In this document: positions 1 to 64,000 of the stretch, in pieces
How the letters are laid out: every line of letters starts with the position of its first letter
Numbering within the stretch: position 1 is the stretch's first letter
Assembly: GCF_934636665.1 (NCBI RefSeq)
Contig: NZ_CAKUAT010000012.1
Span: forward strand, 19,470-83,469
DNA: 64,000 nt
DNA from: an uncultured Senegalimassilia sp.
GTDB taxonomy: Bacteria; Actinomycetota; Coriobacteriia; Coriobacteriales; Eggerthellaceae
Reading direction: 5' to 3'
The notes under the pieces: model-generated
What the model saw: the letters and a program-made list of their open reading frames with translations, nothing else
Database searches by the model: none
Told to the model about the DNA's origin: nothing
Translations under genes and position numbers: made by a program

Positions 1-1
1 C

Positions 2-54
2 GAGAAAGGCCGCTTTGACAACGCGGCCGACCTCATCGCGGCAGCGATGGCCTA
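2..54 (+). CDS. 3' end of an upstream gene (…EKGRFDNAADLIAAAMA*), possibly the DinJ/RelB-type antitoxin partnering the downstream YafQ-like toxin; 5' partial at window edge
   Basis: In-frame translation ends at TAA 52-54, 1 nt before the toxin ATG; typical antitoxin-toxin coupling geometry. Confidence 0.3.
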
Positions 55-354
55 ATGGGCAGGCTCACGGCAGATTTCTCCGCTGCATTCTCTCGCGACC
101 TCAAAAAGAAGGCGAAGCGGCGTAATTGGGATTTAGCTGAGCTGCAGAAGCTCATCGACCTGGTGCTGGAGAACACTCCCGAGTCGACGGAGATTCTCAA
201 GCGTCGCCACAACATGCACCACCTGAGCGGTAGCTGGGCCGGGAGGAACGAGTGCCACGTGGCGAACTCCGGCGATTGGCTGGTGATATGGTCGGCCAAC
301 GACGAGGTCGCCTTCTTCGAGCGCACTGGCGGTCACGACGAGCTGTTCAGGTAG
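55..354 (+). CDS. yafQ: type II toxin of the RelE/ParE superfamily, YafQ-like
   Basis: 99 aa; motifs HxLxGxWxGxxECHV…DWLVIW…FERTGGHDELF match YafQ/RelE family endoribonuclease toxins; immediately follows a short upstream ORF. Confidence 0.7.
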   Translation: MGRLTADFSAAFSRDLKKKAKRRNWDLAELQKLIDLVLENTPESTEILKRRHNMHHLSGSWAGRNECHVANSGDWLVIWSANDEVAFFERTGGHDELFR

Positions 355-486
355 GAGGGATTGGCAAGTTGCGATAATGACGGACTTTCTCGTTAGGGGG
401 ATTGGCCCAACGGTTGGGGGCGTCTCGGTTCCCGGGAGCGCCGCTCATCCGGCAGCCGCCTATCCCCGGCAGGATTCCGTGGACGG

Positions 487-807
487 CTAATCGCAAAGCC
501 TTGCTACCTCGGCTCCGCATTTCGCGCAGCGGCCCTCGATGAGCACGCAGCTGTGGCGCATGCGCAGCGTGTAGCCGGGCGCGAACTCCGTCGTGCCGCA
601 GTTATGGCAGAACGCGTTGGCGAGCAGAAGCTTGCGGATATGCTCGGGAATCTTCCTCCACTCCCGCAGCGCCTCGAACTCCGTGACGCCCTTTCCGCGG
701 CGGAACTCGTCTTCCTCCATCTCCTCGGCGACGAACCTGGCGATCATCGCCTCGCTGACGCCGTCGGCTCTCATCTGCTGGGCCATCTCCTCGTATTTTG
801 ACCCCAT
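487..807 (-). CDS. hypothetical protein with C-terminal zinc-ribbon (CHNC…CAKC)
   Basis: ORF 487..879; most plausible start at internal Met (MGSKYEEMAQQ); two CxxC pairs. Confidence 0.45.
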   Translation of the reverse strand: MGSKYEEMAQQMRADGVSEAMIARFVAEEMEEDEFRRGKGVTEFEALREWRKIPEHIRKLLLANAFCHNCGTTEFAPGYTLRMRHSCVLIEGRCAKCGAEVARLCD

Positions 808-1192
808 GAATTGCCCTCGTTTCTCGCGTGGCTGCCGGTTGGCGGGCGGTGCCTTATGCCTCCAGCCCATTAGGGGCAAACGTCACCGTTTGCGCTGGCC
901 GGGCTCGCCGTCAGTCTTCGCGCAGAGCCTGCCTATGGCGAGGTCCAGGTTCCTTCTGCTGTTTGGCGTTTTAGGCTGCGTCATGCCGGCTCCCTTTCCA
1001 ATCTTTCATATTCACTGGCGGTGACCTGGCCCTTGCCTCGTGCCTGCCTGGCGGTGATTATCCCGTACCCGTCGGCTGCGATGTCGTATATGTCGTCGAA
1101 ATGTGGGAAAAGGTTCTTGCCGAACGTGCATCCTTCGGACGCCGCCAGAGAGATGGTTGCCGCCGCCGTTTCGAGGCGACGCGACAACGCAT

Positions 1193-3253
1193 CTACTTTT
1201 CTCCCGCGGCCAACTCTTCGACAAGATTGAGAACGCTTTCGTCGTAATAAGGCCAGTCCACAAAGTTTTCGAGGTGCCCGCGACCCGTGGTCGCCGACAG
1301 CTCGTCGTTGATCTTGAGCGTGACGGCGATAAGCAAGGTCAGCATTCGATAGTAGTCGGCTCGGAATTCTTCTGAGTTCGGGTCGACGATTGGGGAATGC
1401 GCGTGGTCGTATCTGTTTCGGAGGCCCTGGGAGTTGGAAAACGTGGCGTCGTTGAACATGTAGTCGAGATAGGCGCTCTCGTCCGGGGTGAAGAGTTTCT
1501 CGCTATACGAGAGCATCCCATCCGAAACGAGGCTTTCGACGATGGCCAGGCCATCGCTTCCGCGTCCTTGGAGGGATACGGCCCCGTTGTCCCAGGCTGC
1601 TTTTAGACAGTCTGCGCGGGGCGTAGGGGAGAGGGCTTCGGTCTCGTCGTCCATGCAGGCGAGTTTGCTGTCGATTAGACGGTGAATTAGGTCGGTGTAT
1701 ATCGGGTTGTAGTCGCCAACGAAGACCTCGGTCTTCCGCATCAGCTCGTAGAAGCACCGCGCCTTGTCATCGTGCCCGCGCCTGTATGTCAGCATGCACT
1801 GGTCGGAGAACAGGGACGTTGCGTATTGATCGAAATCGGAGCCGGCGATCGCGTATTTACGCTCAGAGAGCGCCTTGAGGTCGCCAAACGACTTGAAGGT
1901 TACGTAGGGGAAGTAGTCCCCGTCGATTCGCCCTGCCGTCGAATAGATCGAATAGGATTTGGCGGCGCGCTCGATTTCGGGCCCTATCGACTTGCATTTG
2001 TCGAGCCACGATGCTCCGTCGGCCGGTAAGGCCAGCGTGAACCCGTCGATGGAGTACTCTTCGGCAAAATAGACGTTGTACGCCCATTCGATTGCCCGCT
2101 CGAGCTTCGCCCCGCGGCTTTCGAGGAAGTGCGAGTATGCGACGACTTCGGTATAAGAGAGCGACTCCCTCATGTTCGAAGCCATGTTAGTCCTGTATTC
2201 GCCCAGCACGCGCGACCCCAGCGTGGCAAGCAGCCCGCTTTCCTCGTGCGCGTGCGCGGGCATGGACATGAACCCGTCGTTGTCTACGATGTCCAGCAGA
2301 TACCTGCAGTTGTTCATGACGGTTGCGTGGTCGGTGAACTTTTCGAGCCATCTCTCGCTAAAGCTGTAAATCAATGTGAAGCCATCGCGCTCTATGCCCT
2401 TGCACGCTACTTGCTCGGGGTCGATTCGGACCCCGGCTCCGTATTCGAGCCCGGCCCCTTGCCCGAACATCGTCTCCATGGCGGCATCGCATGCCCGCTT
2501 TGCTTGCACTTTGACGTGAGGCGATGGGGAGAACTCGCATTTGCTCGAGCCGGAGGGCCAATTGAAGAGGGCTTCCTCGTAATTGGGGTTGGCTCGTTGG
2601 TCGCCGAGGTAATCGGCCATTATGGAGTCGAAGTCGTCTTGGGAAAGGCTCTTTGGGAGGAAGATGCCATCGGGATCACCGGATTTCGTCGCGTATTCGC
2701 GAATCAGGAGCTCAGCCGAGAAATACGGGTTGTCGATCAGGGATTCTCTGATTTCGGCATCGAACATCCCAACGATTTTCTTGTTCGCCAAGATGCCGGG
2801 CAGGCATTCAACATGCCGCGAAAGGAGGACGCTGAGCTTCTCGCCGCAGATTAGCTTCTCCGCACCGCATGAGCACAACAGGTCCCAGAATTGATCGGCG
2901 TATTGCACCTCCATGTCCTCGTAGGCCTCGACGATGCTCGAGGAAGAGAGCCTCTCTCTTACGTAGCGGCAAGCGCTCGAGAATAGATTCGAAGCGACCT
3001 CGATGGCGTTGGCGACATCGGTTCCTTCGAACAGTTCGGGAATTGTTTCGAGGGTAAGCTTGAGCTGATGGACCTCTATCGCGTCGTTGATCGTCTTGAT
3101 TCGAAGACTGCTCCCTGTTTCTATGATTTGGAGGCATCTCTCCCTGAAAGCGCCAGCAGCAAGATCGTTGCGGTCATAGCAGATGATTCTCTCGTGATTG
3201 AATTCTCTCAATGCGGGCCTTTCTCGCGTAGGACGCAGCGCCATTGGGCGCAT
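1193..3253 (-). CDS. large hypothetical protein (686 aa) with C-terminal HEPN-like R-x4-H motif (GLRNRYDHAH); candidate defense effector
   Basis: Long uninterrupted ORF with coding-like composition; no recognisable catalytic domain except the RNxxxH signature near the C-terminus; downstream of a wHTH gene on the same strand. Confidence 0.6.
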   Translation of the reverse strand: MRPMALRPTRERPALREFNHERIICYDRNDLAAGAFRERCLQIIETGSSLRIKTINDAIEVHQLKLTLETIPELFEGTDVANAIEVASNLFSSACRYVRERLSSSSIVEAYEDMEVQYADQFWDLLCSCGAEKLICGEKLSVLLSRHVECLPGILANKKIVGMFDAEIRESLIDNPYFSAELLIREYATKSGDPDGIFLPKSLSQDDFDSIMADYLGDQRANPNYEEALFNWPSGSSKCEFSPSPHVKVQAKRACDAAMETMFGQGAGLEYGAGVRIDPEQVACKGIERDGFTLIYSFSERWLEKFTDHATVMNNCRYLLDIVDNDGFMSMPAHAHEESGLLATLGSRVLGEYRTNMASNMRESLSYTEVVAYSHFLESRGAKLERAIEWAYNVYFAEEYSIDGFTLALPADGASWLDKCKSIGPEIERAAKSYSIYSTAGRIDGDYFPYVTFKSFGDLKALSERKYAIAGSDFDQYATSLFSDQCMLTYRRGHDDKARCFYELMRKTEVFVGDYNPIYTDLIHRLIDSKLACMDDETEALSPTPRADCLKAAWDNGAVSLQGRGSDGLAIVESLVSDGMLSYSEKLFTPDESAYLDYMFNDATFSNSQGLRNRYDHAHSPIVDPNSEEFRADYYRMLTLLIAVTLKINDELSATTGRGHLENFVDWPYYDESVLNLVEELAAGEK

Positions 3254-3370
3254 CTATGCTGGGCATCCCCATCTTCGTTGCAGCTTGCCAAATGGGAGGT
3301 TGGTATACGGTGGAGGCGCGGGGCGGCTTGACCCTGCTGCGGCTCCGGCAAAACAGCCTCGGTGCGAGGC

Positions 3371-3418
3371 GGCTACTGGGAAGAACTTCGCAGTAGCCGG
3401 GAAGAACTTCACAGTAGC
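3371..3418. repeat. hairpin (ggctactg…cagtagcc) followed by a 20-bp tandem direct repeat gggaagaacttc[g/a]cagtagc, between the wHTH gene and the 686-aa gene
   Basis: Read directly from the sequence at 3371-3418. Confidence 0.6.
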
Positions 3419-3807
3419 TACGAGATGAAACGATCGTCGTTCGGAAGGCGGTAGAACTGGCCGGGGTCGTGCGCGTTCTTGCCGACCCACTCGAGCAGCC
3501 CCCGTTCTGACAGCCTTTTCAAAGCGGCCGAGGCGGCACGCCTGGTGATTTGGGCGCTCTCGACGAGCGCGCCCGTCGAGACGGTCCCGTTGGCCGCAGC
3601 GAGTTCCATGGCCTTGCGCTTGCTCTTCCCTAGCTTGCCGAGCGAGGCGCCCCAGGCGGCGTCGGCGTCGGCGACCGCGGGTGTCTTGGGCTCGGCATCC
3701 GCACCGTCTTCCGCGACCGTCGCCTGTGCCCCGGGGCGCTCGAAGCGTATCACGGTGGAGCTGACGTCCTGGCGGTAGCTGAACGATGCACCTGCCGTGT
3801 CACACAC
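3418..3807 (-). CDS. winged-helix DNA-binding protein (Fic/DUF4172-associated-type C-terminal wHTH), putative regulator
   Basis: C-terminal segment LVESAQITRRAASAALKRLSERGLLEWVGKN…DPGQFYRL resembles wHTH; Ala/Asp-rich linker. Confidence 0.5.
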   Translation of the reverse strand: MCDTAGASFSYRQDVSSTVIRFERPGAQATVAEDGADAEPKTPAVADADAAWGASLGKLGKSKRKAMELAAANGTVSTGALVESAQITRRAASAALKRLSERGLLEWVGKNAHDPGQFYRLPNDDRFIS

Positions 3808-3823
3808 CCTATATAAAAAACTA

Positions 3824-3867
3824 GGCGGAACCGCTTTCGCGACCCCGCCTTACAAAACCCGTGGGTT
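3824..3867. repeat. ~45-bp REP-like element aaaaactaggcggaaccgctttcgcgaccccgccttacaaaacccgtg (copy 1 of 2; second copy at 6462-6507)
   Basis: Near-identical sequence at both loci; internal inverted repeat ggcggaa…ttccgcc. Confidence 0.55.
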
Positions 3868-3893
3868 TTTCTGTCTGAGACCATTATGCCTCA

Positions 3894-4856
3894 TTAGAAC
3901 CAGCTGTCAATCAGCTTCGCCAGAAAATCCAGGGACGAGCGGACGGTGTCGTTGGCGTTGAGAAGCTCGGACGTCTCGCCCATCCTGGCTTTGAGCGTCG
4001 CCATGTCCCCGACTGCGCGCCGCTTCCCGGAGCCCTCGGGCACGATTCGGGAATGCAGGTACATCAGAGTTGCTATCTGCTTGAGCCTCGGGTTCCTCAT
4101 CTTCGCTGTTCTGACCCTGTGCGAGAGGCCGGTCCTTGCAAGCGCCCTCTCAACGTCGGCGTTGGACTCGACTGCGCCGCCTTTGATTTCGAAACCGTTT
4201 ATCAGGTTCGACGAGTGCGCGCACGCGTTGCGGACGAACTGTGCCTGGCGCAGCATGTAGTGCTCGTCTTCCATGGCCGGGTCGGCCCATCGGTTCGCGC
4301 AGAAGAGGTACAGGCTCGCGAAGCTGCCGAACGAGAACAGTTCCATGAGCACCCAAGTCGGCATGGCGTCGGGCCTGCTGCCGTATCGTCTGACGAGTGC
4401 CCCGCAGTACGCGTCGTTCTCGAGCGACTTGATGTCGCCCTCGCGCCGGCGGCGCTCGTTGTGGTTGAGGCTCGCCATGTAGTCCGCCGCGATAGAGTAG
4501 CCGTCCTCGTCTTCATGCTCGGTAGCGATGCGGACAAGCTTCGTGCGCGCGGCGTGCTCGACGTCGAGCGTCAGCGGCAGCAACGCGTAACGCAGGTCGC
4601 GGTCAAGCGATGCGAGCGCCCGCAGGTGGCCGAAATCGAGGTTGACGTACTGCCCGTCGCGCTCGCCGCCGACGCGCTTGTCGAACAGGACGCGGTAGGC
4701 TGCCAGCTTGAAGTAGTAGGTGCGGTTGGAGAGGTAGGCGGCGGCCTCGTCCTCGGAGCAGAGGTCGAACGTGACGCCCTTCGCTTTGAGGTGGGCAATC
4801 TGCTTGTCAACTGTGAGCATGGCCTTGCGCTGCTCGATATTGCCGCTTTCCGTCAT
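3894..4856 (-). CDS. abortive-infection protein, Abi_2 (AbiD/AbiF-like) family, HEPN-type
   Basis: N-terminal MTESGNIEQRKAMLTVDKQIAHLKAKGVTF and the HEPN signature QAQFVRNACAHSSNL are typical of the Abi_2 family; ORF 3894..4895 trimmed to the Met preceding the conserved N-terminus. Confidence 0.8.
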   Translation of the reverse strand: MTESGNIEQRKAMLTVDKQIAHLKAKGVTFDLCSEDEAAAYLSNRTYYFKLAAYRVLFDKRVGGERDGQYVNLDFGHLRALASLDRDLRYALLPLTLDVEHAARTKLVRIATEHEDEDGYSIAADYMASLNHNERRRREGDIKSLENDAYCGALVRRYGSRPDAMPTWVLMELFSFGSFASLYLFCANRWADPAMEDEHYMLRQAQFVRNACAHSSNLINGFEIKGGAVESNADVERALARTGLSHRVRTAKMRNPRLKQIATLMYLHSRIVPEGSGKRRAVGDMATLKARMGETSELLNANDTVRSSLDFLAKLIDSWF

Positions 4857-4997
4857 TCCCCATCCTTTCGCTCCGGTGTTCGGAAGATTATACAAGCCTG
4901 TGGCGACTTTGACGGTCGCGTTCTGATGGGGCGGTAAGGCGCCTTGTCTCTCGGCTAGATCTCATCGATTTCTTTTGCCCTAAGCGTATTTGTGAAG

Positions 4998-5035
4998 AAT
5001 CGTCTCATTGGGAAACGGGTCCCAATGAGACGATT
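4998..5035. repeat. perfect 16-bp-stem hairpin aatcgtctcattggga-aacggg-tcccaatgagacgatt (copy 1 of 3 of the island-boundary composite repeat)
   Basis: Same hairpin at 8567-8604 and 29059-29095, with compensatory stem substitutions in copy 3. Confidence 0.8.
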
Positions 5036-5160
5036 TTGACATCAGTTATAGGGGGAGCGGCATGCTCTGCATGCTTGAAACATCGCATCGTTTCGGCTCT
5101 CTTGTGCGTCCCATCAAGCCTGAATTGCCCTGCCGGAATCATCGATGATGCCCGTCACCT

Positions 5161-5245
5161 GCGCAAAATCCCTGCACGACCTTGCATTTTCGTCTTGACA
5201 AAAGGGATGACGCTCGTAGGCCTTTGGCCTACGAGCGTCGGCTAG
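5161..5245 (+). pseudogene. short 3'-fragment of a polyprenyl-phosphate sugar transferase gene (…ARPCIFVLTKGMTLVG…), copy 1 of 3
   Basis: Nucleotide identity to 8731-8790 and 29228-29260 (cctgcacgaccttgc.ttttcgtcttgacaaaagggatga); diverges after ~25 codons. Confidence 0.6.
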
Positions 5246-5287
5246 TGTCCTACGCGTTGGGCATCAAGATCCAGACGGGCATGCACG

Positions 5288-5623
5288 TCACTCCCCGGCC
5301 CTGAAGGGGATCATGCCGCTCGCGACGGTCTCGAGGGCGAGGATCCTGACGGCGACGGAGAACGATATCCCCATGCCTGCCAGAACGGCCATGGCCTCCT
5401 CGGCGACCTCCTCCGGCAGCCTTACCGACGTCACGGCGGTCTTGCCCGACATCTCGAAGTCGACCGACCTGACCTCAAAGGGAATGGCCCGCTTCCGAAC
5501 GAGCTGGTAGGCGAAGCTCTTCACCGCCGACGTGTAGTCCAGGCCTATGCCCTCGAGCGTTCTCGAGAACTCGTCCTTGAGGTTGGTGTCGATTCTCGCG
5601 GACACCTTTTTGCATGCGCGCAT
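5288..5623 (-). CDS. RelB/DinJ-family antitoxin with two tandem DinJ-like domains; no adjacent toxin
   Basis: Segments KVSARIDTNLKDEFSRTLEGIGLDYTSAVKSFAYQLV…IPFEVR and VTSVRLPEEVAEEAMAVLAGMGISFSVAVRILALETV…IPF both match the DinJ ribbon-helix-helix pattern. Confidence 0.6.
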   Translation of the reverse strand: MRACKKVSARIDTNLKDEFSRTLEGIGLDYTSAVKSFAYQLVRKRAIPFEVRSVDFEMSGKTAVTSVRLPEEVAEEAMAVLAGMGISFSVAVRILALETVASGMIPFRAGE

Positions 5624-6464
5624 CTCCTCTTCCTTCCTGTTGCCGCCTTCGCTGCCGGGGCTTGCGCATCTCCGGTTCGCCGGAGCCTCCACTCAGTGGC
5701 GCCGCCCGGCGCTTTTTGGACATCGGGTCCCGACAGGCGGCGAGGGCCGTCGAGCGGAGGTTCCCCTCGATGCCGATCGGCCTGCCGCCGATGCAAGGCC
5801 CCCTTGCTCGGCTTGGATGCCGCCGTGCGCGGGCACGAGGAGGGAGGGGCGGATTCGCGAAGGCCCGGCAGGGCCGGCACCTCCACCGATTTCCGGATCT
5901 GGCCGCAGGCCGTTCGGGAACCTGTGGAGATGTCGCGCGTGCGCCCCGCAGCGACGAGGTCTGCGCAACAGCCCCCGCGGCGGATGAGCGGCTGCCGGCC
6001 GGAGGGGTTGCAAGGGGAGGAGGCGAGGAACGCTCCCCTTGCCATGGGACCGGCGGGCGTGTGCTCGGGATGGTTGCTCGACTGGCAGGACGCAGCGAAG
6101 GCGGACGACGGCCAGCGGGCAGGTCCTCGACCCCGCTGCCGAGCGTGTTATTTACGCGGCATGGGCTCCTGGCCAGGCATGCTGCTTCAAAGGCGTCCTT
6201 GCCGATTCGCTTCTTGGCGTGCGTCAACTGTGCTGCCGAAAAGGACGCGTGCCTTGCAGTTGTCGGATCGTCGAGGCTTGCACCTCGCCATTTCTTCATC
6301 TGGACCAATAGTTATCGAACGTCTCAATCCGCATATAGACGAGTCGGATGATCGGGGCTGCTGGAGACGGGCTCCGTTTGCGCCTCGGGGTTTGGCCTGC
6401 TGCCCGGCGTGCTTTGCATGCTGCCTGCGTTCCTGGGGAACACGCCGCTGTTGGGCGAAAAATA

Positions 6465-6504
6465 GGCGGAACCGCTTTGCGATTCCGCCATACAAGGCCC
6501 GTGT
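6465..6504. repeat. second copy of the REP-like element (aaaaataggcggaaccgctttgcgattccgccatacaaggcccgtg)
   Basis: See 3824-3867. Confidence 0.55.
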
Positions 6505-6649
6505 GCCTTTTCTGCTTGCTTGACGTTATGAATCACCGGCATCGACGGTCGACGGGTTTTGCCTGGAAAGCCCAAACATACGCTTAGGAGGTGTCATGGG
6601 CGTCCGGTCGGCCTTGCCGCGATGGGCCCAGCCTCGCTTTTCTGAGTCT

Positions 6650-7177
6650 CTAGCTTTGGGCTTTGTTTTTCGAGTAGACGAAGCGGGCTTGCTCTGAGCG
6701 GAGAAACTCAATGACGTTGACGTGGTGGACGTCGAAGTGGTCGCAGACGTCCACCAACGACGCCTTCTTCTTGCTGGGCTTCGGAGCCTCCTGCGTGACG
6801 ACGCAGCCACCGTGCGCCATCGCGTATGCGACGAGCCAGGGGTCTGCAACCGTCTCGGCGAGGAAGTCCGAGGCGACGTTCGGCTTGTAGTCGCCTCGGA
6901 CGTATTCCGCAACCTTCATGTACGCCTTCACCACCTCGGCATCGCCGAGGCTGTCTTTGAAGGATGACCGTTCGAGGTTGCCCTTTACCCAATCGGACAG
7001 GTCATCGCCGCCGACGACGAGCTCGTCGTAGACATGGCGAATGCTGAGAGACCGCTCTGCGTTGAAGTCGTCGACCATGAAGTCCCAGAAGCCGGGGCAG
7101 ATGTCGAACGCGTAGTAGCGGTTCTTCGACTCGATGAACGCGTTGGAATCGATCAGGTAAGGCGGGTAAGGCGCCAC
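6650..7177 (-). CDS. DUF4411-family PIN-like protein (partner of the ImmA/IrrE peptidase)
   Basis: N-terminus YLIDSNAFIESKNRYYAFDICPGFWDF matches DUF4411; 1-nt overlap with the upstream ImmA/IrrE gene. Confidence 0.75.
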   Translation of the reverse strand: MAPYPPYLIDSNAFIESKNRYYAFDICPGFWDFMVDDFNAERSLSIRHVYDELVVGGDDLSDWVKGNLERSSFKDSLGDAEVVKAYMKVAEYVRGDYKPNVASDFLAETVADPWLVAYAMAHGGCVVTQEAPKPSKKKASLVDVCDHFDVHHVNVIEFLRSEQARFVYSKNKAQS

Positions 7178-8319
7178 TATACGAACATCCCCTCTCGCTT
7201 GTAGTAGTCGGAGAAGCTGCCGGCGCTCATGCCGGTGAGCCGGTAGGCGTCGGAGTAGAGCAGCCTCTCGGACTTGAGGGCCAGGTACACGGTCTCGGGG
7301 AAGAGCTTGCCGAGATGGTTCTTCTGCAGGGTGTAGAAGGAGGGCCCGGAGGTTTTTGCGCGCTCTCCCTTATTGGGAGACAGGGAGGACAGGCGGGCCC
7401 TGTAATCGTCCAGCCTCCTGAAGAACTCCGCCTTGCTGATGAGCTTCAGGTCCTTCGCCCTGCGCAGGCACACGATCTCGCTCACCTTGGTGAAGCGCAT
7501 CATCTCCTTGATGGCCCCGTCGTTGTCGAACCGGTCGAAGAGGCGGAAGGCCAGGGAGGAGGGGACGAGGAATTCGGCCGCGATCTCGTCGCAGATGGTC
7601 TCATTGCTCTCGTCGAGCTCGGCGTCGTCCAGGCCGCTCTCGTTGAAGAGCAGGTGGGCGAACTCGTGGGCCAGCGTGAACAGCTGGGCGGAGCGCGCGT
7701 CCCTGGTGTTGATGAAGATGACCGGCGCGTAGGCGTCGGTCAGGACGAAGCCTCTGAACTCCTTCACGTCGAGCGTTCTTTTGCTGCTGTTGCCGACGTA
7801 GCTTCCGGCGCAGACGTAGACGCCGGTCGCCTCGATGGCGTCGCGTAGCGCGCGAACGGCGGCGTCGCTGGCCAGGCTCTTCGCCCAGCCGACCTCGAGA
7901 TTGATGAGGGAGCGCATGGCGGCCACGCACTCGGCGACGGAGGTCATGCCCTTGCAGCTGCCGACGAAGGAGAGCCTGTCGGCACCGTCGTCCTCCAGAT
8001 ACTCGGAGAGCCAGTCCTGCCGGGATTGCATCAGGTTGATCGTGTCGTAGAGCTCCGGGCTGGGGTCCTTCGGCGCTTCGGAGGTCACGGTGCGGAAGTC
8101 GGGGATCTGGAGGCCCAGGTCGGGTAGCTCGTCTTCGTAGAAGTACGGCAGCAGGACGTGCGTGGCCTTCGCCAGCTTCTGCATCTGCTTGGCCGTCGGC
8201 TCTGCGTCGCCGGTGACCCACAGGGGCGCCTTCTTGGAGATGCCCGTCATGTCCTCGGGCGTCTTGCCGCAGCGTTTGATGGCCCACTCGATAACCGCGG
8301 GATTCGGCGTGTCCCTCAT
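7177..8319 (-). CDS. ImmA/IrrE-family metallo-endopeptidase with N-terminal HTH region
   Basis: HEFAHLLF (HExxH) zinc-peptidase motif; gene pairing with DUF4411; ORF 7177..8577 trimmed to Met at MRDTPNPAVIEW. Confidence 0.75.
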   Translation of the reverse strand: MRDTPNPAVIEWAIKRCGKTPEDMTGISKKAPLWVTGDAEPTAKQMQKLAKATHVLLPYFYEDELPDLGLQIPDFRTVTSEAPKDPSPELYDTINLMQSRQDWLSEYLEDDGADRLSFVGSCKGMTSVAECVAAMRSLINLEVGWAKSLASDAAVRALRDAIEATGVYVCAGSYVGNSSKRTLDVKEFRGFVLTDAYAPVIFINTRDARSAQLFTLAHEFAHLLFNESGLDDAELDESNETICDEIAAEFLVPSSLAFRLFDRFDNDGAIKEMMRFTKVSEIVCLRRAKDLKLISKAEFFRRLDDYRARLSSLSPNKGERAKTSGPSFYTLQKNHLGKLFPETVYLALKSERLLYSDAYRLTGMSAGSFSDYYKREGMFV

Positions 8320-8566
8320 GGCGTTCACCTCCTTCTTCTGAAGACAACAATATATCGCAATCTCTTGCGTGGCGCAGCGTGCGCGCGGCGCAGGTTGGCG
8401 GAATTCGCATCTCTCCGCCATCTCGCCGCGCACTTTGCCTGCCGAGGACTGCAAATACCATAAGAAGCCTTCTAAGGGCCTGAATTGAGCATTATGGGCG
8501 TATCCGCAGAAGCGCGCTTTGGCGACTGTCCCCGCGTTTTCATGCGCCTTGATGCCGTTTGTGAAG

Positions 8567-8604
8567 AACCGTCTCATTGGGAAACGGGTCCCAATGAGAC
8601 GGTT
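8567..8604. repeat. hairpin aaccgtctcattggga-aacggg-tcccaatgagacggtt (copy 2 of 3)
   Basis: See 4998-5035. Confidence 0.8.
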
Positions 8605-8745
8605 TCGGCGGGCATCAAGGGTGGAAATCGGCGCGCTTCGAGCGTTTGGAATACCTCAGCATTTCGATTGCCTTATGCGCTCCTAGTGGCCCTAAACGAC
8701 CCGTCGAAATCGCCATCGACCCCCGCTACCTGCGCAAAATCACCT

Positions 8746-9066
8746 GCACGACCTTGCGTTTTCGTCTTGACAAAAGGGATGAGTGTCGTGGGCCCGCGCC
8801 CCGCGCTGCCGAACGAGGTTGCAACCTACAACGACTACCAGCGCCAAAGGCTGCTGGTGAAGCCCGGCATGACATGCTACTGGCAAACCCGTCGCAATCG
8901 CGACTCGATTACCTTCGACGAGTGGGTAGATTTGGACCTGTGGCGGTTCGGCTCTGCTTTCCGCTCTGGTTATTGTGTTATCGAAAAGAGTGCCTTTCTT
9001 GAGAAAGGTATTTGGCATCTAACGGATCAGCAGCATCAGGACTTCTTCTGCGCTTTTTACGGCTAA
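8746..9066 (+). pseudogene. 3' fragment (~105 codons) of a polyprenyl-phosphate sugar transferase (WbaP/EPS glycosylphosphotransferase family), copy 2 of 3 (longest)
   Basis: Encodes VVGPRPALPNEVATYNDYQRQRLLVKPGMTCYWQTRRNRDSITFDEWVDLDLWRF, the conserved C-terminal motif of bacterial sugar transferases; the ORF's N-terminal part is unrelated, so this is a gene remnant. Confidence 0.7.
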
Positions 9067-9569
9067 GGAGTATTGCGTGGGCTGCGAGCGCCTTAGAGTG
9101 ATGATGTCGGTTGCAATTTAGGTGACGGCGATGGCGATATGTGAGCTCGTTGATTCGCTTTTGGCATATGCTATTGACCTTGCTTGCATGGTTGCGCGCT
9201 AGGTCCGGCGGACGTAAAGATGAGCATGCTAAGGGGCGCATTCTCTGCCTGTTGCAGTGGATCTCGAAGTGCTTGAACACGTTTAGCTTCGTCTCTTCCC
9301 TTATCTTGCAATCCCGTACTGCACCCTTGCTGTTCACCGGATCGTGCATGAGCGTCTTAAAGAGGACTCAGCTCGTTATCCTGTGGTTTGCTCTGATTTG
9401 ACATGGATCGGGCGATTCCATGGGGATTGCAACTGTTATCGTGCACTCGGCGGGCAGAACGGTGGAGCTCATTGCGGTTGCAAAACCCTAGCTAACCTTC
9501 AATTGTAATTACTCGGTCGCATATTTCTAGTGCTGCTGGGCGATGTGTGACAATGATGACGGTGCGGCT

Positions 9570-20054: not shown

Positions 20055-20870
20055 CCGTCAATGGTTTTACGCGAATTCAGCCAGCCGTCAGCATGACTGC
20101 TCCTTGAGAAGCGACACGTCCAGGTAGGGGCGCGATCCCCATTCGCTGTCGGCGACGCACTTCAGGCGGGTGGCCACCAGCATGAGCGCGGATTCCCCGT
20201 CGGGGAACGCGCCGACCACACGGGTCCTGCGCCTTATCTCCCTGTTGAGCCGCTCGATCGCGTTGTTCGTGCGGATGCGCCGCCAATGTTCGCGGGGCGT
20301 CGTGCAGTACGCGAGGGTCTCAGCGTACCCGCCGCGCACGACCTTGGCGCCTCTTTGAGCTTCATCGACTTGAGCTCGGTGGCCACCGACCCCGCCTTGG
20401 CCGATGCCGCCTCGCGCGACTCCATCGCGTGGATCGCCTTGAGCATGGCCGCGACCTGGGAGCGCTTCGATTTGGGGACCTTGGCCAGCGCGTTGCGGTA
20501 GAAGTGCACCGTGCGGCGCTGGTATCTGGCCTTCGGGAACACCTCGGCGATCGAGCCGACCACGCCGGCGGCCTTGTCGCCGGTGAACATGCGAGCGCCG
20601 CGCAGCTCTCGCGACTTCAGCCACGACGGGAAGCCGCGCCAGCACTCGGCCGACTCCGTGAAGCTCTCGGCGCAGCCGACGACCTTGCGGTAGCAGTCCC
20701 CGTTCACGCCGATGGACACCATCATCGTCACGTCCTCGAGCCTCGGCATCGCCGGCTGCTCCTGCATACTTTCCGCTAGACCCCTCCATTGCGGTCTTCG
20801 TCCTTTCCAAGAATCCGTTATGTCGCAATTCCAGATTCTAGGGCGAAGGCTGTTCCCCTTCAAAGCCATC
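20055..20870 (-). mobile_element. IS256-family element remnant (3' two-thirds of transposase, frameshifted) with terminal inverted repeat
   Basis: …YQRRTVHFYRNALAKVPKSKR… and …FPDGESALMLVATRLKCVADSEWGSRPYLDVSLLKEQSC; IR gtaccgtcaatggttttacgcga at 20060-20085 matches IRs at 23325 and 26262. Confidence 0.75.
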
Positions 20871-21011
20871 CCGATCCGCTTCGCTTACACCAACTGTCTC
20901 GACACGATCTCCGGGTCGTGGACCGCCGTCCGCCCGCCTTCGGTGATATCTGACCAAGGCGGCTTGCATCAACGATCGGCGTACTACTACAAACCGAGGT
21001 TTGCATAACTG

Positions 21012-21698
21012 CTATGCGGAAAACTTCGCAACAAACTTGCGAGCTTTGAAGAGTTTTACCCCTAGGTATTCTTCTTTCTTGTCGATTTGGTTTTCGTATT
21101 GTTTGAGAATCTTTAAGCATAGGTTCTTTTTGGCGGTAGAGTTGCCGTCGATTCTCTTGCGGGCAATTGATTTCAGAATCGTTTGCTCCATTGCCTGCAT
21201 CGCCGCAGCGCGGTTTGCGCAGAGATTCGTTTTGCTGCTATTTAGCCCCAGCGTATCATTAAGGTCATGGTTGATGTCCGGGTCGTCCGCATGGATTCTT
21301 CCGTCATGATGATAGGTAATGGTAGCAAGCGTTTCTGGCTTGAGCGGATTCACTGTCAAAGGCTTATTGCCGCGCCGCTTATCACACGTCGCACCGCTTC
21401 GACCATCGCAAACCGCGAGCATATTCTTGTATGACAAGCTCAAATCCCTATCGAAGCATGAGGTGGCGGGATGTTGCGGCGTTATATGCTCGATCGTTGC
21501 GGGGTTGTCGTTGGTGTCGATTCGGCACATGCAATATGCGCACAGATGCCCCTGCTCGGCAATAAGAGCCTCGAGGACTTTTCGCTTATGCTCGCCACGT
21601 AGCGGCGAATAGTCGAATGAGGCATCCGGGGTGTTTTTGATATCCTGCTTCGCTTCGGTTAGCGCTTTCGGCTCGTTGCCCTTGATAATGGGAATCAT
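21012..21698 (-). CDS. ptuB: Septu PtuB, HNH-type nuclease (TIGR02646-like)
   Basis: HNH signature CAYCMCRI…ATIEHITPQ; 4-nt overlap with the upstream AAA ATPase. Confidence 0.75.
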   Translation of the reverse strand: MIPIIKGNEPKALTEAKQDIKNTPDASFDYSPLRGEHKRKVLEALIAEQGHLCAYCMCRIDTNDNPATIEHITPQHPATSCFDRDLSLSYKNMLAVCDGRSGATCDKRRGNKPLTVNPLKPETLATITYHHDGRIHADDPDINHDLNDTLGLNSSKTNLCANRAAAMQAMEQTILKSIARKRIDGNSTAKKNLCLKILKQYENQIDKKEEYLGVKLFKARKFVAKFSA

Positions 21699-22990
21699 GA
21701 CAGCAGCTCCTCGAGTTCGAGGGTTGTTTTTGCCGCTATAACATCGGGGTCATCTCCGCCGATAAGGGATTCGATGTTGATAATGACATCCTTTGCCGTT
21801 CTGTAATCTTCCTCGTCGATTGCGCGGTTGAATGATGCAAACAACTGCATAACGTTTTCTGGACGAGAGGTGGCGCCGAGTACGGTATTGAGGATGTCGC
21901 TTGCGTCGCGTCCTCGGGTTTCTGTTGCGGGTATGGCTGTAGAGCACTCTTCAAGTATGCGAATGTTGTTCCGCGGAACCGACGCGACAATGACAGGGGA
22001 GTGCGTGGTTGTGATAAATTGCACGTTCGGGAAAATTCGCACTAGATCGTCGAGGATGCGCGCTTGCCAACGAGGATGCAGATGCAGATCGATTTCGTCG
22101 ATTAAGACGACGCCAGGCGTTTCAAGCACATGCTCGCGTAAAGCAGGGTTAAGCGTTGCCATACGATAGGCAATATCGGCGATAAGGCTTATCGTTCCAC
22201 GATAGCCATCGCTCATGGAATGAAGCCTGTCGCGGTGATAAATACCGTTAGCATCGCAAAACGTGAAGACAAGTTGTTGTAGCTCCGCATCGTAATCGAC
22301 CATCGCATTGTCAATTGACGCAGCAGAGTCGAAGCAGGTGGCGAGCGCCTTTTTGACGGCCGTGAATACCGCGCTTTCTCTTTTGTTCTGCCATTCCCAC
22401 AATGACTGCCTCTTGAACCAGGCATTCATGCGTGAATCGTTCGAGGCGGCTTGCAGGGCATCTTCGTAGCCCCTAGTTCTGCTGGGCAGGATGTCTGACG
22501 AAGGACCATCCTGTTTCCAAAGGCGGTTCGTTCCGTATCGCGCAAGAATTGGCAACACCAAATCACTGTCGTCGGCTGCAATTTGTTGAATTCGTTCACC
22601 TGCATTGACGATAGTCTTGGCGTCTGCTCGCGTGGTGCGGCCCTTCGCGCTGTTCAGCGAACGGGTCCAAGATATCGATGAGCCAGCAACAACGCCAGCC
22701 GCGCTAATTACGACAGGATACTGCGGCTGCACAACCGTCATGTCGCCTTGCTTGATAACAGCGCCTCGAGCATCGTCGGAAGAAATCGACGGCGACGTTG
22801 CGTATTCGATTTTATGGAACAGCGTTCCGAGTGCAACGGAGGCAGCGTCAATCAACGTGCTTTTACCCGTTCCGTTATCGCCAACAAGAACGGTGAGTTG
22901 CTGGTCGAAGTCGATGGAAAGCGATTCGAACCTCCGGAAGTTACTAATCTCAAGTTCGCTAATTCGCAACTCTGTGTTGGCGAATCCCAC
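21695..22990 (-). CDS. ptuA: Septu PtuA, AAA_15/AAA_21 ABC-like ATPase
   Basis: Walker A VLVGDNGTGKSTLIDA, Walker B VVLIDEIDLHLHP; probable GTG start after AGGAGG. Confidence 0.75.
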   Translation of the reverse strand: MGFANTELRISELEISNFRRFESLSIDFDQQLTVLVGDNGTGKSTLIDAASVALGTLFHKIEYATSPSISSDDARGAVIKQGDMTVVQPQYPVVISAAGVVAGSSISWTRSLNSAKGRTTRADAKTIVNAGERIQQIAADDSDLVLPILARYGTNRLWKQDGPSSDILPSRTRGYEDALQAASNDSRMNAWFKRQSLWEWQNKRESAVFTAVKKALATCFDSAASIDNAMVDYDAELQQLVFTFCDANGIYHRDRLHSMSDGYRGTISLIADIAYRMATLNPALREHVLETPGVVLIDEIDLHLHPRWQARILDDLVRIFPNVQFITTTHSPVIVASVPRNNIRILEECSTAIPATETRGRDASDILNTVLGATSRPENVMQLFASFNRAIDEEDYRTAKDVIINIESLIGGDDPDVIAAKTTLELEELLS

Positions 22991-23319
22991 AATAACCTCC
23001 TGTGTTTTGCGCTGGCAGCCAGCCAATTAAACTTTTGTGCCGGATCAAACAGGTTCATTATAGTCGATGGCTTACGGGCTTCGGCTTTTGCGGCATGCTG
23101 CCTTCGTCGCTGACGTACGGAAAACGCAACCAGCCGAATCAACCAATAGGCAGGAGACGAGGTCTTTCTGCTTTGGTTCAAGCCTTGTGAATCAGCTATA
23201 GACGACTGTGCATATTCTGCTAAAGGTTCATCGGCCCGGATTTTCGCGATGCTGCCCATTTATTGATGAAGAGTTGTAATTTTGTTTATCTTGCTTGTCG
23301 GGATGAATCTCCTTATCAA

Positions 23320-23790
23320 GCTGTAGCGTCAGTGGCTTTGCGCACTTTTAGGTAGTCGCCGGCACGGCTACTCTTTGAGCAGAGACGCGTCCAGGTATCG
23401 ACGGGAGCCCCATTCGCTGTCGGCGACGTATTTCAGGCGGGCGGCAACCAGCATCAGCGCGGATTTCCCGTCGGGGAACGTGCCGACAACGCGGGTACGC
23501 CGCCTGATCTCCCTGTTGAGCCGCTCGATGGCGTTGTTCGTGCGGATGCGCCGCCAATGCTCGCGGGGCATCTCGCAGTACGTCAGCGTCTCGGCGAAGC
23601 CTTCGCGCACGACCTTTGCGGCCTCCTTCAGCCTCATCGACTCGAGCTCGGCTGTCACCGACTCGGCCTTGGTCGCCGAGGTGAATCTGAATCTGCCCCA
23701 GATCCGTTGACAAGTCGATTTCCGTTTCGGTTGGACTGGGACTGTTTTATGGACATCCGGAATCGAGCTGATGAGCGCACTGCCGCTCAT
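23320..23790 (-). mobile_element. IS256-family remnant (C-terminal ~140 codons of transposase + IR)
   Basis: Near-identical to the C-terminus of the 26298..27450 copy; abuts the IS3 element. Confidence 0.7.
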
Positions 23791-25015
23791 ATTCCACGGG
23801 CGATAGGTTGCCGAGGGACGAATGCGGCCGCCTGGTATTGTAATACAGCTCGATGAACTTGAATATTTCCTGCCTGGCCTCTATCCGGGTGTCGTACTTG
23901 CGATCGAGGGGAAGCTCCCTTTTCAGGGTCTTGAAGAACGACTCCATGACGGCGTTGTCGTAAGGGCAGCCCTTGCGGGAAAACGATTGGACGAACCCGC
24001 GATTCTCGAGCTCCCTGCAAAACCTGCTCGAGGTGTATTGGCTGTCTCTATCCGTGTGCACCATGAGTCCTTCTTCCGGATTTCCCTGTTCACAGCATTG
24101 TCAAGGGCGTCGATTACCAGATTCTCGTTGATGCGGGGGGCACTTGCCATCCGACTATCTTGCGAGAGAACAGGTCGAGGTAGGTGGCCAGGTAGAGCCA
24201 TCCTTCTCGTGGGTATGTAGGTGATGTCGCCGCACCACACGCTGTTCTTCTTTTGGACGGAGAATTCCCTGTTCAAGACATTGGCCCCTTTGTCCGAGGC
24301 CTTTCCGCCCCTTCTGTACTTCTTGGGGCCCCTGTAGGATGCCGGCCCTTTCCTCGCCATCATGCGCTGCACGGTCTTGCCGTTCGCAACGATGCCGATC
24401 TTGCGAAGCTCGACGACGATCCGCCTCGACCCGTACCTGCGATTGTTGGCGTAGAAGATGTCCTCGACGAACGGCTCCAGCGCCTCGTGGGCTATCTGCC
24501 TCGATGATTTGGGGCGGTTCAGGAAGGCATAGTATCCGCCTCTGCTGACGCCCAGCGCCCCGCATGCCTTCTTGACGCTCATCCCATGCTCGCCGGTCCT
24601 CACGAACTCGAACCTCACGCTTGGGCTTGCCTCGAGAAGGCCCGGAATTTCTTTAGTATCGCGACCTCCTTGCGGAGCTCCTCGTTCTCCTTCTGAGCTT
24701 CAGCATCTCGTGATCCTTGTTCGCGACGGGGTTGCCGCTTCCGGGGAACGCGTCCTCGCCGTCGGCCTCATATTTGCCGCCCACCTTCTGAGGGTGCAGC
24801 ACGGCACGTTGAGCCGATCGGACAGCCCCTTGACCGGGATCTCTCCCTCGAGAACCAATCTCGCGACGGAGAGCTTGAATTGCCTGTCGTAGCGTTTTCC
24901 TGGCATAGTTTGAACACCTTTCCAATCGAAACGCTCGATTCTCCGTGTCCATTATATTGTCCCAGTCCAGTCCTCCCAGTCCTCTTCTGGTCCAGGATTT
25001 CCACCGCAGTCCCAA
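23740..25015 (-). mobile_element. degenerate IS3-family element (orfA and orfB both frameshifted)
   Basis: orfA-like MPGKRYDRQFKLSVARLVLEGEIPV…TLRRW; orfB pieces 23923..24618 and 23747..24064 (…DNAVMESFFKTLKRE…RPHSSLGNLSPVEYE); IR ggtccaggatttccaccgcagtcc at 24990-25013. Confidence 0.7.
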
Positions 25016-25086
25016 TCGGCTATCTTATTAATTTCTATTGATGGATACACGGAATTTGCGTTGCGCAAAGAAGGGAAGATGCAAAG

Positions 25087-26157
25087 GTGCTTCAACTATT
25101 TCCGGTGCTTAATTATCAATTAAAAAACAAGCGTGAGCTAACCCGCCATGAATATCGTCATGAATGGCGTAAGGTGATTGAATATGATGACGTTATGGGA
25201 GTGGTTCGGCCTGTATTAGTCGCTCAGGTCGTTGCTTTTATCGCTTCAGTGCTCTTGTTCTCAGGGAAAATTGCAATAGGCTATTTAGCAATCAATATGG
25301 TTGAACCATTCGATGCGCGAGTTCGGCAGATTTTTTCATCATTTAGGGATGACCCTGCCGGCTTTCTGTCGTTCGCGGTATTGACATTCAGTGTTTGCGT
25401 TTTCTTTTGGTTCTATCTGAAAAAGGATTTTGTTACTAAGTTTGCGTTAAGGAAAGCCATTCTGAGAGACACTTGTGCAAATCGCGCTTCTTATTCAAGA
25501 CGTGCAATTACGTCGTCAAATGCGAGCACGGTTAATTTTGCTGTACAGTGTGCGATTGCCGTTTTAGCGGCAACATTGCTAGTTTCTTCGTTGTTTCGGC
25601 TTGAATTATCGACAACCCTAATGGCTCTCGTGGCGTATGCGATTTCTGTCGTTCATATCTGGTCTTTATTTCGAATAAAGGATGGCGAGAAGACAGCATG
25701 CGGATGCAAAGTTAAGTGTTGTTGCGCGATTCTTGCTACAATAGCTGTTGCCATTGTATTGATTGCTTACGTTGAGTCATTTGGCGATTTTCTTGGTGGT
25801 CTACAACCAATACGGAATTTATGTTTGACGATAGCATATCTTGCTGAATCTTTTTGGCTTGTGATGTTTGGCATTTGGTACTTGCTGCTCTTTTATGAAT
25901 GGCGAATCCCGAAACAACGAGTAAGTTGCATCAAGAAGAAACAAAAAGTCGATCTTCAGACGATCAACGATGCAGATGCAGGCAAAAAAGGCACATTCCG
26001 AGATTGGTTAAAAAAGGACATAGAAATAATGTGGATTGTCGCTGTTGCGCTAATTCCTGTTCTCGCAGTGATGATTATTGAGTCAGCTCAGCTCTTGTGT
26101 GTGCTAATAGGCTTACTGTATCAGTTGCTTAATCTTGTAGTTCAGCCTGTATGGTAA
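25087..26157 (+). CDS. polytopic membrane protein (multiple TM helices), AT-rich insert
   Basis: Hydrophobic segments throughout; ~40% GC island between IS elements. Confidence 0.5.
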   Translation: MLQLFPVLNYQLKNKRELTRHEYRHEWRKVIEYDDVMGVVRPVLVAQVVAFIASVLLFSGKIAIGYLAINMVEPFDARVRQIFSSFRDDPAGFLSFAVLTFSVCVFFWFYLKKDFVTKFALRKAILRDTCANRASYSRRAITSSNASTVNFAVQCAIAVLAATLLVSSLFRLELSTTLMALVAYAISVVHIWSLFRIKDGEKTACGCKVKCCCAILATIAVAIVLIAYVESFGDFLGGLQPIRNLCLTIAYLAESFWLVMFGIWYLLLFYEWRIPKQRVSCIKKKQKVDLQTINDADAGKKGTFRDWLKKDIEIMWIVAVALIPVLAVMIIESAQLLCVLIGLLYQLLNLVVQPVW

Positions 26158-26261
26158 GTTAAGGCAGATATCTTTGATAGGAAATAGCATTCTTGACGAA
26201 TGTGTTCAGATGGAAAAGATTGAATCTGATATTGTGAAGAAAGCAAAATAGATTTGTTTCG

Positions 26262-27525
26262 GTGCCGTCAATAGTTTTGCGCACTTTTAGCTAGCCGTCA
26301 GCACGACTGCTCTTTGAGAAGCGACACGTCCAGGTAGCGGCGGGAGCCCCACTCGCTGTCGGCGACGTACTTCAGGTGGGCGGCCACCAGCATGAGCGCG
26401 GACTTGCCGTTGGGAAAGGTGCCGACCACGCGGGTGCGCCGGCGTATCTCCCTGTTCAGGCGTTCGATCGCGTTGTTCGTCCGGATGCGCCGCCAATGCT
26501 CGCGGGGCATCTCGCAGTACGTCAGCGTCTCGGCGAAGCCGTCGCGCACGACCTTGGCGGCCGAGGCCTCGCGCGACTCCATCGCGTGGATGGCCTTGAG
26601 CATGGCCGCGACCTGGGAGCGCTTCGATTTCGGAGCCTTGGCGAGGACGTTGCGGTAGAAGTGCACGGTGCAGCGCTGGTATTTGGCGCTAGGGAAGACC
26701 TCGGCGATCGAGCCGACCATGCCGGCGGCCTTGTCGCCGGCGAACACGCGAACGCCGCGCAGCCCGCGGGACTTGAGCCACGACGGGAAGTCGCGCCAGC
26801 CCCCGGCCGACTCGGCGAAGCCCTCGGCGCACCCGATCGCCTCGCGGTAGCCGTCCTCGTTCACGCCGATCGCCGCCATGACGGCGACGTTCTCGTAGGA
26901 GCCTCCCCAGCTGCGCTTCAGGTAGACGCCGTCGACGTAGACGTACGGGCATTCGCAGGCCAGGGGGCCTGCATCGCCGCTCCTCGGCCGCCTTGAAAGC
27001 CTTGTCGTTGAGGTTTGAGGCCGTGCCGGCGGAGACGCCCGCGCCCCACAGGATCTCGCTGACGTCCTCGATGCGGCGCGTGGGCACCCCGGCCAGGTAC
27101 ATCTCGATGATGGCCTCCTCGACGCTGGTCTCGCGCCTCTTGCAGCGCTCGACGACGGCGGTGGCGAAGCGCATGCCCTTGAGCTTGGGCATCTTGAGCG
27201 TGAGCTGGCCCGACGTCGTGGTGAACCCGCGCTCGTAGTGCCCGGCGCGGTACGCCGCGCGCTCGTCGGTGCGCTCATAAGGGCCGGCGCCGACGAGCCG
27301 GTCGGCCTCCTCGTCGGGCATCGCGTTGATGGTCTCCTCGATGGTTTTCCCGACCAGCTCGCGAAGCTCGGACTTCACCGCCTCCTCGTCGAATGATGCG
27401 ATTGGGTTGGACATGACCTGCCTCCTAGCATGATTGAATTCGACACTCAAATCATACCGACGGCACGCGCCATGTCTTTTCTCTTTCCTGGGCGTGTTCA
27501 GCTTTCAAAGTGCGCAAATATTTTT
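26262..27525 (-). mobile_element. near-complete IS256-family insertion sequence with one frameshift in the transposase (pieces 26689..27450 and 26298..27278)
   Basis: N-terminal MSNPIASFDEEAVKSELRELVGKTIEETINAMPDEEADRLVGA…, DDE region and conserved C-terminus; imperfect IRs at both ends. Confidence 0.75.
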
Positions 27526-27591
27526 CGTTATCCGAGCTCCGGCAGATACCGCGTACAATTCGGTTAAAGGCAATTGCGGATGGGGAAGCAT

Positions 27592-28099
27592 CATGGAGAT
27601 CGGATTGACCGAGACCGTCAGGAAGATGGCGTCTGCCGGCGCCCTGCCGGCTGCGCAGGAGGGCGAGCTGCTCTTCTGCTGGGACCTCGCGCGCGTCGAT
27701 TTCGGGCAGCGCAAGCTGCTCGTCGCGTCGAATGCGGCCACGCGGCTGTGCGCCATCACCAGGATGGCCGCGGCCGACTGGAAGCGCATCGACGAGGTGG
27801 CCCTCCGGCTAGTCGAGGACGCCGTCGGCAGCGCCGGCCTCGACGCCGCGCGCTACCTCGAGCTCGCAGGGGAGGCACGCCTCAGCAAGACCCACGGCAG
27901 GCGGGCGCTGGGCTGCGTGAACGACCTGTCGCGCATGCTCGACCCCGTCCGGATCGACATGGGCGAGAAGCTGCAGTGGCGCGAGATGGAGCTGCTCAAC
28001 TGCAGGCTCATATCCAAGTGCGCCGGTCACGAGGGTTACGGCGTCCCCGCCGAGCGCTTCGCCGAGGACCTGCGGGCGCTGATCGATCGCGTAGAATAG
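27592..28099 (+). CDS. hypothetical protein (~169 aa), convergent with AbiEi
   Basis: ORF 27434..28099 trimmed to MEIGLTETV. Confidence 0.4.
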
Positions 28100-28212
28100 C
28101 GGCTACTTGTGAAGAAGGTGGACCAAAAGACATGAAAGAAGGCTATAGTCTAGCGACGATTTCTTGGCCGCCTCTTTGACGGCCATCTCGAGCGCCGCGG
28201 GCGTCTTGTATC

Positions 28213-28860
28213 TCATGATCGGCCTTTCTGGTCGGATGCGGAGAGGGCTTTTGCGAGGGGCTCGAGCAGGGCCGCTCGCCGTTTGTTTTCGCCGAGCTCG
28301 TCGAGCAGGCTGCCAAGCTTCGCAGAGTCGATGAGACCTTTGGCCGCGGCGTCGCGGAAGGCGCCTTCGACAAGCGACGGGTCCTCGCAGTCGAGGCACA
28401 GATCGGCAAGCGTTCTCTCGGCGCGGGTGACAGGCAGCCCGCCCATCCAGGCCATGTCGCCTTCGTCGACGTTTCTCACCCCAAAGCGTGCCGACTCGAT
28501 TTTTGAGTTGATGCGCTCGGACGCGTAGATGCGGTAGGGGGAGAGGTGGAAGTCCCCGATTCCCAGGAGCCATGCAGCCGTAGAGCCACCGACGGCCACG
28601 CCGTCCCACTTAGCTTGCCGCTCCCATGAGAACGCTGTCGATGCCGTGAGCTTCCAGATCGCGGCCAGCTCGTCGGTCTCCGAGCTCGGCGCACCAGAGA
28701 GGCGATACGCGCCGTGGGCGACGCGCTCGAGGCGCCCGACCTTGCAGGCGTGGGAGAGGGCGTTCCTGCTGATGCCGAGGCGCTGTGCCTGGGCAGTGGT
28801 GAAGACGCCCTCCGATGCCGAGAGCTCGTCGATGGCGGCTATGTTGTTTGCATACTTCAT
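28213..28860 (-). CDS. AbiEi-family antitoxin/transcriptional regulator; no AbiEii partner adjacent
   Basis: N-terminal VFTTAQAQRLGISRNALSHACKVGRLERVAHGAYRL and C-terminal LPVTRAERTLADL match AbiEi. Confidence 0.7.
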   Translation of the reverse strand: MKYANNIAAIDELSASEGVFTTAQAQRLGISRNALSHACKVGRLERVAHGAYRLSGAPSSETDELAAIWKLTASTAFSWERQAKWDGVAVGGSTAAWLLGIGDFHLSPYRIYASERINSKIESARFGVRNVDEGDMAWMGGLPVTRAERTLADLCLDCEDPSLVEGAFRDAAAKGLIDSAKLGSLLDELGENKRRAALLEPLAKALSASDQKGRS

Positions 28861-29058
28861 GTTGCGATTGTACGAAAATTTCAGACATTTGCAACATCGA
28901 AGTGTCACACGCCGACTATGCGATTGAAGCAGGGCCAATCGAAGGGGGACAACGCCGCGTTGATTCTGGCCTTATTGAAAATCTCGCCACGCGATTCACT
29001 CAGATTTGCCGTTTCGCTAAATCGCTGGGTTTGTGTATGCGTCGACGCTGATGCGAAG

Positions 29059-29095
29059 AATCGTCCCATTGGGAATCTGTCCCAATGGGACGATT
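29059..29095. repeat. hairpin aatcgtcccattggga-atctg-tcccaatgggacgatt (copy 3 of 3; compensatory ctc>ccc / gag>ggg changes)
   Basis: See 4998-5035. Confidence 0.8.
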
Positions 29096-29233
29096 TGCTA
29101 TTCGGTTTGAAGGCGGCTTTTCGGAGCCGATTCATCGCCGATGACGATCAGAATGAGTTGCAAAAGTCTGGAGATTCAAACTCTAGAAAACAGATAGTTC
29201 AGCTATCTAGTCGGAGCATTTCTGCAGGTAATC

Positions 29234-29422
29234 TTGTTTTTCGTCTTGGCAAAAGGGATGAGCGTCGTGGGCCCGCGCCCTGCGCTGCCGAACGAGGTGG
29301 CAACCTACAACGATTACCAGCGCCAAAGGCTGCTGGTGAAACCCGGCATGACCTGCTATTGGCAAACCCGTCGAAACCGCGACTCCATAACCTTCGACGA
29401 GTGGGTTGACTTGGATCTGTGA
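29234..29422 (+). pseudogene. 3' fragment of sugar transferase gene, copy 3 of 3 (ends …DEWVDLDL*)
   Basis: ~90% nucleotide identity to 8790-8945. Confidence 0.7.
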
Positions 29423-29558
29423 GACGGGTAAGAACGTGTCGGCGGTCAAGGTCGATCGCTACCTACAGCAGCTGGGTTTTCGCATGGTGATCGTGCCCAA
29501 GGGCGCGGACGTGGATGTGACCGAATGAGGCGGCGTTAACCTCGGCGGGCGCGAAAAC

Positions 29559-30488
29559 TCATTGCGGGGTGTCGGGCCGCCTTTCAACAACCTCTATTTT
29601 GCCATCCATGCCGGCTATCCAGCCGCGGAACTGGGGGCTGTCGATTACCTTTACCCGCACGCGTGCGGTTTTGCCGTCAGGATTCACCGCAACATGCCCT
29701 TTGAGCCTGTCTCCGAAATGGTCGTACAGCGGGTTCATCATCTTCTGTTCGTTGACCTGAAGCGTTATCCATTTCGATGTTCCTAGAAACATGCCGAACT
29801 GCGTGCATTCGAAATCCTCCAGGTCGAAAGCGTTGATTTTCGCGCTTACTGCGCCGTCCACGCAGGTGTCGAGAACTTGTTCCATGCGATCGAGTCGCCG
29901 CGCTATGACCTTATCGCGCTCTTCGCTGAAGGAAACCATATAGTAGCAGTCGTTGATGTGCGTGAGCAGAATCGGGGTTTCCGTCTTGGTCTCCCTGTAT
30001 CGGGATTTCTTCTCCAGGTCGAATCCTATGTCAAGATACTCGAAGGATACCTTGTGCCGCGGCGATGCGGCTAGCGCCCCTTGGATAACCTCGATATTGT
30101 GAAATACCTGATCATTCTTGGTTTTTGGTCGGCGACCCAGGCGAATCTCGGCTTTCAGGGATTGCGATTCGCCATGCAACCCAAGGGCAAGAATGGACTC
30201 CACAAGGTCTCTTGACGTTTGCTCATCGATCGATCTGGAGCTTTGAACGATGTCGATAAGCATCTTGAGCTCGTTTTGCTGAAACCGCCGCGAGGAAACG
30301 TAATACTCGAATGTGTGGTGCTTTTCTCGTGTGATGTCGATTCCGAAATCCTGCAACGTTTTGATGTCGCTGCGAATCGCGCGCTGGTTCGCTTCGGTGT
30401 GGGGCAAGCCAAGCCTATCGAGCAGTTGCTTGACGGAGAACCGATGCGTTCGGTCGCTCTCTTCTTCGAGAATCGTCTTTACCGTCAT
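29559..30488 (-). CDS. HTH + WYL-domain transcriptional regulator (BrxR/CapW-like), divergent from the two-gene cassette
   Basis: N-terminal wHTH and central/C-terminal region typical of WYL regulators that control defense islands; start at MTVKTILEEE. Confidence 0.65.
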   Translation of the reverse strand: MTVKTILEEESDRTHRFSVKQLLDRLGLPHTEANQRAIRSDIKTLQDFGIDITREKHHTFEYYVSSRRFQQNELKMLIDIVQSSRSIDEQTSRDLVESILALGLHGESQSLKAEIRLGRRPKTKNDQVFHNIEVIQGALAASPRHKVSFEYLDIGFDLEKKSRYRETKTETPILLTHINDCYYMVSFSEERDKVIARRLDRMEQVLDTCVDGAVSAKINAFDLEDFECTQFGMFLGTSKWITLQVNEQKMMNPLYDHFGDRLKGHVAVNPDGKTARVRVKVIDSPQFRGWIAGMDGKIEVVERRPDTPQ

Positions 30489-30683
30489 AAGGCGGTGCTT
30501 ATGCTTGGCTCCACATCGGTTTGACTGCTTGCTGGTCATGGTGCCGTCCTTGCTGAAAAGCCGTTATAACGACCTGATAAGGTCGTGAAAATTCTAACCC
30601 GTTGACTACGCTTATGAGCAACCATTTATGCAAATGGCCTGATGACCTCGGTAAAAACGAACTGGTGTGCAGGTATGCGTGAA

Positions 30684-30763
30684 CAGGGACGGTGAACAGG
30701 GGACGGAGGTGTGTTCAGGATGCGTCTTCGGGAAGTGCAAGCCTTTTCCTGAACACACCTCCG
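30684..30763. repeat. 80-bp palindromic element: 26-bp perfect inverted arms gaacaggggacggaggtgtgttcagg / cctgaacacacctccgtcccctgttc around a 28-nt loop containing tgcaagcctttcc
   Basis: Read from sequence; related copies at 36739-36818, 56969-56997, 60218-60246, 62855-62904. Confidence 0.85.
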
Positions 30764-30818
30764 TCCCCTGTTCACCCTGTTCGCCTAGCGGAAACGATTG
30801 GAGGCAGGTGTGGCGGAA

Positions 30819-33800
30819 ATGGAGAAAGCAAGGAAGCATTCGGGGATTGAGCGGGTTTTGGGCCAGTCCATCGGCGTTGATCCTGAGCAATGCGGGCTGC
30901 TTTTGCTGGCTGGCCCGGTTGGCGCGGGCAAGACGTACTCGTCTATGAGCCATATCGCTGATCAGCTTATAGCGTTCGGACCGAAGTGCAGGCGGTTCGT
31001 CTTTGTGACGAACGTGAAGCGGAATCTTCCCGTTGACGAGTTGCTGCAAATCCTCGATGAGCGCGGCCACCCCGAGCTTGCCGCGTACGTGGTTAAGCTC
31101 GACTCGAATCTAGGGATGTTCCAAAGCAATATCAACGCCGCAAAAGGCGTTATGCCAAGCGCCCCGTTCTCCTATTGGAAAAAAGGACCCAAGAAGCCCG
31201 GGTCGAATGAGCGCGCGGTCATCAAGGCCGAATTCAACATTCGGAACCTTCCCGAGCTGCAAGAAGCGGAGAGGCTGCAGCGGATTCTCGAGGAGACGAG
31301 GAACCTCCCTCTGCATGTCGGTGCTGCTCGGCGCAAGGCAATCGAAGGCGCTGAGGAGGAAGCGGAGAAGGCCGAGAGCAAGCTTCGACGACACATTTCG
31401 TCGGTATTTGCGTCCATGTGCAAGCTTGATGAAGACGGCTACCGCTTGATGACGCGGCAGGAGAAACGCGAACTTGTCGAGAAAAGCGCCTGGTGGGAAT
31501 GGCTAAGAGTGCTGTATCCGTCGGTCCTGACGCACAAGAAGCGCGTGCTGTTCATGAGCGTGAACAAGCTGCTGGTGAAAAACTCCCCCATCATCGAGCC
31601 GTCGGAAAGCATTTGGGAAAGCGACTTGCTAAAGGGATCAGTCGTGATCATCGACGAGTTCGAGCTATCGAAGAGCGTCATCAACGACTTCCTGATTCGC
31701 GAAAGCGTTGGCAAGATGGCCGACATGGTAAGCATGCTCCGCATGCTTATGGGCCGCGCGCTCGAGGGTCGCCAGATCGACGGCAAGGGCGGCGACGGCG
31801 ACGCGGGTGCGGCGTTCACGAGCGAGCTGTTCCGCAGCCCTTCGAACAGGATCGGCTGCGGGCCTGAGCTTCGTGCGGAGTTCGGCGCCATCGTGAACGC
31901 CGCGGAAGAGGCGTATCTCGAACTGCACCTGGACAAACAGTTCCGCCTGAGCGACAGGCTGCGCTATAGGAACCAGCCGTTTCTCTTCAACGACTTCCAA
32001 AGCCATATCGTCGATGTCGAAGACAGTTCATGGTCGGCGATCCGTTTCCTTGAAAGCCAGAACACCATCGAATTCGGTTCGGGCACTCCGCCCTATGCTG
32101 GGGGCGAGGCTTCGATAACGGGGCTACGTGAAGTCGATTCCTACTCCGTCCCGTTGTTGCTGAGCAGGCTCGAAGGCCTTGTCAGATGGATCGTCAGCTG
32201 GATCGCCCGCGTCGCTGAGAATTACCAAGCGGTCGTGGCCGAGGACGCCGATCAGGGAAAGCGTCCCGAAATCAGTTTTGACCAGGCTGTCGGCACGGTG
32301 CTGTCCGAGCTCAACATGATGGACGAGGTGCATGGCGAGCTGAACCCGGCGCGTCGGCGCGTCATCGAGATGGCGCATGAGGAGCGGGCGCGCCGCGCGG
32401 CGGTCGATGACGGGGCAAGGGATGATGATCCGGCAGATTTGAGCTTGTATCACAAGGGCTTCAGGGTGCACTCGTTCACCGAGTCCGCGAAGCATGACAC
32501 GTTAACGCGTATGGAGCGCTGTGCGCTTTCTTGCACGGCAGAGCGCAAACTCATCGAGTTGAGTCGCCGCAACTTCGTGGTGGGCATTTCTGCGTCCTTG
32601 GATATACCGTCTGTTCTGGGCAATTACGATATCGATTACATCAAGGCGGCTCTCGGCGACCGATGCATCTTGCTGGATGCAGCCCAGCGACAGGGGATCG
32701 AGGAAGACTACCGACGCAGCGTAAGCCGCTACGATAACGTGGAAATCCGCGTCAGCAAGATTTCCGACGTGGATTCCGAGGGGGAGTACAGCGAGAAGGC
32801 GTGGCTTGCCGTGCTCGATGATGCGGTGGTTGCTCGCAAGGCTTTCAACAAGGTTGCGATGGACTTTTCCACCGCTGACGGACGCTTGACGTTCGGGCAG
32901 CGGCGAGTGTTGAAGGTTTGCGCCGCGTTCAAGGGATTCTGGAAGGCCGATGATGCTCGCGCCATGCTTTGCGTTTTGAATGCGTTGCCGAAGGCCGGCG
33001 GAAGCGGGTTCGACCTGATGAAGCTCAAAGACGTGTTCGGGATGGTCTTCGAGCAGCTAGGGATCGACGGCAACGTGGATGACGCGTTTTACGTTCTCGG
33101 CGGCGGCAACGAGGAGTTTGAACGCGCGAAGAAGCAGGCGCTTTCGCGTTTGGCGGCGGGTGAGAAGCTGTTCGTGATCACGGCGTATCAATCCGCGGGT
33201 GCGGGGCAAAACCTGCAATACAAGATTCCCGAAGGCGCAACCCCCGTTCAAATCAACGATCGCCCCGCATCTGAGGAAATGGATTTCGATTGCCTGTACG
33301 TGGAGGCCCCAACCCATACATCCCCGGTGATCACCGGAAACGAGAAGGTGGACGAATACCAGGTAGTGCACCATATCTTGGGATGCGAGTACCTGTACGA
33401 GAATGCTGAAATCAGCAGAGGGGCGTTGCTCAGGAGCGTTTCGGAGGCGTTGCGCGCGCTTGGCGGTTCCGGGGTGGATTACGGCTACAAGGCAACCGAT
33501 AGCGCGCGGCTGTTCGGGGCGAAGCAGGTGTATCAGGCTGTGGGCCGTTTGAGCAGGACCAACATGAAGATGCCGGTGATTAGGCTGTTTGTCGACGCCG
33601 GCCTTATGGAAGGCGTTCCCTTGGGCGTGCTGAAGTCGTGCGGGCTTACGTTCACGCCCGAGTTCGGGGCGTTGGTGGACGCGTTTGACGAGCCGATTCC
33701 CCAGTCTTCGAAGGATGTCAAGCGCTTGCAGCGCAGGGCGGCGCGCGCGTCCGACAGGTCGCGGGCCTGCATTAACTCGCTTTTGGGCTCCGGCTGGCGG

Positions 33801-34562
33801 GACGATGCTCGCAAGGCGTGGTTTGACCTGGGGAATCAGGTTCTCAAGCATCCGACGCTTCCCGATAGCTGGAACGAGGTCCCGTATATGGAGCGGTGTT
33901 ATTACGTCGAGCTTGATGCGAAAAGGACGTCGTATCGGTACACCGCAAAAGATGATTTCGCGTCGGTCGAGGTGCTCTTCGATCCACCCGCCGGTACAAA
34001 AAGCTTCGAAGTGAGCGAAAAAGCCGCGCGCCTGGACGTGCTCATGCGCATTCCTGGTATGCGGAGCTATTTCGAGCAGTGCGGATACGCTACGAAATGG
34101 GAGGCTTCGACAAGGATCATGACCCCCATTGTTGCCGAGAGCATCTACAAGGGGCGCCTTGGCGAAGTGTGCGGGCGTTTCGTCCTCGAGCAAAGCGGCA
34201 TTGCGGTCGCGGATATCGACGACGCTTTCAGGTTCGAGAAATTCGACTTCGTGCTGCCTGGCACGCTGGGCGACCAAGAGGTGTTTATCGATTTCAAGCA
34301 CTGGAAAAAGCAGTCGGATAGAACGGGGTGGGACTCGGAGAAGCTTATCGATTGGGTGTTCGCGAAGATGGAGGCGATCGACGCCAAGAAGGCTATCGTC
34401 GCTAACGTTTTGCTTCCTGACGAGGGCGATTATCGGGAGACGTACCGTTCAAAAGACGGGCGAAGGCTTCTTGTGGTGCCTGCGCTCGTCAAAGGCGACT
34501 GCTCATTCGACGAAACGGCGATTCAGGCTATAAGGAGGTTTATCGATGGCGTTGTTGACTAA
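30819..34562 (+). CDS. large P-loop NTPase / SF2-helicase-like protein with C-terminal PD-(D/E)xK-like motif (candidate helicase-nuclease defense protein)
   Basis: Walker A LLLAGPVGAGKTY, DExx box VVIIDEFE, helicase motif V/VI-like VITAYQSAGAGQNL and QAVGRLSRT, C-terminal FDFVLPGTLGDQEVFIDFKHW; alternative TTG start at 30798. Confidence 0.8.
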   Translation: MEKARKHSGIERVLGQSIGVDPEQCGLLLLAGPVGAGKTYSSMSHIADQLIAFGPKCRRFVFVTNVKRNLPVDELLQILDERGHPELAAYVVKLDSNLGMFQSNINAAKGVMPSAPFSYWKKGPKKPGSNERAVIKAEFNIRNLPELQEAERLQRILEETRNLPLHVGAARRKAIEGAEEEAEKAESKLRRHISSVFASMCKLDEDGYRLMTRQEKRELVEKSAWWEWLRVLYPSVLTHKKRVLFMSVNKLLVKNSPIIEPSESIWESDLLKGSVVIIDEFELSKSVINDFLIRESVGKMADMVSMLRMLMGRALEGRQIDGKGGDGDAGAAFTSELFRSPSNRIGCGPELRAEFGAIVNAAEEAYLELHLDKQFRLSDRLRYRNQPFLFNDFQSHIVDVEDSSWSAIRFLESQNTIEFGSGTPPYAGGEASITGLREVDSYSVPLLLSRLEGLVRWIVSWIARVAENYQAVVAEDADQGKRPEISFDQAVGTVLSELNMMDEVHGELNPARRRVIEMAHEERARRAAVDDGARDDDPADLSLYHKGFRVHSFTESAKHDTLTRMERCALSCTAERKLIELSRRNFVVGISASLDIPSVLGNYDIDYIKAALGDRCILLDAAQRQGIEEDYRRSVSRYDNVEIRVSKISDVDSEGEYSEKAWLAVLDDAVVARKAFNKVAMDFSTADGRLTFGQRRVLKVCAAFKGFWKADDARAMLCVLNALPKAGGSGFDLMKLKDVFGMVFEQLGIDGNVDDAFYVLGGGNEEFERAKKQALSRLAAGEKLFVITAYQSAGAGQNLQYKIPEGATPVQINDRPASEEMDFDCLYVEAPTHTSPVITGNEKVDEYQVVHHILGCEYLYENAEISRGALLRSVSEALRALGGSGVDYGYKATDSARLFGAKQVYQAVGRLSRTNMKMPVIRLFVDAGLMEGVPLGVLKSCGLTFTPEFGALVDAFDEPIPQSSKDVKRLQRRAARASDRSRACINSLLGSGWRDDARKAWFDLGNQVLKHPTLPDSWNEVPYMERCYYVELDAKRTSYRYTAKDDFASVEVLFDPPAGTKSFEVSEKAARLDVLMRIPGMRSYFEQCGYATKWEASTRIMTPIVAESIYKGRLGEVCGRFVLEQSGIAVADIDDAFRFEKFDFVLPGTLGDQEVFIDFKHWKKQSDRTGWDSEKLIDWVFAKMEAIDAKKAIVANVLLPDEGDYRETYRSKDGRRLLVVPALVKGDCSFDETAIQAIRRFIDGVVD

Positions 34563-36714
34563 CAAGCTGAGCATTTCCTTGGTGCACGAGGAGTTTGACA
34601 AGCGGTATGACGTGTTCGAGGTGACGAAAGAGGGCAAAGGGCATCTTTCTTGGTCGTCGCGCGTTTTCGAGGCGTTTGGCGCCCCGTATATCCTTTCGAT
34701 TCTCGGTCAAGGTGGGGATGACCCGTTCTATATCCTTGCCCCAAAAGGCATCGTGTCGGTGAGGGGGCTCCGCGATCATTTCGAGAAAAGCTACGGCGGT
34801 GTTATCGAGGATGAGGATTTGGAGTCAGCCGACGTGGCAACAAGCCTGCTTCCAAAACAGGTGCCAAGCCGCAATGTGTCAGAGCATATTTTGGTGCAGC
34901 TGCTGCTTAACGCGCTTTTTGCGGGCAACAGCGAGAACGGCCCGTCCCTGCAAAACGTCGCCGGGCACCTCTATTGCTTCAAAACAGGCAGGGATTGGGT
35001 TAAGAAGACGAAGAGCGGGCGCAATCTGCACATTATCGGACTGGAGCTCAAGGTGACGCCGGAATCGTTGCTGAAGGTGAATGTTAGAACGTTCACCAGG
35101 GCAAATGCCGCCGGTCTGATATTCGATGGCAGGAAGAAAAGCGAGTACCCGCGGTACGTGGTCGACTTCGATGGCCCAACTATGCGTCGTGCTTCCCCAG
35201 GTGAAAGCCCTGAGGCCGACAACGTTTTCATTCAGAAGCAGTACGAGGGGCAGAAAAGCAAGATCCCGTTTTTGAAATACGGCAATCGAAAGGCTTTTGC
35301 GAACTCGAAATGCGGGGTTATCCAAGAGGTCGTCGAGCGGTTTAACGAGACGTATGCGGGCATGGCGAGCATATCTTTCAAGGCGATTGATGATTCCAAG
35401 CGCGCGCCCGTTCCCAAGAAGCTGATGAAAGCCGATTACCTCGCGTGGTTCGCGCGAGACGAGTACGTGGTGGTTGACGTTGCTAAAGACGGCGCAAGCA
35501 GGAAGGCGTGCGAATTTGTTGCCGATTGGCTTGCGTTCGATGAGTATCTCAGCGTGCGTCCGCGCATTGTGGACAGTGCCGTCGCCGGTGCCAACAACCT
35601 GCTGATCCTTCATGAGAAAGCGTATTACGAGGACCGGGGGATCAACGACCCCTATGTTGCTTCCGTGCTTGAAGGCGCAGCGTGCCAGCATTTGACCGTC
35701 GAGACCGTGCAATCTGAGTTCGGTAAGCCGAAGGAAGACAGTGGCATGCGTTTCGTCATTCCGAAATGCCTGGTCGAAGCCGCGGTTAAGCGCGATATTT
35801 GCGATGCTGCTATGCGCTTGTACGATTGGAGCGCGCTCGAGTGCGACGGTCCGCTGGTTTTTGCACTTTGCGGGCCCGAGTCGAAGGAGGAAAAGAAGGA
35901 GCGCGAGAGGGACAAGTCGCCAAGGCGCTATTCGTTTCTTGAGGTGAGCTCGGCGGGCGCACTGGCGTTCTATCAGGGATGTTCGGACAACGCGGCCTCG
36001 GGTTCCAAGTGGGATAAGCTCGCAGATGTGTTTACAAGCGAGTGGTCGTCTGAGACGGAGGGTTTTGCGATCAACGCCGCCGGCGACATCGATGCGATCG
36101 AGCTGACGGATGGATTTCCCATTCCCGACCTTGCCACGATTAAGCGCGCTGTGGAGAGCATCGACTGGTCGCTGCCGAAAAGCGACGTGCTCGAGGCGGT
36201 ATCCACTCTTACGGAAGACCCTGCTATCGACATCGCATTGCGGGCACTGTGCGAGTGGGTTTCCGAGATGCCGGATTCTTTGGTGAAGGCATCGAAGCTC
36301 AACTCGTTGGTTGTGGATGCTGCAAAGATGGTCGATGAGAAATACCCGGCGCGGCGTATTCGAGAATTGGTTGACGCTCGGCTGGAGGAGCGGTTCTCAA
36401 GGCGCCTTTTGACCGGCGTGCCCCGCGACAAGGAAGCGCTTGCGACAACGTACGAGCCGATCGTCAAGATGCATTGCGTTCGGGAAGACGATTCGCTGCT
36501 GTATTGGGTGAGCAACTTCGATGGCCTAAGCCGGATGGGTCGGGAAAACGGCTGCGTCATCAGGAGTGTTCGCAGCGTCAACGGCGAGAACCCGTTCTTC
36601 GCGGATTTGCTCGAAACGCTCGTTGTGCCCATCGCGCGCCTGGGCAACGCCTCGGTGCTGCCGCTGCCCTTCAAGTACCTCCGCGAATGGATGGAGAACG
36701 TAGCGGTGGAGTGA
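34546..36714 (+). CDS. 722-aa protein of unknown function, translationally coupled to the helicase-like gene (17-nt overlap)
   Basis: Long ORF with coding-like composition; no recognisable motifs. Confidence 0.75.
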   Translation: MALLTNKLSISLVHEEFDKRYDVFEVTKEGKGHLSWSSRVFEAFGAPYILSILGQGGDDPFYILAPKGIVSVRGLRDHFEKSYGGVIEDEDLESADVATSLLPKQVPSRNVSEHILVQLLLNALFAGNSENGPSLQNVAGHLYCFKTGRDWVKKTKSGRNLHIIGLELKVTPESLLKVNVRTFTRANAAGLIFDGRKKSEYPRYVVDFDGPTMRRASPGESPEADNVFIQKQYEGQKSKIPFLKYGNRKAFANSKCGVIQEVVERFNETYAGMASISFKAIDDSKRAPVPKKLMKADYLAWFARDEYVVVDVAKDGASRKACEFVADWLAFDEYLSVRPRIVDSAVAGANNLLILHEKAYYEDRGINDPYVASVLEGAACQHLTVETVQSEFGKPKEDSGMRFVIPKCLVEAAVKRDICDAAMRLYDWSALECDGPLVFALCGPESKEEKKERERDKSPRRYSFLEVSSAGALAFYQGCSDNAASGSKWDKLADVFTSEWSSETEGFAINAAGDIDAIELTDGFPIPDLATIKRAVESIDWSLPKSDVLEAVSTLTEDPAIDIALRALCEWVSEMPDSLVKASKLNSLVVDAAKMVDEKYPARRIRELVDARLEERFSRRLLTGVPRDKEALATTYEPIVKMHCVREDDSLLYWVSNFDGLSRMGRENGCVIRSVRSVNGENPFFADLLETLVVPIARLGNASVLPLPFKYLREWMENVAVE

Positions 36715-36738
36715 GAGTGACTGAGCGGGGGGAGGCGT

Positions 36739-36818
36739 GAACAGGGGACGGAGGTGCGTTCAGAATGCAACTTTGCGAAATGCAAGCCTTTCCCTGAACA
36801 CACCTCCGTCCCCTGTTC
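36739..36818. repeat. second copy of the 80-bp palindromic element (same orientation, one arm mismatch), directly after the two-gene cassette
   Basis: gaacaggggacggaggtgcgttcag…tgcaagcctttcc…ctgaacacacctccgtcccctgttc. Confidence 0.85.
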
Positions 36819-36854
36819 TCGCTGGCCGTTGTCGCGCGACTTCGCCCTTTCGCC

Positions 36855-37502
36855 CTACAGCCCCCAGCGGGCGTATTCTAGGTAGCCGGCTACGCTGTAG
36901 TGTTCTGCCCAGTCGTCGGCTGGGGAACCTTCCCCGCCGACGATTCCCAGGAAGCCGTTCTCGACTTTTTCACCCTTCTCATTTACCACCAGGGCGTACC
37001 AGTGGCCGTATTCGTGCGTGGGTTTGCGCAGCTGGCAGGCCAGCGTCAGCTTCGGTTCGCCCTTTTTGCGGAAAAACGCGCCTTCGTCGTTGAGCTTTTT
37101 GATGAGCGTGCCGTCAAGCCAGAAACAGATGAACGGCGCCTCGAACGCGTCGGTGAGCGCTCCGGCCTCGCTGTTGTACACGTAGCAGAACAGCGCGCGG
37201 TCGCGCGAGCGGGCGAGAAGGTCCACCTCGCTGTCCTTGAGCTTGAACTCGACCACGGCGAACGCGCCGGGGCGGTTCGGGTTCTCGCTGACGGTGGTCA
37301 CCGCCGTCTTGACCTGGAAAAAGAACGTTTCGGGAGGCGTGCCAGGCTTCTCAAGCTGCTGCTTGAGGTTCAACGACACCACGTCGATGCCCATGTCAGC
37401 GGGCGAGCGAAGCGCGTCCAGGCCGTTGCGGTACAGCGAGCTCATCAGCTGGTACTCGCCGGTGTATCCGTTGTAAAGCAGGTTGTAGAAATCTTGGGCC
37501 AC
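36855..37502 (-). CDS. hypothetical protein, tentatively DUF4365-like (restriction-endonuclease-like fold)
   Basis: MGIDVVSLNLK…FFFQVKT resembles the DUF4365 core from memory; family assignment unverified. Confidence 0.45.
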   Translation of the reverse strand: MAQDFYNLLYNGYTGEYQLMSSLYRNGLDALRSPADMGIDVVSLNLKQQLEKPGTPPETFFFQVKTAVTTVSENPNRPGAFAVVEFKLKDSEVDLLARSRDRALFCYVYNSEAGALTDAFEAPFICFWLDGTLIKKLNDEGAFFRKKGEPKLTLACQLRKPTHEYGHWYALVVNEKGEKVENGFLGIVGGEGSPADDWAEHYSVAGYLEYARWGL

Positions 37503-37647
37503 GTGCCCTCCTCTTCTTGGTTCGAACGGTTAGATTCTAGCGTTGGGTCGCGCGATCCTTTGCGAGAAGTTGTCGGTTTTGGCCCATCGAGCAGGGTAGG
37601 GAAGCAGGTGTTCGGCTTGAAGTGCGCTTGCCGCTTGCCTGCCGCTT

Positions 37648-38400
37648 TCAGCCTCGCAGGTATGGGGCGAGGGTGTTGGCGCACTCCTTGGCCATGATGT
37701 TCGCGCGTTTGAGGACTTTTGCGCGCAAGTCGTCGTCGAGTAGGACGATTTGCGCGATGAGCGCCTTCGCGATTTGCAGTTCGTCGAGCCAGGGCTCGTC
37801 TTCCCAGAGGTCCTTCAGCGCGTCCGTGGCGTCAAGGGCCTTGGCGTATTGCGCGTCCGACGACTTGGCCAGCGCGCCTTCCTTGTTATTGCGGATTTCC
37901 CAGACGAAGGTGCACGCGGGGTTCCCGATCTGGGTATGCGCCTTGACCGAGCGGTTGTCCGGATGTGCCGCCGCTCGCGGGTTGGTTCGTGCGAGATATG
38001 CGGCGCGACTCGGCAGCGCGGCCGAGATTTGCCCCGTGATCGCGAGCAGCTCCTCGGCGTGTGCGCAATATATGTCGCAAACCTGGAACGGGGTTCTGCG
38101 CTCGGCTTCGACAAGCTGCTCGTCTGGCGTGTTCCACGCGCTGTCCACGCGCATGGCGTTCGCGTGGGCGATGCGCTCGCTCAGGCTTTTGCGTGCGCTT
38201 GCCCCGTTTGGGTTTGCGCAGGCGTCCGCTTCGCGCGGGCTTTTGCGGGCGCTCGTCTCGTTTGGAGTTGCGTGGGCGTTTGTTTCGTTAAAGTTTGCGA
38301 AGGCGTTCGTCTTGTTCTGGCTTTTGCGGGCGCTTGCCTTGCCCGAGTTTGCGCAGGTGCTCATTTCGTTCGGACTTTTGTGCACGTTCATTTCGCTCAT
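37648..38400 (-). CDS. protein with N-terminal imperfect tandem repeats (…ANFNETNAHATPNETSARKSPREADACANPNGASARKS…) and a C-terminal globular domain
   Basis: Start MSEMNVHK 14 nt downstream of the T4CP stop with AGGAGC RBS; the DNA shows ~36-39-bp tandem repeats at 38170-38400; the ORF-track N-terminal extension is antisense to the T4CP gene. Confidence 0.5.
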   Translation of the reverse strand: MSEMNVHKSPNEMSTCANSGKASARKSQNKTNAFANFNETNAHATPNETSARKSPREADACANPNGASARKSLSERIAHANAMRVDSAWNTPDEQLVEAERRTPFQVCDIYCAHAEELLAITGQISAALPSRAAYLARTNPRAAAHPDNRSVKAHTQIGNPACTFVWEIRNNKEGALAKSSDAQYAKALDATDALKDLWEDEPWLDELQIAKALIAQIVLLDDDLRAKVLKRANIMAKECANTLAPYLRG

Positions 38401-38413
38401 CTTCGCTCCTTCC

Positions 38414-39883
38414 TTAGGCTGCAGCGCCGGAATCGCTGTCCAGGTTGTCGGCGTCGAACAGCGTATCGATCCAGATCTCGTCGTCCGGTCCCGGCGGGGG
38501 AAGGAAGTCGAGATCGTCGTCTTCGCAGATCGAAAACGCTTTGTGAGTCTCCGGTGCCTCCCAGGTTGCAGCCGCTTCGCCATCTGCGACAGCTTCGTCA
38601 TCTGCGGATACTTCCCAATCCCCGGGCATCTCGCAACTCGCAATAAACTCGCGATACCTCGGGTGCTGCTCGAGCGCATAGGCGGGCTCGCACACGCCGC
38701 GGTGGCCGCGCTCGAACAGCCACCAGTTTCCGGCCGGCGTCTCGAGAAGCGTCGAGGGCAGCTTGTTGGCACGCAGCGCGAAATACTTCGCAGTCCGCTC
38801 GTCCTGAAATGCCAGTACCAGGTGCCGGTCGCAATTGCCGATGATCGAGTTCGCCACCGCCTGGTCGTAACGCGCCTCAAGCTGGCTGACCGTTTGGCAG
38901 ATGATGGTGCAGCTGACCTCGCGGCTGCGGATGACGGAGAGCACGTCGTCGAAGCCGGGCAGCGTCAGGTTCGCAAAATCGTCCAACATGAAGCGAACGG
39001 GCACGGGCAGACGGCCGCCATCGCAGCGCGTGTCCGCGAAATCGCACAGGCTTGAGAACGCTTGGCGTACGAAAAGGCTGGTCAGAGGCGCCAAACTGCG
39101 GTCCATGTCATCCATGGTCACGAACAGCGCGCGCCGCTCGCGCCCAAGGTCGCAAAAGTCGATTTGCTGCACTTTGCGAAACGATGCGAGCGCGCCGTCG
39201 AACGTCAACGGCAGCAGGTTTGCGGCGATGATGCCCATAATGCTCGAATGCATCTTGTCGGCGCGCGCCGTACTCCTTGCGCGGCGGAACAACGAAGCCG
39301 CGTAGCTATCGGGGTCCTGCTTGGAAAGGTCGGCGAACAGCGCCTCGGCGCTGCCTTCGCACGCCTGCTCGTACACGCTCACCACCGACGCCATGTTCCA
39401 TTCGCGATCGGGCAGCGCCTCGAACACGTAGGCGATGTAGCTGGCAACGTAGTTGGCCGCCGCGCCCGCCCAGAACGGGTCGTCGCCCATGTCCGCACGG
39501 GGGAACAGCGCGCTGGCGATCGCGATGATGTCCTGCGCAAGAGGGCGACCTTTGCGCCAGCGAACGTGGTGAAGCGGGTCGTAGCCGATCTCGCCGTCCA
39601 TGGTGGTGAAGTCAAGGCGGTCGACGATGTACCCGTTGGCGCGCAAATACGGCGCCATCTCGTCATATAGGCGGCCCTTGGAGTCGAGCACGATGTAGGA
39701 ACCATCGCACTGCAGCAGGTTGGGCTTCAGGAAATTGCGCGTTTTGCCCGAGCCGGAACAGCCCAGAACGAGCACGTTGTTGTTGAGGCCGGTCGCCCAC
39801 GAGTCCATGCTCGCGGCGTGTCCGGAGGTGAGGATGAGCTGCCCCGCGTAGGAGGCGCGGGCGTTCGCACGGTTGTCTATCAT
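38414..39883 (-). CDS. VirD4/TraG/TraD-like type IV coupling-protein ATPase domain (no N-terminal TM segment)
   Basis: Walker A LVLGCSGSGKT, DSKGRLYDEM, Walker B-like RFMLDDFANL characteristic of T4CP family. Confidence 0.7.
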   Translation of the reverse strand: MIDNRANARASYAGQLILTSGHAASMDSWATGLNNNVLVLGCSGSGKTRNFLKPNLLQCDGSYIVLDSKGRLYDEMAPYLRANGYIVDRLDFTTMDGEIGYDPLHHVRWRKGRPLAQDIIAIASALFPRADMGDDPFWAGAAANYVASYIAYVFEALPDREWNMASVVSVYEQACEGSAEALFADLSKQDPDSYAASLFRRARSTARADKMHSSIMGIIAANLLPLTFDGALASFRKVQQIDFCDLGRERRALFVTMDDMDRSLAPLTSLFVRQAFSSLCDFADTRCDGGRLPVPVRFMLDDFANLTLPGFDDVLSVIRSREVSCTIICQTVSQLEARYDQAVANSIIGNCDRHLVLAFQDERTAKYFALRANKLPSTLLETPAGNWWLFERGHRGVCEPAYALEQHPRYREFIASCEMPGDWEVSADDEAVADGEAAATWEAPETHKAFSICEDDDLDFLPPPGPDDEIWIDTLFDADNLDSDSGAAA

Positions 39884-39969
39884 GGCTGCTTTCGCTTTCT
39901 GTTACAGGTTTGCGCTGGTGAATAGGGGGTTGGGGAAGCGGTTGCTACGCCTCGCGGCAGGCGCCCCCG

Positions 39970-40566
39970 TCAAAGGCTGGTGATGACGCGGTCCGCGAGG
40001 CCCGCTTCGACGGCTTCTTCCGCTTCGAAATAGGTGTCGGAGGCCGTAAGCTCGAAGACGCGATCAATCGGCATGCCGCTGTGCCGCGCGATGACGCCGG
40101 CGGTGATGTCTCGGATGCGCATGAGGTCGTCGGCCCGGGCCTTCACGGACAGCGCGCTGCCGCCCGCGCCGGCGCCGATGAGCGGGTCGTGGATCATGAC
40201 GCGGCTGTGCGGCAGGACCTCCCGCTCGTCGCCCGCGATGAACAGCAGCGCTCCCATGCTTGCCGCCATGCCAAGGCATACGGTGCGGATGGGGCAGCTC
40301 ACGGCTTGCATGACGTCGTAAAGCGCCAGGCCGGACTGGACTTCGCCGCCCGGGCTGTTGATGTAAAGCGTGATGGGCGCCGTGGGGTCTTGGCGCTGGA
40401 GGTGAAGCAGGCCGCGGATAACGACGGCGCAAGATTCAGCATCCACCGAGGTCATAAGCTCGAGTTCGCGTTGGTCGAGCATTTCGTCGCGGATGTCGAG
40501 GCGGTTGAGGCCCTCTGCAGTTTCGCGGATGATCTGAGGTTGATAGACGAATGTATATTCGCTCAT
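39970..40566 (-). CDS. clpP: ClpP-family serine protease subunit
   Basis: YINSPGG, GMAASMGALL (active-site Ser), MIHDP motifs; 198 aa. Confidence 0.8.
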   Translation of the reverse strand: MSEYTFVYQPQIIRETAEGLNRLDIRDEMLDQRELELMTSVDAESCAVVIRGLLHLQRQDPTAPITLYINSPGGEVQSGLALYDVMQAVSCPIRTVCLGMAASMGALLFIAGDEREVLPHSRVMIHDPLIGAGAGGSALSVKARADDLMRIRDITAGVIARHSGMPIDRVFELTASDTYFEAEEAVEAGLADRVITSL

Positions 40567-40883
40567 GACGAGCTCCTTCCGAGGGCGAGACGGGACAACC
40601 TAGGACGCAACAGGGAATGCGCAAATCGGCGGCAAATAGCATGAGCCACCACGCGCAGGGCGTCGCATATAAGGTTGTATGGGAAATCCGGAGCACGGCA
40701 GCTGCCCCGGCAACTCCTATAGGCGCAAGGCCTATCTGCCAGGAGGCGGGTCTCGCGACCCTCGGGTGCTAAAACAGTAGCACGCGCCAAAACAGCGCGC
40801 AAGTGGGAAGCTGGGAAATTTTAGGGGCGCCCGCTGTTCGCGTTCATGCCTGCGTCCGTGCTCGATGCTTGGGCCCGCGTCAT

Positions 40884-41360
40884 GCGACTTCTGGGCGGTT
40901 TTGCAGGCGGTTTTGGCTTGGAAGGGCGCGGGGCATCGGCATTTCCCCAGGTCGGCGATCCCTGTATCGTACCGCACTCGCGGAAAACCGCCCAGAAGCC
41001 CAGACTCATGGCAAAATCAGGGCTCATTTTCTGCAAAACCGTCCAGAAGTCGTGGGGTGCCGACATTGGGCATCGAGCGGTTGCGGTTGAGACCGATCCC
41101 CGGCGCCGATGCGCGCAATGGAAGGGCAGGCCTTGCCGGGGTCTCCGTCTCCGCGCTTTCGTTCGATGGGGCGATTTTGTTTGGTCATGCGTAGTTGGCG
41201 GGCTGATGGCGCGTTGCCGCAAGGCCGTTGTGGTGCTTTCGCTAAGAGCGATTGTGCGGGTGCGGTTCAGCGCCGACATCGTTGACCTGGGGAAACGCTG
41301 CTGCTTTGTGCTCTTTTGGACTCGAGCCGCCTGTAAAACCGCTCAGAAAATGAAGATGGG
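40884..41360. repeat. cluster of inverted/direct copies of the motif caaaaccgcccagaagtcg (40884-40906 reverse; 40983-41000, 41031-41057, 41328-41360 forward) within a 1.3-kb gene-free region
   Basis: Direct reading; related pair at 57116-57137 (reverse) / 57222-57252 (forward). Confidence 0.6.
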
Positions 41361-41940
41361 GCATCGTGAGCGATGTCGCCGCGCTCATCGCCTCATATTA
41401 TTCCCGCCTTCTTCTCGGAGGCCGGCAGGGTCCTCGCGCAAGTTGTTCGTCGTTCCCCTCCGTACTCCGAAAGCGGGGGCAATACAAGACTGCAATCGTT
41501 TAGCGGAATGGGGTAGGCTGGTAGCAGAGGATCGAAGCAGGCCCGCTGCTGCGGTGCCGGTCGGTTCTCGTTATAAATCCCACGTGATGCGTCGTTGGAC
41601 GCGGGGATGGGACGCATATTCGACCGAACGATCACCTGCCCAGTTGAACGCCAAGGTTGTATTGGAGCCGCCCTTCGGGGCTGCAACCTTGCCGATCATG
41701 AACAGGCGAAGCTGCATTGGAGCCGCCCGTAAGGGCTGTAGCTGCGTCTTTTCGAATTCGGGCCGGGATTGATCATCTCGTTCACAGGGGGTTTGCGATA
41801 CCCCTTTCTCGGTCTGCGCAATGATTCGGGGGAATCTTGCGCTGCTCAGCTTGATCTGAACTGCGCCGCGTCGCTCAAACGTGGGGAAATCCTATATCAC
41901 TTGCTGCGTTTTCGCAGTTCTCTTTCCTAAGGAGAATGTC

Positions 41941-42819
41941 ATGGCTATTTCCACCGAGATCGTCGGGAAGACCTTTGGCCCGTTCGTGCGCGACTACACC
42001 TTCAAAGACCTTGAGATTTGCGCGCTTGGCTGCGGCGCCGGCTGGGACGGCCGCGTGGACCTGGAGTACGTCAACGAGGGTGACGCCAAGAACCCGGACC
42101 TGAAGGTTCTGCCTATCTTCGCCGTGCCGCTGACCGTTAACGAGGAGATGACCACCACCCTCGACTACGGCTTCGACTACTCCGGCTCGCTGCACTACGG
42201 CATCGACGTGCATTTCCATGCGCCGTTCAAGATGAACGACCACATCGAGACGTTTGTGACCCAGGAGGCCATCTGGGACCGCGGCGAGGGTCGCGGCTCG
42301 CTGTCCAAGCAGGTCGGCAAGTCGTACTCCGCCGACGGCACCCACTTGTGCACGGTCGACACCTACGACTGCTGCATCTACGACGGCGGTTGGGGCGGCG
42401 AGCAGCCGCCGAGGGACTCCGTGGAGTACCCCGATCGCGAGCCCGATTTCACGTACGAGGAAACCTACGGCTACAACTGGCCGCTGGTGTATCGCCTGAT
42501 GGGCGACTGGCATCAGCAGCACATCGACTGGTCCTACATCGAGCAGACCGGCCTTGAGCGCCCGATCGCCCACGGCGTCAGCAGCGCCGGCGTGGCCATG
42601 CGCCACGTCATCTCCCTGCTGTTCCCGGGCCATCCCGAGGCGATGACGCGCTTCAAGTGCCGCTTCACCTCTCCGGTGCTGCCGGGCGTGCGCCTGCGCA
42701 CCATCGTGTGGAAGACCGCCGAGGGCGAGGCGAAGTTCCGCATGGTCAACGCCGACGCGCCCGACTCCAAGCCGTTCCTGAACCACGGCATCGTCGAGTG
42801 GGACCCCGCTCGCGCCTAG
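41941..42819 (+). CDS. MaoC-like (hotdog-fold) dehydratase family protein
   Basis: Hotdog-type sequence; long antisense ORF 41875..43146 rejected. Confidence 0.6.
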   Translation: MAISTEIVGKTFGPFVRDYTFKDLEICALGCGAGWDGRVDLEYVNEGDAKNPDLKVLPIFAVPLTVNEEMTTTLDYGFDYSGSLHYGIDVHFHAPFKMNDHIETFVTQEAIWDRGEGRGSLSKQVGKSYSADGTHLCTVDTYDCCIYDGGWGGEQPPRDSVEYPDREPDFTYEETYGYNWPLVYRLMGDWHQQHIDWSYIEQTGLERPIAHGVSSAGVAMRHVISLLFPGHPEAMTRFKCRFTSPVLPGVRLRTIVWKTAEGEAKFRMVNADAPDSKPFLNHGIVEWDPARA

Positions 42820-43257
42820 CGGTTTTGCGCCGCAGCCGGGCGGCTGCCGGCTGAGCGGCTGCGAACGAAATATGACTTGCAACGTGTGGCAGGGATGCGT
42901 CCCTGCCACACGTGTTTTTGCCCGACGCGTTGCCGACGCCCTCGCACGCTCGATTCCATGTGCGAGAAGCTTTTGCCGCGAATATGTCTCAGATTGCGAG
43001 TTTTCCGAATGGCGAACGCGGTCGGCTGCGTGCCGCTTTGCGCTTGGCGCAGCGAACGTAGCGTTCGTTACATTTCGCGAGCGAAATCGGCCGGGAAGTG
43101 TCTCTTCGGCCGCCGGTGAATTCGGAAAACTCGCGATTCGTGACACGAAACGCTGAAAACGCTCCTGCTCTTCCTTTTTTCGCGGGGGTTAACTCGGTTG
43201 TACAATGGGCGCGTTCTCGATATCGCTTGATGGAAGTGCGCGCGAAAGGATTTCGCT

Positions 43258-44016
43258 ATGGAAACAGACGACGCCGTGGGCGCCGCTACAGGCAACGCCA
43301 TGGACGCCGCTACAGGCAACGACTTAGGCGCCGTTGCGGATACCACCACGGACAACGCTATGGACCTGAAGCTGGCTATGCGGCAGCGCCATACTGTGCG
43401 CAAGTTCACGTCGGAGCCGCTTTCTGCCGAGCTAATTTCGCAGCTCAATGATCGCGTTTGTACAAACAACGAGCGCTTCGGGTTGGCGATCTCGCTGAAG
43501 GTGGGTGACGAATCGGCGCTGCCCGGCGCGCTCAAGCTGTTCTTCGCCAAAGGCGTGCGCAACTATTTCGTGCTGGCCGGCAGCGACAGGCCGGGGCTGG
43601 ACGAGGACCTCGGTTACGCAAGCGCCGACTTGATGCTTTTTGCGCAGGCGCTCGGGCTGAACACGTGGTGGATCGGCGGCACGTTCAACCGCAAAAACGT
43701 CGAACAGGCTGTGCCGGGGAAGAAGGTTATCGGCATCGTCGCCGTGGGCTTCGGCGTCACGCCGGGCGTTGCGCACAAAAGCAAGACGGCGGCCGAGGTC
43801 AGCTCGTACGAAGGCCCGGAGCCGCAGTGGTTTGCGGATGGCGTGCAGGCGGCGCTTCTTGCCCCGACGGCGCTCAACAAGCAGTGCTTCCGGATCGCCG
43901 GCGCGGGCAACAAGGTTTCCATTACCGAAAACGGCGGCGCGTTCAGCGGCGCGGACATCGGCATCGTGAAGTACCACTTCGAGCTAGGCGCCGGCACCGC
44001 ATTCGAGTGGGCGTAG
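43258..44016 (+). CDS. nitroreductase-family protein (possible start at 43363, MDLKLAMRQRHTVRKF)
   Basis: RQRHTVRKFTSEPL… typical nitroreductase N-terminus; repetitive DAVGAATGNAMDAATGN leader may be non-coding. Confidence 0.7.
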   Translation: METDDAVGAATGNAMDAATGNDLGAVADTTTDNAMDLKLAMRQRHTVRKFTSEPLSAELISQLNDRVCTNNERFGLAISLKVGDESALPGALKLFFAKGVRNYFVLAGSDRPGLDEDLGYASADLMLFAQALGLNTWWIGGTFNRKNVEQAVPGKKVIGIVAVGFGVTPGVAHKSKTAAEVSSYEGPEPQWFADGVQAALLAPTALNKQCFRIAGAGNKVSITENGGAFSGADIGIVKYHFELGAGTAFEWA

Positions 44017-44263
44017 CTTCCTCGCCCCTTCTCTTCCTTATTCCGTGCCTGATTCCTGGCAGTTAGTGCTACGTCCCCAAATGTCTTGGTTGGGGGCGGT
44101 GATTTTTGTGCTCTCGTTTCCCCTGGTCAGGGGATGGTTCGTATATGCGTACCTAGTTGTTTTGGCGGGTTTTGGGGATGATGCAGGGTGGATTGGAAGT
44201 TTGTGCGCGCTGCGTCGGGGGCCTGTCGTCGCTGCGGGGCGCGCTGGCGGGAAGGAGTGCGGA

Positions 44264-47200
44264 ATGGGTGTCGAAAGGCGTAGCCGGGTCGGTGGGTATC
44301 GGCCTGAAATGCCGCTAAAGCGCGCATGTGCGTCGCGTTCGGGCGCGCGTCCGTGGCGGGTGGTTTGGCGTCGCGGGACGGCGGTGGCGTTGTCGTGCAT
44401 TTTGGCGGCGGGTTTGGTGCCCGTTGCCAGTTTTGTGCAGGGCTCGGAAACCGTCGCCGCGGCGCGTGAGAGCTTGCGGGCGAACGCTTCCGGTGCGGCT
44501 GATGGCGGTGCCGGAAACGCCGACGGCGCCGCTAACGGTTTTGCGGCCGACGGCGCGGATGGCGCTGCCGATTCCGCCGATGGCGGGGTGCTCGTCGTGG
44601 GCTCGGAGGTCGTGGCGGGTGGCGAAGGGTCCGCTGCCGTGCAGGGCGCTCAGGGTTCGCAAAACGCGCATGCTGGTGCGGGCGCGGCGTCTTCGGCTGC
44701 CGGTGGTCTCGCCGGCGATGCTGGAGGCGTTAGCGGTTATGCCGTCGGCAACACTGCCGATGCCGCTGACTCCGCTAACGGCCGTGCCGCTGGCGGCACG
44801 GGCAGCGCTGCCGACCCCGTAGTCGACTCCGACTCCGACCCCGACGCCGACGACCCCGGTCCCGCGCCCGACTACGACGGGACCGAGGCCTCCTACGTCT
44901 ACGACGAGTACTACGGCGAATACTTCCTCGCAACCGCCAAGGGCGTCATCGGCGAGAAAGTCGCCGATGACGTCGGCTACGTTGCCGGCGCGGCAACGCC
45001 CGCGCAGGTCTGGCTGACGCTGAACGAGGAAACGAACGAGCTGACCGTGCACCATGTCGACGCCGGCGCGGTCGCGTTCGAGGTCCCGGCGACCGTCGAC
45101 GGCCGTCCCATTACCACCGTCGGCGGCTGCGGATCGTCGAACCTGACCTCGGTCACGTTCCCCGCCGATTCCCGCGTCACGCGCCTAAGCTGGGGCGCGT
45201 TCTCCGGGTCGCAGCTGCAGTCCATCGCGCTGCCCAGCAGCCTGGAGACGCTAAATGAAAGCGTGTTCCAGGACTGCAAAAAGCTGCAAACGGTGGAGTG
45301 GCCGAAGAACAACGACATGCTCAAAACCATTCCCGCCGAGACGTTCGCCGGCTGCTCCATGCTCGATGACGGCGTGGTGGCCAGCATCCCTGCGAGCGTG
45401 GAGACCATCGACTACCGCGCTTTCGCAAGTTGCTCCCCTGACATCTACGTGTCAGGCGAGACGCCCGAGCCGTTCACCGAGGTCAACGTGCCCGGCACCG
45501 TCAAAACCATCGAGCGCTATGCGTTCGATGGCTGCGCCCATGTCCGCTCCATCTCCATCGGCGACGGCGTGCAAACCATCGGTAACCGCGCCTTCGCCAG
45601 CATGCCGCTCATGGCGGGCGCGGAAGTGGTGCTGCCCGCAACCGTGAGCACCGTGGGCCAGGACGCGTTCGACAACACGCAGATCACCTCGAGCGCCTCG
45701 GGCACCGAGTGGAAGCGCAACGCCGTGACGCTGCGCGTACTCAACCCCGACTTCGAGCTGGTCGAATACGAGTACGGCGGTACGCTGGAGATCGACGGCA
45801 AGAAGTACGAGAACCCGTTCTCGCTGGGGCAGAGCATCGTGGCGTTCGCGAAGAACTCGGCGGGCCAGCCGTCGTGGGTCAAGCGCGCTGCCGACGCGGT
45901 GGCGGGCCAGGAAGACGAGCACAACCCGGGCAAGCCCGCCTACACGTTTCAGTGGATGGAGGAATCATCCCAGGTCACGGGTAAGGTTCCCGTGGGAGCG
46001 CAGGTGGCGCTGTTCCAGAACGGCGCCGCCACCACGGCGAAGGTGTCCGCGGACGGTACGTTTACCGTGGAGGCGCTGTCGAACACGCCGGCCACGCTTC
46101 AGGTGAGCTTGGAGGGCTGCTACGACCAGGTGCTCACGCGCGCGGCCGAGGCCATGGCCGGCACCTGGGACGTCGGCGAGCTCAAAACCGAATCGTTCGA
46201 GAAGCTGCCCGTGCAGCGCCTGATGAACGTGAACCTGCGCAAGCAGGTGGGCACCGGCGACGACGGGGCTCCCGCCTGGGAAACCGTGCTCTCCGATAGC
46301 GGCCTGGCCTTCGAGCTGCGCCAAGGCGATCGCGTGCTTCGCGAGGGCGAAGACGCCGACTACGTGCGCCAGGGCCTGAGCGTGCTGCTCTCGCAGGAGG
46401 TGGCGGATGCGGCGAAGGAGCTCACGCTTACCGTGACGCCCGACGATTCGCTGGCGCTCGGTGCGGGCGAGGGCCGGGCCATGCCCGCCGACGGCGCGTT
46501 CGACGTGGATCTGCGCGCGTGGGGCGGCATGAAGGTGACCACGAAGTCGGCCTTCTCCGGAAGCAACGACGTTATGGTGTTCCGCAACGGCGCGTGCGTG
46601 GCCACGGGTCTGTCCGATTCCGCAGGTGAACTGCCGATTTCGCTTGACAGCTTGAAGGCCGGCGAATATACGGTGATCGCCGTGAGCCACACGAGCGTCG
46701 ATCTGCGGGTGCCCACGCTGGCGGCCTTCGACCGCCTGAAGCTTAAGGAAGGCGTGCAGTACGCGCGCGCCGACGTGCAGGTTGAGGACGGCGCGCAGAC
46801 GCAGGTGGCCCTTGACGTGCCCGTGTTCGACGCGTCGGCGTACCTTGCACAGTGCGGCGTTATGAAGCAGAGCGGCGTGGTGGCCGATCGCAGTGCCATC
46901 GTGGCGGGCGTGGAAGCGCAGGTCAGGGTCAGTTTCAACCTTGATCAGGAGCGCGATGCCGTGCTGCAGCTGGAGATGCCCGAGGGCGACTTCTCCGACA
47001 TAACCATCGGCGGGACCATCGGCGACGAATCCAAGCAGCTGCCTTTCACACGCAACGGCGATGTCGTGTCGGTTGACCTGGGTGGTGCGCAGACCGGCGA
47101 CCTGTACGTGCGCTTCGCCGCGCAGCGCGCGGGCGCGTGCACGGTGAACGCGGCGCTTGCGCTCGGCGACGCCGTGCTGCCGCTGGGCGCCGCGGACATG

Positions 47201-50200
47201 AGCGTCTACGACGCCGGCATCGAGCTCCCGTCTTCCCAGGTCACAGCCATTACGGGCAACAAAGCCACGGTGTACGCGGCGCCTGATTCCCGCGTGGAAT
47301 TGGAGGTGGGCGGCAAGCGCTTCGCCGGCACGTGCAACAAGCTGGGTCGCGCTTCGATCGACTACGACGCCCCCGACAACCTGGTGCCGGGCCAGCGCGT
47401 GATGCTGCAGGCCTACCTTTCGGGCGCGCAGCAGCCGGCGGCCACGGCCTACGTCACCTACACGGGCGGCGCGTCCATCGAGCGTTTCGACGTGGTGACA
47501 CGCGGCAAAACGCAGCGGCTCATCGACAACGGCAAGGAAACGGAAGCGTTCGGCTACACGCTGCACCACGAGCGCACCAAGAAGAACGCCTACTGGACGT
47601 TCGCCATCACGCTTGATGCGCATGGTGCCCAGCTCGACGACGAGTTCAACTTGTACGTGGACTGCATCGACGGCCGCACGGTGACCATTCCCATGAAGAA
47701 GCGCGCGACCGACGGCGACCGCGTGCGCTTCGTGGGCGAGTACGTCGACCAGGCGTATCTGGACCTGCTGGCCGAGGACGAGGCGGCGGGCATAACCGGC
47801 GAGGTATGGCTTGGCGACATGAAAGGCCTGTTCATCCCCTCGTCCTACGGCGTGAGCAACTCGCTGCTCTCCGGCATGGCAACGGTGGACGCGAACGTGG
47901 TGGTGAAGAACATCGCGGAGCAAAGCACCCAGAAGGTCGACCAGATCAACGCGGTGCTGGTGGGCGACTTGACCGATCGCGACCAGTACGAGCAGCAGCA
48001 AAGCGACGAGTTCCGCAAAGATCTGCTTGACGCCGTGGCCGACGACCAGGAGCTGGCGGCTAGCCTGGCCGACGTGATGAACGAGCTGGGCGACAGTCAT
48101 GGCTACCTGACGGGCACCGCGGCCGATGAGCGCAACACGTTCTGGTACCAGGTGCTGCACGGCGACGGCGTGCTGGAATCCGACTGGTTCGCCGAGCTGT
48201 TCGGCGCCCAGTACGACGACCCCGAGGTGCAGGAGGGCGTCGACACCCTGCGTGACCTGGTGATCTCTCAGCACAACGACTTCGAGAAGTACCGCAAGGC
48301 CGTGGGCGAGGACCTGGGCGTGGGCGACCTTTCCCAGTATAACGACTGGGACGAGGTGTTCATCGCCTCGCTTGAGAACAACGTCGACGGCATCACCGTG
48401 AGCGACTTCGACGGCGACACTGCCGGCTTCACGGAGACGATCGACCAGGGCGGATACCGCGTGCGCACGCGCATGAGCGACGACGGCACGGGATTCAAGG
48501 CCATCGTCAACCTGCCCAGCGGCGCCGTGAAAACGCTTCAGGCGGACTTCGAGGACGCGGCGAAGAGCAACATAAAGCTGGCCACGATGCTGGATTCGGT
48601 GAACCTGGCCACGGACTTTGACAAGCAATGGGCGAACTTGGCGCTGCAGACCATTAAATCCAAGCCCGTGTTCAAGGCGATGCAGAAGTTCACATCGCCG
48701 ATGGTCAGGGGTCACCTGGCGGCATTTCTGCAGTATCAGGACACGTACCGCATGCCGTGGAAGTGGGCGAAGAACGTGCCGGTGTACTCGGGCGCCATCG
48801 CCTCGATCGGGCTGGGGACCAGCTACATCGGCGCGAAGGACGCGCTGAGCAACGCCGAGGACACCGAGGTGCGCCTGGCCGAGATGCGCGGCGAGGTGGA
48901 GCACATCGAGATGCTGATCCGCTGGTACTCCGGCAAGGGCGACATCGCGAACCTGAAGGAATGCCTCGAGGCGCTGAAAAACGAGCTGTTCTACGCGAAA
49001 CGCCTGGTGTCGCTGCTCGAGCAGCAGCGCGCTAACGAGTACGCCGATGCCGGCATCGGCGTGGTGATGGGCGGCATCGGCGCCGGCGCGACGCTGTTCT
49101 GCCCGCCCGCCGGCGCGATCTTGGTGTCGGGGATGTCCTATGGCTACGACGTGTCGTCGTCGATGGTGAACTCCGACCGCGCGAAGAACCTGTCTTGGGC
49201 GCAGCGCATGTACCAGCGCGCCGTGGCCGAGCGCTTGGAGAAGTGCCAGCCGGTCGAGGAGGAGATCGACCGCCAGCGCGAGAAGCGCCGCAAGGAGCTG
49301 AGCGAGATCGAGGCGCGGCTGGGCATCGACCCCTCAGGCTACGTGTACGAGGCGGTGAAGTCCAACCGGCTTGAGGATGTGACGGCCGAGGTGTGGTACA
49401 GCGCGTCGGCCGACGGCGCGGGCGTGGTGCCGTGGGACGCACAGTCCTACGAGCAGGTCAACCCACAGCCGACCGACGGCGACGGCGTGTTCGGCTGGTA
49501 CACGCCGGTAGGCTTCTACCAGGTGCGATTCACGAAGGCCGGCTACGAGGAGGCGCGCACGGAATGGATGGCCGTGCCCCCGGTTCGCACGGGGCTTGAG
49601 ATCGGGCTGCGCACCACCGAGAAACCGCAGGTGGAAAGCGCGCGGGCGTACACCGATTGCGTGGAGCTGACGTTCTCGCAGTACATGGACGCCTCCGACG
49701 CGTCGCTTGCCGAGCTGGCGGCGACCGGGCTGGGCGAGGGCTGCACGCTCGAGTGGGTCGGTCCCGAGGAGGGCGCCGATGGGCGGCAGGTGGCCAAGGC
49801 GCTGCGCATAAAGCCGGCGAAGGCGCTTGAGGCCGGGTCGACCGTGGAGCTTTCCCTGGCTGGCGCGGTGAACTACGCGGGCATCCCGATGGACGGTTGG
49901 AACAGCGGGCAGCTTGCGGTCGGTGCGCGCGCGGCGGAGCTGAAGCTGAACGTGGAGCAGGGGTATTCCCTGGTCACGGGGCAGTCGTGCGAGGTTTCAG
50001 CATACGTGCGCGACGCCTCCGGGCAGCCGTTGGCCGGGCAGTTGGTTGTCGCGAACGTGGGGAGTTCCGTGGTAGCCGGCCTCGGCGGCGGGCTTGAGAC
50101 GGCGAGTGGGGTGACCGACGCGGAGGGGCAGCTGGCGAATGCCGGCGCGGCGAGCGCGACGGCGGCCGGCCTTGGCGATGGGCTTGGAACGGTAAGCACC

Positions 50201-51106
50201 GCGACCGACGCCAACGGCGTTGCGCGCTTCACCCTGTCGGGAGAGGCGCCGGGTATGACCGACCTGACGGTGACGGTGGCCGACTCGCTGCTGGCCAAGA
50301 CGGTCGACGTGCGCGTGGCTGACGAGCAGACGCGCCCAACCCGCCCAACGGCGCAGCTGGGCGAGGCAAGCTTTGGGGCCGGTTCCCCGAAGGAGAACTT
50401 CGCCACGGTGAAGAAGGGCGCTCAACTGGTGATTTCCGCCGAGGAGGGGACCACGGTGTACTACACCACCGACGACACCTGCCCCTGTGTCGACGGCGGT
50501 TCGCGCACGGAATACACGGGCCCGGTGACGGTGAACGAGAACACCAGGTTCCGCATCGCGGCGTTCAAGGAGGGTTTGGAGAACGAATACTCCGAGCGCC
50601 TGAACATCACCGTGACGGTAACGGAAGGCGATGAGCCGGGAGGCGGCGAGCCGAGTGGCCCGGGCGGCGACGGCCCCGAGGGACCGGGCGGCGGTGAGCC
50701 TGGTGGCGAACCCGGCGGCGGCGAACCGGGTGGCGGCGATGGCCCGCAGGGGCCCGGCGGCGGCGAACCTGGTGGTGAGCAGCCGGGTGGAGAATCCGGT
50801 GGCGGTAGCGGTACCGGCGGAGCCGGTACCGGCGAAGGCGCAGGCGCCGGCACCGATGACGGTACGGGCGCTGGCGTTGGGGCCGACAACAACGGCGTCG
50901 ACGGAGATGCTGCCGGCAACGGCGATCAGCCGGTGCCGGGCAACCCGCAAGGTGATAAGCCCGCAGCAGCAACCAGCGCAGCAACCGGTGACGCAACGCG
51001 CGCAGCCGTGCCCCTCGCACTAGCCGCCGCAGCAGCCGCGGCCATGGCAGCAGCAGCGTTCGCCCACAAGCGCCAACGCACACCCCGCGGCAAACACCGC
51101 AGGTAG
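44264..51106 (+). CDS. giant cell-surface protein (~2280 aa): signal peptide, BspA-type leucine-rich repeats, Ig-like repeats, coiled-coil, Gly/Pro-rich GGEPGG region, hydrophobic C-terminal anchor
   Basis: Start MGVERR… after GGAAGGAG RBS; signal-like WRRGTAVALSCILAAGLVPVASF; LRR units …LSWGAFSGSQLQSIALPSSLETLNESVFQDCKKLQTV…; C-terminal AAAAAAAMAAAAFAHKRQRTPRGKHRR. Confidence 0.8.
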   Translation: MGVERRSRVGGYRPEMPLKRACASRSGARPWRVVWRRGTAVALSCILAAGLVPVASFVQGSETVAAARESLRANASGAADGGAGNADGAANGFAADGADGAADSADGGVLVVGSEVVAGGEGSAAVQGAQGSQNAHAGAGAASSAAGGLAGDAGGVSGYAVGNTADAADSANGRAAGGTGSAADPVVDSDSDPDADDPGPAPDYDGTEASYVYDEYYGEYFLATAKGVIGEKVADDVGYVAGAATPAQVWLTLNEETNELTVHHVDAGAVAFEVPATVDGRPITTVGGCGSSNLTSVTFPADSRVTRLSWGAFSGSQLQSIALPSSLETLNESVFQDCKKLQTVEWPKNNDMLKTIPAETFAGCSMLDDGVVASIPASVETIDYRAFASCSPDIYVSGETPEPFTEVNVPGTVKTIERYAFDGCAHVRSISIGDGVQTIGNRAFASMPLMAGAEVVLPATVSTVGQDAFDNTQITSSASGTEWKRNAVTLRVLNPDFELVEYEYGGTLEIDGKKYENPFSLGQSIVAFAKNSAGQPSWVKRAADAVAGQEDEHNPGKPAYTFQWMEESSQVTGKVPVGAQVALFQNGAATTAKVSADGTFTVEALSNTPATLQVSLEGCYDQVLTRAAEAMAGTWDVGELKTESFEKLPVQRLMNVNLRKQVGTGDDGAPAWETVLSDSGLAFELRQGDRVLREGEDADYVRQGLSVLLSQEVADAAKELTLTVTPDDSLALGAGEGRAMPADGAFDVDLRAWGGMKVTTKSAFSGSNDVMVFRNGACVATGLSDSAGELPISLDSLKAGEYTVIAVSHTSVDLRVPTLAAFDRLKLKEGVQYARADVQVEDGAQTQVALDVPVFDASAYLAQCGVMKQSGVVADRSAIVAGVEAQVRVSFNLDQERDAVLQLEMPEGDFSDITIGGTIGDESKQLPFTRNGDVVSVDLGGAQTGDLYVRFAAQRAGACTVNAALALGDAVLPLGAADMSVYDAGIELPSSQVTAITGNKATVYAAPDSRVELEVGGKRFAGTCNKLGRASIDYDAPDNLVPGQRVMLQAYLSGAQQPAATAYVTYTGGASIERFDVVTRGKTQRLIDNGKETEAFGYTLHHERTKKNAYWTFAITLDAHGAQLDDEFNLYVDCIDGRTVTIPMKKRATDGDRVRFVGEYVDQAYLDLLAEDEAAGITGEVWLGDMKGLFIPSSYGVSNSLLSGMATVDANVVVKNIAEQSTQKVDQINAVLVGDLTDRDQYEQQQSDEFRKDLLDAVADDQELAASLADVMNELGDSHGYLTGTAADERNTFWYQVLHGDGVLESDWFAELFGAQYDDPEVQEGVDTLRDLVISQHNDFEKYRKAVGEDLGVGDLSQYNDWDEVFIASLENNVDGITVSDFDGDTAGFTETIDQGGYRVRTRMSDDGTGFKAIVNLPSGAVKTLQADFEDAAKSNIKLATMLDSVNLATDFDKQWANLALQTIKSKPVFKAMQKFTSPMVRGHLAAFLQYQDTYRMPWKWAKNVPVYSGAIASIGLGTSYIGAKDALSNAEDTEVRLAEMRGEVEHIEMLIRWYSGKGDIANLKECLEALKNELFYAKRLVSLLEQQRANEYADAGIGVVMGGIGAGATLFCPPAGAILVSGMSYGYDVSSSMVNSDRAKNLSWAQRMYQRAVAERLEKCQPVEEEIDRQREKRRKELSEIEARLGIDPSGYVYEAVKSNRLEDVTAEVWYSASADGAGVVPWDAQSYEQVNPQPTDGDGVFGWYTPVGFYQVRFTKAGYEEARTEWMAVPPVRTGLEIGLRTTEKPQVESARAYTDCVELTFSQYMDASDASLAELAATGLGEGCTLEWVGPEEGADGRQVAKALRIKPAKALEAGSTVELSLAGAVNYAGIPMDGWNSGQLAVGARAAELKLNVEQGYSLVTGQSCEVSAYVRDASGQPLAGQLVVANVGSSVVAGLGGGLETASGVTDAEGQLANAGAASATAAGLGDGLGTVSTATDANGVARFTLSGEAPGMTDLTVTVADSLLAKTVDVRVADEQTRPTRPTAQLGEASFGAGSPKENFATVKKGAQLVISAEEGTTVYYTTDDTCPCVDGGSRTEYTGPVTVNENTRFRIAAFKEGLENEYSERLNITVTVTEGDEPGGGEPSGPGGDGPEGPGGGEPGGEPGGGEPGGGDGPQGPGGGEPGGEQPGGESGGGSGTGGAGTGEGAGAGTDDGTGAGVGADNNGVDGDAAGNGDQPVPGNPQGDKPAAATSAATGDATRAAVPLALAAAAAAAMAAAAFAHKRQRTPRGKHRR

Positions 51107-51168
51107 ATAGGGCGTTACAGCATCGAACGAATCGCCGCAGCGATGACAAGCCGCAGCACACGAACAAC

Positions 51169-51195
51169 GGCTGGCCTGCTTTCAGCAAGCCAGCC
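51169..51195. terminator. stem-loop ggctggcc-tgctttcagca-ggccagcc between convergent adhesin and vapC genes (no U-tract)
   Basis: Direct reading. Confidence 0.35.
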
Positions 51196-51216
51196 GTTGG
51201 CAGGAACCTCACCCCC

Positions 51217-51642
51217 CTAGCACAGCCTGAGCGATTCCCCGAGGTCGTTTCCGCATTCGACCATTTTCAAGCCGGGGATGCGGCGGAACAGGTCGGGCGA
51301 GCACGTGAGCAGGGTGGCGTCGTGGCGCATGGCCATGGCGGCGACGACGATGATGTTCGTGCCCGTGGGCGCGCCTGCCGATTCCAAATGTAAGCGGATG
51401 CGGCAATGCAGGTTGCAGCAGCTGGAATCGTACGGCACCTTTTCGAAGGGCAGCAGGAACTGGCGCACGATTCGCGTGTTGCGCTCGGCATCGCGGCTTT
51501 GCGCGGCGGCGATTAAAAGTTCGGACTCCACGACCACGGGAATGCCGAACCCAGTCGGAGCTATGGAGCGCATCGTCGCAGGTGAAACGGATATATCGCC
51601 GCGCAGCAAGCCAACGCAGGTGCTGGTATCCAAATAGATCAT
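51217..51642 (-). CDS. vapC: PIN-domain toxin VapC
   Basis: MIYLDTSTCVGLL… (conserved N-terminal Asp), PIN-like length; 4-nt overlap with upstream small gene. Confidence 0.7.
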   Translation of the reverse strand: MIYLDTSTCVGLLRGDISVSPATMRSIAPTGFGIPVVVESELLIAAAQSRDAERNTRIVRQFLLPFEKVPYDSSCCNLHCRIRLHLESAGAPTGTNIIVVAAMAMRHDATLLTCSPDLFRRIPGLKMVECGNDLGESLRLC

Positions 51643-51872
51643 CGCACGTGCCCCGCTTCCGCATCCAGCTTGCTCACGATGCGCACAGGCGTCTGGAACG
51701 TGTCGTCGTCGATGCTGCCGAACAGGCGCTCGAAGCCTGGCGGCCACTCGCTCACCGCAGCGTTGCGGATCAGCTCGGCAGCGCATTTCGAAAGCGATTT
51801 CCCGCCTGCTTGCGCCATGTCGCGCAAGGCGGCCATGGTCTCATCGTCCAAATACAAAGACAACTGCGACAT
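51639..51872 (-). CDS. vapB: VapB-type antitoxin
   Basis: MSQLSLYLDDETMAALRDMAQAGGKSLSKCAAELIRN (RHH/CopG-like); coupled to vapC. Confidence 0.6.
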   Translation of the reverse strand: MSQLSLYLDDETMAALRDMAQAGGKSLSKCAAELIRNAAVSEWPPGFERLFGSIDDDTFQTPVRIVSKLDAEAGHVR

Positions 51873-52036
51873 GCTTCCCCCTCTCGACGCCCCGGCGGTT
51901 TTGCCGCTGCGCGTGAAACGTTGCAAGCAGCATAGCCGAAGCGCGCGAGCCGAAGCGCGTAGGACGCGCAAAGCGCAGAAACTTCCCCGAGCTCGTATTG
52001 CGGTCAGGTGGTCGAATCGCGCCGCGAATGTGTGCT

Positions 52037-52185
52037 GCCGCCTGAAACTCGATACGTTTGTGTTTTAACTCGCTAAGGCCAAGTAGCGTAGTGGATGGCT
52101 CTAGCGTCCCCCCAGGTCAAAAGCATGTGCAAAAAAACGATAGAAACCTGATAGCCAGCAAAACACAAACGTATCGAGTTTTCGA
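52037..52185. promoter_or_regulatory. pair of 22-bp inverted repeats (aaactcgatacgtttgtgtttt / aaaacacaaacgtatcgagttt) ~100 bp apart, upstream of the reductase operon
   Basis: Direct reading at 52037-52058 and 52164-52185. Confidence 0.4.
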
Positions 52186-52394
52186 TCGCTGAGGGCAAAA
52201 GAACGGGGCGGGCCCTGCTGCGAGGGTTGCGCCTGCTTGCTTTGCGCGCATCCAAGTACAAAAGCAAGTACAGCCTAGCGGGGTACGCCGGGCGCCCGTA
52301 GAGTGCTTTTTGGCTTTGCGAGCGGCTTTTCGGGATGGCGAAACTCCCGCACGCACGCGGGGCTGAGGAAGGTTCTTTGGAGAGGAGAGAAACT

Positions 52395-54038
52395 ATGGAA
52401 GCAAAGGGAAAGGCCACGTCGCGCCGAAATTTCCTGAAGCTCGGCGGCATTTCCGCGCTGGGCGCGTTGAGCGCCGGCGCGCTTTCCGCGTGCGGCTATC
52501 AAGAGTACACGCCTTATGCCGACGGCGCCGTCGGCGTTGCGGGCAACGGCTCCACCACCGCCAGCGGGCTGCCGTCGTTCATGCAGGCGCCCGAGCCTAT
52601 CGCAAAGGTCGCCGAAACCGTTGATTGCGACGTGCTGGTCATCGGCGCCGGTGCGGCAGGCACCCCGGCGGCGCTGTCCGCGTCGGAAAACGGTGCGAAG
52701 GTGGTACTGCTGCAGAAGGAGCGTACGGCCATGTCGCACGGCAATTCCGCGGCAGGTTTGAACCTGGGCAAATGCGATCCGGCGGGCATCGAGCACTTGA
52801 TCTCGCTGGTGGTGAAGGCGAACCAGCACCGTTCGCATCGCGAGCTGGTCAGCAACTGGGCCTACAATTCCGGCGAGGCGCTGCACTGGTGCATCGACCG
52901 CATCAAGTCCGTCGACGGCCCCGTGTCCGATGACGGCAATCGCCAGCAAACCGCCACGCTCAACATCAACGGTTTCAAACTGGACTACGTCACGGCTTTC
53001 TTCGGCCCCAAGCCCTTCACCACCGGCGATGCCATGCAGTCGCTGGCGAAGGTGGCGGCCGCAAAAGGCGTGGATATCCGCTATTCCACGCCGGCGCGCC
53101 AGCTGGTCACCGACAAGTCCGGTGCGGTCACAGGTGCGATCGCTCAGCGTGAAGATGGCGAATATGTGCAGGTCAACGCCAAGAATGGCGTGATCATCGC
53201 GACGGGTGACTATTCCAATGACAACGAGATGGTGGACTACTACATCCCCGACTTGCACAACTTCGAGCGCAAGCAGAACAATCAGACCGGCGACGGCCAC
53301 AAGATGGGCATGTGGGTTGGCGCGGCCATGGAGCACATCGGCCATACCAAGATGCTGCACGACTTCGACGCCGGCCCGGCTTCCATGTGCGACATGCCGT
53401 TTTTGGCGGTGGCCGACAACACCGGCAAGCGCTTTGTCGACGAGACCGTGGAGATGAGCCTGCTGAACAATTACCTGCCCGATGGCAAGCACCCCGGCTG
53501 GTATTCCCAGGTCTTCGACGCGAACTACATGACCGACGCCGCCGCCTGGACGGGCAAGCTGGTCGACCCCGAGGGCCTGCGCGTGTACATGCCCGAGGAG
53601 GACGTCGAGCGCAAGGGCGTGTTTGCCGACCAGGTGCGCACGTTCAAGGCCGACACGCTCGAGGAGCTGGCGGTGAAGATCGGCCAGGATCCGGCGACGT
53701 TCGTGAAGACGGTCGAGGACTACAACACCTTGTGCGAAGCGGGCGCCGACACCGAGTTCGGCAAGGATCCGAAGTATCTGATCCCCGTCAAGCAGGCGCC
53801 GTTCTACGGCATCCATCGCCGCATGCGCTGCTCCACCATTTGCGCAGGTCTCGAGGTCAACGGCGAGAACCAGGCGCTCACGGCCGAGGGCGAGCCGATC
53901 GAGGGCCTGTACGTCATCGGCAACTGCGCCGGTAACTTCTATGGCGGCGTTGATTACCCGTTGGATATCTACGGGCTGTCGCTGGGCCGTTGCGTGACCG
54001 CCGGCTACGTGACCGGCCGTGCATTGGCGCAAAAGTAG
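52395..54038 (+). CDS. Tat-exported FAD-binding flavoprotein reductase (fumarate reductase/urocanate reductase flavoprotein family; Cgr2-like paralogue)
   Basis: Twin-arginine signal SRRNFLKLGGISALGA; dinucleotide-binding DVLVIGAGAAG; C-terminal GLYVIGNCAG; start at MEAKGK after GGAGAGGAGAG. Confidence 0.85.
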   Translation: MEAKGKATSRRNFLKLGGISALGALSAGALSACGYQEYTPYADGAVGVAGNGSTTASGLPSFMQAPEPIAKVAETVDCDVLVIGAGAAGTPAALSASENGAKVVLLQKERTAMSHGNSAAGLNLGKCDPAGIEHLISLVVKANQHRSHRELVSNWAYNSGEALHWCIDRIKSVDGPVSDDGNRQQTATLNINGFKLDYVTAFFGPKPFTTGDAMQSLAKVAAAKGVDIRYSTPARQLVTDKSGAVTGAIAQREDGEYVQVNAKNGVIIATGDYSNDNEMVDYYIPDLHNFERKQNNQTGDGHKMGMWVGAAMEHIGHTKMLHDFDAGPASMCDMPFLAVADNTGKRFVDETVEMSLLNNYLPDGKHPGWYSQVFDANYMTDAAAWTGKLVDPEGLRVYMPEEDVERKGVFADQVRTFKADTLEELAVKIGQDPATFVKTVEDYNTLCEAGADTEFGKDPKYLIPVKQAPFYGIHRRMRCSTICAGLEVNGENQALTAEGEPIEGLYVIGNCAGNFYGGVDYPLDIYGLSLGRCVTAGYVTGRALAQK

Positions 54039-54137
54039 CAGACACGACGGGGTATACCCGCCTGACCTGCGGTTTCCGATGATGTGAACAGTGAACGGGA
54101 GCGCGCAACACACCCGTTTCGCGAAAGGATGACGAAA

Positions 54138-54809
54138 ATGAGTGACAACACCGAGAAGGCCGGCGCCACGGCCGAGCCCGCGCCGAAGAAGGGCGGCGCC
54201 AAGCGCGGCCGCATCGTGGCCGCCGTGGTGGTCGCGGTGATCATCGTGGCCGGCTGCGGCATGTTCGCCTGGCATAACAGCCCCAGCTTCTGCGGGACCG
54301 TGTGCCACACGCCCATGAGCAAGTACGTTGCCGATTTCGAGGCCGGGCCGGTCGACGGCGGCAGCACCGCTATGCTGGCAGCCTATCACGGCGCCGACGC
54401 GGATATGAACTGCCTGAGCTGCCACGAGGCCAAGATCGACGAGCAGGTGACCGAGGGCATGAGCTGGGTTTCCGGCAACTACAACTTCGATTCCGACACG
54501 CAGGTGCTCGAGAGCCGTTCCGGCGAGCTGCCGACGGCCGAGTTCTGCCTGAAGAGCGGCTGCCACGATAGCATCAACACCGTCGACGACTTGACCGCCG
54601 CCACGGCAGATCGCGAGTTCAACCCGCATGATTGGAGCCAGCACGGCGTTGTGGCCTGCGGAAACTGCCACAAGGCCCACGAGACCAGCGAGTTCTACTG
54701 CACGCAGTGCCACCTGGATGCCACGTACTCCAGCGTGCCAAACGGCTGGAACGTCGTCATCGACGGCACCACCTACAAGATGAACAACGGCCAGCTGGTC
54801 GAGCAGTAA
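54138..54809 (+). CDS. membrane-anchored multihaem cytochrome c (NapC/NirT/Cgr1-like), 5 haem motifs incl. one CX4CH
   Basis: N-terminal TM helix; CGTVCH, CLSCH, CLKSGCH, CGNCH, CTQCH. Confidence 0.85.
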   Translation: MSDNTEKAGATAEPAPKKGGAKRGRIVAAVVVAVIIVAGCGMFAWHNSPSFCGTVCHTPMSKYVADFEAGPVDGGSTAMLAAYHGADADMNCLSCHEAKIDEQVTEGMSWVSGNYNFDSDTQVLESRSGELPTAEFCLKSGCHDSINTVDDLTAATADREFNPHDWSQHGVVACGNCHKAHETSEFYCTQCHLDATYSSVPNGWNVVIDGTTYKMNNGQLVEQ

Positions 54810-54898
54810 GCGAGCAGCAGGGAAGCGATAAGCAAGCGATAAACGAGCAGGTAGCGGCTTCAAGGGCCACGCGCTAGCCGAAGTTTTGCGAGCAGGAA

Positions 54899-54928
54899 GC
54901 GGGTCGCGTCTTGGACGCGGCCCGCTTT
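54899..54928 (+). terminator. GC-rich stem-loop gcgggtcgcgtc-ttg-gacgcggcccgc + tttgcg after the cytochrome gene
   Basis: Direct reading. Confidence 0.45.
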
Positions 54929-55188
54929 GCGTTGCCGGGAGCGCCGGCGAGGGTGTGGGCTTACGCTAGCGGTTGTGATTCGCGAAAAGTCGGTCGCGAC
55001 CGGCGGCGAGGCCCCGGACGCCGGCGGGGCGGAGCGGCGCGGGCTTGCGCTAGCGGTTGCGATTCGCAAGAAGGCCGCAGGTGGTGATGGGGTCGCGACC
55101 GGCGGCGAGGCCCCGGACGCCGGTGATATCGCGTAAAGGCTGCTTGCTACGGAGGGGCGCTGGCGACAGCGGACGTAGGGCGCTCCCG

Positions 55189-56244
55189 CTAGCTCACGCA
55201 CGCCACGTGCAGGACGTCGCCGTCCACGGTGAAGGCGACGTCCAAGCCCGCGTAGGTCAGGTGGTAGACGCGGGTCGGCTCGTGTTTACTGCCAGCGCGG
55301 CGCGGGTCCTGGCGCAGCACCTCCGTCAGGCCGGGCAGCTTGCCGGCGGGCACTTCGGCCTGCAGCTGCTCGGGAAAGTCCACGTCAAGCTCGTGCCAGG
55401 GCGCGTCCTCTATCCATCCGCCGCACGCGTCGGGGTGGCAGTCGGCGAAGGGGATGTAGGGCTTGATGTCGTAGATGGGCGTGCCGTCGCGCAGGTCCGC
55501 GCCGAGCACGTGGATGACAGGGCCGGCGTCGGTGAGCTCCACGCGATCGAGCTTCACGCACGTCAGCCCGATGGGGTTCGGGCGGAACGGGCTGCGCGTG
55601 GCGAACACCCCCACGCGCTCGGCGCCGCCCAGCCGCGGCGGCCGCACAGTAGGCGACCAGCGCGCGGGTTTGCGGGAGGCGGCGGTGTTTGCGCTGGTGG
55701 CGGGGGCGGTTTTGCTTCTTTCCGCCCCTGCGCCCACTCGCTCGCCGCTGGCGATATCGGCGACGGGCGTATTCTCCCTTGCCGGGGCGGAGGCGGATTC
55801 GATGGCGTTTCCGGATCCGCTGTCTTTGGCAGCGATTTCGGTCTTGCAAGCGGCGGTACCGGGGGCGGCGATGATTGCGGTCTTGTTAGCCGCTGCGCCT
55901 TTCGATGCGCTGTCGCTGGCAATATCGCCGGCGCCTCCGGCAGCGGCCGTTTCGCTGCCGACGCTATCGGACGTTCCCTTTCCCTTTACGATAGGGGCTT
56001 CGGCCTCGCTCCCGCTCACCCGCCCGCCGGCGGCGACGTCGGCGGCGCCTCCGCCGGGTTCGCCGTTCTCGAAACGCCAGAGCAGCCACAGATGCGAGAA
56101 GCTGTCGATCCCGGCAACGGCGCTGTTCAGCGCGTATTCCGGCTCGAACACGATACGTCCTTGCAAATGCGGCGCAAGGAAGCTGTTGCGGGGGATGCCG
56201 AACTTCTGCGGCAAATCGGTATGTATGTGAGCGATAGGTTTCAT
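55189..56244 (-). CDS. TsaA/TrmO(YaeB)-family tRNA methyltransferase-like protein with a ~150-aa Ala/Gly/Ser-rich low-complexity insertion
   Basis: MKPIAHIHTDLPQKFGIPRNS…FSHLWLLWRF (N-half) and C-half …NPIGLTCVKLDRVEL… separated by a repetitive linker. Confidence 0.6.
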   Translation of the reverse strand: MKPIAHIHTDLPQKFGIPRNSFLAPHLQGRIVFEPEYALNSAVAGIDSFSHLWLLWRFENGEPGGGAADVAAGGRVSGSEAEAPIVKGKGTSDSVGSETAAAGGAGDIASDSASKGAAANKTAIIAAPGTAACKTEIAAKDSGSGNAIESASAPARENTPVADIASGERVGAGAERSKTAPATSANTAASRKPARWSPTVRPPRLGGAERVGVFATRSPFRPNPIGLTCVKLDRVELTDAGPVIHVLGADLRDGTPIYDIKPYIPFADCHPDACGGWIEDAPWHELDVDFPEQLQAEVPAGKLPGLTEVLRQDPRRAGSKHEPTRVYHLTYAGLDVAFTVDGDVLHVACVS

Positions 56245-56389
56245 GCGCGCTATTGTATCGCGGCGCGCTGCGCCCGGCCGCGCCGCTCGCCGAAGGGTTC
56301 GCGGCATTTGCGTTGGATTCTGCCGGCATTTACTACTATGAAAGTATCAAATGCGGCGCCTGGCGCTGCACTCGGCGAAGGAGGCATTC

Positions 56390-56920
56390 ATGGCGGATTC
56401 GAAGCGGCTGTTGGCGGATGCGCTCACGGGCCTGATGGAATGCAAGCCGCTCGACCAGGTGCGCGTGGCCGAGATCGCCGCCGCGGCCGGCGTGAGCAAG
56501 CAGACCTTCTATCACCACTTCTCCGACAAGTATCACCTGATGGAGTACTGTTTCCGCGACATGTTCGCCGCCCCTTTCGAGCGGATGGGGACGCTTGCGC
56601 CCTTCGACGAGTGCTACATCGAGTTCCTCCAGCTGTGCCATGAGCGCAAGACGTTTTTGCGCAACGCCTTCACCTCCCAGGACGTGAACAGCCTGTACCG
56701 CGTGATGCACCATGCGCTGCGCGACGCGTACGGCCGGCGCGTGCGCGTGTTCGGCGTGCTCGATGAGGGGGAAATGGGGTTTTGCCTGGACTTCTTCTCG
56801 AAAGGCTGCGCAGGCTGCACGCGCCATTGGTTCGACCAGGGCATGGACTTCGAGGACGCCGAGTTGGTAGGCCTCATCCGCCAGTGCATCCCCGTAGGGG
56901 TTGCAAGGTTTTTCGAGTAG
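56390..56920 (+). CDS. TetR/AcrR-family transcriptional regulator
   Basis: N-terminal HTH VRVAEIAAAAGVSKQTFYHHFSDK. Confidence 0.8.
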   Translation: MADSKRLLADALTGLMECKPLDQVRVAEIAAAAGVSKQTFYHHFSDKYHLMEYCFRDMFAAPFERMGTLAPFDECYIEFLQLCHERKTFLRNAFTSQDVNSLYRVMHHALRDAYGRRVRVFGVLDEGEMGFCLDFFSKGCAGCTRHWFDQGMDFEDAELVGLIRQCIPVGVARFFE

Positions 56921-56968
56921 CCGGCCCTCCGTGGGCATTCCGTTGTCGCCTGTGTAGCCGACGCCCCT

Positions 56969-56997
56969 CGTGAACAGGGGACGGAGGTGCGTTCACG
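56969..56997. repeat. single-unit copy of the palindromic element (cgtgaac-aggggacggaggtgc-gttcacg) after the TetR gene
   Basis: Direct reading. Confidence 0.7.
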
Positions 56998-57115
56998 CGC
57001 GGATCGTGCGAGCATTTCCACAGCCCTCTTTGCGCGTGCTATACCCGGGGCTGATTGCCGCCGCCGGTCGACTTCTGGACCGTTTCGCAGGTTTTGGCCC
57101 TCGTTTTCCCTCTGA

Positions 57116-57252
57116 AAACGCACTTCTGGGTGGTTTTCCGCGTCATTTTTCGCGTTCGCCAAATATGTCGCAAGAAAACCCCTGTTCAGGAAAATCCCAA
57201 TCATACGCTTATGATTTTGCAGCCTGCAAAACCGCCCAGAAGTCGCGGGGGT
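57116..57252. repeat. inverted pair of the caaaaccgcccagaagtcg motif (57116-57137 reverse, 57222-57252 forward)
   Basis: Same motif family as 40884-41360. Confidence 0.6.
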
Positions 57253-57569
57253 GCGGTTAGCGGGGGCATGAACACGCCCTCAGCACGAAACTACGCGGCA
57301 AACAAGTTGACGAAATATCAGAAAAGTAAAGCGCACCCTTTACAAAACACCGCTTAGGTCCATTCCTCCCACAATTCACGCTTCCTATAATCCTCCCTCG
57401 TAGGGTCGAGCGCGCATAGGGCGTTTGCTCGAGGCGCCCGCGAAGCTTCGCGCTTTCGCCGGGGCGCACGTTGCCCGCCTGCTCCGAAGGGGGCTGCGAA
57501 CCGACGCGCCGAATCGCGTTGTCACTGCGGCAAAACAGCAGGCAGGCGCAAGCGAGAGGAAGGAACAAC

Positions 57570-59354
57570 ATGGACAAATCCGGAATCAGCCGCCGTAGCT
57601 TCCTGACCGGTGCCGCTGCCATCAGCGCGGCGCTTGCCGGCGCGGGCCTGACGGGCTGCGCTCCGAAGGTGGTCGGCGTTGCGGGCGGTGCCGCAGGCGC
57701 GGCCGGCTCGGGCAACGGCCAGACGATGGGCTTCGACGGAACGGGCGCCATGCCGTGGCTCGGCGAGGCGCCGTCTATCTCCGACAGCGACGTGGCCGAG
57801 ACGCTCGATGCAGACGTCGTGGTCGTGGGCCTTGGCTGCGCGGGCGTTCCCGCAACGCGCGCGGCTGCCGAAGCCGGCGCGAAGGTCATCGCCATCGAGG
57901 CGTCCGCCCAGCTCAACAGCGTGGCCAGCGACATGGCCATCCTGGGCGGCGAGACCATGGCCAAGTGGGAGCGCGGCGACGGCTTCCTGGACAAGCGCAT
58001 GGTGGTCAACATGCACATGGAGGAGGGGAGCCACCACTCGAACTTCGGCATCATCAGCCGTTATTGCGACGAGTCGGGCAAGGCGCTCGACTGGTTCGTC
58101 AAGGGGTGCCCGGACATGTACATCGCATCCGAAAGCTACGAGGAGGTCCCCGAGGCCAACCGCGCCCACTACCTGTACCCGTACTTCTATCCCATGCTGG
58201 AAACGTACGACTACACGAAAGAGGACATGCCGTGCTACCCCACGTCGGTGGGTTTCTCCAGCCTGGCCACGGCCATGGCCGATAACCTCAAGCGCGCCCA
58301 GGAGGCCGGCGCCGAGGTTCGCTACAACACGAAGGGCGTGAAGCTCATCACGGCCGATGACGGCAGCATCGCGGGCATCTACGCGCAGGACACCAGCGCG
58401 GGCAAGTACCTGAAGATCAACGCGAAAAGCGTCATCCTGGCCACGGGCGACTATCTGGCCAACGAGGACATGATGAAGTACTTCGCCCCCGCGTGCATCG
58501 AGAACGGCAACCAGATCCTGTCGCTGGACCTGGACGCGCAGGGCAACTACACCAACGTCGGCGACGGCCACAAGATGGGCGTGTGGGCCGGCGCGGCGGT
58601 GGAGCAGTGGCATGCGCCGATGATCCACCACATGGGCGGCGGCGCCGGCTCCGACGGCCGCGGCGTCATCGGCAACAACGGCTTTCTGTGGCTGAACCTC
58701 CACGGCAAGCGCTTCATGAACGAGGACGTGCCTGTTCAGCAGCTTGAGAACCAGGTGGAGCTCCAGCCGCAGCGCAAGGCCTACCAGTTCTTCGACAGCT
58801 CCTGGCCCGAACAGCTCAAGTACTTCCCGGCCGCCCACGGCATCGCCTGCATCTACAAGGACGAGGCGCTGCCGGACTGGACGCCGTCGGGCCTGAAGAT
58901 CAACGTGCGCTGCCCGGCCGACATCGAGGCCGCCGTGGCCGAGGGCCGCTGCCTGAAGGCCGACACCATCGACGAGCTGCTGGCGAAGATCGACGGCATG
59001 AACGCCCAGGTGGCGAAGGAGTCCATCGAGCGCTACAACCAGCTGGCGAAGGCCGGCTCCGACGAGGACTTCGGCAAGAGCAGCCAGCGCATGTTCGCCC
59101 TGGAGAACGGCCCGTTCTACGCCGCCGAGTGCGGCGTGGCGCTCACGTTGGCGAACCTGGGCGGCCTGGAATCCGACAGCGACTGCCACGTGTACAACAC
59201 CGAGCGCGAGGTGATCTCCGGCCTGTACGCGGCCGGCGCCCCGCAGGGCGGCCGCTTCAACGTGCAGTACCCCATCTCGCTCAAGGGCCTGTCCGCCGGC
59301 ATGTGCATGGTGTTCGGCAAAATCGCAGGCGAGAACGCCGCGGCGGGCAAGTAG
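57570..59354 (+). CDS. second Tat-exported FAD-binding flavoprotein reductase (paralogue of 52395..54038)
   Basis: SRRSFLTGAAAISAALAGA Tat signal; VVVVGLGCAGVPA dinucleotide fold; conserved GDGHKMG(M/V)W(V/A)GAA block shared with paralogue. Confidence 0.85.
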   Translation: MDKSGISRRSFLTGAAAISAALAGAGLTGCAPKVVGVAGGAAGAAGSGNGQTMGFDGTGAMPWLGEAPSISDSDVAETLDADVVVVGLGCAGVPATRAAAEAGAKVIAIEASAQLNSVASDMAILGGETMAKWERGDGFLDKRMVVNMHMEEGSHHSNFGIISRYCDESGKALDWFVKGCPDMYIASESYEEVPEANRAHYLYPYFYPMLETYDYTKEDMPCYPTSVGFSSLATAMADNLKRAQEAGAEVRYNTKGVKLITADDGSIAGIYAQDTSAGKYLKINAKSVILATGDYLANEDMMKYFAPACIENGNQILSLDLDAQGNYTNVGDGHKMGVWAGAAVEQWHAPMIHHMGGGAGSDGRGVIGNNGFLWLNLHGKRFMNEDVPVQQLENQVELQPQRKAYQFFDSSWPEQLKYFPAAHGIACIYKDEALPDWTPSGLKINVRCPADIEAAVAEGRCLKADTIDELLAKIDGMNAQVAKESIERYNQLAKAGSDEDFGKSSQRMFALENGPFYAAECGVALTLANLGGLESDSDCHVYNTEREVISGLYAAGAPQGGRFNVQYPISLKGLSAGMCMVFGKIAGENAAAGK

Positions 59355-59363
59355 GAGGCTGCC

Positions 59364-60131
59364 ATGACCGGTAAGAACAAGGTTACGGAAACCGTTTCCG
59401 CAGATGAGAAGGTTGATGGCGCGAGTGCGGGCGCGGCTGGCGCAGCGGGCGCGACCCCGTCGCCCAAGCGTGGACGCCGCAAGGTGACGGCGGTCGTGGC
59501 CACCGTGGCCGTGGTGCTGATGGCGGCGGGCGCGGGCTTCATGGTCTGGCATGATTCGCCCAGCTTCTGCAACGCGATCTGCCACACGCCCATGGACGGC
59601 TACCTGACCACCTACGAGTCCACGCCGGGCGAGGCCGCCACGGACAAGTGGGGCAACCAGGTCGCCGACGCGTCCAGCATGCTGGCGCCGGTGCACGCCC
59701 AGGAGGGCATCACGTGCGTGGGCTGCCACGTGCCGCAGATGTCCGAGCAGGTCACCGAGGGTTTTGGCTGGCTGACCGGCAGCTACAGCGTCGTGCAGAC
59801 CGCTGACGAGCGCTTCGTGCCTGAGGAGAAGTCGCTGTCCGACCTGACCGCGGCGCGCGGCATCGCCAGCGAGGCGTTCTGCCTGAACTCTGGCTGCCAC
59901 GTCAACGACGACGGCTCCAACATGACGCGCGACGACCTGGCGGAGAAGACCAGCTACATGAAGCGCAACCCGCACGTGCAGGAGCACGGCGAGGTCGCCT
60001 GCAGCGAGTGCCACAAGGCGCACCGCGCATCCACCGTGTACTGCAGCAAGTGCCACAGCGACGCCACCATCCCCGATGGCTGGATCAGCTACAAGGAAGC
60101 CGAGGCCCTAGAGCCCACGGCAGTCGAGTAG
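59364..60131 (+). CDS. second membrane-anchored multihaem cytochrome c (5 motifs incl. CX4CH)
   Basis: CNAICH, CVGCH, CLNSGCH, CSECH, CSKCH; N-terminal TM helix. Confidence 0.85.
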   Translation: MTGKNKVTETVSADEKVDGASAGAAGAAGATPSPKRGRRKVTAVVATVAVVLMAAGAGFMVWHDSPSFCNAICHTPMDGYLTTYESTPGEAATDKWGNQVADASSMLAPVHAQEGITCVGCHVPQMSEQVTEGFGWLTGSYSVVQTADERFVPEEKSLSDLTAARGIASEAFCLNSGCHVNDDGSNMTRDDLAEKTSYMKRNPHVQEHGEVACSECHKAHRASTVYCSKCHSDATIPDGWISYKEAEALEPTAVE

Positions 60132-60178
60132 GGAAGAAGCGCGCCGCCGAGCGTGCTGTGAGCCCACCCCGCTTGCAA

Positions 60179-60211
60179 GCCCCTGCCGGGATTCTCGGCA
60201 GGGGCTTTTTG
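60179..60211 (+). terminator. rho-independent terminator gcccctgccg-ggattctc-ggcaggggc-ttttt
   Basis: Perfect 10-bp stem plus U-tract. Confidence 0.7.
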
Positions 60212-60217
60212 CTGCCA

Positions 60218-60246
60218 GGCGAACAGGGGACGGAGGTGCGTTCGCG
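60218..60246. repeat. single-unit copy of the palindromic element (gcgaac-aggggacggaggtgc-gttcgc)
   Basis: Direct reading. Confidence 0.7.
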
Positions 60247-60396
60247 CTCATTCACCTTTGCCATCTAATCGTTACCGTGAGCGTTGCGATTTCTCCGGTA
60301 AACGGCGGGCTTTAGCGTTACACTGACTGCAGCTGTAACGCTGCGGGCTTCGCCAAGGGGAACTGCTGAGTCCGCTCATGTAAAGGGGGTGCCGCC

Positions 60397-61560
60397 ATGG
60401 CGGTCAATCGTTTCGTGCTCAACAACATCTCGTATCACGGCGCCGGCGCGATCGGGGAGATTCCCGGCGAGATCACGCGCCGCGGTTTTGCGAAGGCGTT
60501 CGTGTGCTCCGACCCTGACCTGGTGAGATTCGGCGTCACGGGCAAGGTGACGGCCAAGCTCGACGAGGTCGGCATCCCGTGGGAGCTTTACGACCAGATC
60601 AAGCCCAACCCCACCATCAAGAACGTGCAGGACGGCGTGGCTGCGTTCAATGCTTCCGGCGCCGACATGATCGTGGCCGTGGGCGGCGGTTCGGCCATGG
60701 ACACCGCCAAGGGCATCGGCATCATCGCGGAGAACCCCGAGTTCGCCGACGTGGTCTCGCTCGAGGGCGTGGCGCCCACGAAGAACCACGCCACGTTCAC
60801 CATCGCCGTCCCCACCACGGCGGGCACGGCGGCCGAGGTCACCATCAACTATGTGATCACCGACCCGGAAAAGGTGCGCAAGTTCGTGTGCGTCGACGTC
60901 AACGACATCCCCGATGTGGCGGTGGTCGACCCCGACATGATGGCCAGCATGCCGGCGGGCCTGACCGCGGCCACGGGCATGGACGCGCTCACGCACGCCA
61001 TCGAGGGCTACACCACGAAGGGCGCGTGGGAGCTGTCCGACATGTTCCACCTGAAGGCCATCGAGCTGATCTCGAAGAACCTGCGCGCGGCGTACGCCGA
61101 GGCGAAGTCGGGCGAGCCGGGCGCCGGCCGCGAGGGCATGGCGCTTGGCCAGTACGTCGCCGGCATGGGCTTCTCCAACGTCGGCCTGGGCATCGACCAT
61201 GCCATGGCGCACACGCTGTCGGCGCACTATGACACGCCGCACGGCGTGGCGTGCGCAATGCTGCTGCCGGTGGCCATGGAGTTTAACAAGCCGGCGTGCG
61301 CCGAGCGTCTGGTCGACGTGGCGCACGCCATGGGCGTCGACGTTGCGGGTATGAGCGCGGAAGAGGCCGCCGATGCCGCCATCGCCGCCGTGCGCCAGCT
61401 GTCCGCCGACGTGGAGATCCCGCACACCTGCAACGGTCTGGTGGCGGAAGACCTCGAGCAGCTGGCAACCGACGCTATGGCCGACGCCTGCTTCCCGGGC
61501 AATCCCCGCGAAGCCGACCACGCCCAGGTGGTCGACCTGTTCCGCAAGGTGATGGCGTAA
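60397..61560 (+). CDS. iron-containing (group III) alcohol dehydrogenase (FucO/DhaT-like)
   Basis: GGGSAMDTAKG, metal-binding His pattern …HAIEGYTT…GLGIDHAMAHTLSAHYDTPHG. Confidence 0.9.
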   Translation: MAVNRFVLNNISYHGAGAIGEIPGEITRRGFAKAFVCSDPDLVRFGVTGKVTAKLDEVGIPWELYDQIKPNPTIKNVQDGVAAFNASGADMIVAVGGGSAMDTAKGIGIIAENPEFADVVSLEGVAPTKNHATFTIAVPTTAGTAAEVTINYVITDPEKVRKFVCVDVNDIPDVAVVDPDMMASMPAGLTAATGMDALTHAIEGYTTKGAWELSDMFHLKAIELISKNLRAAYAEAKSGEPGAGREGMALGQYVAGMGFSNVGLGIDHAMAHTLSAHYDTPHGVACAMLLPVAMEFNKPACAERLVDVAHAMGVDVAGMSAEEAADAAIAAVRQLSADVEIPHTCNGLVAEDLEQLATDAMADACFPGNPREADHAQVVDLFRKVMA

Positions 61561-61668
61561 GGTTGCGTTTCCGGGTGCGGCCTCGCGGATAAGACTGTGC
61601 GCGAAGGGTCGTAAACGCAGGAGAGCGTGAGTACGCCGCCAAAGGGCCAGCAGTTTGAGCGACGGTAA

Positions 61669-61706
61669 GGGCCAGCAACTCGTTTCGAGTTGCTGGCCCT
61701 TTTTTG
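61669..61706 (+). terminator. rho-independent terminator ggccagcaactcg-tttc-gagttgctggcc-cttttttgg
   Basis: 13-bp stem + U-tract. Confidence 0.75.
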
Positions 61707-61986
61707 GCGGCGAAGCGGTGTGGGCGCCGATGACGTCACGGTGGTGCGTCGGTGGGGTCGCCACGATGTGCTTGTTCGAGCTGCATGTTCGATATCGAGC
61801 TCGGTCTGGTGCTGCTTTGGGGTTTTGCGGCGCGGCGCGGGTTTCCGCTTTGCGGCCCAAGATGTTCTTTTCGCCATAGGGCGTGCCAATTACCAGGAGA
61901 AACCGTTCGTCGATGAAGTCATTTCGGCAATCTTGGGCACAGCTGTGCGTTTGCTATGCTGAAGCCCCCCAATTGAAGGAGGCGAC

Positions 61987-62463
61987 ATGCGCAAGAACGG
62001 TAACATGCTTGAATGGGCAATTGAGGTTGCGGTGGTCGTTGCAATCGTGCTCTTGCTGATGGGAGCATGCTTTTGGGTGGTTCCGCATCTTCAGAAAATG
62101 GATCGCTCATCGTCGCCTACGTTCTCGGTCTTTGACGCCGAAGATGCACAATCGAAAAGGGGAAGCGTTCCGCAATCCGACGATATGGTTGGCGGTATCG
62201 ACGATGTGGTCTTTCATGGTAAAGGGGTTGTGACGTCTTTGGACGCCGCCGCGCTCATTGCGTGCATTCGCATAACGTCAGAGGATTCTTATGGTCTTGA
62301 GCAAGGCGGAGAATATCGCTTCAATTTCGATGAGCGCTTCGAACAAGTAAAGCTTACGCTCGATGGTATCGATGTTGGCAGCGTTGTGGATTTTCGCTAT
62401 CGAGCCATTACCTGCGACAAGGAAGGAACCCTCGTGGGCGAGTTCATTACGCTGGCGCTATAG
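61987..62463 (+). CDS. small membrane-anchored hypothetical protein (158 aa) on an inserted cassette
   Basis: N-terminal TM helix WAIEVAVVVAIVLLLMGACFWVV; lower GC than flanks. Confidence 0.5.
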   Translation: MRKNGNMLEWAIEVAVVVAIVLLLMGACFWVVPHLQKMDRSSSPTFSVFDAEDAQSKRGSVPQSDDMVGGIDDVVFHGKGVVTSLDAAALIACIRITSEDSYGLEQGGEYRFNFDERFEQVKLTLDGIDVGSVVDFRYRAITCDKEGTLVGEFITLAL

Positions 62464-62854
62464 GCTGCGGAAGGGTTTCGCGGTGCCGCTTGTGTTTGGG
62501 TGAACAGGGTGGTGCGGCGCTTCCGGGGTATCTGCGGTGCTCGTGGCCGAAAATGCGAGAGATGCGCAACTGCGGAGGGTTCGATAGGGTATCCGGGTGC
62601 AGTTGGGCAGCAAATGCGGCGTTCAAGGTCGATTTCGCCGCATCGAGACCCGGATTCGGCTCCAATCCGGGTCGTGTCGGTGCAACGCACGGTTTTTGTC
62701 CATCACGCGGTCTTTTACCAAGCGTGTTGCCCTCGAAGGGTCGCGTCCGTCGGGCGCGATTTGATTTGGGGCGCTCTTGCGTGCTCCAAAGCGCGGACAG
62801 CAAACGCGCCAGGCGAACGAGGGGCGTCGGGCGAATAGGGGATGATGAGCGGGC

Positions 62855-62904
62855 GAACGGGGGACGGAGGGGCGTTGCTGTGAACGCACCTCCGTCCCCC
62901 GTTC
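62855..62904. repeat. full hairpin copy of the palindromic element (gaacgggggacggaggggcgtt-gctgtg-aacgcacctccgtcccccgttc)
   Basis: Direct reading. Confidence 0.8.
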
Positions 62905-62944
62905 GCGTTCCCCAACCACTCGGCAGCCGGTAACCTGCAGCTTT

Positions 62945-63002
62945 GCGAAGCCGACCACGCCCAGGTGGTTGACCTGTTCCGCAAGGTCATGGCGTAAGGT
63001 AG
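62945..63002. repeat. ~55-bp duplicate of the 3' end of the Fe-ADH gene (cf. 61508-61565), marking the distal end of a ~1.4-kb insertion
   Basis: gaagccgaccacgcccaggtggt[c/t]gacctgttccgcaaggt[g/c]atggcgtaagg at both sites. Confidence 0.8.
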
Positions 63003-63184
63003 CCGTGCGCAGGCCCCGAGCTAAGGCGCTGGCGCGGAACCAGAACGGCCGCGATAAAGGCGTAACCTACTAGGGGTCGTCCCCGGAAGAACTCCGGGGA
63101 CGACCCCTTCTTGCTGCAAGCGATTCTCTTGTGGGCGCATATGCATCCCGGTGACCCCTGGACAGATCAAAGCCAGGGCTTGGC

Positions 63185-64000
63185 TTAGGCCTCGAACGGG
63201 TTGTCCTTGTCCTCGGGCTTCTGCTGGGCGGCCTGGGCTGCGAGGATGTCCGGGAGGATCGAGGAGGAGCCCTCGAAGCCTGACGGGAGCAGGATGGTCG
63301 AGGCCTTGCCGGATTCAGCGAACGACCCCATCATCTCCACCCACTGGGTGTACGTGAACAGGTCGTTCGCTTCCTTGGCTGACACGCCCGAGGACTTGAT
63401 CACGTCAAGCGATGCAGCGATGCCGTCGGCGATGGCCTTGCGCTGGTTCGCGATGCCGATGCCCGTCTGCTCCATGGCCTCGGCCTGGGCGCGCGCGGCC
63501 ACGACGGTCTTGGTACGCTCGGCCTCGGCAAGCGCCTTCGCCGCCTCCTGGTCGCGCTGCGCGGAGTTGATCGCGTTCATTGAGCGCTCGACGTCCTTCG
63601 GCAGCTCGATGTCGGTGATGAGCGTGGTGATGATGTCGTAGCCGTAGCCCGCCATGAGCTCCGTCACGGAGTCCTTCACGTTTTGCGCGATGAGGTCCTT
63701 GTTGTCGAACACCTCGTCGAGCGTGTAGCCGGGGATGGCCGAGCGCAGGGCGTCGGCGATGTAGCTTTCCATCTGGTCGATGGGGTTGCTCAGGATGTAG
63801 TAGCTGCGGTAGACGCCCGACTGCTCGACGGTTTGGGCGGGCATCTGGTCGACGCGGAACTGAACCGACACCGCCGTGCCGATGGTCACGTTGTCCTTGG
63901 TCTTGCCGTTGAGCGAGTAGCGCGCCTCCTGGGTGCGCAGGTTGACCTCGGCGGCGCGGCGTTCGATGATCGGGATCAGGAAGTGAAGGCCCGGCTGCAC
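63185..64000 (-). CDS. SPFH/band-7 (stomatin/prohibitin-like) protein, N-terminus beyond window end
   Basis: …NVTIGTAVSVQFRV…YIADALRSAIPGYTLDEVF… and Ala/Glu-rich coiled segment typical of SPFH proteins; ORF runs off the window. Confidence 0.8.
   Translation of the reverse strand: MQPGLHFLIPIIERRAAEVNLRTQEARYSLNGKTKDNVTIGTAVSVQFRVDQMPAQTVEQSGVYRSYYILSNPIDQMESYIADALRSAIPGYTLDEVFDNKDLIAQNVKDSVTELMAGYGYDIITTLITDIELPKDVERSMNAINSAQRDQEAAKALAEAERTKTVVAARAQAEAMEQTGIGIANQRKAIADGIAASLDVIKSSGVSAKEANDLFTYTQWVEMMGSFAESGKASTILLPSGFEGSSSILPDILAAQAAQQKPEDKDNPFEA

Follow-up and report, generated by a model that had tools for sequence, protein, structure and literature searches.

A divergent and probably intact DdmDE anti-plasmid system with a WYL-family regulator in a gut Coriobacteriia bacterium

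Introduction

The DdmDE anti-plasmid system consists of a helicase-nuclease, DdmD, and an Argonaute-like partner, DdmE, for which the mechanism and the roles of individual residues have been described (bioRxiv 10.1101/2024.05.10.593530, 10.1101/2024.10.09.617351). In Vibrio cholerae (VPI-2; PDB 8u0u, 8u3k, 9ezx, 9ezy), ddmDE is under the regulator WYL^DE, encoded upstream (bioRxiv 10.1101/2025.11.13.688357). Guide use differs between the characterized systems: LcDdmE of Lactobacillus casei (PDB 9ix4, 9iw3, 9ixm) takes 5′-OH guides of 14-21 nt, whereas VcDdmE takes only 5′-P guides of under 15 nt (10.1101/2024.10.09.617351). An analogy has been drawn with Type I CRISPR-Cas Cascade-Cas3 (10.1101/2024.05.10.593530), in which a loop is likewise opened by a non-cleaving, guide-bearing module that brings a helicase-nuclease to the displaced strand. 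Unlike Cascade-Cas3, DdmDE has no CRISPR array or Cas proteins, uses DNA guides instead of crRNA, and has a recognition protein of the Argonaute fold. The long-B pAgo-nuclease system BPAN and the short pAgos SPARTA and SPARDA also combine an inactive Argonaute with a separate effector, but their effectors, none of which is a fusion of an SF2 helicase with a nuclease, bring about abortive infection or collateral damage.

We analyzed a 64,000-nt stretch of DNA (the window) in which the initial annotation had described two overlapping genes as a defense module that could not be placed in a named system and might be undescribed. Both proteins match DdmD and DdmE by sequence and structure, and the accompanying regulator is known as well. 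The pair is very probably a divergent, intact member of DdmDE with a WYL regulator. As such an arrangement has already been described, what is new is the divergent member from Coriobacteriia.

Results

The ddmD homolog (30810..34562, + strand) encodes an SF2 helicase fused to a C-terminal PD-(D/E)xK nuclease. The reading frame is open from a TTG at 30798 to 34562; the length of 1254 aa assigned earlier belongs to this TTG and not to the ATG at 30819 named as the start, which yields 1247 aa. The likeliest start is a GTG at 30810 with a GGAGG 5 nt ahead of it (30800-30804), giving 1250 aa, the same as homolog P0010, and residues are numbered from this codon. The protein matches the PADLOC model PDLC04130 (E = 1.2e-35), and a phmmer search of the PDB aligned it with LcDdmD (9ix4_A, E = 6.3e-48) in three co-linear stretches over residues 29-1232, corresponding to the helicase N-terminus, the motif II region and the C-terminal half. 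VcDdmD (8u0u_A) was matched in the PDB sequence search with E = 1.9e-33. These matches bear out the helicase-nuclease defense module proposed from the sequence. Residues ~316-550 gave no phmmer alignment to solved DdmD, and the whole protein gave no match in Pfam or NCBIfam.

All four motifs picked out in the initial annotation (GPVGAGKT, VVIIDEFE, QAVGRLSRT and EVFIDFK) are present and align with equivalents in solved DdmD, GPVGAGKT pairing with APTGTGKS and VVIIDEFE with LVVLDEFD of LcDdmD. The helicase motifs comprise Walker A K41, which corresponds by motif to VcDdmD K55, DEFE at 282-285 and motif VI at Q909-T917; G38, G40, K41, T42, D282, E283 and Q909-T917 are invariant among seven homologs. 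Counting by hand from the alignment, nuclease residues E1119, E1143, D1146, D1161 and K1163 pair with VcDdmD E1059, E1082, D1085, D1100 and K1102 (residue list from 10.1101/2024.05.10.593530), and all five are invariant in the seven homologs.

The ddmE homolog (34546..36714, + strand; 722 aa) encodes a long-C prokaryotic Argonaute. The translational coupling read from the sequence stands: the ATG at 34546 lies within ddmD, whose TAA stop occupies 34560-34562, so that the genes overlap by 17 nt, and ddmE has its own AGGAGG (34533-34538) 7 nt before the ATG. The earlier statement that this protein has no recognizable domain holds for Pfam and NCBIfam only, where no domain was matched. PADLOC identified DdmE (E = 2.9e-6, 24 bits), and single-sequence PDB searches gave weak matches to LcDdmE (4.8e-7) and VcDdmE (5e-4). 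A family profile (A1) matched LcDdmE over residues 86-704 of 715 (E = 3e-36) and VcDdmE in the MID region and C-terminus only (E = 6e-18). The AF2 model has moderate confidence (pLDDT 65, pTM 0.43), and its top five Foldseek matches are DdmE structures (E 2.7e-25 to 5.4e-14, TM 0.43-0.49). The DdmE chains are followed by PIWI and pAgo proteins (Mili, CbAgo, AfPiwi); SPARTA and short Ago are distant matches (E ~0.1-0.5), and the protein groups with long-C DdmE and not with BPAN, SPARTA or SPARDA.

Residues Y370, Q381, E411, K415, K710 and E714 pair with those at the guide 5′ end in VcDdmE (Y363, Q376, E401, K405, K674 and E678), as counted by hand from the profile alignment. Q381, K415, K710 and E714 are invariant among homologs and E411 is nearly so; Y370 is supported by the alignment (DPY in the window, consensus 'Dpy' in the profile) and lies outside the invariant list. 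Past residue 430, the guide-binding E714 is the sole invariant acidic residue in 10 homologs, with D427, E466, E499, D528 and E647 kept in only 8-9 of the 10. Residue conservation in these homologs reveals no set of four invariant acidic residues in the PIWI region, a pattern consistent with an inactive PIWI domain. An insertion at ~544-626 of the PIWI region is helical in the model and falls where LcDdmE carries a large insertion compared with the profile; it is missing from 597-aa homologs, and some members of the wider family also lack it.

Both proteins are closest to LcDdmDE in sequence and fold. The two loci share gene order, the helicase-PD-(D/E)xK fusion, a pAgo with a PIWI insertion and a C-terminal PxPxKYLRE motif. 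They differ in host, which here is an actinobacterium (Coriobacteriia), in DdmD, which here is ~60 aa longer with the unaligned center at ~316-550, and in DdmE sequence, identity to characterized DdmE being ~14-16%. The V. cholerae system is more distant by both DdmD (1.9e-33) and the DdmE profile (6e-18), yet it shares the three-gene layout (WYL regulator, ddmD, ddmE), a site in a defense or pathogenicity island, and every mutationally validated residue of DdmD and DdmE (DdmD K55 by motif).

A Senegalimassilia-like gut Coriobacteriia bacterium carries the operon on its chromosome, at the edge of a large defense island; Septu, GajB-like, AbiJ-like, AbiEi and Abi_2 genes lie around it. The ddmD-ddmE pair, with an overlap of 17-20 nt, recurs in all eight related neighborhoods inspected (the window, L110/L083+L105, L001, L111, L113, L003, L114 and L115), and the proposal that it is a conserved unit is upheld. 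Several adjacent genes are damaged: the GajB-like helicase is broken by an in-frame TAG, an XRE gene is truncated (29421-29527), the AbiEi is an orphan, and transposase fragments lie nearby. L110, a close relative, has ddmD predicted as two separate ORFs (718 and 332 aa), which may reflect decay of the system in some strains or an assembly error. Such surroundings would suit a decaying, non-functional DdmDE remnant in a degraded, IS-ridden island, a reading we consider very improbable. The window ORFs are full length (1250 aa against 1247-1288 aa for DdmD, 722 aa against 722-725 aa for DdmE), every catalytic and guide-binding residue is kept, and ddmE has a strong internal RBS. The close homolog clusters contain 865-900 member sequences, and the genes are therefore widespread.

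An undescribed two-gene helicase-nuclease system, outside all named systems, with a partner of unknown fold, is likewise very improbable, and the matches to DdmD and DdmE refute it: the silence of Pfam and NCBIfam on both proteins, the scarcity of close homologs (8-9 clusters in a word-indexed search) and the ~15% identity to characterized DdmE would fit it, but both proteins have significant co-linear matches to DdmD and DdmE models and solved structures with all functional residues kept, and in an exhaustive profile search the 722-aa protein connects with a continuous family comprising 1,161 clusters (50% identity), 491 of them at E<=1e-30.

Divergent from ddmDE lies a gene for a WYL-family transcription regulator (29559..30539, − strand) of wHTH-WYL-WCX architecture, the counterpart of V. 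cholerae WYL^DE. The divergent upstream regulator noted from the sequence was confirmed. PADLOC matched WYL (E = 1.7e-12). The window protein falls under the Pfam cut-offs (WCX 3.6e-4, WYL 7.6e-3), but its family carries Pfam WYL in 9 of 11 members (best 2.3e-12) and WCX in 4 of 11, and the family profile matches solved WYL proteins (7u02, 3e-7; 8tp8; PafBC). The AF2 model (pLDDT 74) gave 30 Foldseek matches at E<=1e-3, all of them full-length matches to DriD, PafBC, BrxR or CapW. The nearest structures are the activators DriD and PafBC, followed by the repressors BrxR and CapW; in this closeness to DriD/PafBC, not BrxR/CapW, the locus differs from that of V. cholerae. Four of the eight neighborhoods, including the window, have the WYL gene, and the homologs beside DdmDE are 94% (L110), 64% (L111) and 25% (L001) identical to it.

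The divergent promoter region contains a palindrome, ACGACCT-GATA-AGGTCGT (30569..30586), 30-47 nt upstream of the WYL start codon. L111, whose proteins are 59-64% identical to those of the window, keeps it perfectly (ACGACCT-TATT-AGGTCGT) in intergenic DNA that has otherwise diverged. It has two mismatches in L110, and L001, with a WYL protein of only 25% identity, lacks it. The palindrome is a candidate operator.

Two hairpin repeats resembling REP/MITE elements flank ddmDE. The first (30691..30776), between the regulator and ddmD and probably inside the ddmDE 5′ leader, has 30-nt arms that are 100% complementary around a 26-nt loop; the second (36735..36822), 21 nt past the ddmE stop, has 29-nt arms that are 93% complementary. 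The flanking hairpins seen earlier are real and very stable (RNA dG −70.7 kcal/mol, z = −10, and −63.3 kcal/mol, z = −8.6). They do not lie at 30684-30763 and 36739-36818 as first given, only the first is perfect, and the copies are not identical but agree at 89% of positions over 88 nt. No T-tract follows the second copy, which possibly acts as a terminator or mRNA-stabilizing hairpin.

The window contains 8 matches to the hairpin arm where chance would give 0.02, and three further copies of the repeat lie elsewhere in it. Across genomes of Senegalimassilia and related Coriobacteriia, at least 106 stretches carry the arm, the modal arm offset again being 64 nt, and the family, which appears confined to these genomes, numbers hundreds of copies in them. 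Like REP/MITE repeats, its members are ~86-nt, highly stable imperfect palindromes, intergenic and multicopy per genome; some are full hairpins, others have a short loop or consist of a solo arm. The family has no Rfam match. The first copy is present in L110, with a degenerate version of the second at the orthologous site; the DdmDE loci L111 and L001 (59-63% identical) and L113 (50%) lack the repeats. A REP-like hairpin in the leader also distinguishes this locus from that of V. cholerae. The hairpins are host-genome repeats outside the conserved DdmDE system.

The earlier view that the hairpins bracket a mobilizable cassette does not survive their genus-wide distribution and their absence from the distant loci L001 and L111. 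That the segment between the hairpins is a discrete mobile unit, moved by a TnpA-REP/IS200-like enzyme or by recombination between repeats, might be suggested by two same-orientation ~86-nt copies in a region dense in IS fragments, but it is very improbable given the imperfect identity of the copies, the many other occurrences of the arm, the repeat-free locus L113, and a break in synteny with relatives at 29421 and not at the hairpins; the upstream copy, moreover, sits between the regulator and ddmD, so that the regulator would fall outside the cassette. Among related genomes we saw no insertion of 30691-36822 at different sites with empty-site counterparts.

Discussion

By analogy with the V. 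cholerae and L. casei systems, DdmE, as a catalytically inactive long-C pAgo, would bind a short ssDNA guide, the 5′ end of which would sit in the MID pocket (Y370, K415) with Mg2+ held by Q381, E411, K710 and E714. Pairing of the guide with invading DNA would form a D-loop, and DdmE would recruit DdmD, otherwise expected to be an auto-inhibited dimer, of which one protomer would load onto the displaced strand. DdmD would translocate 5′-3′ on ATP (Walker A K41, DEFE), and its PD-(D/E)xK domain (E1119, E1143, D1146, D1161, K1163) would cut the ssDNA. The predicted outcome is DNA-guided, Argonaute-directed elimination of plasmids and possibly of other invading DNA. The WYL regulator probably binds the palindrome at 30569-30586 and alters ddmDE transcription, the trigger probably being ssDNA or another infection cue sensed by the WYL domain. 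The hairpins, as host REP-like repeats, would have landed by chance in two intergenic regions and would at most modulate transcript stability or termination.

The Coriobacteriia clade could also be a functionally distinct DdmDE subtype, differing from the Vibrio and Lactobacillus systems in guide chemistry or length, target range or mode of regulation, although we regard this as unlikely. The grounds named for it are the ~15% identity to characterized DdmE and a regulator nearest to the activator DriD. Possible targets of such a subtype are conjugative elements or phages of gut Actinomycetota instead of small plasmids, and its regulation could be by activation instead of derepression. On this unlikely reading, the hairpin upstream of ddmD might also have been co-opted to tune expression.

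Assignment of the pair to DdmDE removes a false lead to a novel system. The hairpin family is an abundant and previously uncatalogued Senegalimassilia repeat. This DdmE branch is close to the limit of what standard tools detect, with Pfam and NCBIfam silent and PADLOC at 24 bits, and such loci may therefore be under-counted in defense censuses. DdmDE and its WYL regulator reach gut Coriobacteriia (Actinomycetota), beyond the Vibrionaceae and Lactobacillaceae studied so far, and an intact anti-plasmid system, as this very probably is, would be relevant for plasmid engineering and plasmid transfer into Eggerthellaceae.

Identification of a predicted DdmDE locus

The initial annotation described three open reading frames, all of which are present as stated: a WYL regulator gene (29559–30539, −, 326 aa) and two large genes, here ddmD (30798–34562, +, 1254 aa counted from the first TTG) and ddmE (34546–36714, +, 722 aa). 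The first large ORF is real, but the ATG at 30819 from which its 1254 aa had been counted yields only 1247 aa. The start with the best support from the sequence is a GTG at 30810, giving a predicted protein of 1250 aa: GGAGG is positioned at 30800–30804, 5 nt ahead of this codon, and a 94%-identical homologue (P0010) is also 1250 aa long. The ddmE ATG (34546) and the ddmD stop codon TAA (34560–34562) produce a 17-nt overlap, and AGGAGG lies at 34533–34538, 7 nt 5′ of this ATG; together, the overlap and the upstream AGGAGG make translational coupling of the two genes plausible.

Scans of both large proteins against Pfam and NCBIfam returned nothing usable (sole match NPHP3_N, E = 0.06), and because of this silence the second protein had been considered to lack a recognisable domain. 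PADLOC, PDB sequence matches and Foldseek all identify it as DdmE. PADLOC gave DdmD (E = 1.2e-35) and DdmE (E = 2.9e-6) alone for the two proteins, and Hachiman, Nhi/Hna, DISARM, Gabija and Lamassu were dropped as candidates for the pair.

Searched against all PDB sequences, the first protein aligned with L. casei DdmD (9ix4_A, E = 6.3e-48) over three co-linear segments, around Walker A, around motif II and across residues 552–1232, and it also matched V. cholerae DdmD (8u0u_A and others, E = 1.9e-33). The four motifs originally quoted for this protein (GPVGAGKT, VVIIDEFE, QAVGRLSRT and EVFIDFK) are all found in it. Using published residue lists for V. cholerae DdmD and DdmE (Loeff et al., bioRxiv 10.1101/2024.05.10.593530), we counted residue correspondences by hand from HMMER alignments. 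The VcDdmD nuclease residues E1059, E1082, D1085, D1100 and K1102 correspond to E1119, E1143, D1146, D1161 and K1163 (1250-aa numbering), all invariant among 7 homologues. Walker A K55 of VcDdmD corresponds by motif to K41, and the helicase residues K41, D282/E283 and Q909–T917 are invariant in the clade.

As a single sequence, the second protein matched LcDdmE (E = 4.8e-7) and VcDdmE (E = 5e-4) in the PDB. A profile built from it and nine database homologues (alignment A1) matched LcDdmE at E = 3e-36, spanning residues 86–704 of 715, and VcDdmE at E = 6e-18. The AlphaFold2 model is of moderate quality (pLDDT 65, pTM 0.43); DdmE chains take the first five places among its Foldseek PDB matches (E 2.7e-25 to 5.4e-14, TM 0.43–0.49), and Mili/PIWI, Clostridium butyricum Argonaute and Archaeoglobus PIWI come next. 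The guide 5′-end residues of VcDdmE (Y363, Q376, E401, K405, K674, E678) correspond to Y370, Q381, E411, K415, K710 and E714, where Q381, K415, K710 and E714 are invariant in the clade in A1, E411 is nearly so, and the equivalence of Y370 comes from pairwise/profile alignment only. Past residue 430, E714 is the sole invariant acidic residue in the homologue alignment, where we see no conserved DEDX-like tetrad; this fits a PIWI domain that is catalytically inactive, as in long-C pAgos. Residues 544–626 form an insertion that is absent from the 597-aa relatives and coincides with an insertion in LcDdmE; it corresponds to what has been termed "INS" in long-C pAgos (bioRxiv 10.1101/2024.05.10.593530).

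Conservation of the gene pair

A word-indexed search with the two large proteins found few close homologues (9 and 8 clusters); the closest clusters are large, containing 865 and 900 sequences. An exhaustive profile search with DdmE recovered 1,161 clusters (50% identity) at E ≤ 1e-3, 491 of them at E ≤ 1e-30. The DdmE family is thus extensive and continuous, and this protein is one of its branches.

The paired arrangement recurs in database stretches from related genomes. A WYL gene is present in those with DdmE 89% (L110; DdmE 725 aa, 17-nt overlap), 63% (L001; 1267 + 722 aa, 17-nt overlap) and 59% (L111; 1247 + 725 aa, 20-nt overlap) identical to that of the window. Two stretches of a Senegalimassilia MAG (L083 and L105, MGYG-HGUT-00643) are 92–95% identical in DNA, and the WYL region is matched by DNA. 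The regulator beside the pair is 64% identical in L111 and 25% identical in L001, and it is also found in L110/L083. No WYL gene accompanies the pair in L113 (DdmE 50%; 1256 + 723 aa, 17-nt overlap), L003 (about 27%; 1161 + 597 aa, 17-nt overlap) or L114 (about 27%; DdmD split as 175 + 985 aa, DdmE 597 aa, 17-nt overlap). In L115 (DdmE about 24%; DdmD at least 1216 aa, DdmE 596 aa, 20-nt overlap) the contig ends before the WYL position. The ddmD gene of the 92–95% identical relative L110 (4531–7747) is called as two ORFs of 718 and 332 aa, representing either a frameshift/nonsense pseudogene or an assembly error.

The WYL regulator and a candidate operator

The 326-aa regulator alone falls below Pfam thresholds (WCX 3.6e-4, WYL 7.6e-3) and a single-sequence PDB search with it gave no match; PADLOC assigned it to WYL (E = 1.7e-12). 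Within its family, Pfam WYL is detected in 9/11 members and WCX in 4/11, and the family profile matches solved WYL proteins. The regulator model (pLDDT 74) gave 30 Foldseek matches at E ≤ 1e-3, all full-length wHTH-WYL-WCX proteins (DriD, PafBC, BrxR, CapW), the best being the activators DriD and PafBC. In V. cholerae, the regulator WYL^DE is encoded upstream of ddmDE and its mutation abolishes ddmDE induction (bioRxiv 10.1101/2025.11.13.688357). As judged from this published description, the V. cholerae locus likewise has a WYL regulator upstream, and the three-gene architecture is thus a known one.

The divergent promoter region contains a palindrome, ACGACCT-N4-AGGTCGT (30569–30586), which is kept in L111 despite divergence of the remaining spacer. 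We propose this palindrome as a candidate operator.

Hairpin repeats flanking ddmDE

Identical palindromes had been reported to bracket the gene pair as a discrete cassette. The hairpins are real structures, located at 30691–30776 (30-nt arms, 100% complementary, 26-nt loop) and 36735–36822 (29-nt arms, 93% complementary), but they are 89% identical over 88 nt rather than identical. Compared with shuffled sequences, their RNA folds are highly stable (−70.7 kcal/mol, z = −10, and −63.3 kcal/mol, z = −8.6, respectively). We counted 8 matches to the 20-nt hairpin arm in the window, versus 0.02 expected. Other family members are solo arms at 56970–56996 and 60219–60245, both of which contain a GYGAAC...GTTCRC mini-palindrome, and a short-loop hairpin at 62853–62906 (dG −53 kcal/mol); extra partial GNGAACNGGGGAC motifs are found just upstream of the 62853 and 30691 copies.

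The 18-nt hairpin core was found in at least 106 stretches when one genome per species was scanned, and nearly all of the matches listed belong to genomes of Senegalimassilia and other Coriobacteriia/Eggerthellaceae, where 8 kb of sequence often carry several copies. In 746 kb of retrieved DNA we counted 230 arms, with a modal plus-to-minus arm offset of 64 nt, as in the window. L110, the 94% relative, has the repeat at the orthologous sites, its downstream copy being degenerate; the DdmDE loci L111, L001, L113 and L003 lack it. Since the first hairpin sits between the regulator and ddmD, the whole system is not bracketed in any case, and synteny with relatives ends within a truncated XRE gene, at 29421, not at a hairpin. 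On the basis of their distribution in the window, in Coriobacteriia genomes and among DdmDE relatives, we rejected the hairpins as cassette ends or system-specific operators. We conclude that they are host REP/MITE-like repeats in intergenic spaces, neither part of DdmDE nor the mark of a mobile cassette. No Rfam family matched them in a scan of the window. They may form a structured 5′ leader in the mRNA and, at its 3′ end, stabilise it or terminate transcription; scans around both hairpins for σ70 promoters and intrinsic terminators found none above shuffles, using a consensus that may not fit Actinomycetota.

Two further repeats were observed. A second dispersed repeat of ~170 bp (40883–41057) recurs at 75–82% identity in L083 (two copies), L067 and L110 (three copies). 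An imperfect 54-nt tandem repeat (38158–38346; ~2–3 copies, 69–79% identical) lies between a 99-aa ORF and a TraG/VirD4 gene, and is 83% identical in L110, below its surroundings.

Genomic context

The window DNA is 92–97% identical to several Senegalimassilia MAG contigs. No plasmid in PLSDB matched the locus by megablast, and we have no indication that the window is plasmid DNA; a tRNA scan of the window found none, and no tRNA integration site.

The ddmDE locus closes a defence island interspersed with IS fragments. At the left end of the window, this contains defence or TA-type genes, namely Abi_2 (3894–4895, −) and an ImmA/IrrE M78 peptidase gene (7177–8577, −) with a DUF4411 gene (6650–7177, −) immediately downstream. 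Next come an LmuB-like/PDC-M68B gene (DUF2326; 12433–14031, +), an ORF of 225 aa and a GajB-like gene for a UvrD helicase (14724–16739, +, E = 6e-99). The helicase gene is interrupted by an in-frame TAG (16230–16232), directly followed by an ATG and the UvrD_C part (16233–16739), so that the gene either carries a nonsense mutation or is split. AbiJ-like (Abi_C domain; 17559–18413, +) and HEC-07-like (18540–19973, +) genes occupy the lowest-GC part of the window (0.45–0.47). A complete Septu system, PtuB (21012–21698, −, PADLOC E = 1.9e-52) and PtuA (21695–23026, −, E = 1.5e-124), is flanked by Mutator-family transposase fragments. An AbiEi antitoxin/regulator gene (28213–28938, −, PADLOC E = 2e-65) adjoins a DUF6933 gene and a Mutator-family transposase (region 26298–27278, −); with no recognisable AbiEii partner in its neighbourhood, it looks like an IS-disrupted AbiE module.

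GC content in the block from 11 to 26 kb is 0.42–0.53, compared with about 0.62 elsewhere, and IS fragments at or in it include an rve integrase (9697–11001) and Mutator fragments (20088–20828 and 23368–23790), which suggests that 11000–26000 is horizontally acquired, IS-shuffled DNA. In L110 and L083 the WYL gene faces a convergent, complete XRE/HTH_31 gene of 116 aa, of which the window keeps a 3′ remnant at 29421–29527 (+). Exactly at 29421 the similarity of both relatives to the window stops altogether, indicating that the whole left flank, including the defence island, is a strain-specific replacement.

Downstream of ddmDE are genes for an orphan TraG/VirD4 T4SS coupling protein (489 aa; 38414–40566, −), an adjoining ClpP, a nitroreductase and a predicted 2353-aa LRR/Ig surface protein (44045–51106, +; BspA-type LRR, Big_1 and Fn3-associated/CHB_HEX_C domains) whose gene reaches a GC content of 0.69–0.71. 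The TraG/VirD4-ClpP arrangement is kept in L110 and L105 and may be an ICE remnant; we recognised no further genes for conjugation in its vicinity.

Proposed mechanism and significance

The steps of DdmDE action have been shown by experiment for the V. cholerae and L. casei systems (bioRxiv 10.1101/2024.05.10.593530; 10.1101/2024.10.09.617351). By homology, DdmE carrying a short ssDNA guide would recognise complementary invading DNA and form a D-loop. DdmD, until then an auto-inhibited dimer, would be recruited by DdmE to the displaced strand. DdmD would then move 5′–3′ with ATP while its PD-(D/E)xK domain nicks or degrades ssDNA, leading to plasmid loss, and the WYL regulator may tune ddmDE expression on an ssDNA-type signal.

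The pair had been put forward as a novel system that could not be placed; PADLOC, PDB sequences and fold instead match it to DdmD and DdmE, and its sequence identifies the locus as an intact, if divergent, member of the known DdmDE system with a known type of regulator. Among the papers listed by a literature search combining DdmDE with Actinobacteria, Coriobacteriia or Senegalimassilia, none mentions both, though an earlier report may exist. What is new here is confined to an uncatalogued host repeat family, the hairpins; a regulator whose model is structurally nearest DriD; strong divergence, with about 15% identity to characterised DdmE; and the taxonomic reach of DdmDE, which extends to Coriobacteriia.

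Follow-up and report, generated by a model that had tools for sequence, protein, structure and literature searches.

Two flavoprotein–cytochrome gene pairs

Two gene pairs, each running from a flavoprotein to a cytochrome and both on the + strand, lie at 52395-54809 (pair 1) and 57570-60131 (pair 2) of the window, the whole 64,000-nucleotide stretch of DNA that was analysed. PF00890 (FAD_binding_2) matches both flavoproteins (127.5 and 115.6 bits, above the gathering cut-off of 20.4 bits) and PF14537 both cytochromes, confirming the original prediction of two operons in which a Tat-flavoprotein is joined to a cytochrome. The host, a gut member of the Eggerthellaceae, is Senegalimassilia-like. 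The features of the locus are the following.

52045-52066 and 52160-52181: perfect 22-nt inverted repeat AAACTCGATACGTTTGTGTTTT upstream of Flavo1, 93 nt enclosed
52254-52275, + strand: conserved box AAGTACAAAAGCAAGTACAGCC, direct repeat of AAGTACA, ~120 bp before the Flavo1 start
52395-54038, + strand: Flavo1, 547-aa FAD reductase (PF00890), Tat motif SRRNFLK, lipobox LSAC
54138-54809, + strand: Cyt1, Cgr1-family pentahaem cytochrome c (PF14537), 223 aa, membrane-anchored
54952-55123: duplicated intergenic block, copy spacing 84-99 nt, with one exact repeat of 33 nt
55189-56307, - strand: gene for a TrmO-like tRNA methyltransferase carrying a low-complexity insertion (~130 aa)
56351-56920, + strand: TetR-family regulator (TetR_N and TetR_C_8)
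57058-57256: MITE/REP-like element, ~200 bp, with terminal inverted repeats CGACTTCTGGRCGGTTTTGCAG
57570-59354, + strand: Flavo2, 594-aa FAD reductase (PF00890), Tat motif SRRSFLT, lipobox LTGC
59364-60131, + strand: Cyt2, Cgr1-family pentahaem cytochrome c (PF14537), 255 aa, membrane-anchored

Cyt2 starts 9 bp past the Flavo2 stop; the Cyt1 reading frame is open from 54084, with an alternative ATG at 54129. The pairs had been described as paralogous, which holds at the superfamily level only: at 29% identity between Flavo1 and Flavo2 and 39% between Cyt1 and Cyt2, they are not recent paralogues.

The TetR and TrmO-like genes do lie between the pairs, as had been noted, but TetR is probably no bystander. 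TetR, Flavo2 and Cyt2 recur as a three-gene unit in an unrelated neighbourhood, and we suggest that TetR is probably the dedicated regulator of the Flavo2–Cyt2 pair, which is probably induced through it. The TrmO-like gene is a bystander; at an orthologous locus of 89% identity it has no linkage to Flavo2.

Repeats had been reported upstream of both flavoprotein genes; they are real on both sides, but different in kind. Ahead of Flavo1, the 22-nt inverted repeat (none expected by chance) is present in strains L009 and L012 and missing from L010 and L011, and may represent either paired operators or a small insertion. The box AAGTACAAAAGCAAGTACAGCC, invariant amid diverged flanks in orthologues of at least 87% identity, is a candidate regulator or promoter site. 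The repeat ahead of Flavo2 is a dispersed mobile-type element: it carries a third, internal copy of the CGACTTCTGGRCGGTTTTGCAG motif, is nested in a ~430-bp insertion between TetR and Flavo2, has a second copy 16 kb off (40860-41080) and is missing at the 89% orthologous locus. An operator function was rejected for it on the strength of these last two findings. The duplicated block separates Cyt1 from the 3' end of TrmO; in other strains the Cyt1/TrmO junction holds an extra reductase cassette. An Rfam scan of 51000-61000 returned no RNA family, and nothing in a promoter and terminator scan exceeded shuffled background.

Pentahaem cytochromes and a proposed electron path

The haem motifs of Cyt1 (in order CGTVCH, CLSCH, CLKSGCH, CGNCH, CTQCH) and Cyt2 (CNAICH, CVGCH, CLNSGCH, CSECH, CSKCH) follow the same pattern, CX3CH-CX2CH-CX4CH-CX2CH-CX2CH. 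A CX4CH motif thus stands at the equivalent position of both proteins, as originally predicted (CLKSGCH and CLNSGCH); the accompanying count of four CXXCH motifs plus one CX4CH was wrong, since motif 1 is CX3CH in each (CGTVCH, CNAICH). Nor is CX4CH a feature special to the two operons, being family-wide in the anchored pentahaem partners of several phyla. The 3-2-4-2-2 pattern is present in 111 of 120 close homologues, in 41 of ~80 full-length representatives of 50%-identity clusters and in the NCBI-named Cgr1 proteins (P0278, P0325), and is, as judged from these comparisons, the signature of the Cgr1 family. Among 66 diverse full-length relatives no substitution occurs at the ten motif Cys or the five motif His, nor at H111, H204 and H220, while H63 is found in 95%, M77 in 98% and H208 in 65% of the same set; these conserved His and Met residues suffice as axial ligands for five haems. 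The third site is CXXCH rather than CX4CH in 16 cluster representatives, and an ordinary CXXCH of the small tetrahaem partners aligns with the CX4CH site across a two-residue gap, which together argue that CX4CH is a true haem position.

Homology to Cgr1 is clear (NF051471; 309.8 bits, E 7e-93 for Cyt2 and 181.8 bits, E 1e-53 for Cyt1), although neither protein reaches the 340-bit equivalog cut-off, and both have the Cgr1-type layout of an N-terminal membrane helix, PF14537 and five ordered haem motifs. The Cgr1/Cgr2-type reading is thereby borne out. The description 'NapC/NirT-like' fits the predicted fold but not the sequence, where the matches are to Cgr1 and to the Shewanella flavocytochrome c3 haem domain. 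An AF2 model (pLDDT 81.8) has a helix at 38-63 with a basic stretch ahead, and the predicted structure combines a membrane helix with a compact tetrahaem bundle, as in the NapC/NirT-type fold; the top structural match is NrfH. PF03264 (Cytochrom_NNT) matches neither Cyt1 nor Cyt2 at E <= 0.01, and a few relatives and the Maribellus partner weakly. When the family profile was compared with the PDB, the Fcc3 haem domain was the sole match (E 5e-6), with motifs 3-5 paired with Fcc3 haems 2-4; Foldseek agrees.

We consider it likely that each pair forms a self-contained terminal reductase for respiration and belongs to the 'split flavocytochrome c' type. One N-terminal helix would anchor the cytochrome in the membrane with its haem domain outside the cell, and the membrane-proximal haem (CX3CH, in the block WHxxPSFCxxxCHTPM) may receive electrons from menaquinol, like NrfH and CymA. 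The remaining four haems, a putative chain that shares ancestry with the tetrahaem domain of Shewanella flavocytochrome c3, would then hand electrons to the FAD of the partner flavoprotein, which would be exported folded by Tat, held at the membrane surface through a lipid on its N terminus and able there to reduce a C-C double bond of an organic acceptor. Gene order, domain families, motifs, homologies and synteny are observed; we infer that the CX3CH and CX4CH sites bind haem, that quinol is oxidised, that the partners form a complex, that the flavoprotein is lipidated and in which direction catalysis runs. The same working model has been published for Cgr1/Cgr2 (PMC5953540) and for the reductase arsenals of Eggerthellaceae (10.1101/2022.12.26.521950); that haem-loaded Cgr1 was not obtained by Koppel et al. 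(PMC5953540) counts against it.

Alternatively, the cytochromes could serve as general relays or docking proteins that receive electrons from another membrane complex, rather than as quinol dehydrogenases, and their pairing with the reductases incidental. A 92%-identical Cgr1 homologue belongs to the E. lenta core genome, and a general role has been proposed (PMC5953540). Many orthologous reductases also have no cytochrome beside them; close orthologues of both flavoproteins without one occur in Adlercreutzia, Raoultibacter and Paraeggerthella, so that the cytochrome is not obligatorily encoded beside the reductase. However, the N-terminal helix and first-haem block are kept across phyla and in a Bacteroidota member match the NapC/NirT N-terminal Pfam model, the fold matches that of NrfH, and the cytochromes have diverged in step with the reductases (39% between Cyt1 and Cyt2), each tracking its own reductase clade. 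We therefore regard a mere relay role as unlikely.

Active sites and candidate substrates of the flavoproteins

The Tat motifs claimed for both flavoproteins are present (SRRNFLK in Flavo1, SRRSFLT in Flavo2), and each signal ends in a lipobox that had been missed (LSAC and LTGC, respectively). The Tat-lipoprotein pattern (S/T-R-R-x-F-L-K, a hydrophobic stretch and lipobox L-x-[AG]-C) can be read off both sequences; the Flavo1 family shows no variation at R10 and R11, and the Flavo2 family conserves R8, R9 and C30. Both proteins are thus predicted Tat-exported lipoproteins.

The Arg/Arg/His triad of fumarate and urocanate reductases (R402, R545 and H504 in Fcc3; R411, R560 and H520 in UrdA) is absent from Flavo1 and Flavo2 in pairwise as well as family-profile alignments. 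Where Fcc3 has R402, H504 and R545, Flavo1 carries M354, S480 and D, the last being T in its family consensus, and Flavo2 carries V, T and S570, with G as the consensus residue at the first; the H365 equivalent alone is retained. Conservation of the fumarate-binding residues, the outcome set against the original prediction, thus did not materialise, and on sequence grounds the substrates of both pairs are neither fumarate nor urocanate. The top-scoring NCBIfam model for both proteins is the vinyl phenol reductase VprA (NF053717), a distant relationship at 153 and 161 bits, under the 600-bit cut-off; TIGR01813 (flavo_cyto_c) gives 141.5 and 130.4 bits, under its cut-off of 285.

For pair 1, the neighbours of orthologues offer a substrate lead. 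The flavoprotein family is kept across phyla at 51-60% identity, ranging over Shewanella, Geomonas, Geothrix, Holophaga, Desulfobulbia, Bacteroidota, Planctomycetota and Coriobacteriia, and a cytochrome lies directly downstream in most of 80 genome loci with Flavo1 orthologues. This partner is a soluble tetrahaem protein in Proteobacteria (a 114-131-aa subunit comes next in Shewanella) and an anchored pentahaem protein elsewhere. Nearby are OprD porins (11 loci), XylR_N/V4R sigma-54 activators (nine loci), alpha/beta hydrolases (four), tannase/feruloyl esterase PF07519, BD-FAE and carboxylesterase (two each) and a PF00756 esterase with CBM48 (one). Given the esterases, the XylR-type sensors of aromatics and the VprA hit, the most likely class of substrate for pair 1 appears to be a phenolic alkene of plant origin, for instance a hydroxycinnamate or a vinylphenol, a suggestion that we make tentatively, as these neighbourhoods come from distant phyla at 51-56% identity. 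Specificity in the superfamily shifts fast, and cinnamate reductases arose four times (Little et al., 10.1101/2022.12.26.521950).

The flavoproteins might instead work oxidatively, or on ketones resembling steroids, as KstD-like desaturases or 3-oxo-steroid ene-reductases with bile acids or steroids as substrates; the cytochrome would then connect them to the quinone pool. Gut Eggerthellaceae are known transformers of steroids and bile acids, both flavoproteins score ~80-125 bits with NCBIfam 3-ketosteroid dehydrogenase models and match KstD chains in the PDB (E 1e-11 to 1e-27), and the lost carboxylate-binding triad suits a carboxylate-free substrate. Yet the scores are well under the family cut-offs of 675-940 bits, the neighbours of Flavo1 orthologues point to aromatic esters instead, and a low-potential multihaem donor would suit reduction better than oxidation, which leaves a steroid substrate improbable.

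There is a similarly small chance that Flavo2 acts on stilbenes, as a resveratrol reductase like RER of Eggerthella lenta, to which it can be likened by description. RER is FAD-binding and has homologues of at least 56% identity in Adlercreutzia, Raoultibacter, Slackia and Gordonibacter (10.1101/2024.03.10.584274). For its part, Flavo2 shares 74% identity with a 'FAD-binding protein' of Adlercreutzia equolifaciens that is very prevalent; A. equolifaciens is among the few known resveratrol-metabolising gut strains (10.1101/2024.03.10.584274), and resveratrol lacks a carboxylate, consistent with the missing triad. However, with tens of such reductases per Eggerthellaceae genome (10.1101/2022.12.26.521950) the assignment is unlikely to be right by chance, and Raoultibacter homologues of Flavo1 suit the RER description equally.

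The idea that the two flavoproteins are genuine reductases of fumarate, urocanate or another 2-enoate anchored by its carboxylate is largely refuted and highly improbable: although their top PDB sequence matches are the Shewanella flavocytochrome c3 fumarate reductases and UrdA, and some database sources label relatives 'fumarate reductase', the triad is missing from both and TIGR01813 scores of 141 and 130 bits stand against a cut-off of 285.

Returning to the reading of each pair as a respiratory reductase with its own cytochrome, both pairs are ordinary additions to the known Cgr-type machinery for respiring organic molecules. Gut Eggerthellaceae convert drugs, dietary phenolics and host metabolites via dozens of such reductases, and the locus adds two. 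A wider joint reading is possible, if somewhat doubtful. Pair 1 may represent, in Gram-positive form, an uncharacterised cross-phylum respiratory module for plant-phenolic alkenes whose active site lacks the Arg/Arg/His triad, and Cgr1-type cytochromes may be a distinct pentahaem class that fuses a quinol dehydrogenase with a tetrahaem relay and has two non-canonical attachments; CX4CH may be common to the anchored forms and the quinol-side CX3CH found only in Coriobacteriia. If the cytochromes are such a class, the cytochrome maturation system may have to treat them specially. As the pair 1 family spans Shewanella to gut Coriobacteriia, a shared substrate could annotate hundreds of genes, possibly including the orphan Shewanella flavocytochromes. 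The corrected haem pattern shows which sites are worth checking when producing Cgr1, and may bear on the failed heterologous production reported by Koppel et al. (PMC5953540).

Comparison with known systems

Cgr1/Cgr2 of E. lenta likewise join a Tat-exported PF00890 flavoprotein to a membrane-anchored PF14537 cytochrome (PMC5953540), and Cyt2 comes close to the NCBIfam cut-off for Cgr1 (309.8 versus 340 bits). In contrast, Flavo1 and Flavo2 are probably not orthologues of Cgr2, as judged from its published description and the NCBIfam hits: the closest homologues of Cgr2 have < 28% identity (Koppel et al., 2018, PMC5953540), no Cgr2-like family is among the top NCBIfam matches of Flavo1 or Flavo2, and no Fe-S motif is evident in them, whereas Cgr2 has [4Fe-4S] cluster(s) and critical cysteines. 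The regulator of the Cgr operon is LuxR; here it is probably TetR for pair 2, with none adjacent to pair 1. The Eggerthellaceae arsenal also consists of extracytosolic PF00890 reductases that are inducible, narrow in specificity and strain-variable (10.1101/2022.12.26.521950), although its usual regulator is of the transmembrane LuxR type rather than the TetR of pair 2. In cinnamate-reductase clades 2-4 of Little et al. two arginines are absent and a tyrosine is conserved instead (10.1101/2022.12.26.521950); these active-site arginines are likewise absent from Flavo1 and Flavo2, a likeness in residue loss and not a clade placement.

Operons of a Tat flavoprotein and a multihaem cytochrome are also known from Geobacter sulfurreducens AM-1 (Mrd/Mcc) and Wolinella succinogenes (FccABC), where they serve extracytoplasmic reduction of unsaturated acids (PMC4427408). 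Mcc is a different cytochrome from Cyt1 and Cyt2, being soluble and Sec-exported with up to seven CXXCH motifs (PMC4427408), and as a soluble seven-motif cytochrome it led us to reject Mrd/Mcc as a model for pair 1.

In the Shewanella flavocytochromes c3 (FccA/Fcc3, Ifc3) and their split forms (such as so_3056/3058 and so_3300/3301) the flavin domain is homologous, and the tetrahaem domain or subunit aligns with haem motifs 2-5 of Cyt1 and Cyt2. By contrast, Cyt1 and Cyt2 are separate, membrane-anchored proteins with a fifth haem and two non-canonical motifs, a separate quinol dehydrogenase of the CymA type would be unneeded, and Flavo1 and Flavo2 are without the catalytic triad. NrfH, CymA, NapC and NirT are alike in that a single N-terminal membrane helix leads directly into the first haem motif, with a conserved Met close behind (CXXCHXM in NrfH, CHTPM here); these proteins have four haem motifs, whereas Cyt1 and Cyt2 have five, the first of them CX3CH and the third CX4CH.

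Two distantly related pairs and their gene context

The genes of the locus, called from an ORF listing together with Pfam and NCBIfam scans, include two flavoprotein–cytochrome pairs (pair 1, Flavo1 and Cyt1; pair 2, Flavo2 and Cyt2).

52395–54038, + strand: Flavo1, 547 aa; PF00890
54138–54809, + strand: Cyt1, 223 aa; PF14537; ORF open from 54084
55189–56307, − strand: TrmO-like gene, 372 aa, with a low-complexity insert
56351–56920, + strand: TetR regulator, 189 aa; TetR_N and TetR_C_8
57570–59354, + strand: Flavo2, 594 aa; PF00890
59364–60131, + strand: Cyt2, 255 aa; PF14537; start 9 bp past the Flavo2 stop

The host belongs to the Eggerthellaceae and is Senegalimassilia-like; its closest genome loci are in an uncultured Senegalimassilia MAG, at 98% identity, and in 'Eggerthella sp. 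AM16-19', at 97%. Both flavoproteins carry an N-terminal twin-arginine motif (SRRNFLK in Flavo1, SRRSFLT in Flavo2) and, at the signal end, a lipobox (LSAC and LTGC in the two) that the original prediction had overlooked, so that they are predicted to be Tat-exported lipoproteins. The pairs had been described as paralogous operons; they are homologous, but only distantly, with 29% identity between the flavoproteins and 39% between the cytochromes.

The TetR–Flavo2–Cyt2 trio recurs intact at the locus of an 89% orthologue, within an unrelated neighbourhood, which supports TetR as the putative regulator of pair 2. The closest named relative of Flavo2 is an Adlercreutzia equolifaciens protein (74% identity), and Flavo2 orthologues of 73–76% identity lack a cytochrome and have a LuxR gene as neighbour. 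An iron-containing alcohol dehydrogenase gene (60397–61560) lies 265 bp past Cyt2 in all strains of the species (L001–L003); its functional tie to pair 2 is doubtful, because it is missing after the 89% orthologous pair (locus L089). In the TrmO homologue, an Ala/Gly/Ser-rich low-complexity insertion of ~130 aa interrupts the TrmO_N domain, and length varies by strain (351 vs 372 aa).

Haem motifs and relatives of the cytochromes

Each cytochrome had been credited with four CXXCH motifs and one CX4CH. The CX4CH stands, whereas the first motif is CX3CH in both (C-G-T-V-C-H and C-N-A-I-C-H), giving the order CX3CH, CXXCH, CX4CH, CXXCH, CXXCH. This 3-2-4-2-2 pattern recurs in 111 of 120 close homologues and, in a search of 1.84 billion proteins, in 41 of ~80 full-length representatives, with CXXCH at the third site in 16 further ones; it is a signature of the family, which is small (347 representatives at E 1e-3 or better). 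Among 66 diverse aligned members, 15 of 15 motif residues are invariant, as are H111, H204 and H220, while H63 (95%), M77 (98%) and H208 (65%) are partly kept; the conserved residues are candidate axial ligands enough for five haems. Haem attachment motifs of the CX3CH and CX4CH types have been documented, though rarely (PMC11492766).

The label 'NapC/NirT-like' held only in part: the Pfam NapC/NirT model matched neither Cyt1 nor Cyt2, and the likeness is one of predicted fold. The sole PDB match of the family profile was the haem domain of the Shewanella fumarate reductase flavocytochrome c3 (Fcc3; E 5e-6), motifs 3–5 lying opposite Fcc3 haems 2–4, and Foldseek returned the same domain. Both results are in keeping with cytochromes made of an NrfH-like membrane helix with its first haem, followed by a four-haem wire of the Fcc3 kind.

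The Flavo1 family (270 genome hits) is strikingly conserved, with 51–60% identity in Shewanella, Geomonas, Geothrix, Holophaga, Desulfobulbia, Bacteroidota and Pirellulales, and the gene directly downstream differs by lineage.

Downstream partners of Flavo1 orthologues, with haem motif spacing
Proteobacteria and most Acidobacteriota: Sec-exported tetrahaem protein, 113–158 aa; 2-2-2-2
Syntrophia, Bacteroidota, Pirellulales and some Acidobacteriota: anchored pentahaem protein, ~195–230 aa; 2-2-4-2-2
Coriobacteriia having a partner: anchored pentahaem protein; 3-2-4-2-2
Raoultibacter, Paraeggerthella and Rubneribacter: none

In a MAFFT alignment the small tetrahaem partners match motifs 2–5 of Cyt1 and Cyt2, and the CX4CH site aligns, across a gap of two residues, with a standard CXXCH. 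CX4CH, which had been taken to suggest specialised haem ligation, is therefore an old feature common to anchored pentahaem partners across lineages and no speciality of this locus. In the lineages compared, CX3CH is the feature restricted to Coriobacteriia.

Active sites and the substrate of pair 1

Aligned pairwise and by family profile with Fcc3 and the urocanate reductase UrdA, the flavoproteins keep the equivalent of H365. In place of the Arg/Arg/His triad (R402, R545 and H504 in Fcc3; R411, R560 and H520 in UrdA), Flavo1 has M, D/T and S, and Flavo2 has V/G, S and T. The conserved fumarate-binding residues that the original prediction had set against its own reading are thus absent from both, and fumarate reductase identity is largely ruled out. 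Beside the R545 position lies a [D/Q]-Y-P motif whose Tyr is invariant in both families. A possible counterpart is the tyrosine described as conserved in cinnamate-reductase clades without the arginines (Little et al., 10.1101/2022.12.26.521950). Neither flavoprotein reached any NCBIfam equivalog cut-off; the top model for both was vinyl phenol reductase (~155–160 bits vs a cut-off of 600).

Neighbours of Flavo1 orthologues were scanned against Pfam.

Pfam matches near Flavo1 orthologues
LuxR regulators: 13 loci, all Coriobacteriia
OprD porins: 11 loci
XylR_N/V4R sigma-54 'activators of aromatic catabolism': 9 loci
AraC regulators: 5 loci
Alpha/beta hydrolases: 4 loci
Tannase/feruloyl esterase PF07519: 2 loci, in two Shewanella species, immediately 5' and on the same strand
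BD-FAE esterase: 2 loci
Carboxylesterase: 2 loci
PF00756 esterase with CBM48: Maribellus, adjoining a rhamnosidase-like gene

The recurring esterases and aromatic sensors hint, tentatively and by way of distant orthologues, that pair 1 might act on an aromatic compound released from esters, e.g. a hydroxycinnamate or derived vinylphenol. In Shewanella sp. KJ2020 and HN-41 (L052 and L076) a 578-aa PF07519 esterase gene (~2768–4504; E 8e-127) directly precedes, on the same strand, the genes for the Flavo1 orthologue and for the tetrahaem partner, and the three genes may form a unit freeing, then respiring, a phenolic acid. Perhaps the Shewanella orthologues are orphan flavocytochromes, for example so_1413/1414 or so_3623/3624.

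Cassette turnover, electron path and known systems

In L001, from a sister strain of the same sample, the surface-protein gene, the PIN pair and Flavo1 have been lost, and Cyt1 has lost its 5' part, leaving a 72-aa remnant. Between remnant and TrmO it carries a different cassette of cytochrome (−), LuxR (−) and a 578-aa flavoprotein (+); remnant and cassette lie at L001:1698–7596 (vs window 54543–55178). L010 and L011 have pair 1 plus at least the cytochrome of this cassette. The truncated Cyt1 and different cassette of L001 show that reductase cassettes are gained and lost at the Cyt1–TrmO junction, where the window has a duplicated 84–99-nt block.

Repeat motifs reported upstream of both operons are present and differ in kind. 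Upstream of Flavo1 lie a 22-nt perfect inverted repeat, found in some strains only, and a fully conserved box, AAGTACAAAAGCAAGTACAGCC; those upstream of Flavo2 are parts of a mobile-type ~200-bp element with terminal inverted repeats, within a ~430-bp insertion absent from the 89% orthologue. A second copy of this MITE/REP-like element (40860–41080), with the same terminal inverted repeats CGACTTCTGGRCGGTTTTGCAG and internal third motif, sits in a ~1.3-kb stretch flanked by a gene for ClpP and an ORF without annotation.

A giant ORF (44045–51106) encodes a 2353-aa surface protein with a Gly/Pro/Glu-rich tail and C-terminal hydrophobic anchor (LRR_5, Big_1 and Fn3_assoc matches in the identical strain); since it is missing from the otherwise syntenic L001 and L010, the gene is a strain-variable insertion. 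Directly 5' of the Flavo1 regulatory region, a PIN-domain toxin gene overlaps a small upstream ORF (51217–51971), a region conserved in L009–L012 and likely a toxin–antitoxin pair. Low GC at ~12–26 kb (12000–26000; 46–54% vs 60–67% elsewhere), a type IV secretion coupling protein (T4SS-DNA_transf/TraG; 38414–39883) and large ORFs without a Pfam hit (30798–34562, 34546–36714) together suggest that an integrative conjugative element adjoins the reductase island.

Electrons would likely pass from menaquinol to the anchored pentahaem cytochrome, from there to the FAD of the Tat-exported lipoprotein, and finally to an organic acceptor, at a C=C bond. The predicted Cgr1/Cgr2-type architecture is borne out: the same architecture and mechanism have already been proposed for the Eggerthella lenta Cgr1/Cgr2 operon (PMC5953540) and for large Eggerthellaceae reductase arsenals (10.1101/2022.12.26.521950). 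To these systems we add a corrected haem pattern for the cytochromes, a link that ties the small tetrahaem partners in split flavocytochromes to the anchored pentahaem cytochromes, the pair 1 family's wide distribution and plant-phenolic neighbourhood signal, and pair 2 as a TetR-linked three-gene unit.

Follow-up and report, generated by a model that had tools for sequence, protein, structure and literature searches.

A duplicated alcohol dehydrogenase 3′ end in Senegalimassilia as the possible remnant of a displaced resident gene

The 64,000-nucleotide stretch of uncultured Senegalimassilia DNA analysed here (the window) carries an iron-containing alcohol dehydrogenase (ADH) gene whose 3′ end recurs downstream of a gene for a small protein, ORF158. 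The second copy of the gene end (R2) fits the description of a displaced and orphaned end of the gene better than that of a duplicated target site, and it may well derive, at roughly even probability, from a formerly complete resident Fe-ADH gene that was displaced by recombination. The copy would then be a decaying leftover of old recombination, the kind of scar that genome evolution ordinarily leaves, and no part of an active mobile element, a reading held with middling confidence. Dedicated mobile-element machinery is not needed for such a history. The locus would provide a natural example of a gut actinobacterium that acquired a small accessory gene and retained it, apart from losses in some lineages, with no mobile-element machinery involved, and it illustrates that transposition cannot be concluded merely from a low-GC gene flanked by a long direct repeat. 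For annotation, R2 would be labelled a pseudogene fragment and ORF158 a real, selected and clade-restricted gene for a predicted membrane protein.

Table 1. Features of the ADH locus (positions in the window).
Feature	Coordinates	Strand	Remarks
Hairpin-repeat solo arm	60219..60243	+	153 nt upstream of ADH start codon
Iron-containing alcohol dehydrogenase gene	60397..61560	+	387 aa, intact; Pfam PF00465 + PF25137; low dN/dS
R1, left repeat copy	61508..61566	+	Functional ADH 3′ end: last 51 nt + stop codon + 5 nt
insA, hypervariable non-coding spacer	61567..61986	+	Holds present ADH terminator and ORF158 Shine-Dalgarno sequence
ORF158	61987..62463	+	Low-GC small protein, N-terminal transmembrane helix and beta-rich domain of ~100 aa; lineage-restricted
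insC, conserved non-coding block	62464..62852	+	Core 62511-62757
Dispersed hairpin repeat, short-loop copy	62853..62906	.	Constant right border of variable slot
preR2, 38-nt spacer	62907..62944	+	Possibly further-decayed ADH sequence (compare ADH 61453-61473)
R2, right repeat copy	62945..63003	+	Orphaned, non-functional ADH 3′ end
Native ADH-to-Band_7 spacer	63004..63184	.	Bidirectional terminator 63072-63087/63093-63108; contiguous with single repeat copy in empty alleles
Band_7/SPFH-family gene	63185..64000	-	Convergent with ADH, cut off by window end; Pfam PF01145 on L001 genes

Anatomy of the duplicated gene end and the intervening segment

The two copies of the ADH 3′ end are 59 nt long, identical at 56 of the 59 positions and 1437 nt apart, and a 56-nt core pattern of the repeat has two exact matches in the window against none expected from 100 shuffles, which confirms the downstream duplication reported in an initial annotation of this DNA. 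R1 runs on from the upstream flank of ADH and R2 runs into the downstream flank known from the empty site of relatives. The three differences between the copies are two synonymous changes in the ADH frame (GTC to GTT and GTG to GTC) and one base past the stop codon. Identity between the copies stops 5-8 nt past the stop codon, just where orthologous genes standing in different contexts would cease to resemble each other. The gene that ends in R1 gives matches to the Pfam families Fe-ADH and ADH_Fe_C with E-values of 1e-44 to 1e-57, and its dN/dS between lineages is 0.02-0.06 at a dS of 0.17-0.22.

The identity of R2 to R1 ranges across lineages from about 47/59 to 57/59, with 56-57/59 in the window's own clade and substitutions of up to about 20% in other lineages. 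An in-frame TAG is found in R2 in five lineages and a 1-nt deletion in R2 of L101; R2 evolves neutrally and is decaying like a pseudogene. The left boundary of R2 is identical in all occupied lineages, which points to a single ancient event. Site 44 is swapped between R1 and R2 when the window is compared with L019, and conversion from R1 accounts best for the high identity that the two copies have in some clades. The R2 relic of L124 keeps a 22-nt core and is too well preserved for a neutral orphan of that age, so that gene conversion or a second event is required there.

The 1378 nt between the repeats contain the ADH terminator, a low-GC gene for a 158-aa membrane-anchored ORFan, the block insC and one copy of a dispersed hairpin. 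ORF158 has a GC content of 0.50-0.53, compared with 0.63-0.71 in the ADH gene, and its dN/dS is 0.20-0.31. Its dS of 0.24-0.30 is close to that of ADH, which marks the event as old and the segment as vertically inherited. The reading frame is disrupted in L009 and L148. No Pfam or PHROG family matches the protein, and the AlphaFold2 model (pLDDT 45, too poor for a fold search) is confident solely in the helix of residues 4-38. An exhaustive HMMER search confines its homologs to this clade apart from P0017, a plausible match at 29% identity in an unrelated gene context; two further matches are apparently spurious translations of repeats. ORF158 is a real gene under selection that encodes a clade-restricted, predicted membrane protein.

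The non-coding parts of the insert evolve differently from one another. In insA, a perfect 16-bp stem (61667-61682/61686-61701) followed by T6 forms the ADH terminator, and the spacer is merely 74-90% identical between lineages, with indels, and has no match in L128. The sequence DYLEKPF at its end, considered as a receiver-domain remnant, was dropped for want of Pfam support. The block insC includes a degenerate hairpin arm at about 62499-62520 and partial arm reiterations at 62808-62852, and a paralog (insC′, 72-74% identity) lies upstream of ADH in L022 and L136-143 with hairpins on both sides. As a candidate structured RNA insC was rejected, with 3 of 91 pairs compensatory and an unfavourable covariation term. 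The 38-nt spacer preR2 has a weak similarity to ADH (collinear alignment test, p about 0.01-0.07) and none to the native post-hairpin promoter spacer.

The palindrome that closes the variable segment has 24-nt arms (62853-62876/62883-62906) that are 96% complementary, is found in a full 84-nt form in other lineages, and is unrelated to the left hairpin of the insert at 61667-61701. Its arm occurs in 8 copies in the window against none expected, the repeat occupies five sites in the 64 kb and 3-4 sites per 11-18 kb in related loci, and it is a dispersed intergenic imperfect palindrome with the many copies typical of REP/BIME-like repeats. An Rfam scan of 60100-63250 returned spurious miRNA-type hairpin matches, all well under gathering scores, and the hairpin repeat is not in Rfam; obvious terminators went unlisted by a simple promoter/terminator scan, as their stems fall outside its rules. 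The lower-GC gene for a small membrane-anchored protein, the ADH terminator and the palindromic element that had been described between the repeats all hold up in this analysis.

Alleles of the locus in related genomes

Five allele classes were distinguished at the locus: possibly donor-like, long-spacer occupied, short-spacer occupied, empty and re-filled. The sister species L021 has an empty site with a single repeat copy and both flanks contiguous, and the alleles L137 and L140 of a Senegalimassilia anaerobia-like species likewise have a single copy with ADH and Band_7 contiguous. The empty site anticipated by the initial annotation, with ADH directly before the 63-kb region, is thus found in all three. 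Its 1.4-kb insertion stands as a presence/absence segment relative to some relatives; the further claim, a mobile cassette inserted with duplication of its target, is not supported. The ADH genes of empty alleles are 2-3% diverged from those of the occupied alleles that co-occur with them, the occupied ones being 99.7-100% alike, and this divergence marks the empty alleles as old haplotypes and not recent excisions.

A more distant relative, L128, has an ADH gene (94% amino acid identity) followed by a terminator and an ORF158 homolog, and lacks both R2 and Band_7. This arrangement is donor-like; it could equally be a derivative that has lost R2 and Band_7. In L141 the filler between the repeats has been replaced, with the left junction in the last ~15 nt of R1 and the right junction at the edge of the hairpin, and its repeat spacing of 503 nt is the shortest of any allele; this replacement is an independent one. 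Between S-type and M-type alleles, the stretch that differs begins exactly where R1 ends and stops exactly at the left edge of the 62853-62906 hairpin. Deletion has left about 40 nt of the native spacer past R2 in L101, L105, L136 and L144, which are S-type alleles, and insC together with the hairpin is deleted in L123. On the upstream side, L101 and L122 have a full hairpin where the window has a solo arm, and the S. anaerobia-type genomes have a hairpin-insC′-hairpin arrangement before the intact ADH that mirrors the insC-hairpin before R2. That L022 derives from an ancestor with tandem ADH genes by deletions from hairpin to hairpin was considered and rejected, since insC′ and insC occur together in occupied genomes of that species.

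A difference in gene content between L011 and L012 was only apparent and arose from differing gene calls, and the odd upstream sequence of L105-L108 was compared and gave no match. The ADH-Band_7 synteny is confined to these genomes, so that further outgroups gave no polarity of insertion versus loss. About 60 related contigs yielded no donor and no allele in which more of a second ADH survives. ADH has 21 fixed differences from L021, evenly spread, two of them in R1 (P = 0.25), and this comparison gave no divergent donor patch and no clustering in the 3′ region. The lack of a patch implies that a donor was very closely related or that R1 and R2 did not differ when the event took place, and it fits the lack of any donor as well.

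Proposed displacement of a resident ADH end

Several observations at the locus agree with displacement of a resident gene end. A same-orientation 3′ fragment lies downstream of a functional ADH gene and is still joined to its old flank, homology stops at the ADH end and new DNA begins there, and a donor-type arrangement exists in L128, though there it may reflect secondary loss. Two chromosomal repeats of the genus, the hairpin family and insC, are present in the insert, which points to a related chromosome as its source and not to a phage or plasmid.

The incoming DNA would have come from a related Eggerthellaceae chromosome in which ADH was followed by its own terminator and ORF158, and would have entered a locus of the ADH-Band_7 type. 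One side would have been joined by homologous recombination, within ADH or in the upstream hairpin-repeat region, and the other by an illegitimate join or a deletion with its end point 51 nt (possibly about 110 nt) upstream of the resident stop codon. This could have taken one step, by homology-facilitated illegitimate recombination, or two, with tandem ADH loci followed by a deletion that removed the greater part of the surplus copy. The incoming ADH end, R1, would have stayed functional; the resident end, R2, still joined to its native spacer and Band_7, would have been pushed 1.4 kb downstream and would have been decaying since. Later changes would be of ordinary kinds: deletions, which took the post-R2 spacer in S-type alleles and insC with the hairpin in L123 and disrupted ORF158 in L009 and L148; a second replacement of the filler between the ADH end and the hairpin in L141; and the exchange of whole alleles, with homologous recombination in the genes on either side. 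R1 and R2 probably also underwent gene conversion or crossover with each other, and a crossover can also regenerate an empty site.

A precedent comes from T6SS and rhs loci, where orphaned 3′ ends are left behind by homology-facilitated illegitimate recombination or 'C-terminal displacement' (PMC5361080, which refers to Prudhomme 2002, de Vries & Wackernagel 2002 and Jackson 2009). The ADH locus shares with the rhs/CDI/T6SS cases the order of functional gene, acquired DNA and displaced 3′ fragment, all in the same orientation with the old neighbour kept, and likewise the decay of the orphan and the lack of an encoded recombinase (PMC5361080). It departs from them in that the incoming end of an rhs/CDI/T6SS gene is a different toxin tip with an immunity gene and displacement there is recurrent and adaptive, whereas at the ADH locus both ends encode the same protein end, the protein is a metabolic dehydrogenase, a single small ORFan makes up the cargo, and there is only a single primary event together with one secondary replacement of the filler (L141).

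Alternative origins of the duplicated end

A decayed, integrase-made att pair is the main rival, and an unlikely one. According to this alternative, an element whose attP mimicked the last ~59 nt of ADH integrated site-specifically, with R1 as attL and R2 as attR; the element would have been a prophage, an AICE/ICE or an island that lost its integrase and most of its genes, or one that was cis-mobilisable and serviced in trans. Integrative elements that target the 3′ ends of genes include the integrase-less CIMEs of Streptococcus thermophilus and actinomycete elements with att identity segments of 40-110 bp, and the range of these segments in actinobacterial elements such as pSAM2 and SLP1 includes 59 nt. 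The ADH locus resembles them in that the direct repeats cover the 3′ end of the target gene with its stop codon and leave the gene intact, in that precise empty sites with a single att-like copy exist in L021, L137 and L140, and, as with the small derivatives, in the lack of an integrase. The GC content of ORF158 is foreign-looking, and the repeat contains a 9-6-9 dyad, GCCGACCAC-GCCCAG-GTGGTCGAC, of a kind present in just 2.8% of 59-nt windows of the sequence, with a second dyad across its left edge.

These points are set against the distribution of the segment and its repeats. No integrase gene or remnant was found in the insert or within about 10 kb of it in any allele, and Pfam and PHROG scans of all alternative ORFs gave no transposase, integrase or recombinase in any frame of the insert, in agreement with the lack of a transposase noted earlier. 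The window has one copy of the insert, and in every fetched locus the insert is found behind ADH alone. The search for the small gene elsewhere with the same repeat, which the initial annotation had proposed, gave no other site for the cassette in any fetched locus; nothing similar to it occurs in viral, phage or plasmid collections, both the repeat pattern and ORF158 are absent from viral contigs, and the fetched contigs contain no circular junction. The 62 other Coriobacteriia ADH loci compared have no duplication of the ADH 3′ end, so that the site is not a recurrent att site. The locus differs from integrative elements in that a cognate integrase-bearing element and a second integration site are lacking, excision has left no sign, the duplication does not recur at orthologous ADH genes, and the insert consists in part of chromosomal repeats of the genus. 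The empty alleles are diverged haplotypes and not fresh excisions, and L128 has ADH next to ORF158 without an attR. The arguments against an integrase are in large part negative ones and concern a very old event.

Local duplication as the first step is improbable. A tandem copy of ~60-110 nt of the ADH 3′ end would have arisen by slippage or unequal exchange, and the gap would later have been filled by ORF158, insC and the hairpin. Agreement with such an order of events comes from R1 and R2, which bear no sign of differing origins, from hairpin elements and insC that vary independently, and from L141, which proves the filler changeable. Several independent insertions into one gap of ~0 nt would nevertheless be needed, and no allele has adjacent or near-adjacent copies, the minimum spacing being the 503 nt of L141. 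The adjacency of ADH and ORF158 without a duplicate in L128 is left unexplained, as is the occurrence of insC-hairpin before both the intact ADH of S. anaerobia-type genomes and R2.

It is very unlikely that the hairpin repeat and conserved gene ends such as the ADH 3′ end are the borders of exchangeable slots, serviced by an unrecognised trans-acting recombinase that binds hairpins or dyads. The ORF158 cassette and the L141 filler would then be products of one Eggerthellaceae cassette-exchange system, and the swap between FAD-reductase/cytochrome c and insC′ that lies between hairpins upstream of ADH would belong to the same system. Such exchange would be loosely analogous to integron attC sites or REP/RAYT elements. 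Compared with attC, the hairpin lies 390 nt past ORF158 and is a genome-wide intergenic repeat that also flanks multi-gene modules, and no integron-type cassette array is found at the ADH locus.

The literal reading of the initial annotation, in which a non-autonomous element made a 59-nt staggered cut and duplicated its target, accounts for a direct repeat around a discrete segment and for the empty site, and yet is most improbable: known target duplications of transposases are 2-15 bp, so that the repeat is several times too long, no terminal inverted repeats join the ends of 61567-62944, no transposase or other recombinase is encoded, no second copy of the insert occurs in the window or in any of the loci, and a single ancient event without recent excision is seen. 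It is scarcely credible that R2 is a conserved functional element, for instance a regulatory or terminator-associated sequence, and not the scar of a junction, since the high identity in the window's clade and the L124 core that would favour this stand against the stop codon, the indel and the substitutions of other lineages, the absence of R2 from empty alleles and from L128, and a site 44 swap by which conversion from R1 better explains the identity; nor are all relatives occupied with the repeat conserved as a regulatory element, the outcome against which the initial annotation had weighed an insertion, as R2 decays elsewhere.

With displacement of the resident ADH end as the preferred reading, the hairpin family specific to this Eggerthellaceae group and the conserved non-coding block may be better leads than the duplication. 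Like REP/BIME or Correia elements, the hairpin is an imperfect palindrome of about 84 nt that is dispersed through intergenic regions and has a conserved loop, is present as full copies and solo arms, is deletion-prone and lies at the boundaries of variable segments; unlike them, its family is specific to this group and no target duplication is seen. The membership of the palindrome in a dispersed repeat family goes beyond the initial annotation, and one arm of the family lies just upstream of ADH (60219-60242).

The duplicated ADH end and its contents

The feature downstream of the Fe-ADH gene (ADH) in this member of the gut Coriobacteriia (Senegalimassilia/'Eggerthella sp. AM16-19' group) is an old scar of an already known kind, and it is now immobile. 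The functional ADH 3' end (R1) recurs as an orphan copy (R2), and of the mismatches between them two are synonymous changes when read in the ADH frame, the third falling past the stop codon. The initial annotation had described a direct repeat enclosing a terminator stem, a low-GC gene and a palindrome; the repeat is real, with no such pair in shuffled sequence, and every listed component was recovered. No second duplicated gene end was found within the 64-kb window, and 0 of 62 other Coriobacteriia ADH loci carry a 3'-end duplication. One 9-nt dyad sits at the left edge of R1 (61490-61514) and another inside it (61513-61536), with spacers of 6-7 nt; across the window, just 2.8% of 59-nt segments contain dyads of this type.

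Features of the ADH locus, the hairpin repeats and the alleles of the S. anaerobia-like species
Feature	Locus	Positions	Description
Fe-ADH gene	window	60397-61560	Pfam Fe-ADH and ADH_Fe_C; gene end inside R1
R1	window	61508-61566	59 nt
Stem	window	61667-61701	perfect 16-bp stem plus T-run, between R1 and R2
ORF158	window	61987-62463	158 codons, between R1 and R2; GC ~0.51 vs ~0.67 in ADH
insC	window		390 nt non-coding, between R1 and R2
Palindrome (hairpin repeat copy in the slot)	window	62853-62906	24-nt arms, between R1 and R2
R2	window	62945-63003	59 nt, 56/59 identical to R1
Full hairpins (~84 nt, conserved loop)	window	30692-30775; 36737-36820	flank two-gene module (30798-36714)
Solo hairpin arms	window	56970-56993; 60219-60242	flank FAD-reductase/cytochrome c pair (57471-60131) directly upstream of ADH
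Occupied alleles	L136, L138, L139, L142, L143		with ORF158 cassette
Empty alleles	L137, L140		one repeat copy
Third allele (M type)	L141	11455-12060	slot

ORF158 is a real gene, with a dN/dS of 0.20-0.31, and its dS of 0.24-0.30 is close to the 0.17-0.22 of flanking ADH, which shows that the segment is old and vertically inherited. It is disrupted in a few strains (a frameshift in locus L009, an in-frame deletion in L148), and homolog searches restrict the family to the window's clade. The protein is predicted to carry a single transmembrane helix plus a beta-rich domain; the quality of its structure model was too low for use. The core of the non-coding block insC (62511-62757) is 85-96% identical across lineages, with no covariation support for an RNA.

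Alleles in related genomes

The order ADH-ORF158-Band_7 is found in all contigs with an identical ADH or ORF158 protein, and the full order of R1, the spacer insA, ORF158, insC, hairpin, the spacer preR2 and R2 is kept in at least six diverged lineages (compared in the fetched loci L019, L101-104, L105-108, L118-123, L136 and relatives, and L144). As the left edge of R2 (...CAGCTTT|GCGAAGCC) is identical across all occupied lineages, the cassette and orphan trace to one ancestral event. R2 itself behaves like a pseudogene fragment, with CAG>TAG in the ADH frame in five lineages, a 1-nt deletion in L101 and identity to R1 that falls from 57/59 to ~47/59. Four contigs from different samples (L105-L108, positions 1-144) are all broken 58-144 nt upstream of ORF158, where their upstream end is unrelated, more AT-rich sequence with no match in anything else fetched.

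Empty sites, which the initial annotation had proposed to seek in related genomes, are present in L137, L140 and L021 ('Eggerthella sp. AM16-19'), the last with an ADH of 95% nucleotide identity and one repeat copy joined directly to the homolog of window position 63005 onward. At 21 fixed positions the L021 ADH departs from every occupied lineage; most of these differences are private to it, which places L021 as an outgroup to the occupied clade. Three allele classes occur inside one S. anaerobia-like species, collected via the exact TetR protein of L022. In the M-type allele, R1 precedes ~125 nt of unique sequence, after which come a copy of the native ADH-Band_7 spacer/terminator (75% identical), hairpin, preR2, R2 and Band_7; ORF158 and insC are missing. 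This allele differs from the occupied ones (S type, with a short post-R2 spacer) over exactly the interval between the R1 end and the hairpin's left edge. The empty alleles retain a long post-repeat spacer that the occupied alleles of the same species have lost, and their ADH diverges by 2-3% from that of the occupied and M-type alleles, a group with 99.7-100% ADH identity among its members, so that the alleles are old. Judged from these sequences, the presence/absence polymorphism reflects old haplotypes swapped via flanking genes rather than recent excision. Hypervariability is also seen in this species upstream of TrmO (L136-L143, positions 1-8000), where strains differ in having a 2200-aa surface-type protein, a BREX-like set (BrxA/SNF2), or a PIN toxin together with a type I restriction helicase.

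In the deeper relative L128 (ADH 90% nucleotide and 94% amino acid identity), ADH, terminator and an ORF158 homolog stand in a row, followed by NTP_transf_8, DUF6788, GerE and p290, the genes found after Band_7 in L105, with neither Band_7 nor orphan. The NTP_transf_8 and DUF6788 pair lies directly 3' of the ORF158 homolog in L127/L128; some lineages have it between Band_7 and GerE and others lack it (L105 2318-3200 vs L120 and L136). Locus L124 has an ORF158 homolog of 59% amino acid identity and, 65 nt past it, a 22-nt relic of the ADH end (543-564, reading VVELFRK) that matches the real ADH end of L128 at 21/22 positions, a score equalled by only 6 of 1000 shuffles; it is too well preserved for a neutral relic of such age. 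Together with the L128 arrangement, it indicates that the ADH-ORF158 link predates the window's genus-level radiation, and the orphan either dates back as far, with conversion having preserved its similarity, or arose more than once. With L128, which has ORF158, as the deeper outgroup for polarity, L021 could lack the cassette through secondary loss via an R1-by-R2 crossover, or its empty site could equally be the primitive state. ADH-Band_7 synteny was not found in any further genome. Long G and C homopolymer runs occupy the ADH-to-ORF158 spacer of L128 (800-870) and probably explain the contig breaks there in most contigs of that lineage.

Origin of the scar

Repeats of this kind at gene 3' ends arise in two ways: an integrase inserts DNA whose attP mimics the gene end, or recombination displaces the resident end. 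Sequence comparison leads us to favour displacement of the resident ADH end, to which we give about even odds, over an integrase relic; displacement would have proceeded by homology-facilitated illegitimate recombination or, alternatively, through a tandem arrangement followed by deletion. Displacement is favoured because the R1/R2 homology ends just past the stop codon, the point at which orthologs from different contexts cease to be alike, because the orphan is still attached to its native downstream spacer, and because L128 shows a donor-like ADH-ORF158 arrangement. It is further favoured by the chromosomal repeats of the same genus inside the insert, and by the hairpin-insC'-hairpin array (insC' being an insC paralog) before intact ADH in S. 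anaerobia-type genomes, which mirrors the insC-hairpin order before R2. Within the same genome insC and insC' differ by ~27% and R1 and R2 by 8-10%, divergences that would roughly fit one age if R2 alone decays freely. The weak similarity of preR2 to the part of ADH immediately 5' of R1 (p ~0.01-0.07) points the same way, as does L141, where the ADH end and hairpin anchor a second replacement that is independent of the first. No divergent patch was found in the 3' part of ADH. The rhs and T6SS loci, where the same signature is on record (PMC5361080), resemble the ADH locus in their displaced gene end.

An unlikely origin is integration through an attP mimicking the gene end, the integrase having since been lost: the repeat length and its position at a gene end fit, as do the 9-6-9 dyad within the repeat and the second on its left edge, and enough time has passed since the event for an integrase to disappear. 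No integrase was found within ~10 kb in any allele, neither the repeat nor ORF158 in viral contigs, and the insert in no phage or plasmid record. The initial annotation had read an insertion with target-site duplication and noted the absence of a transposase; no recombinase or transposase is indeed encoded in any frame of the insert, and the insertion stands in outline, since empty sites exist, while transposition target duplication is not supported for a 59-nt repeat with these properties.

Hairpin repeats, insC and other repeats

Among the side observations, the family of hairpin repeats and insC are the more original ones. The arm (GYGAACAGGGGACGGAGGTGYGTTC) has eight copies in the window vs zero expected. 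In related genomes full hairpins stand at the positions of the window's solo arms (56970, 60219), copies at other sites vary between present and deleted among strains, and copies lie at allele breakpoints. The element matched nothing in Rfam or a literature search; the exact arm occurs in nine IMG/VR contigs. Upstream of ADH, genomes of the S. anaerobia type carry the paralog insC' (72-74% identity; L022 5405-5659; L136 9742-10007), and both blocks are hairpin-flanked. In the window (56970-60243), L021, L101 and L122, two hairpin arms in the TetR-to-ADH spacer enclose an FAD-dependent reductase and a multihaem cytochrome c, whereas the spacer of the S. anaerobia-type species has only hairpin-insC'-hairpin (L022 5196-6000; L136 9532-10343).

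Elsewhere in the window, three ~300-nt copies that are 82-88% identical (20056-20352, 23327-23623 and 26266-26562) are probably paralogous genes, and other repeats lie at 20395-20694 and 26552-26851, at 4966-5222, 8535-8942 and 29222-29421, and at 54952-55123. A repeated intergenic block carries TTGACA-like motifs and a hairpin, and a ~99-bp tandem repeat precedes the ORF at 55057.
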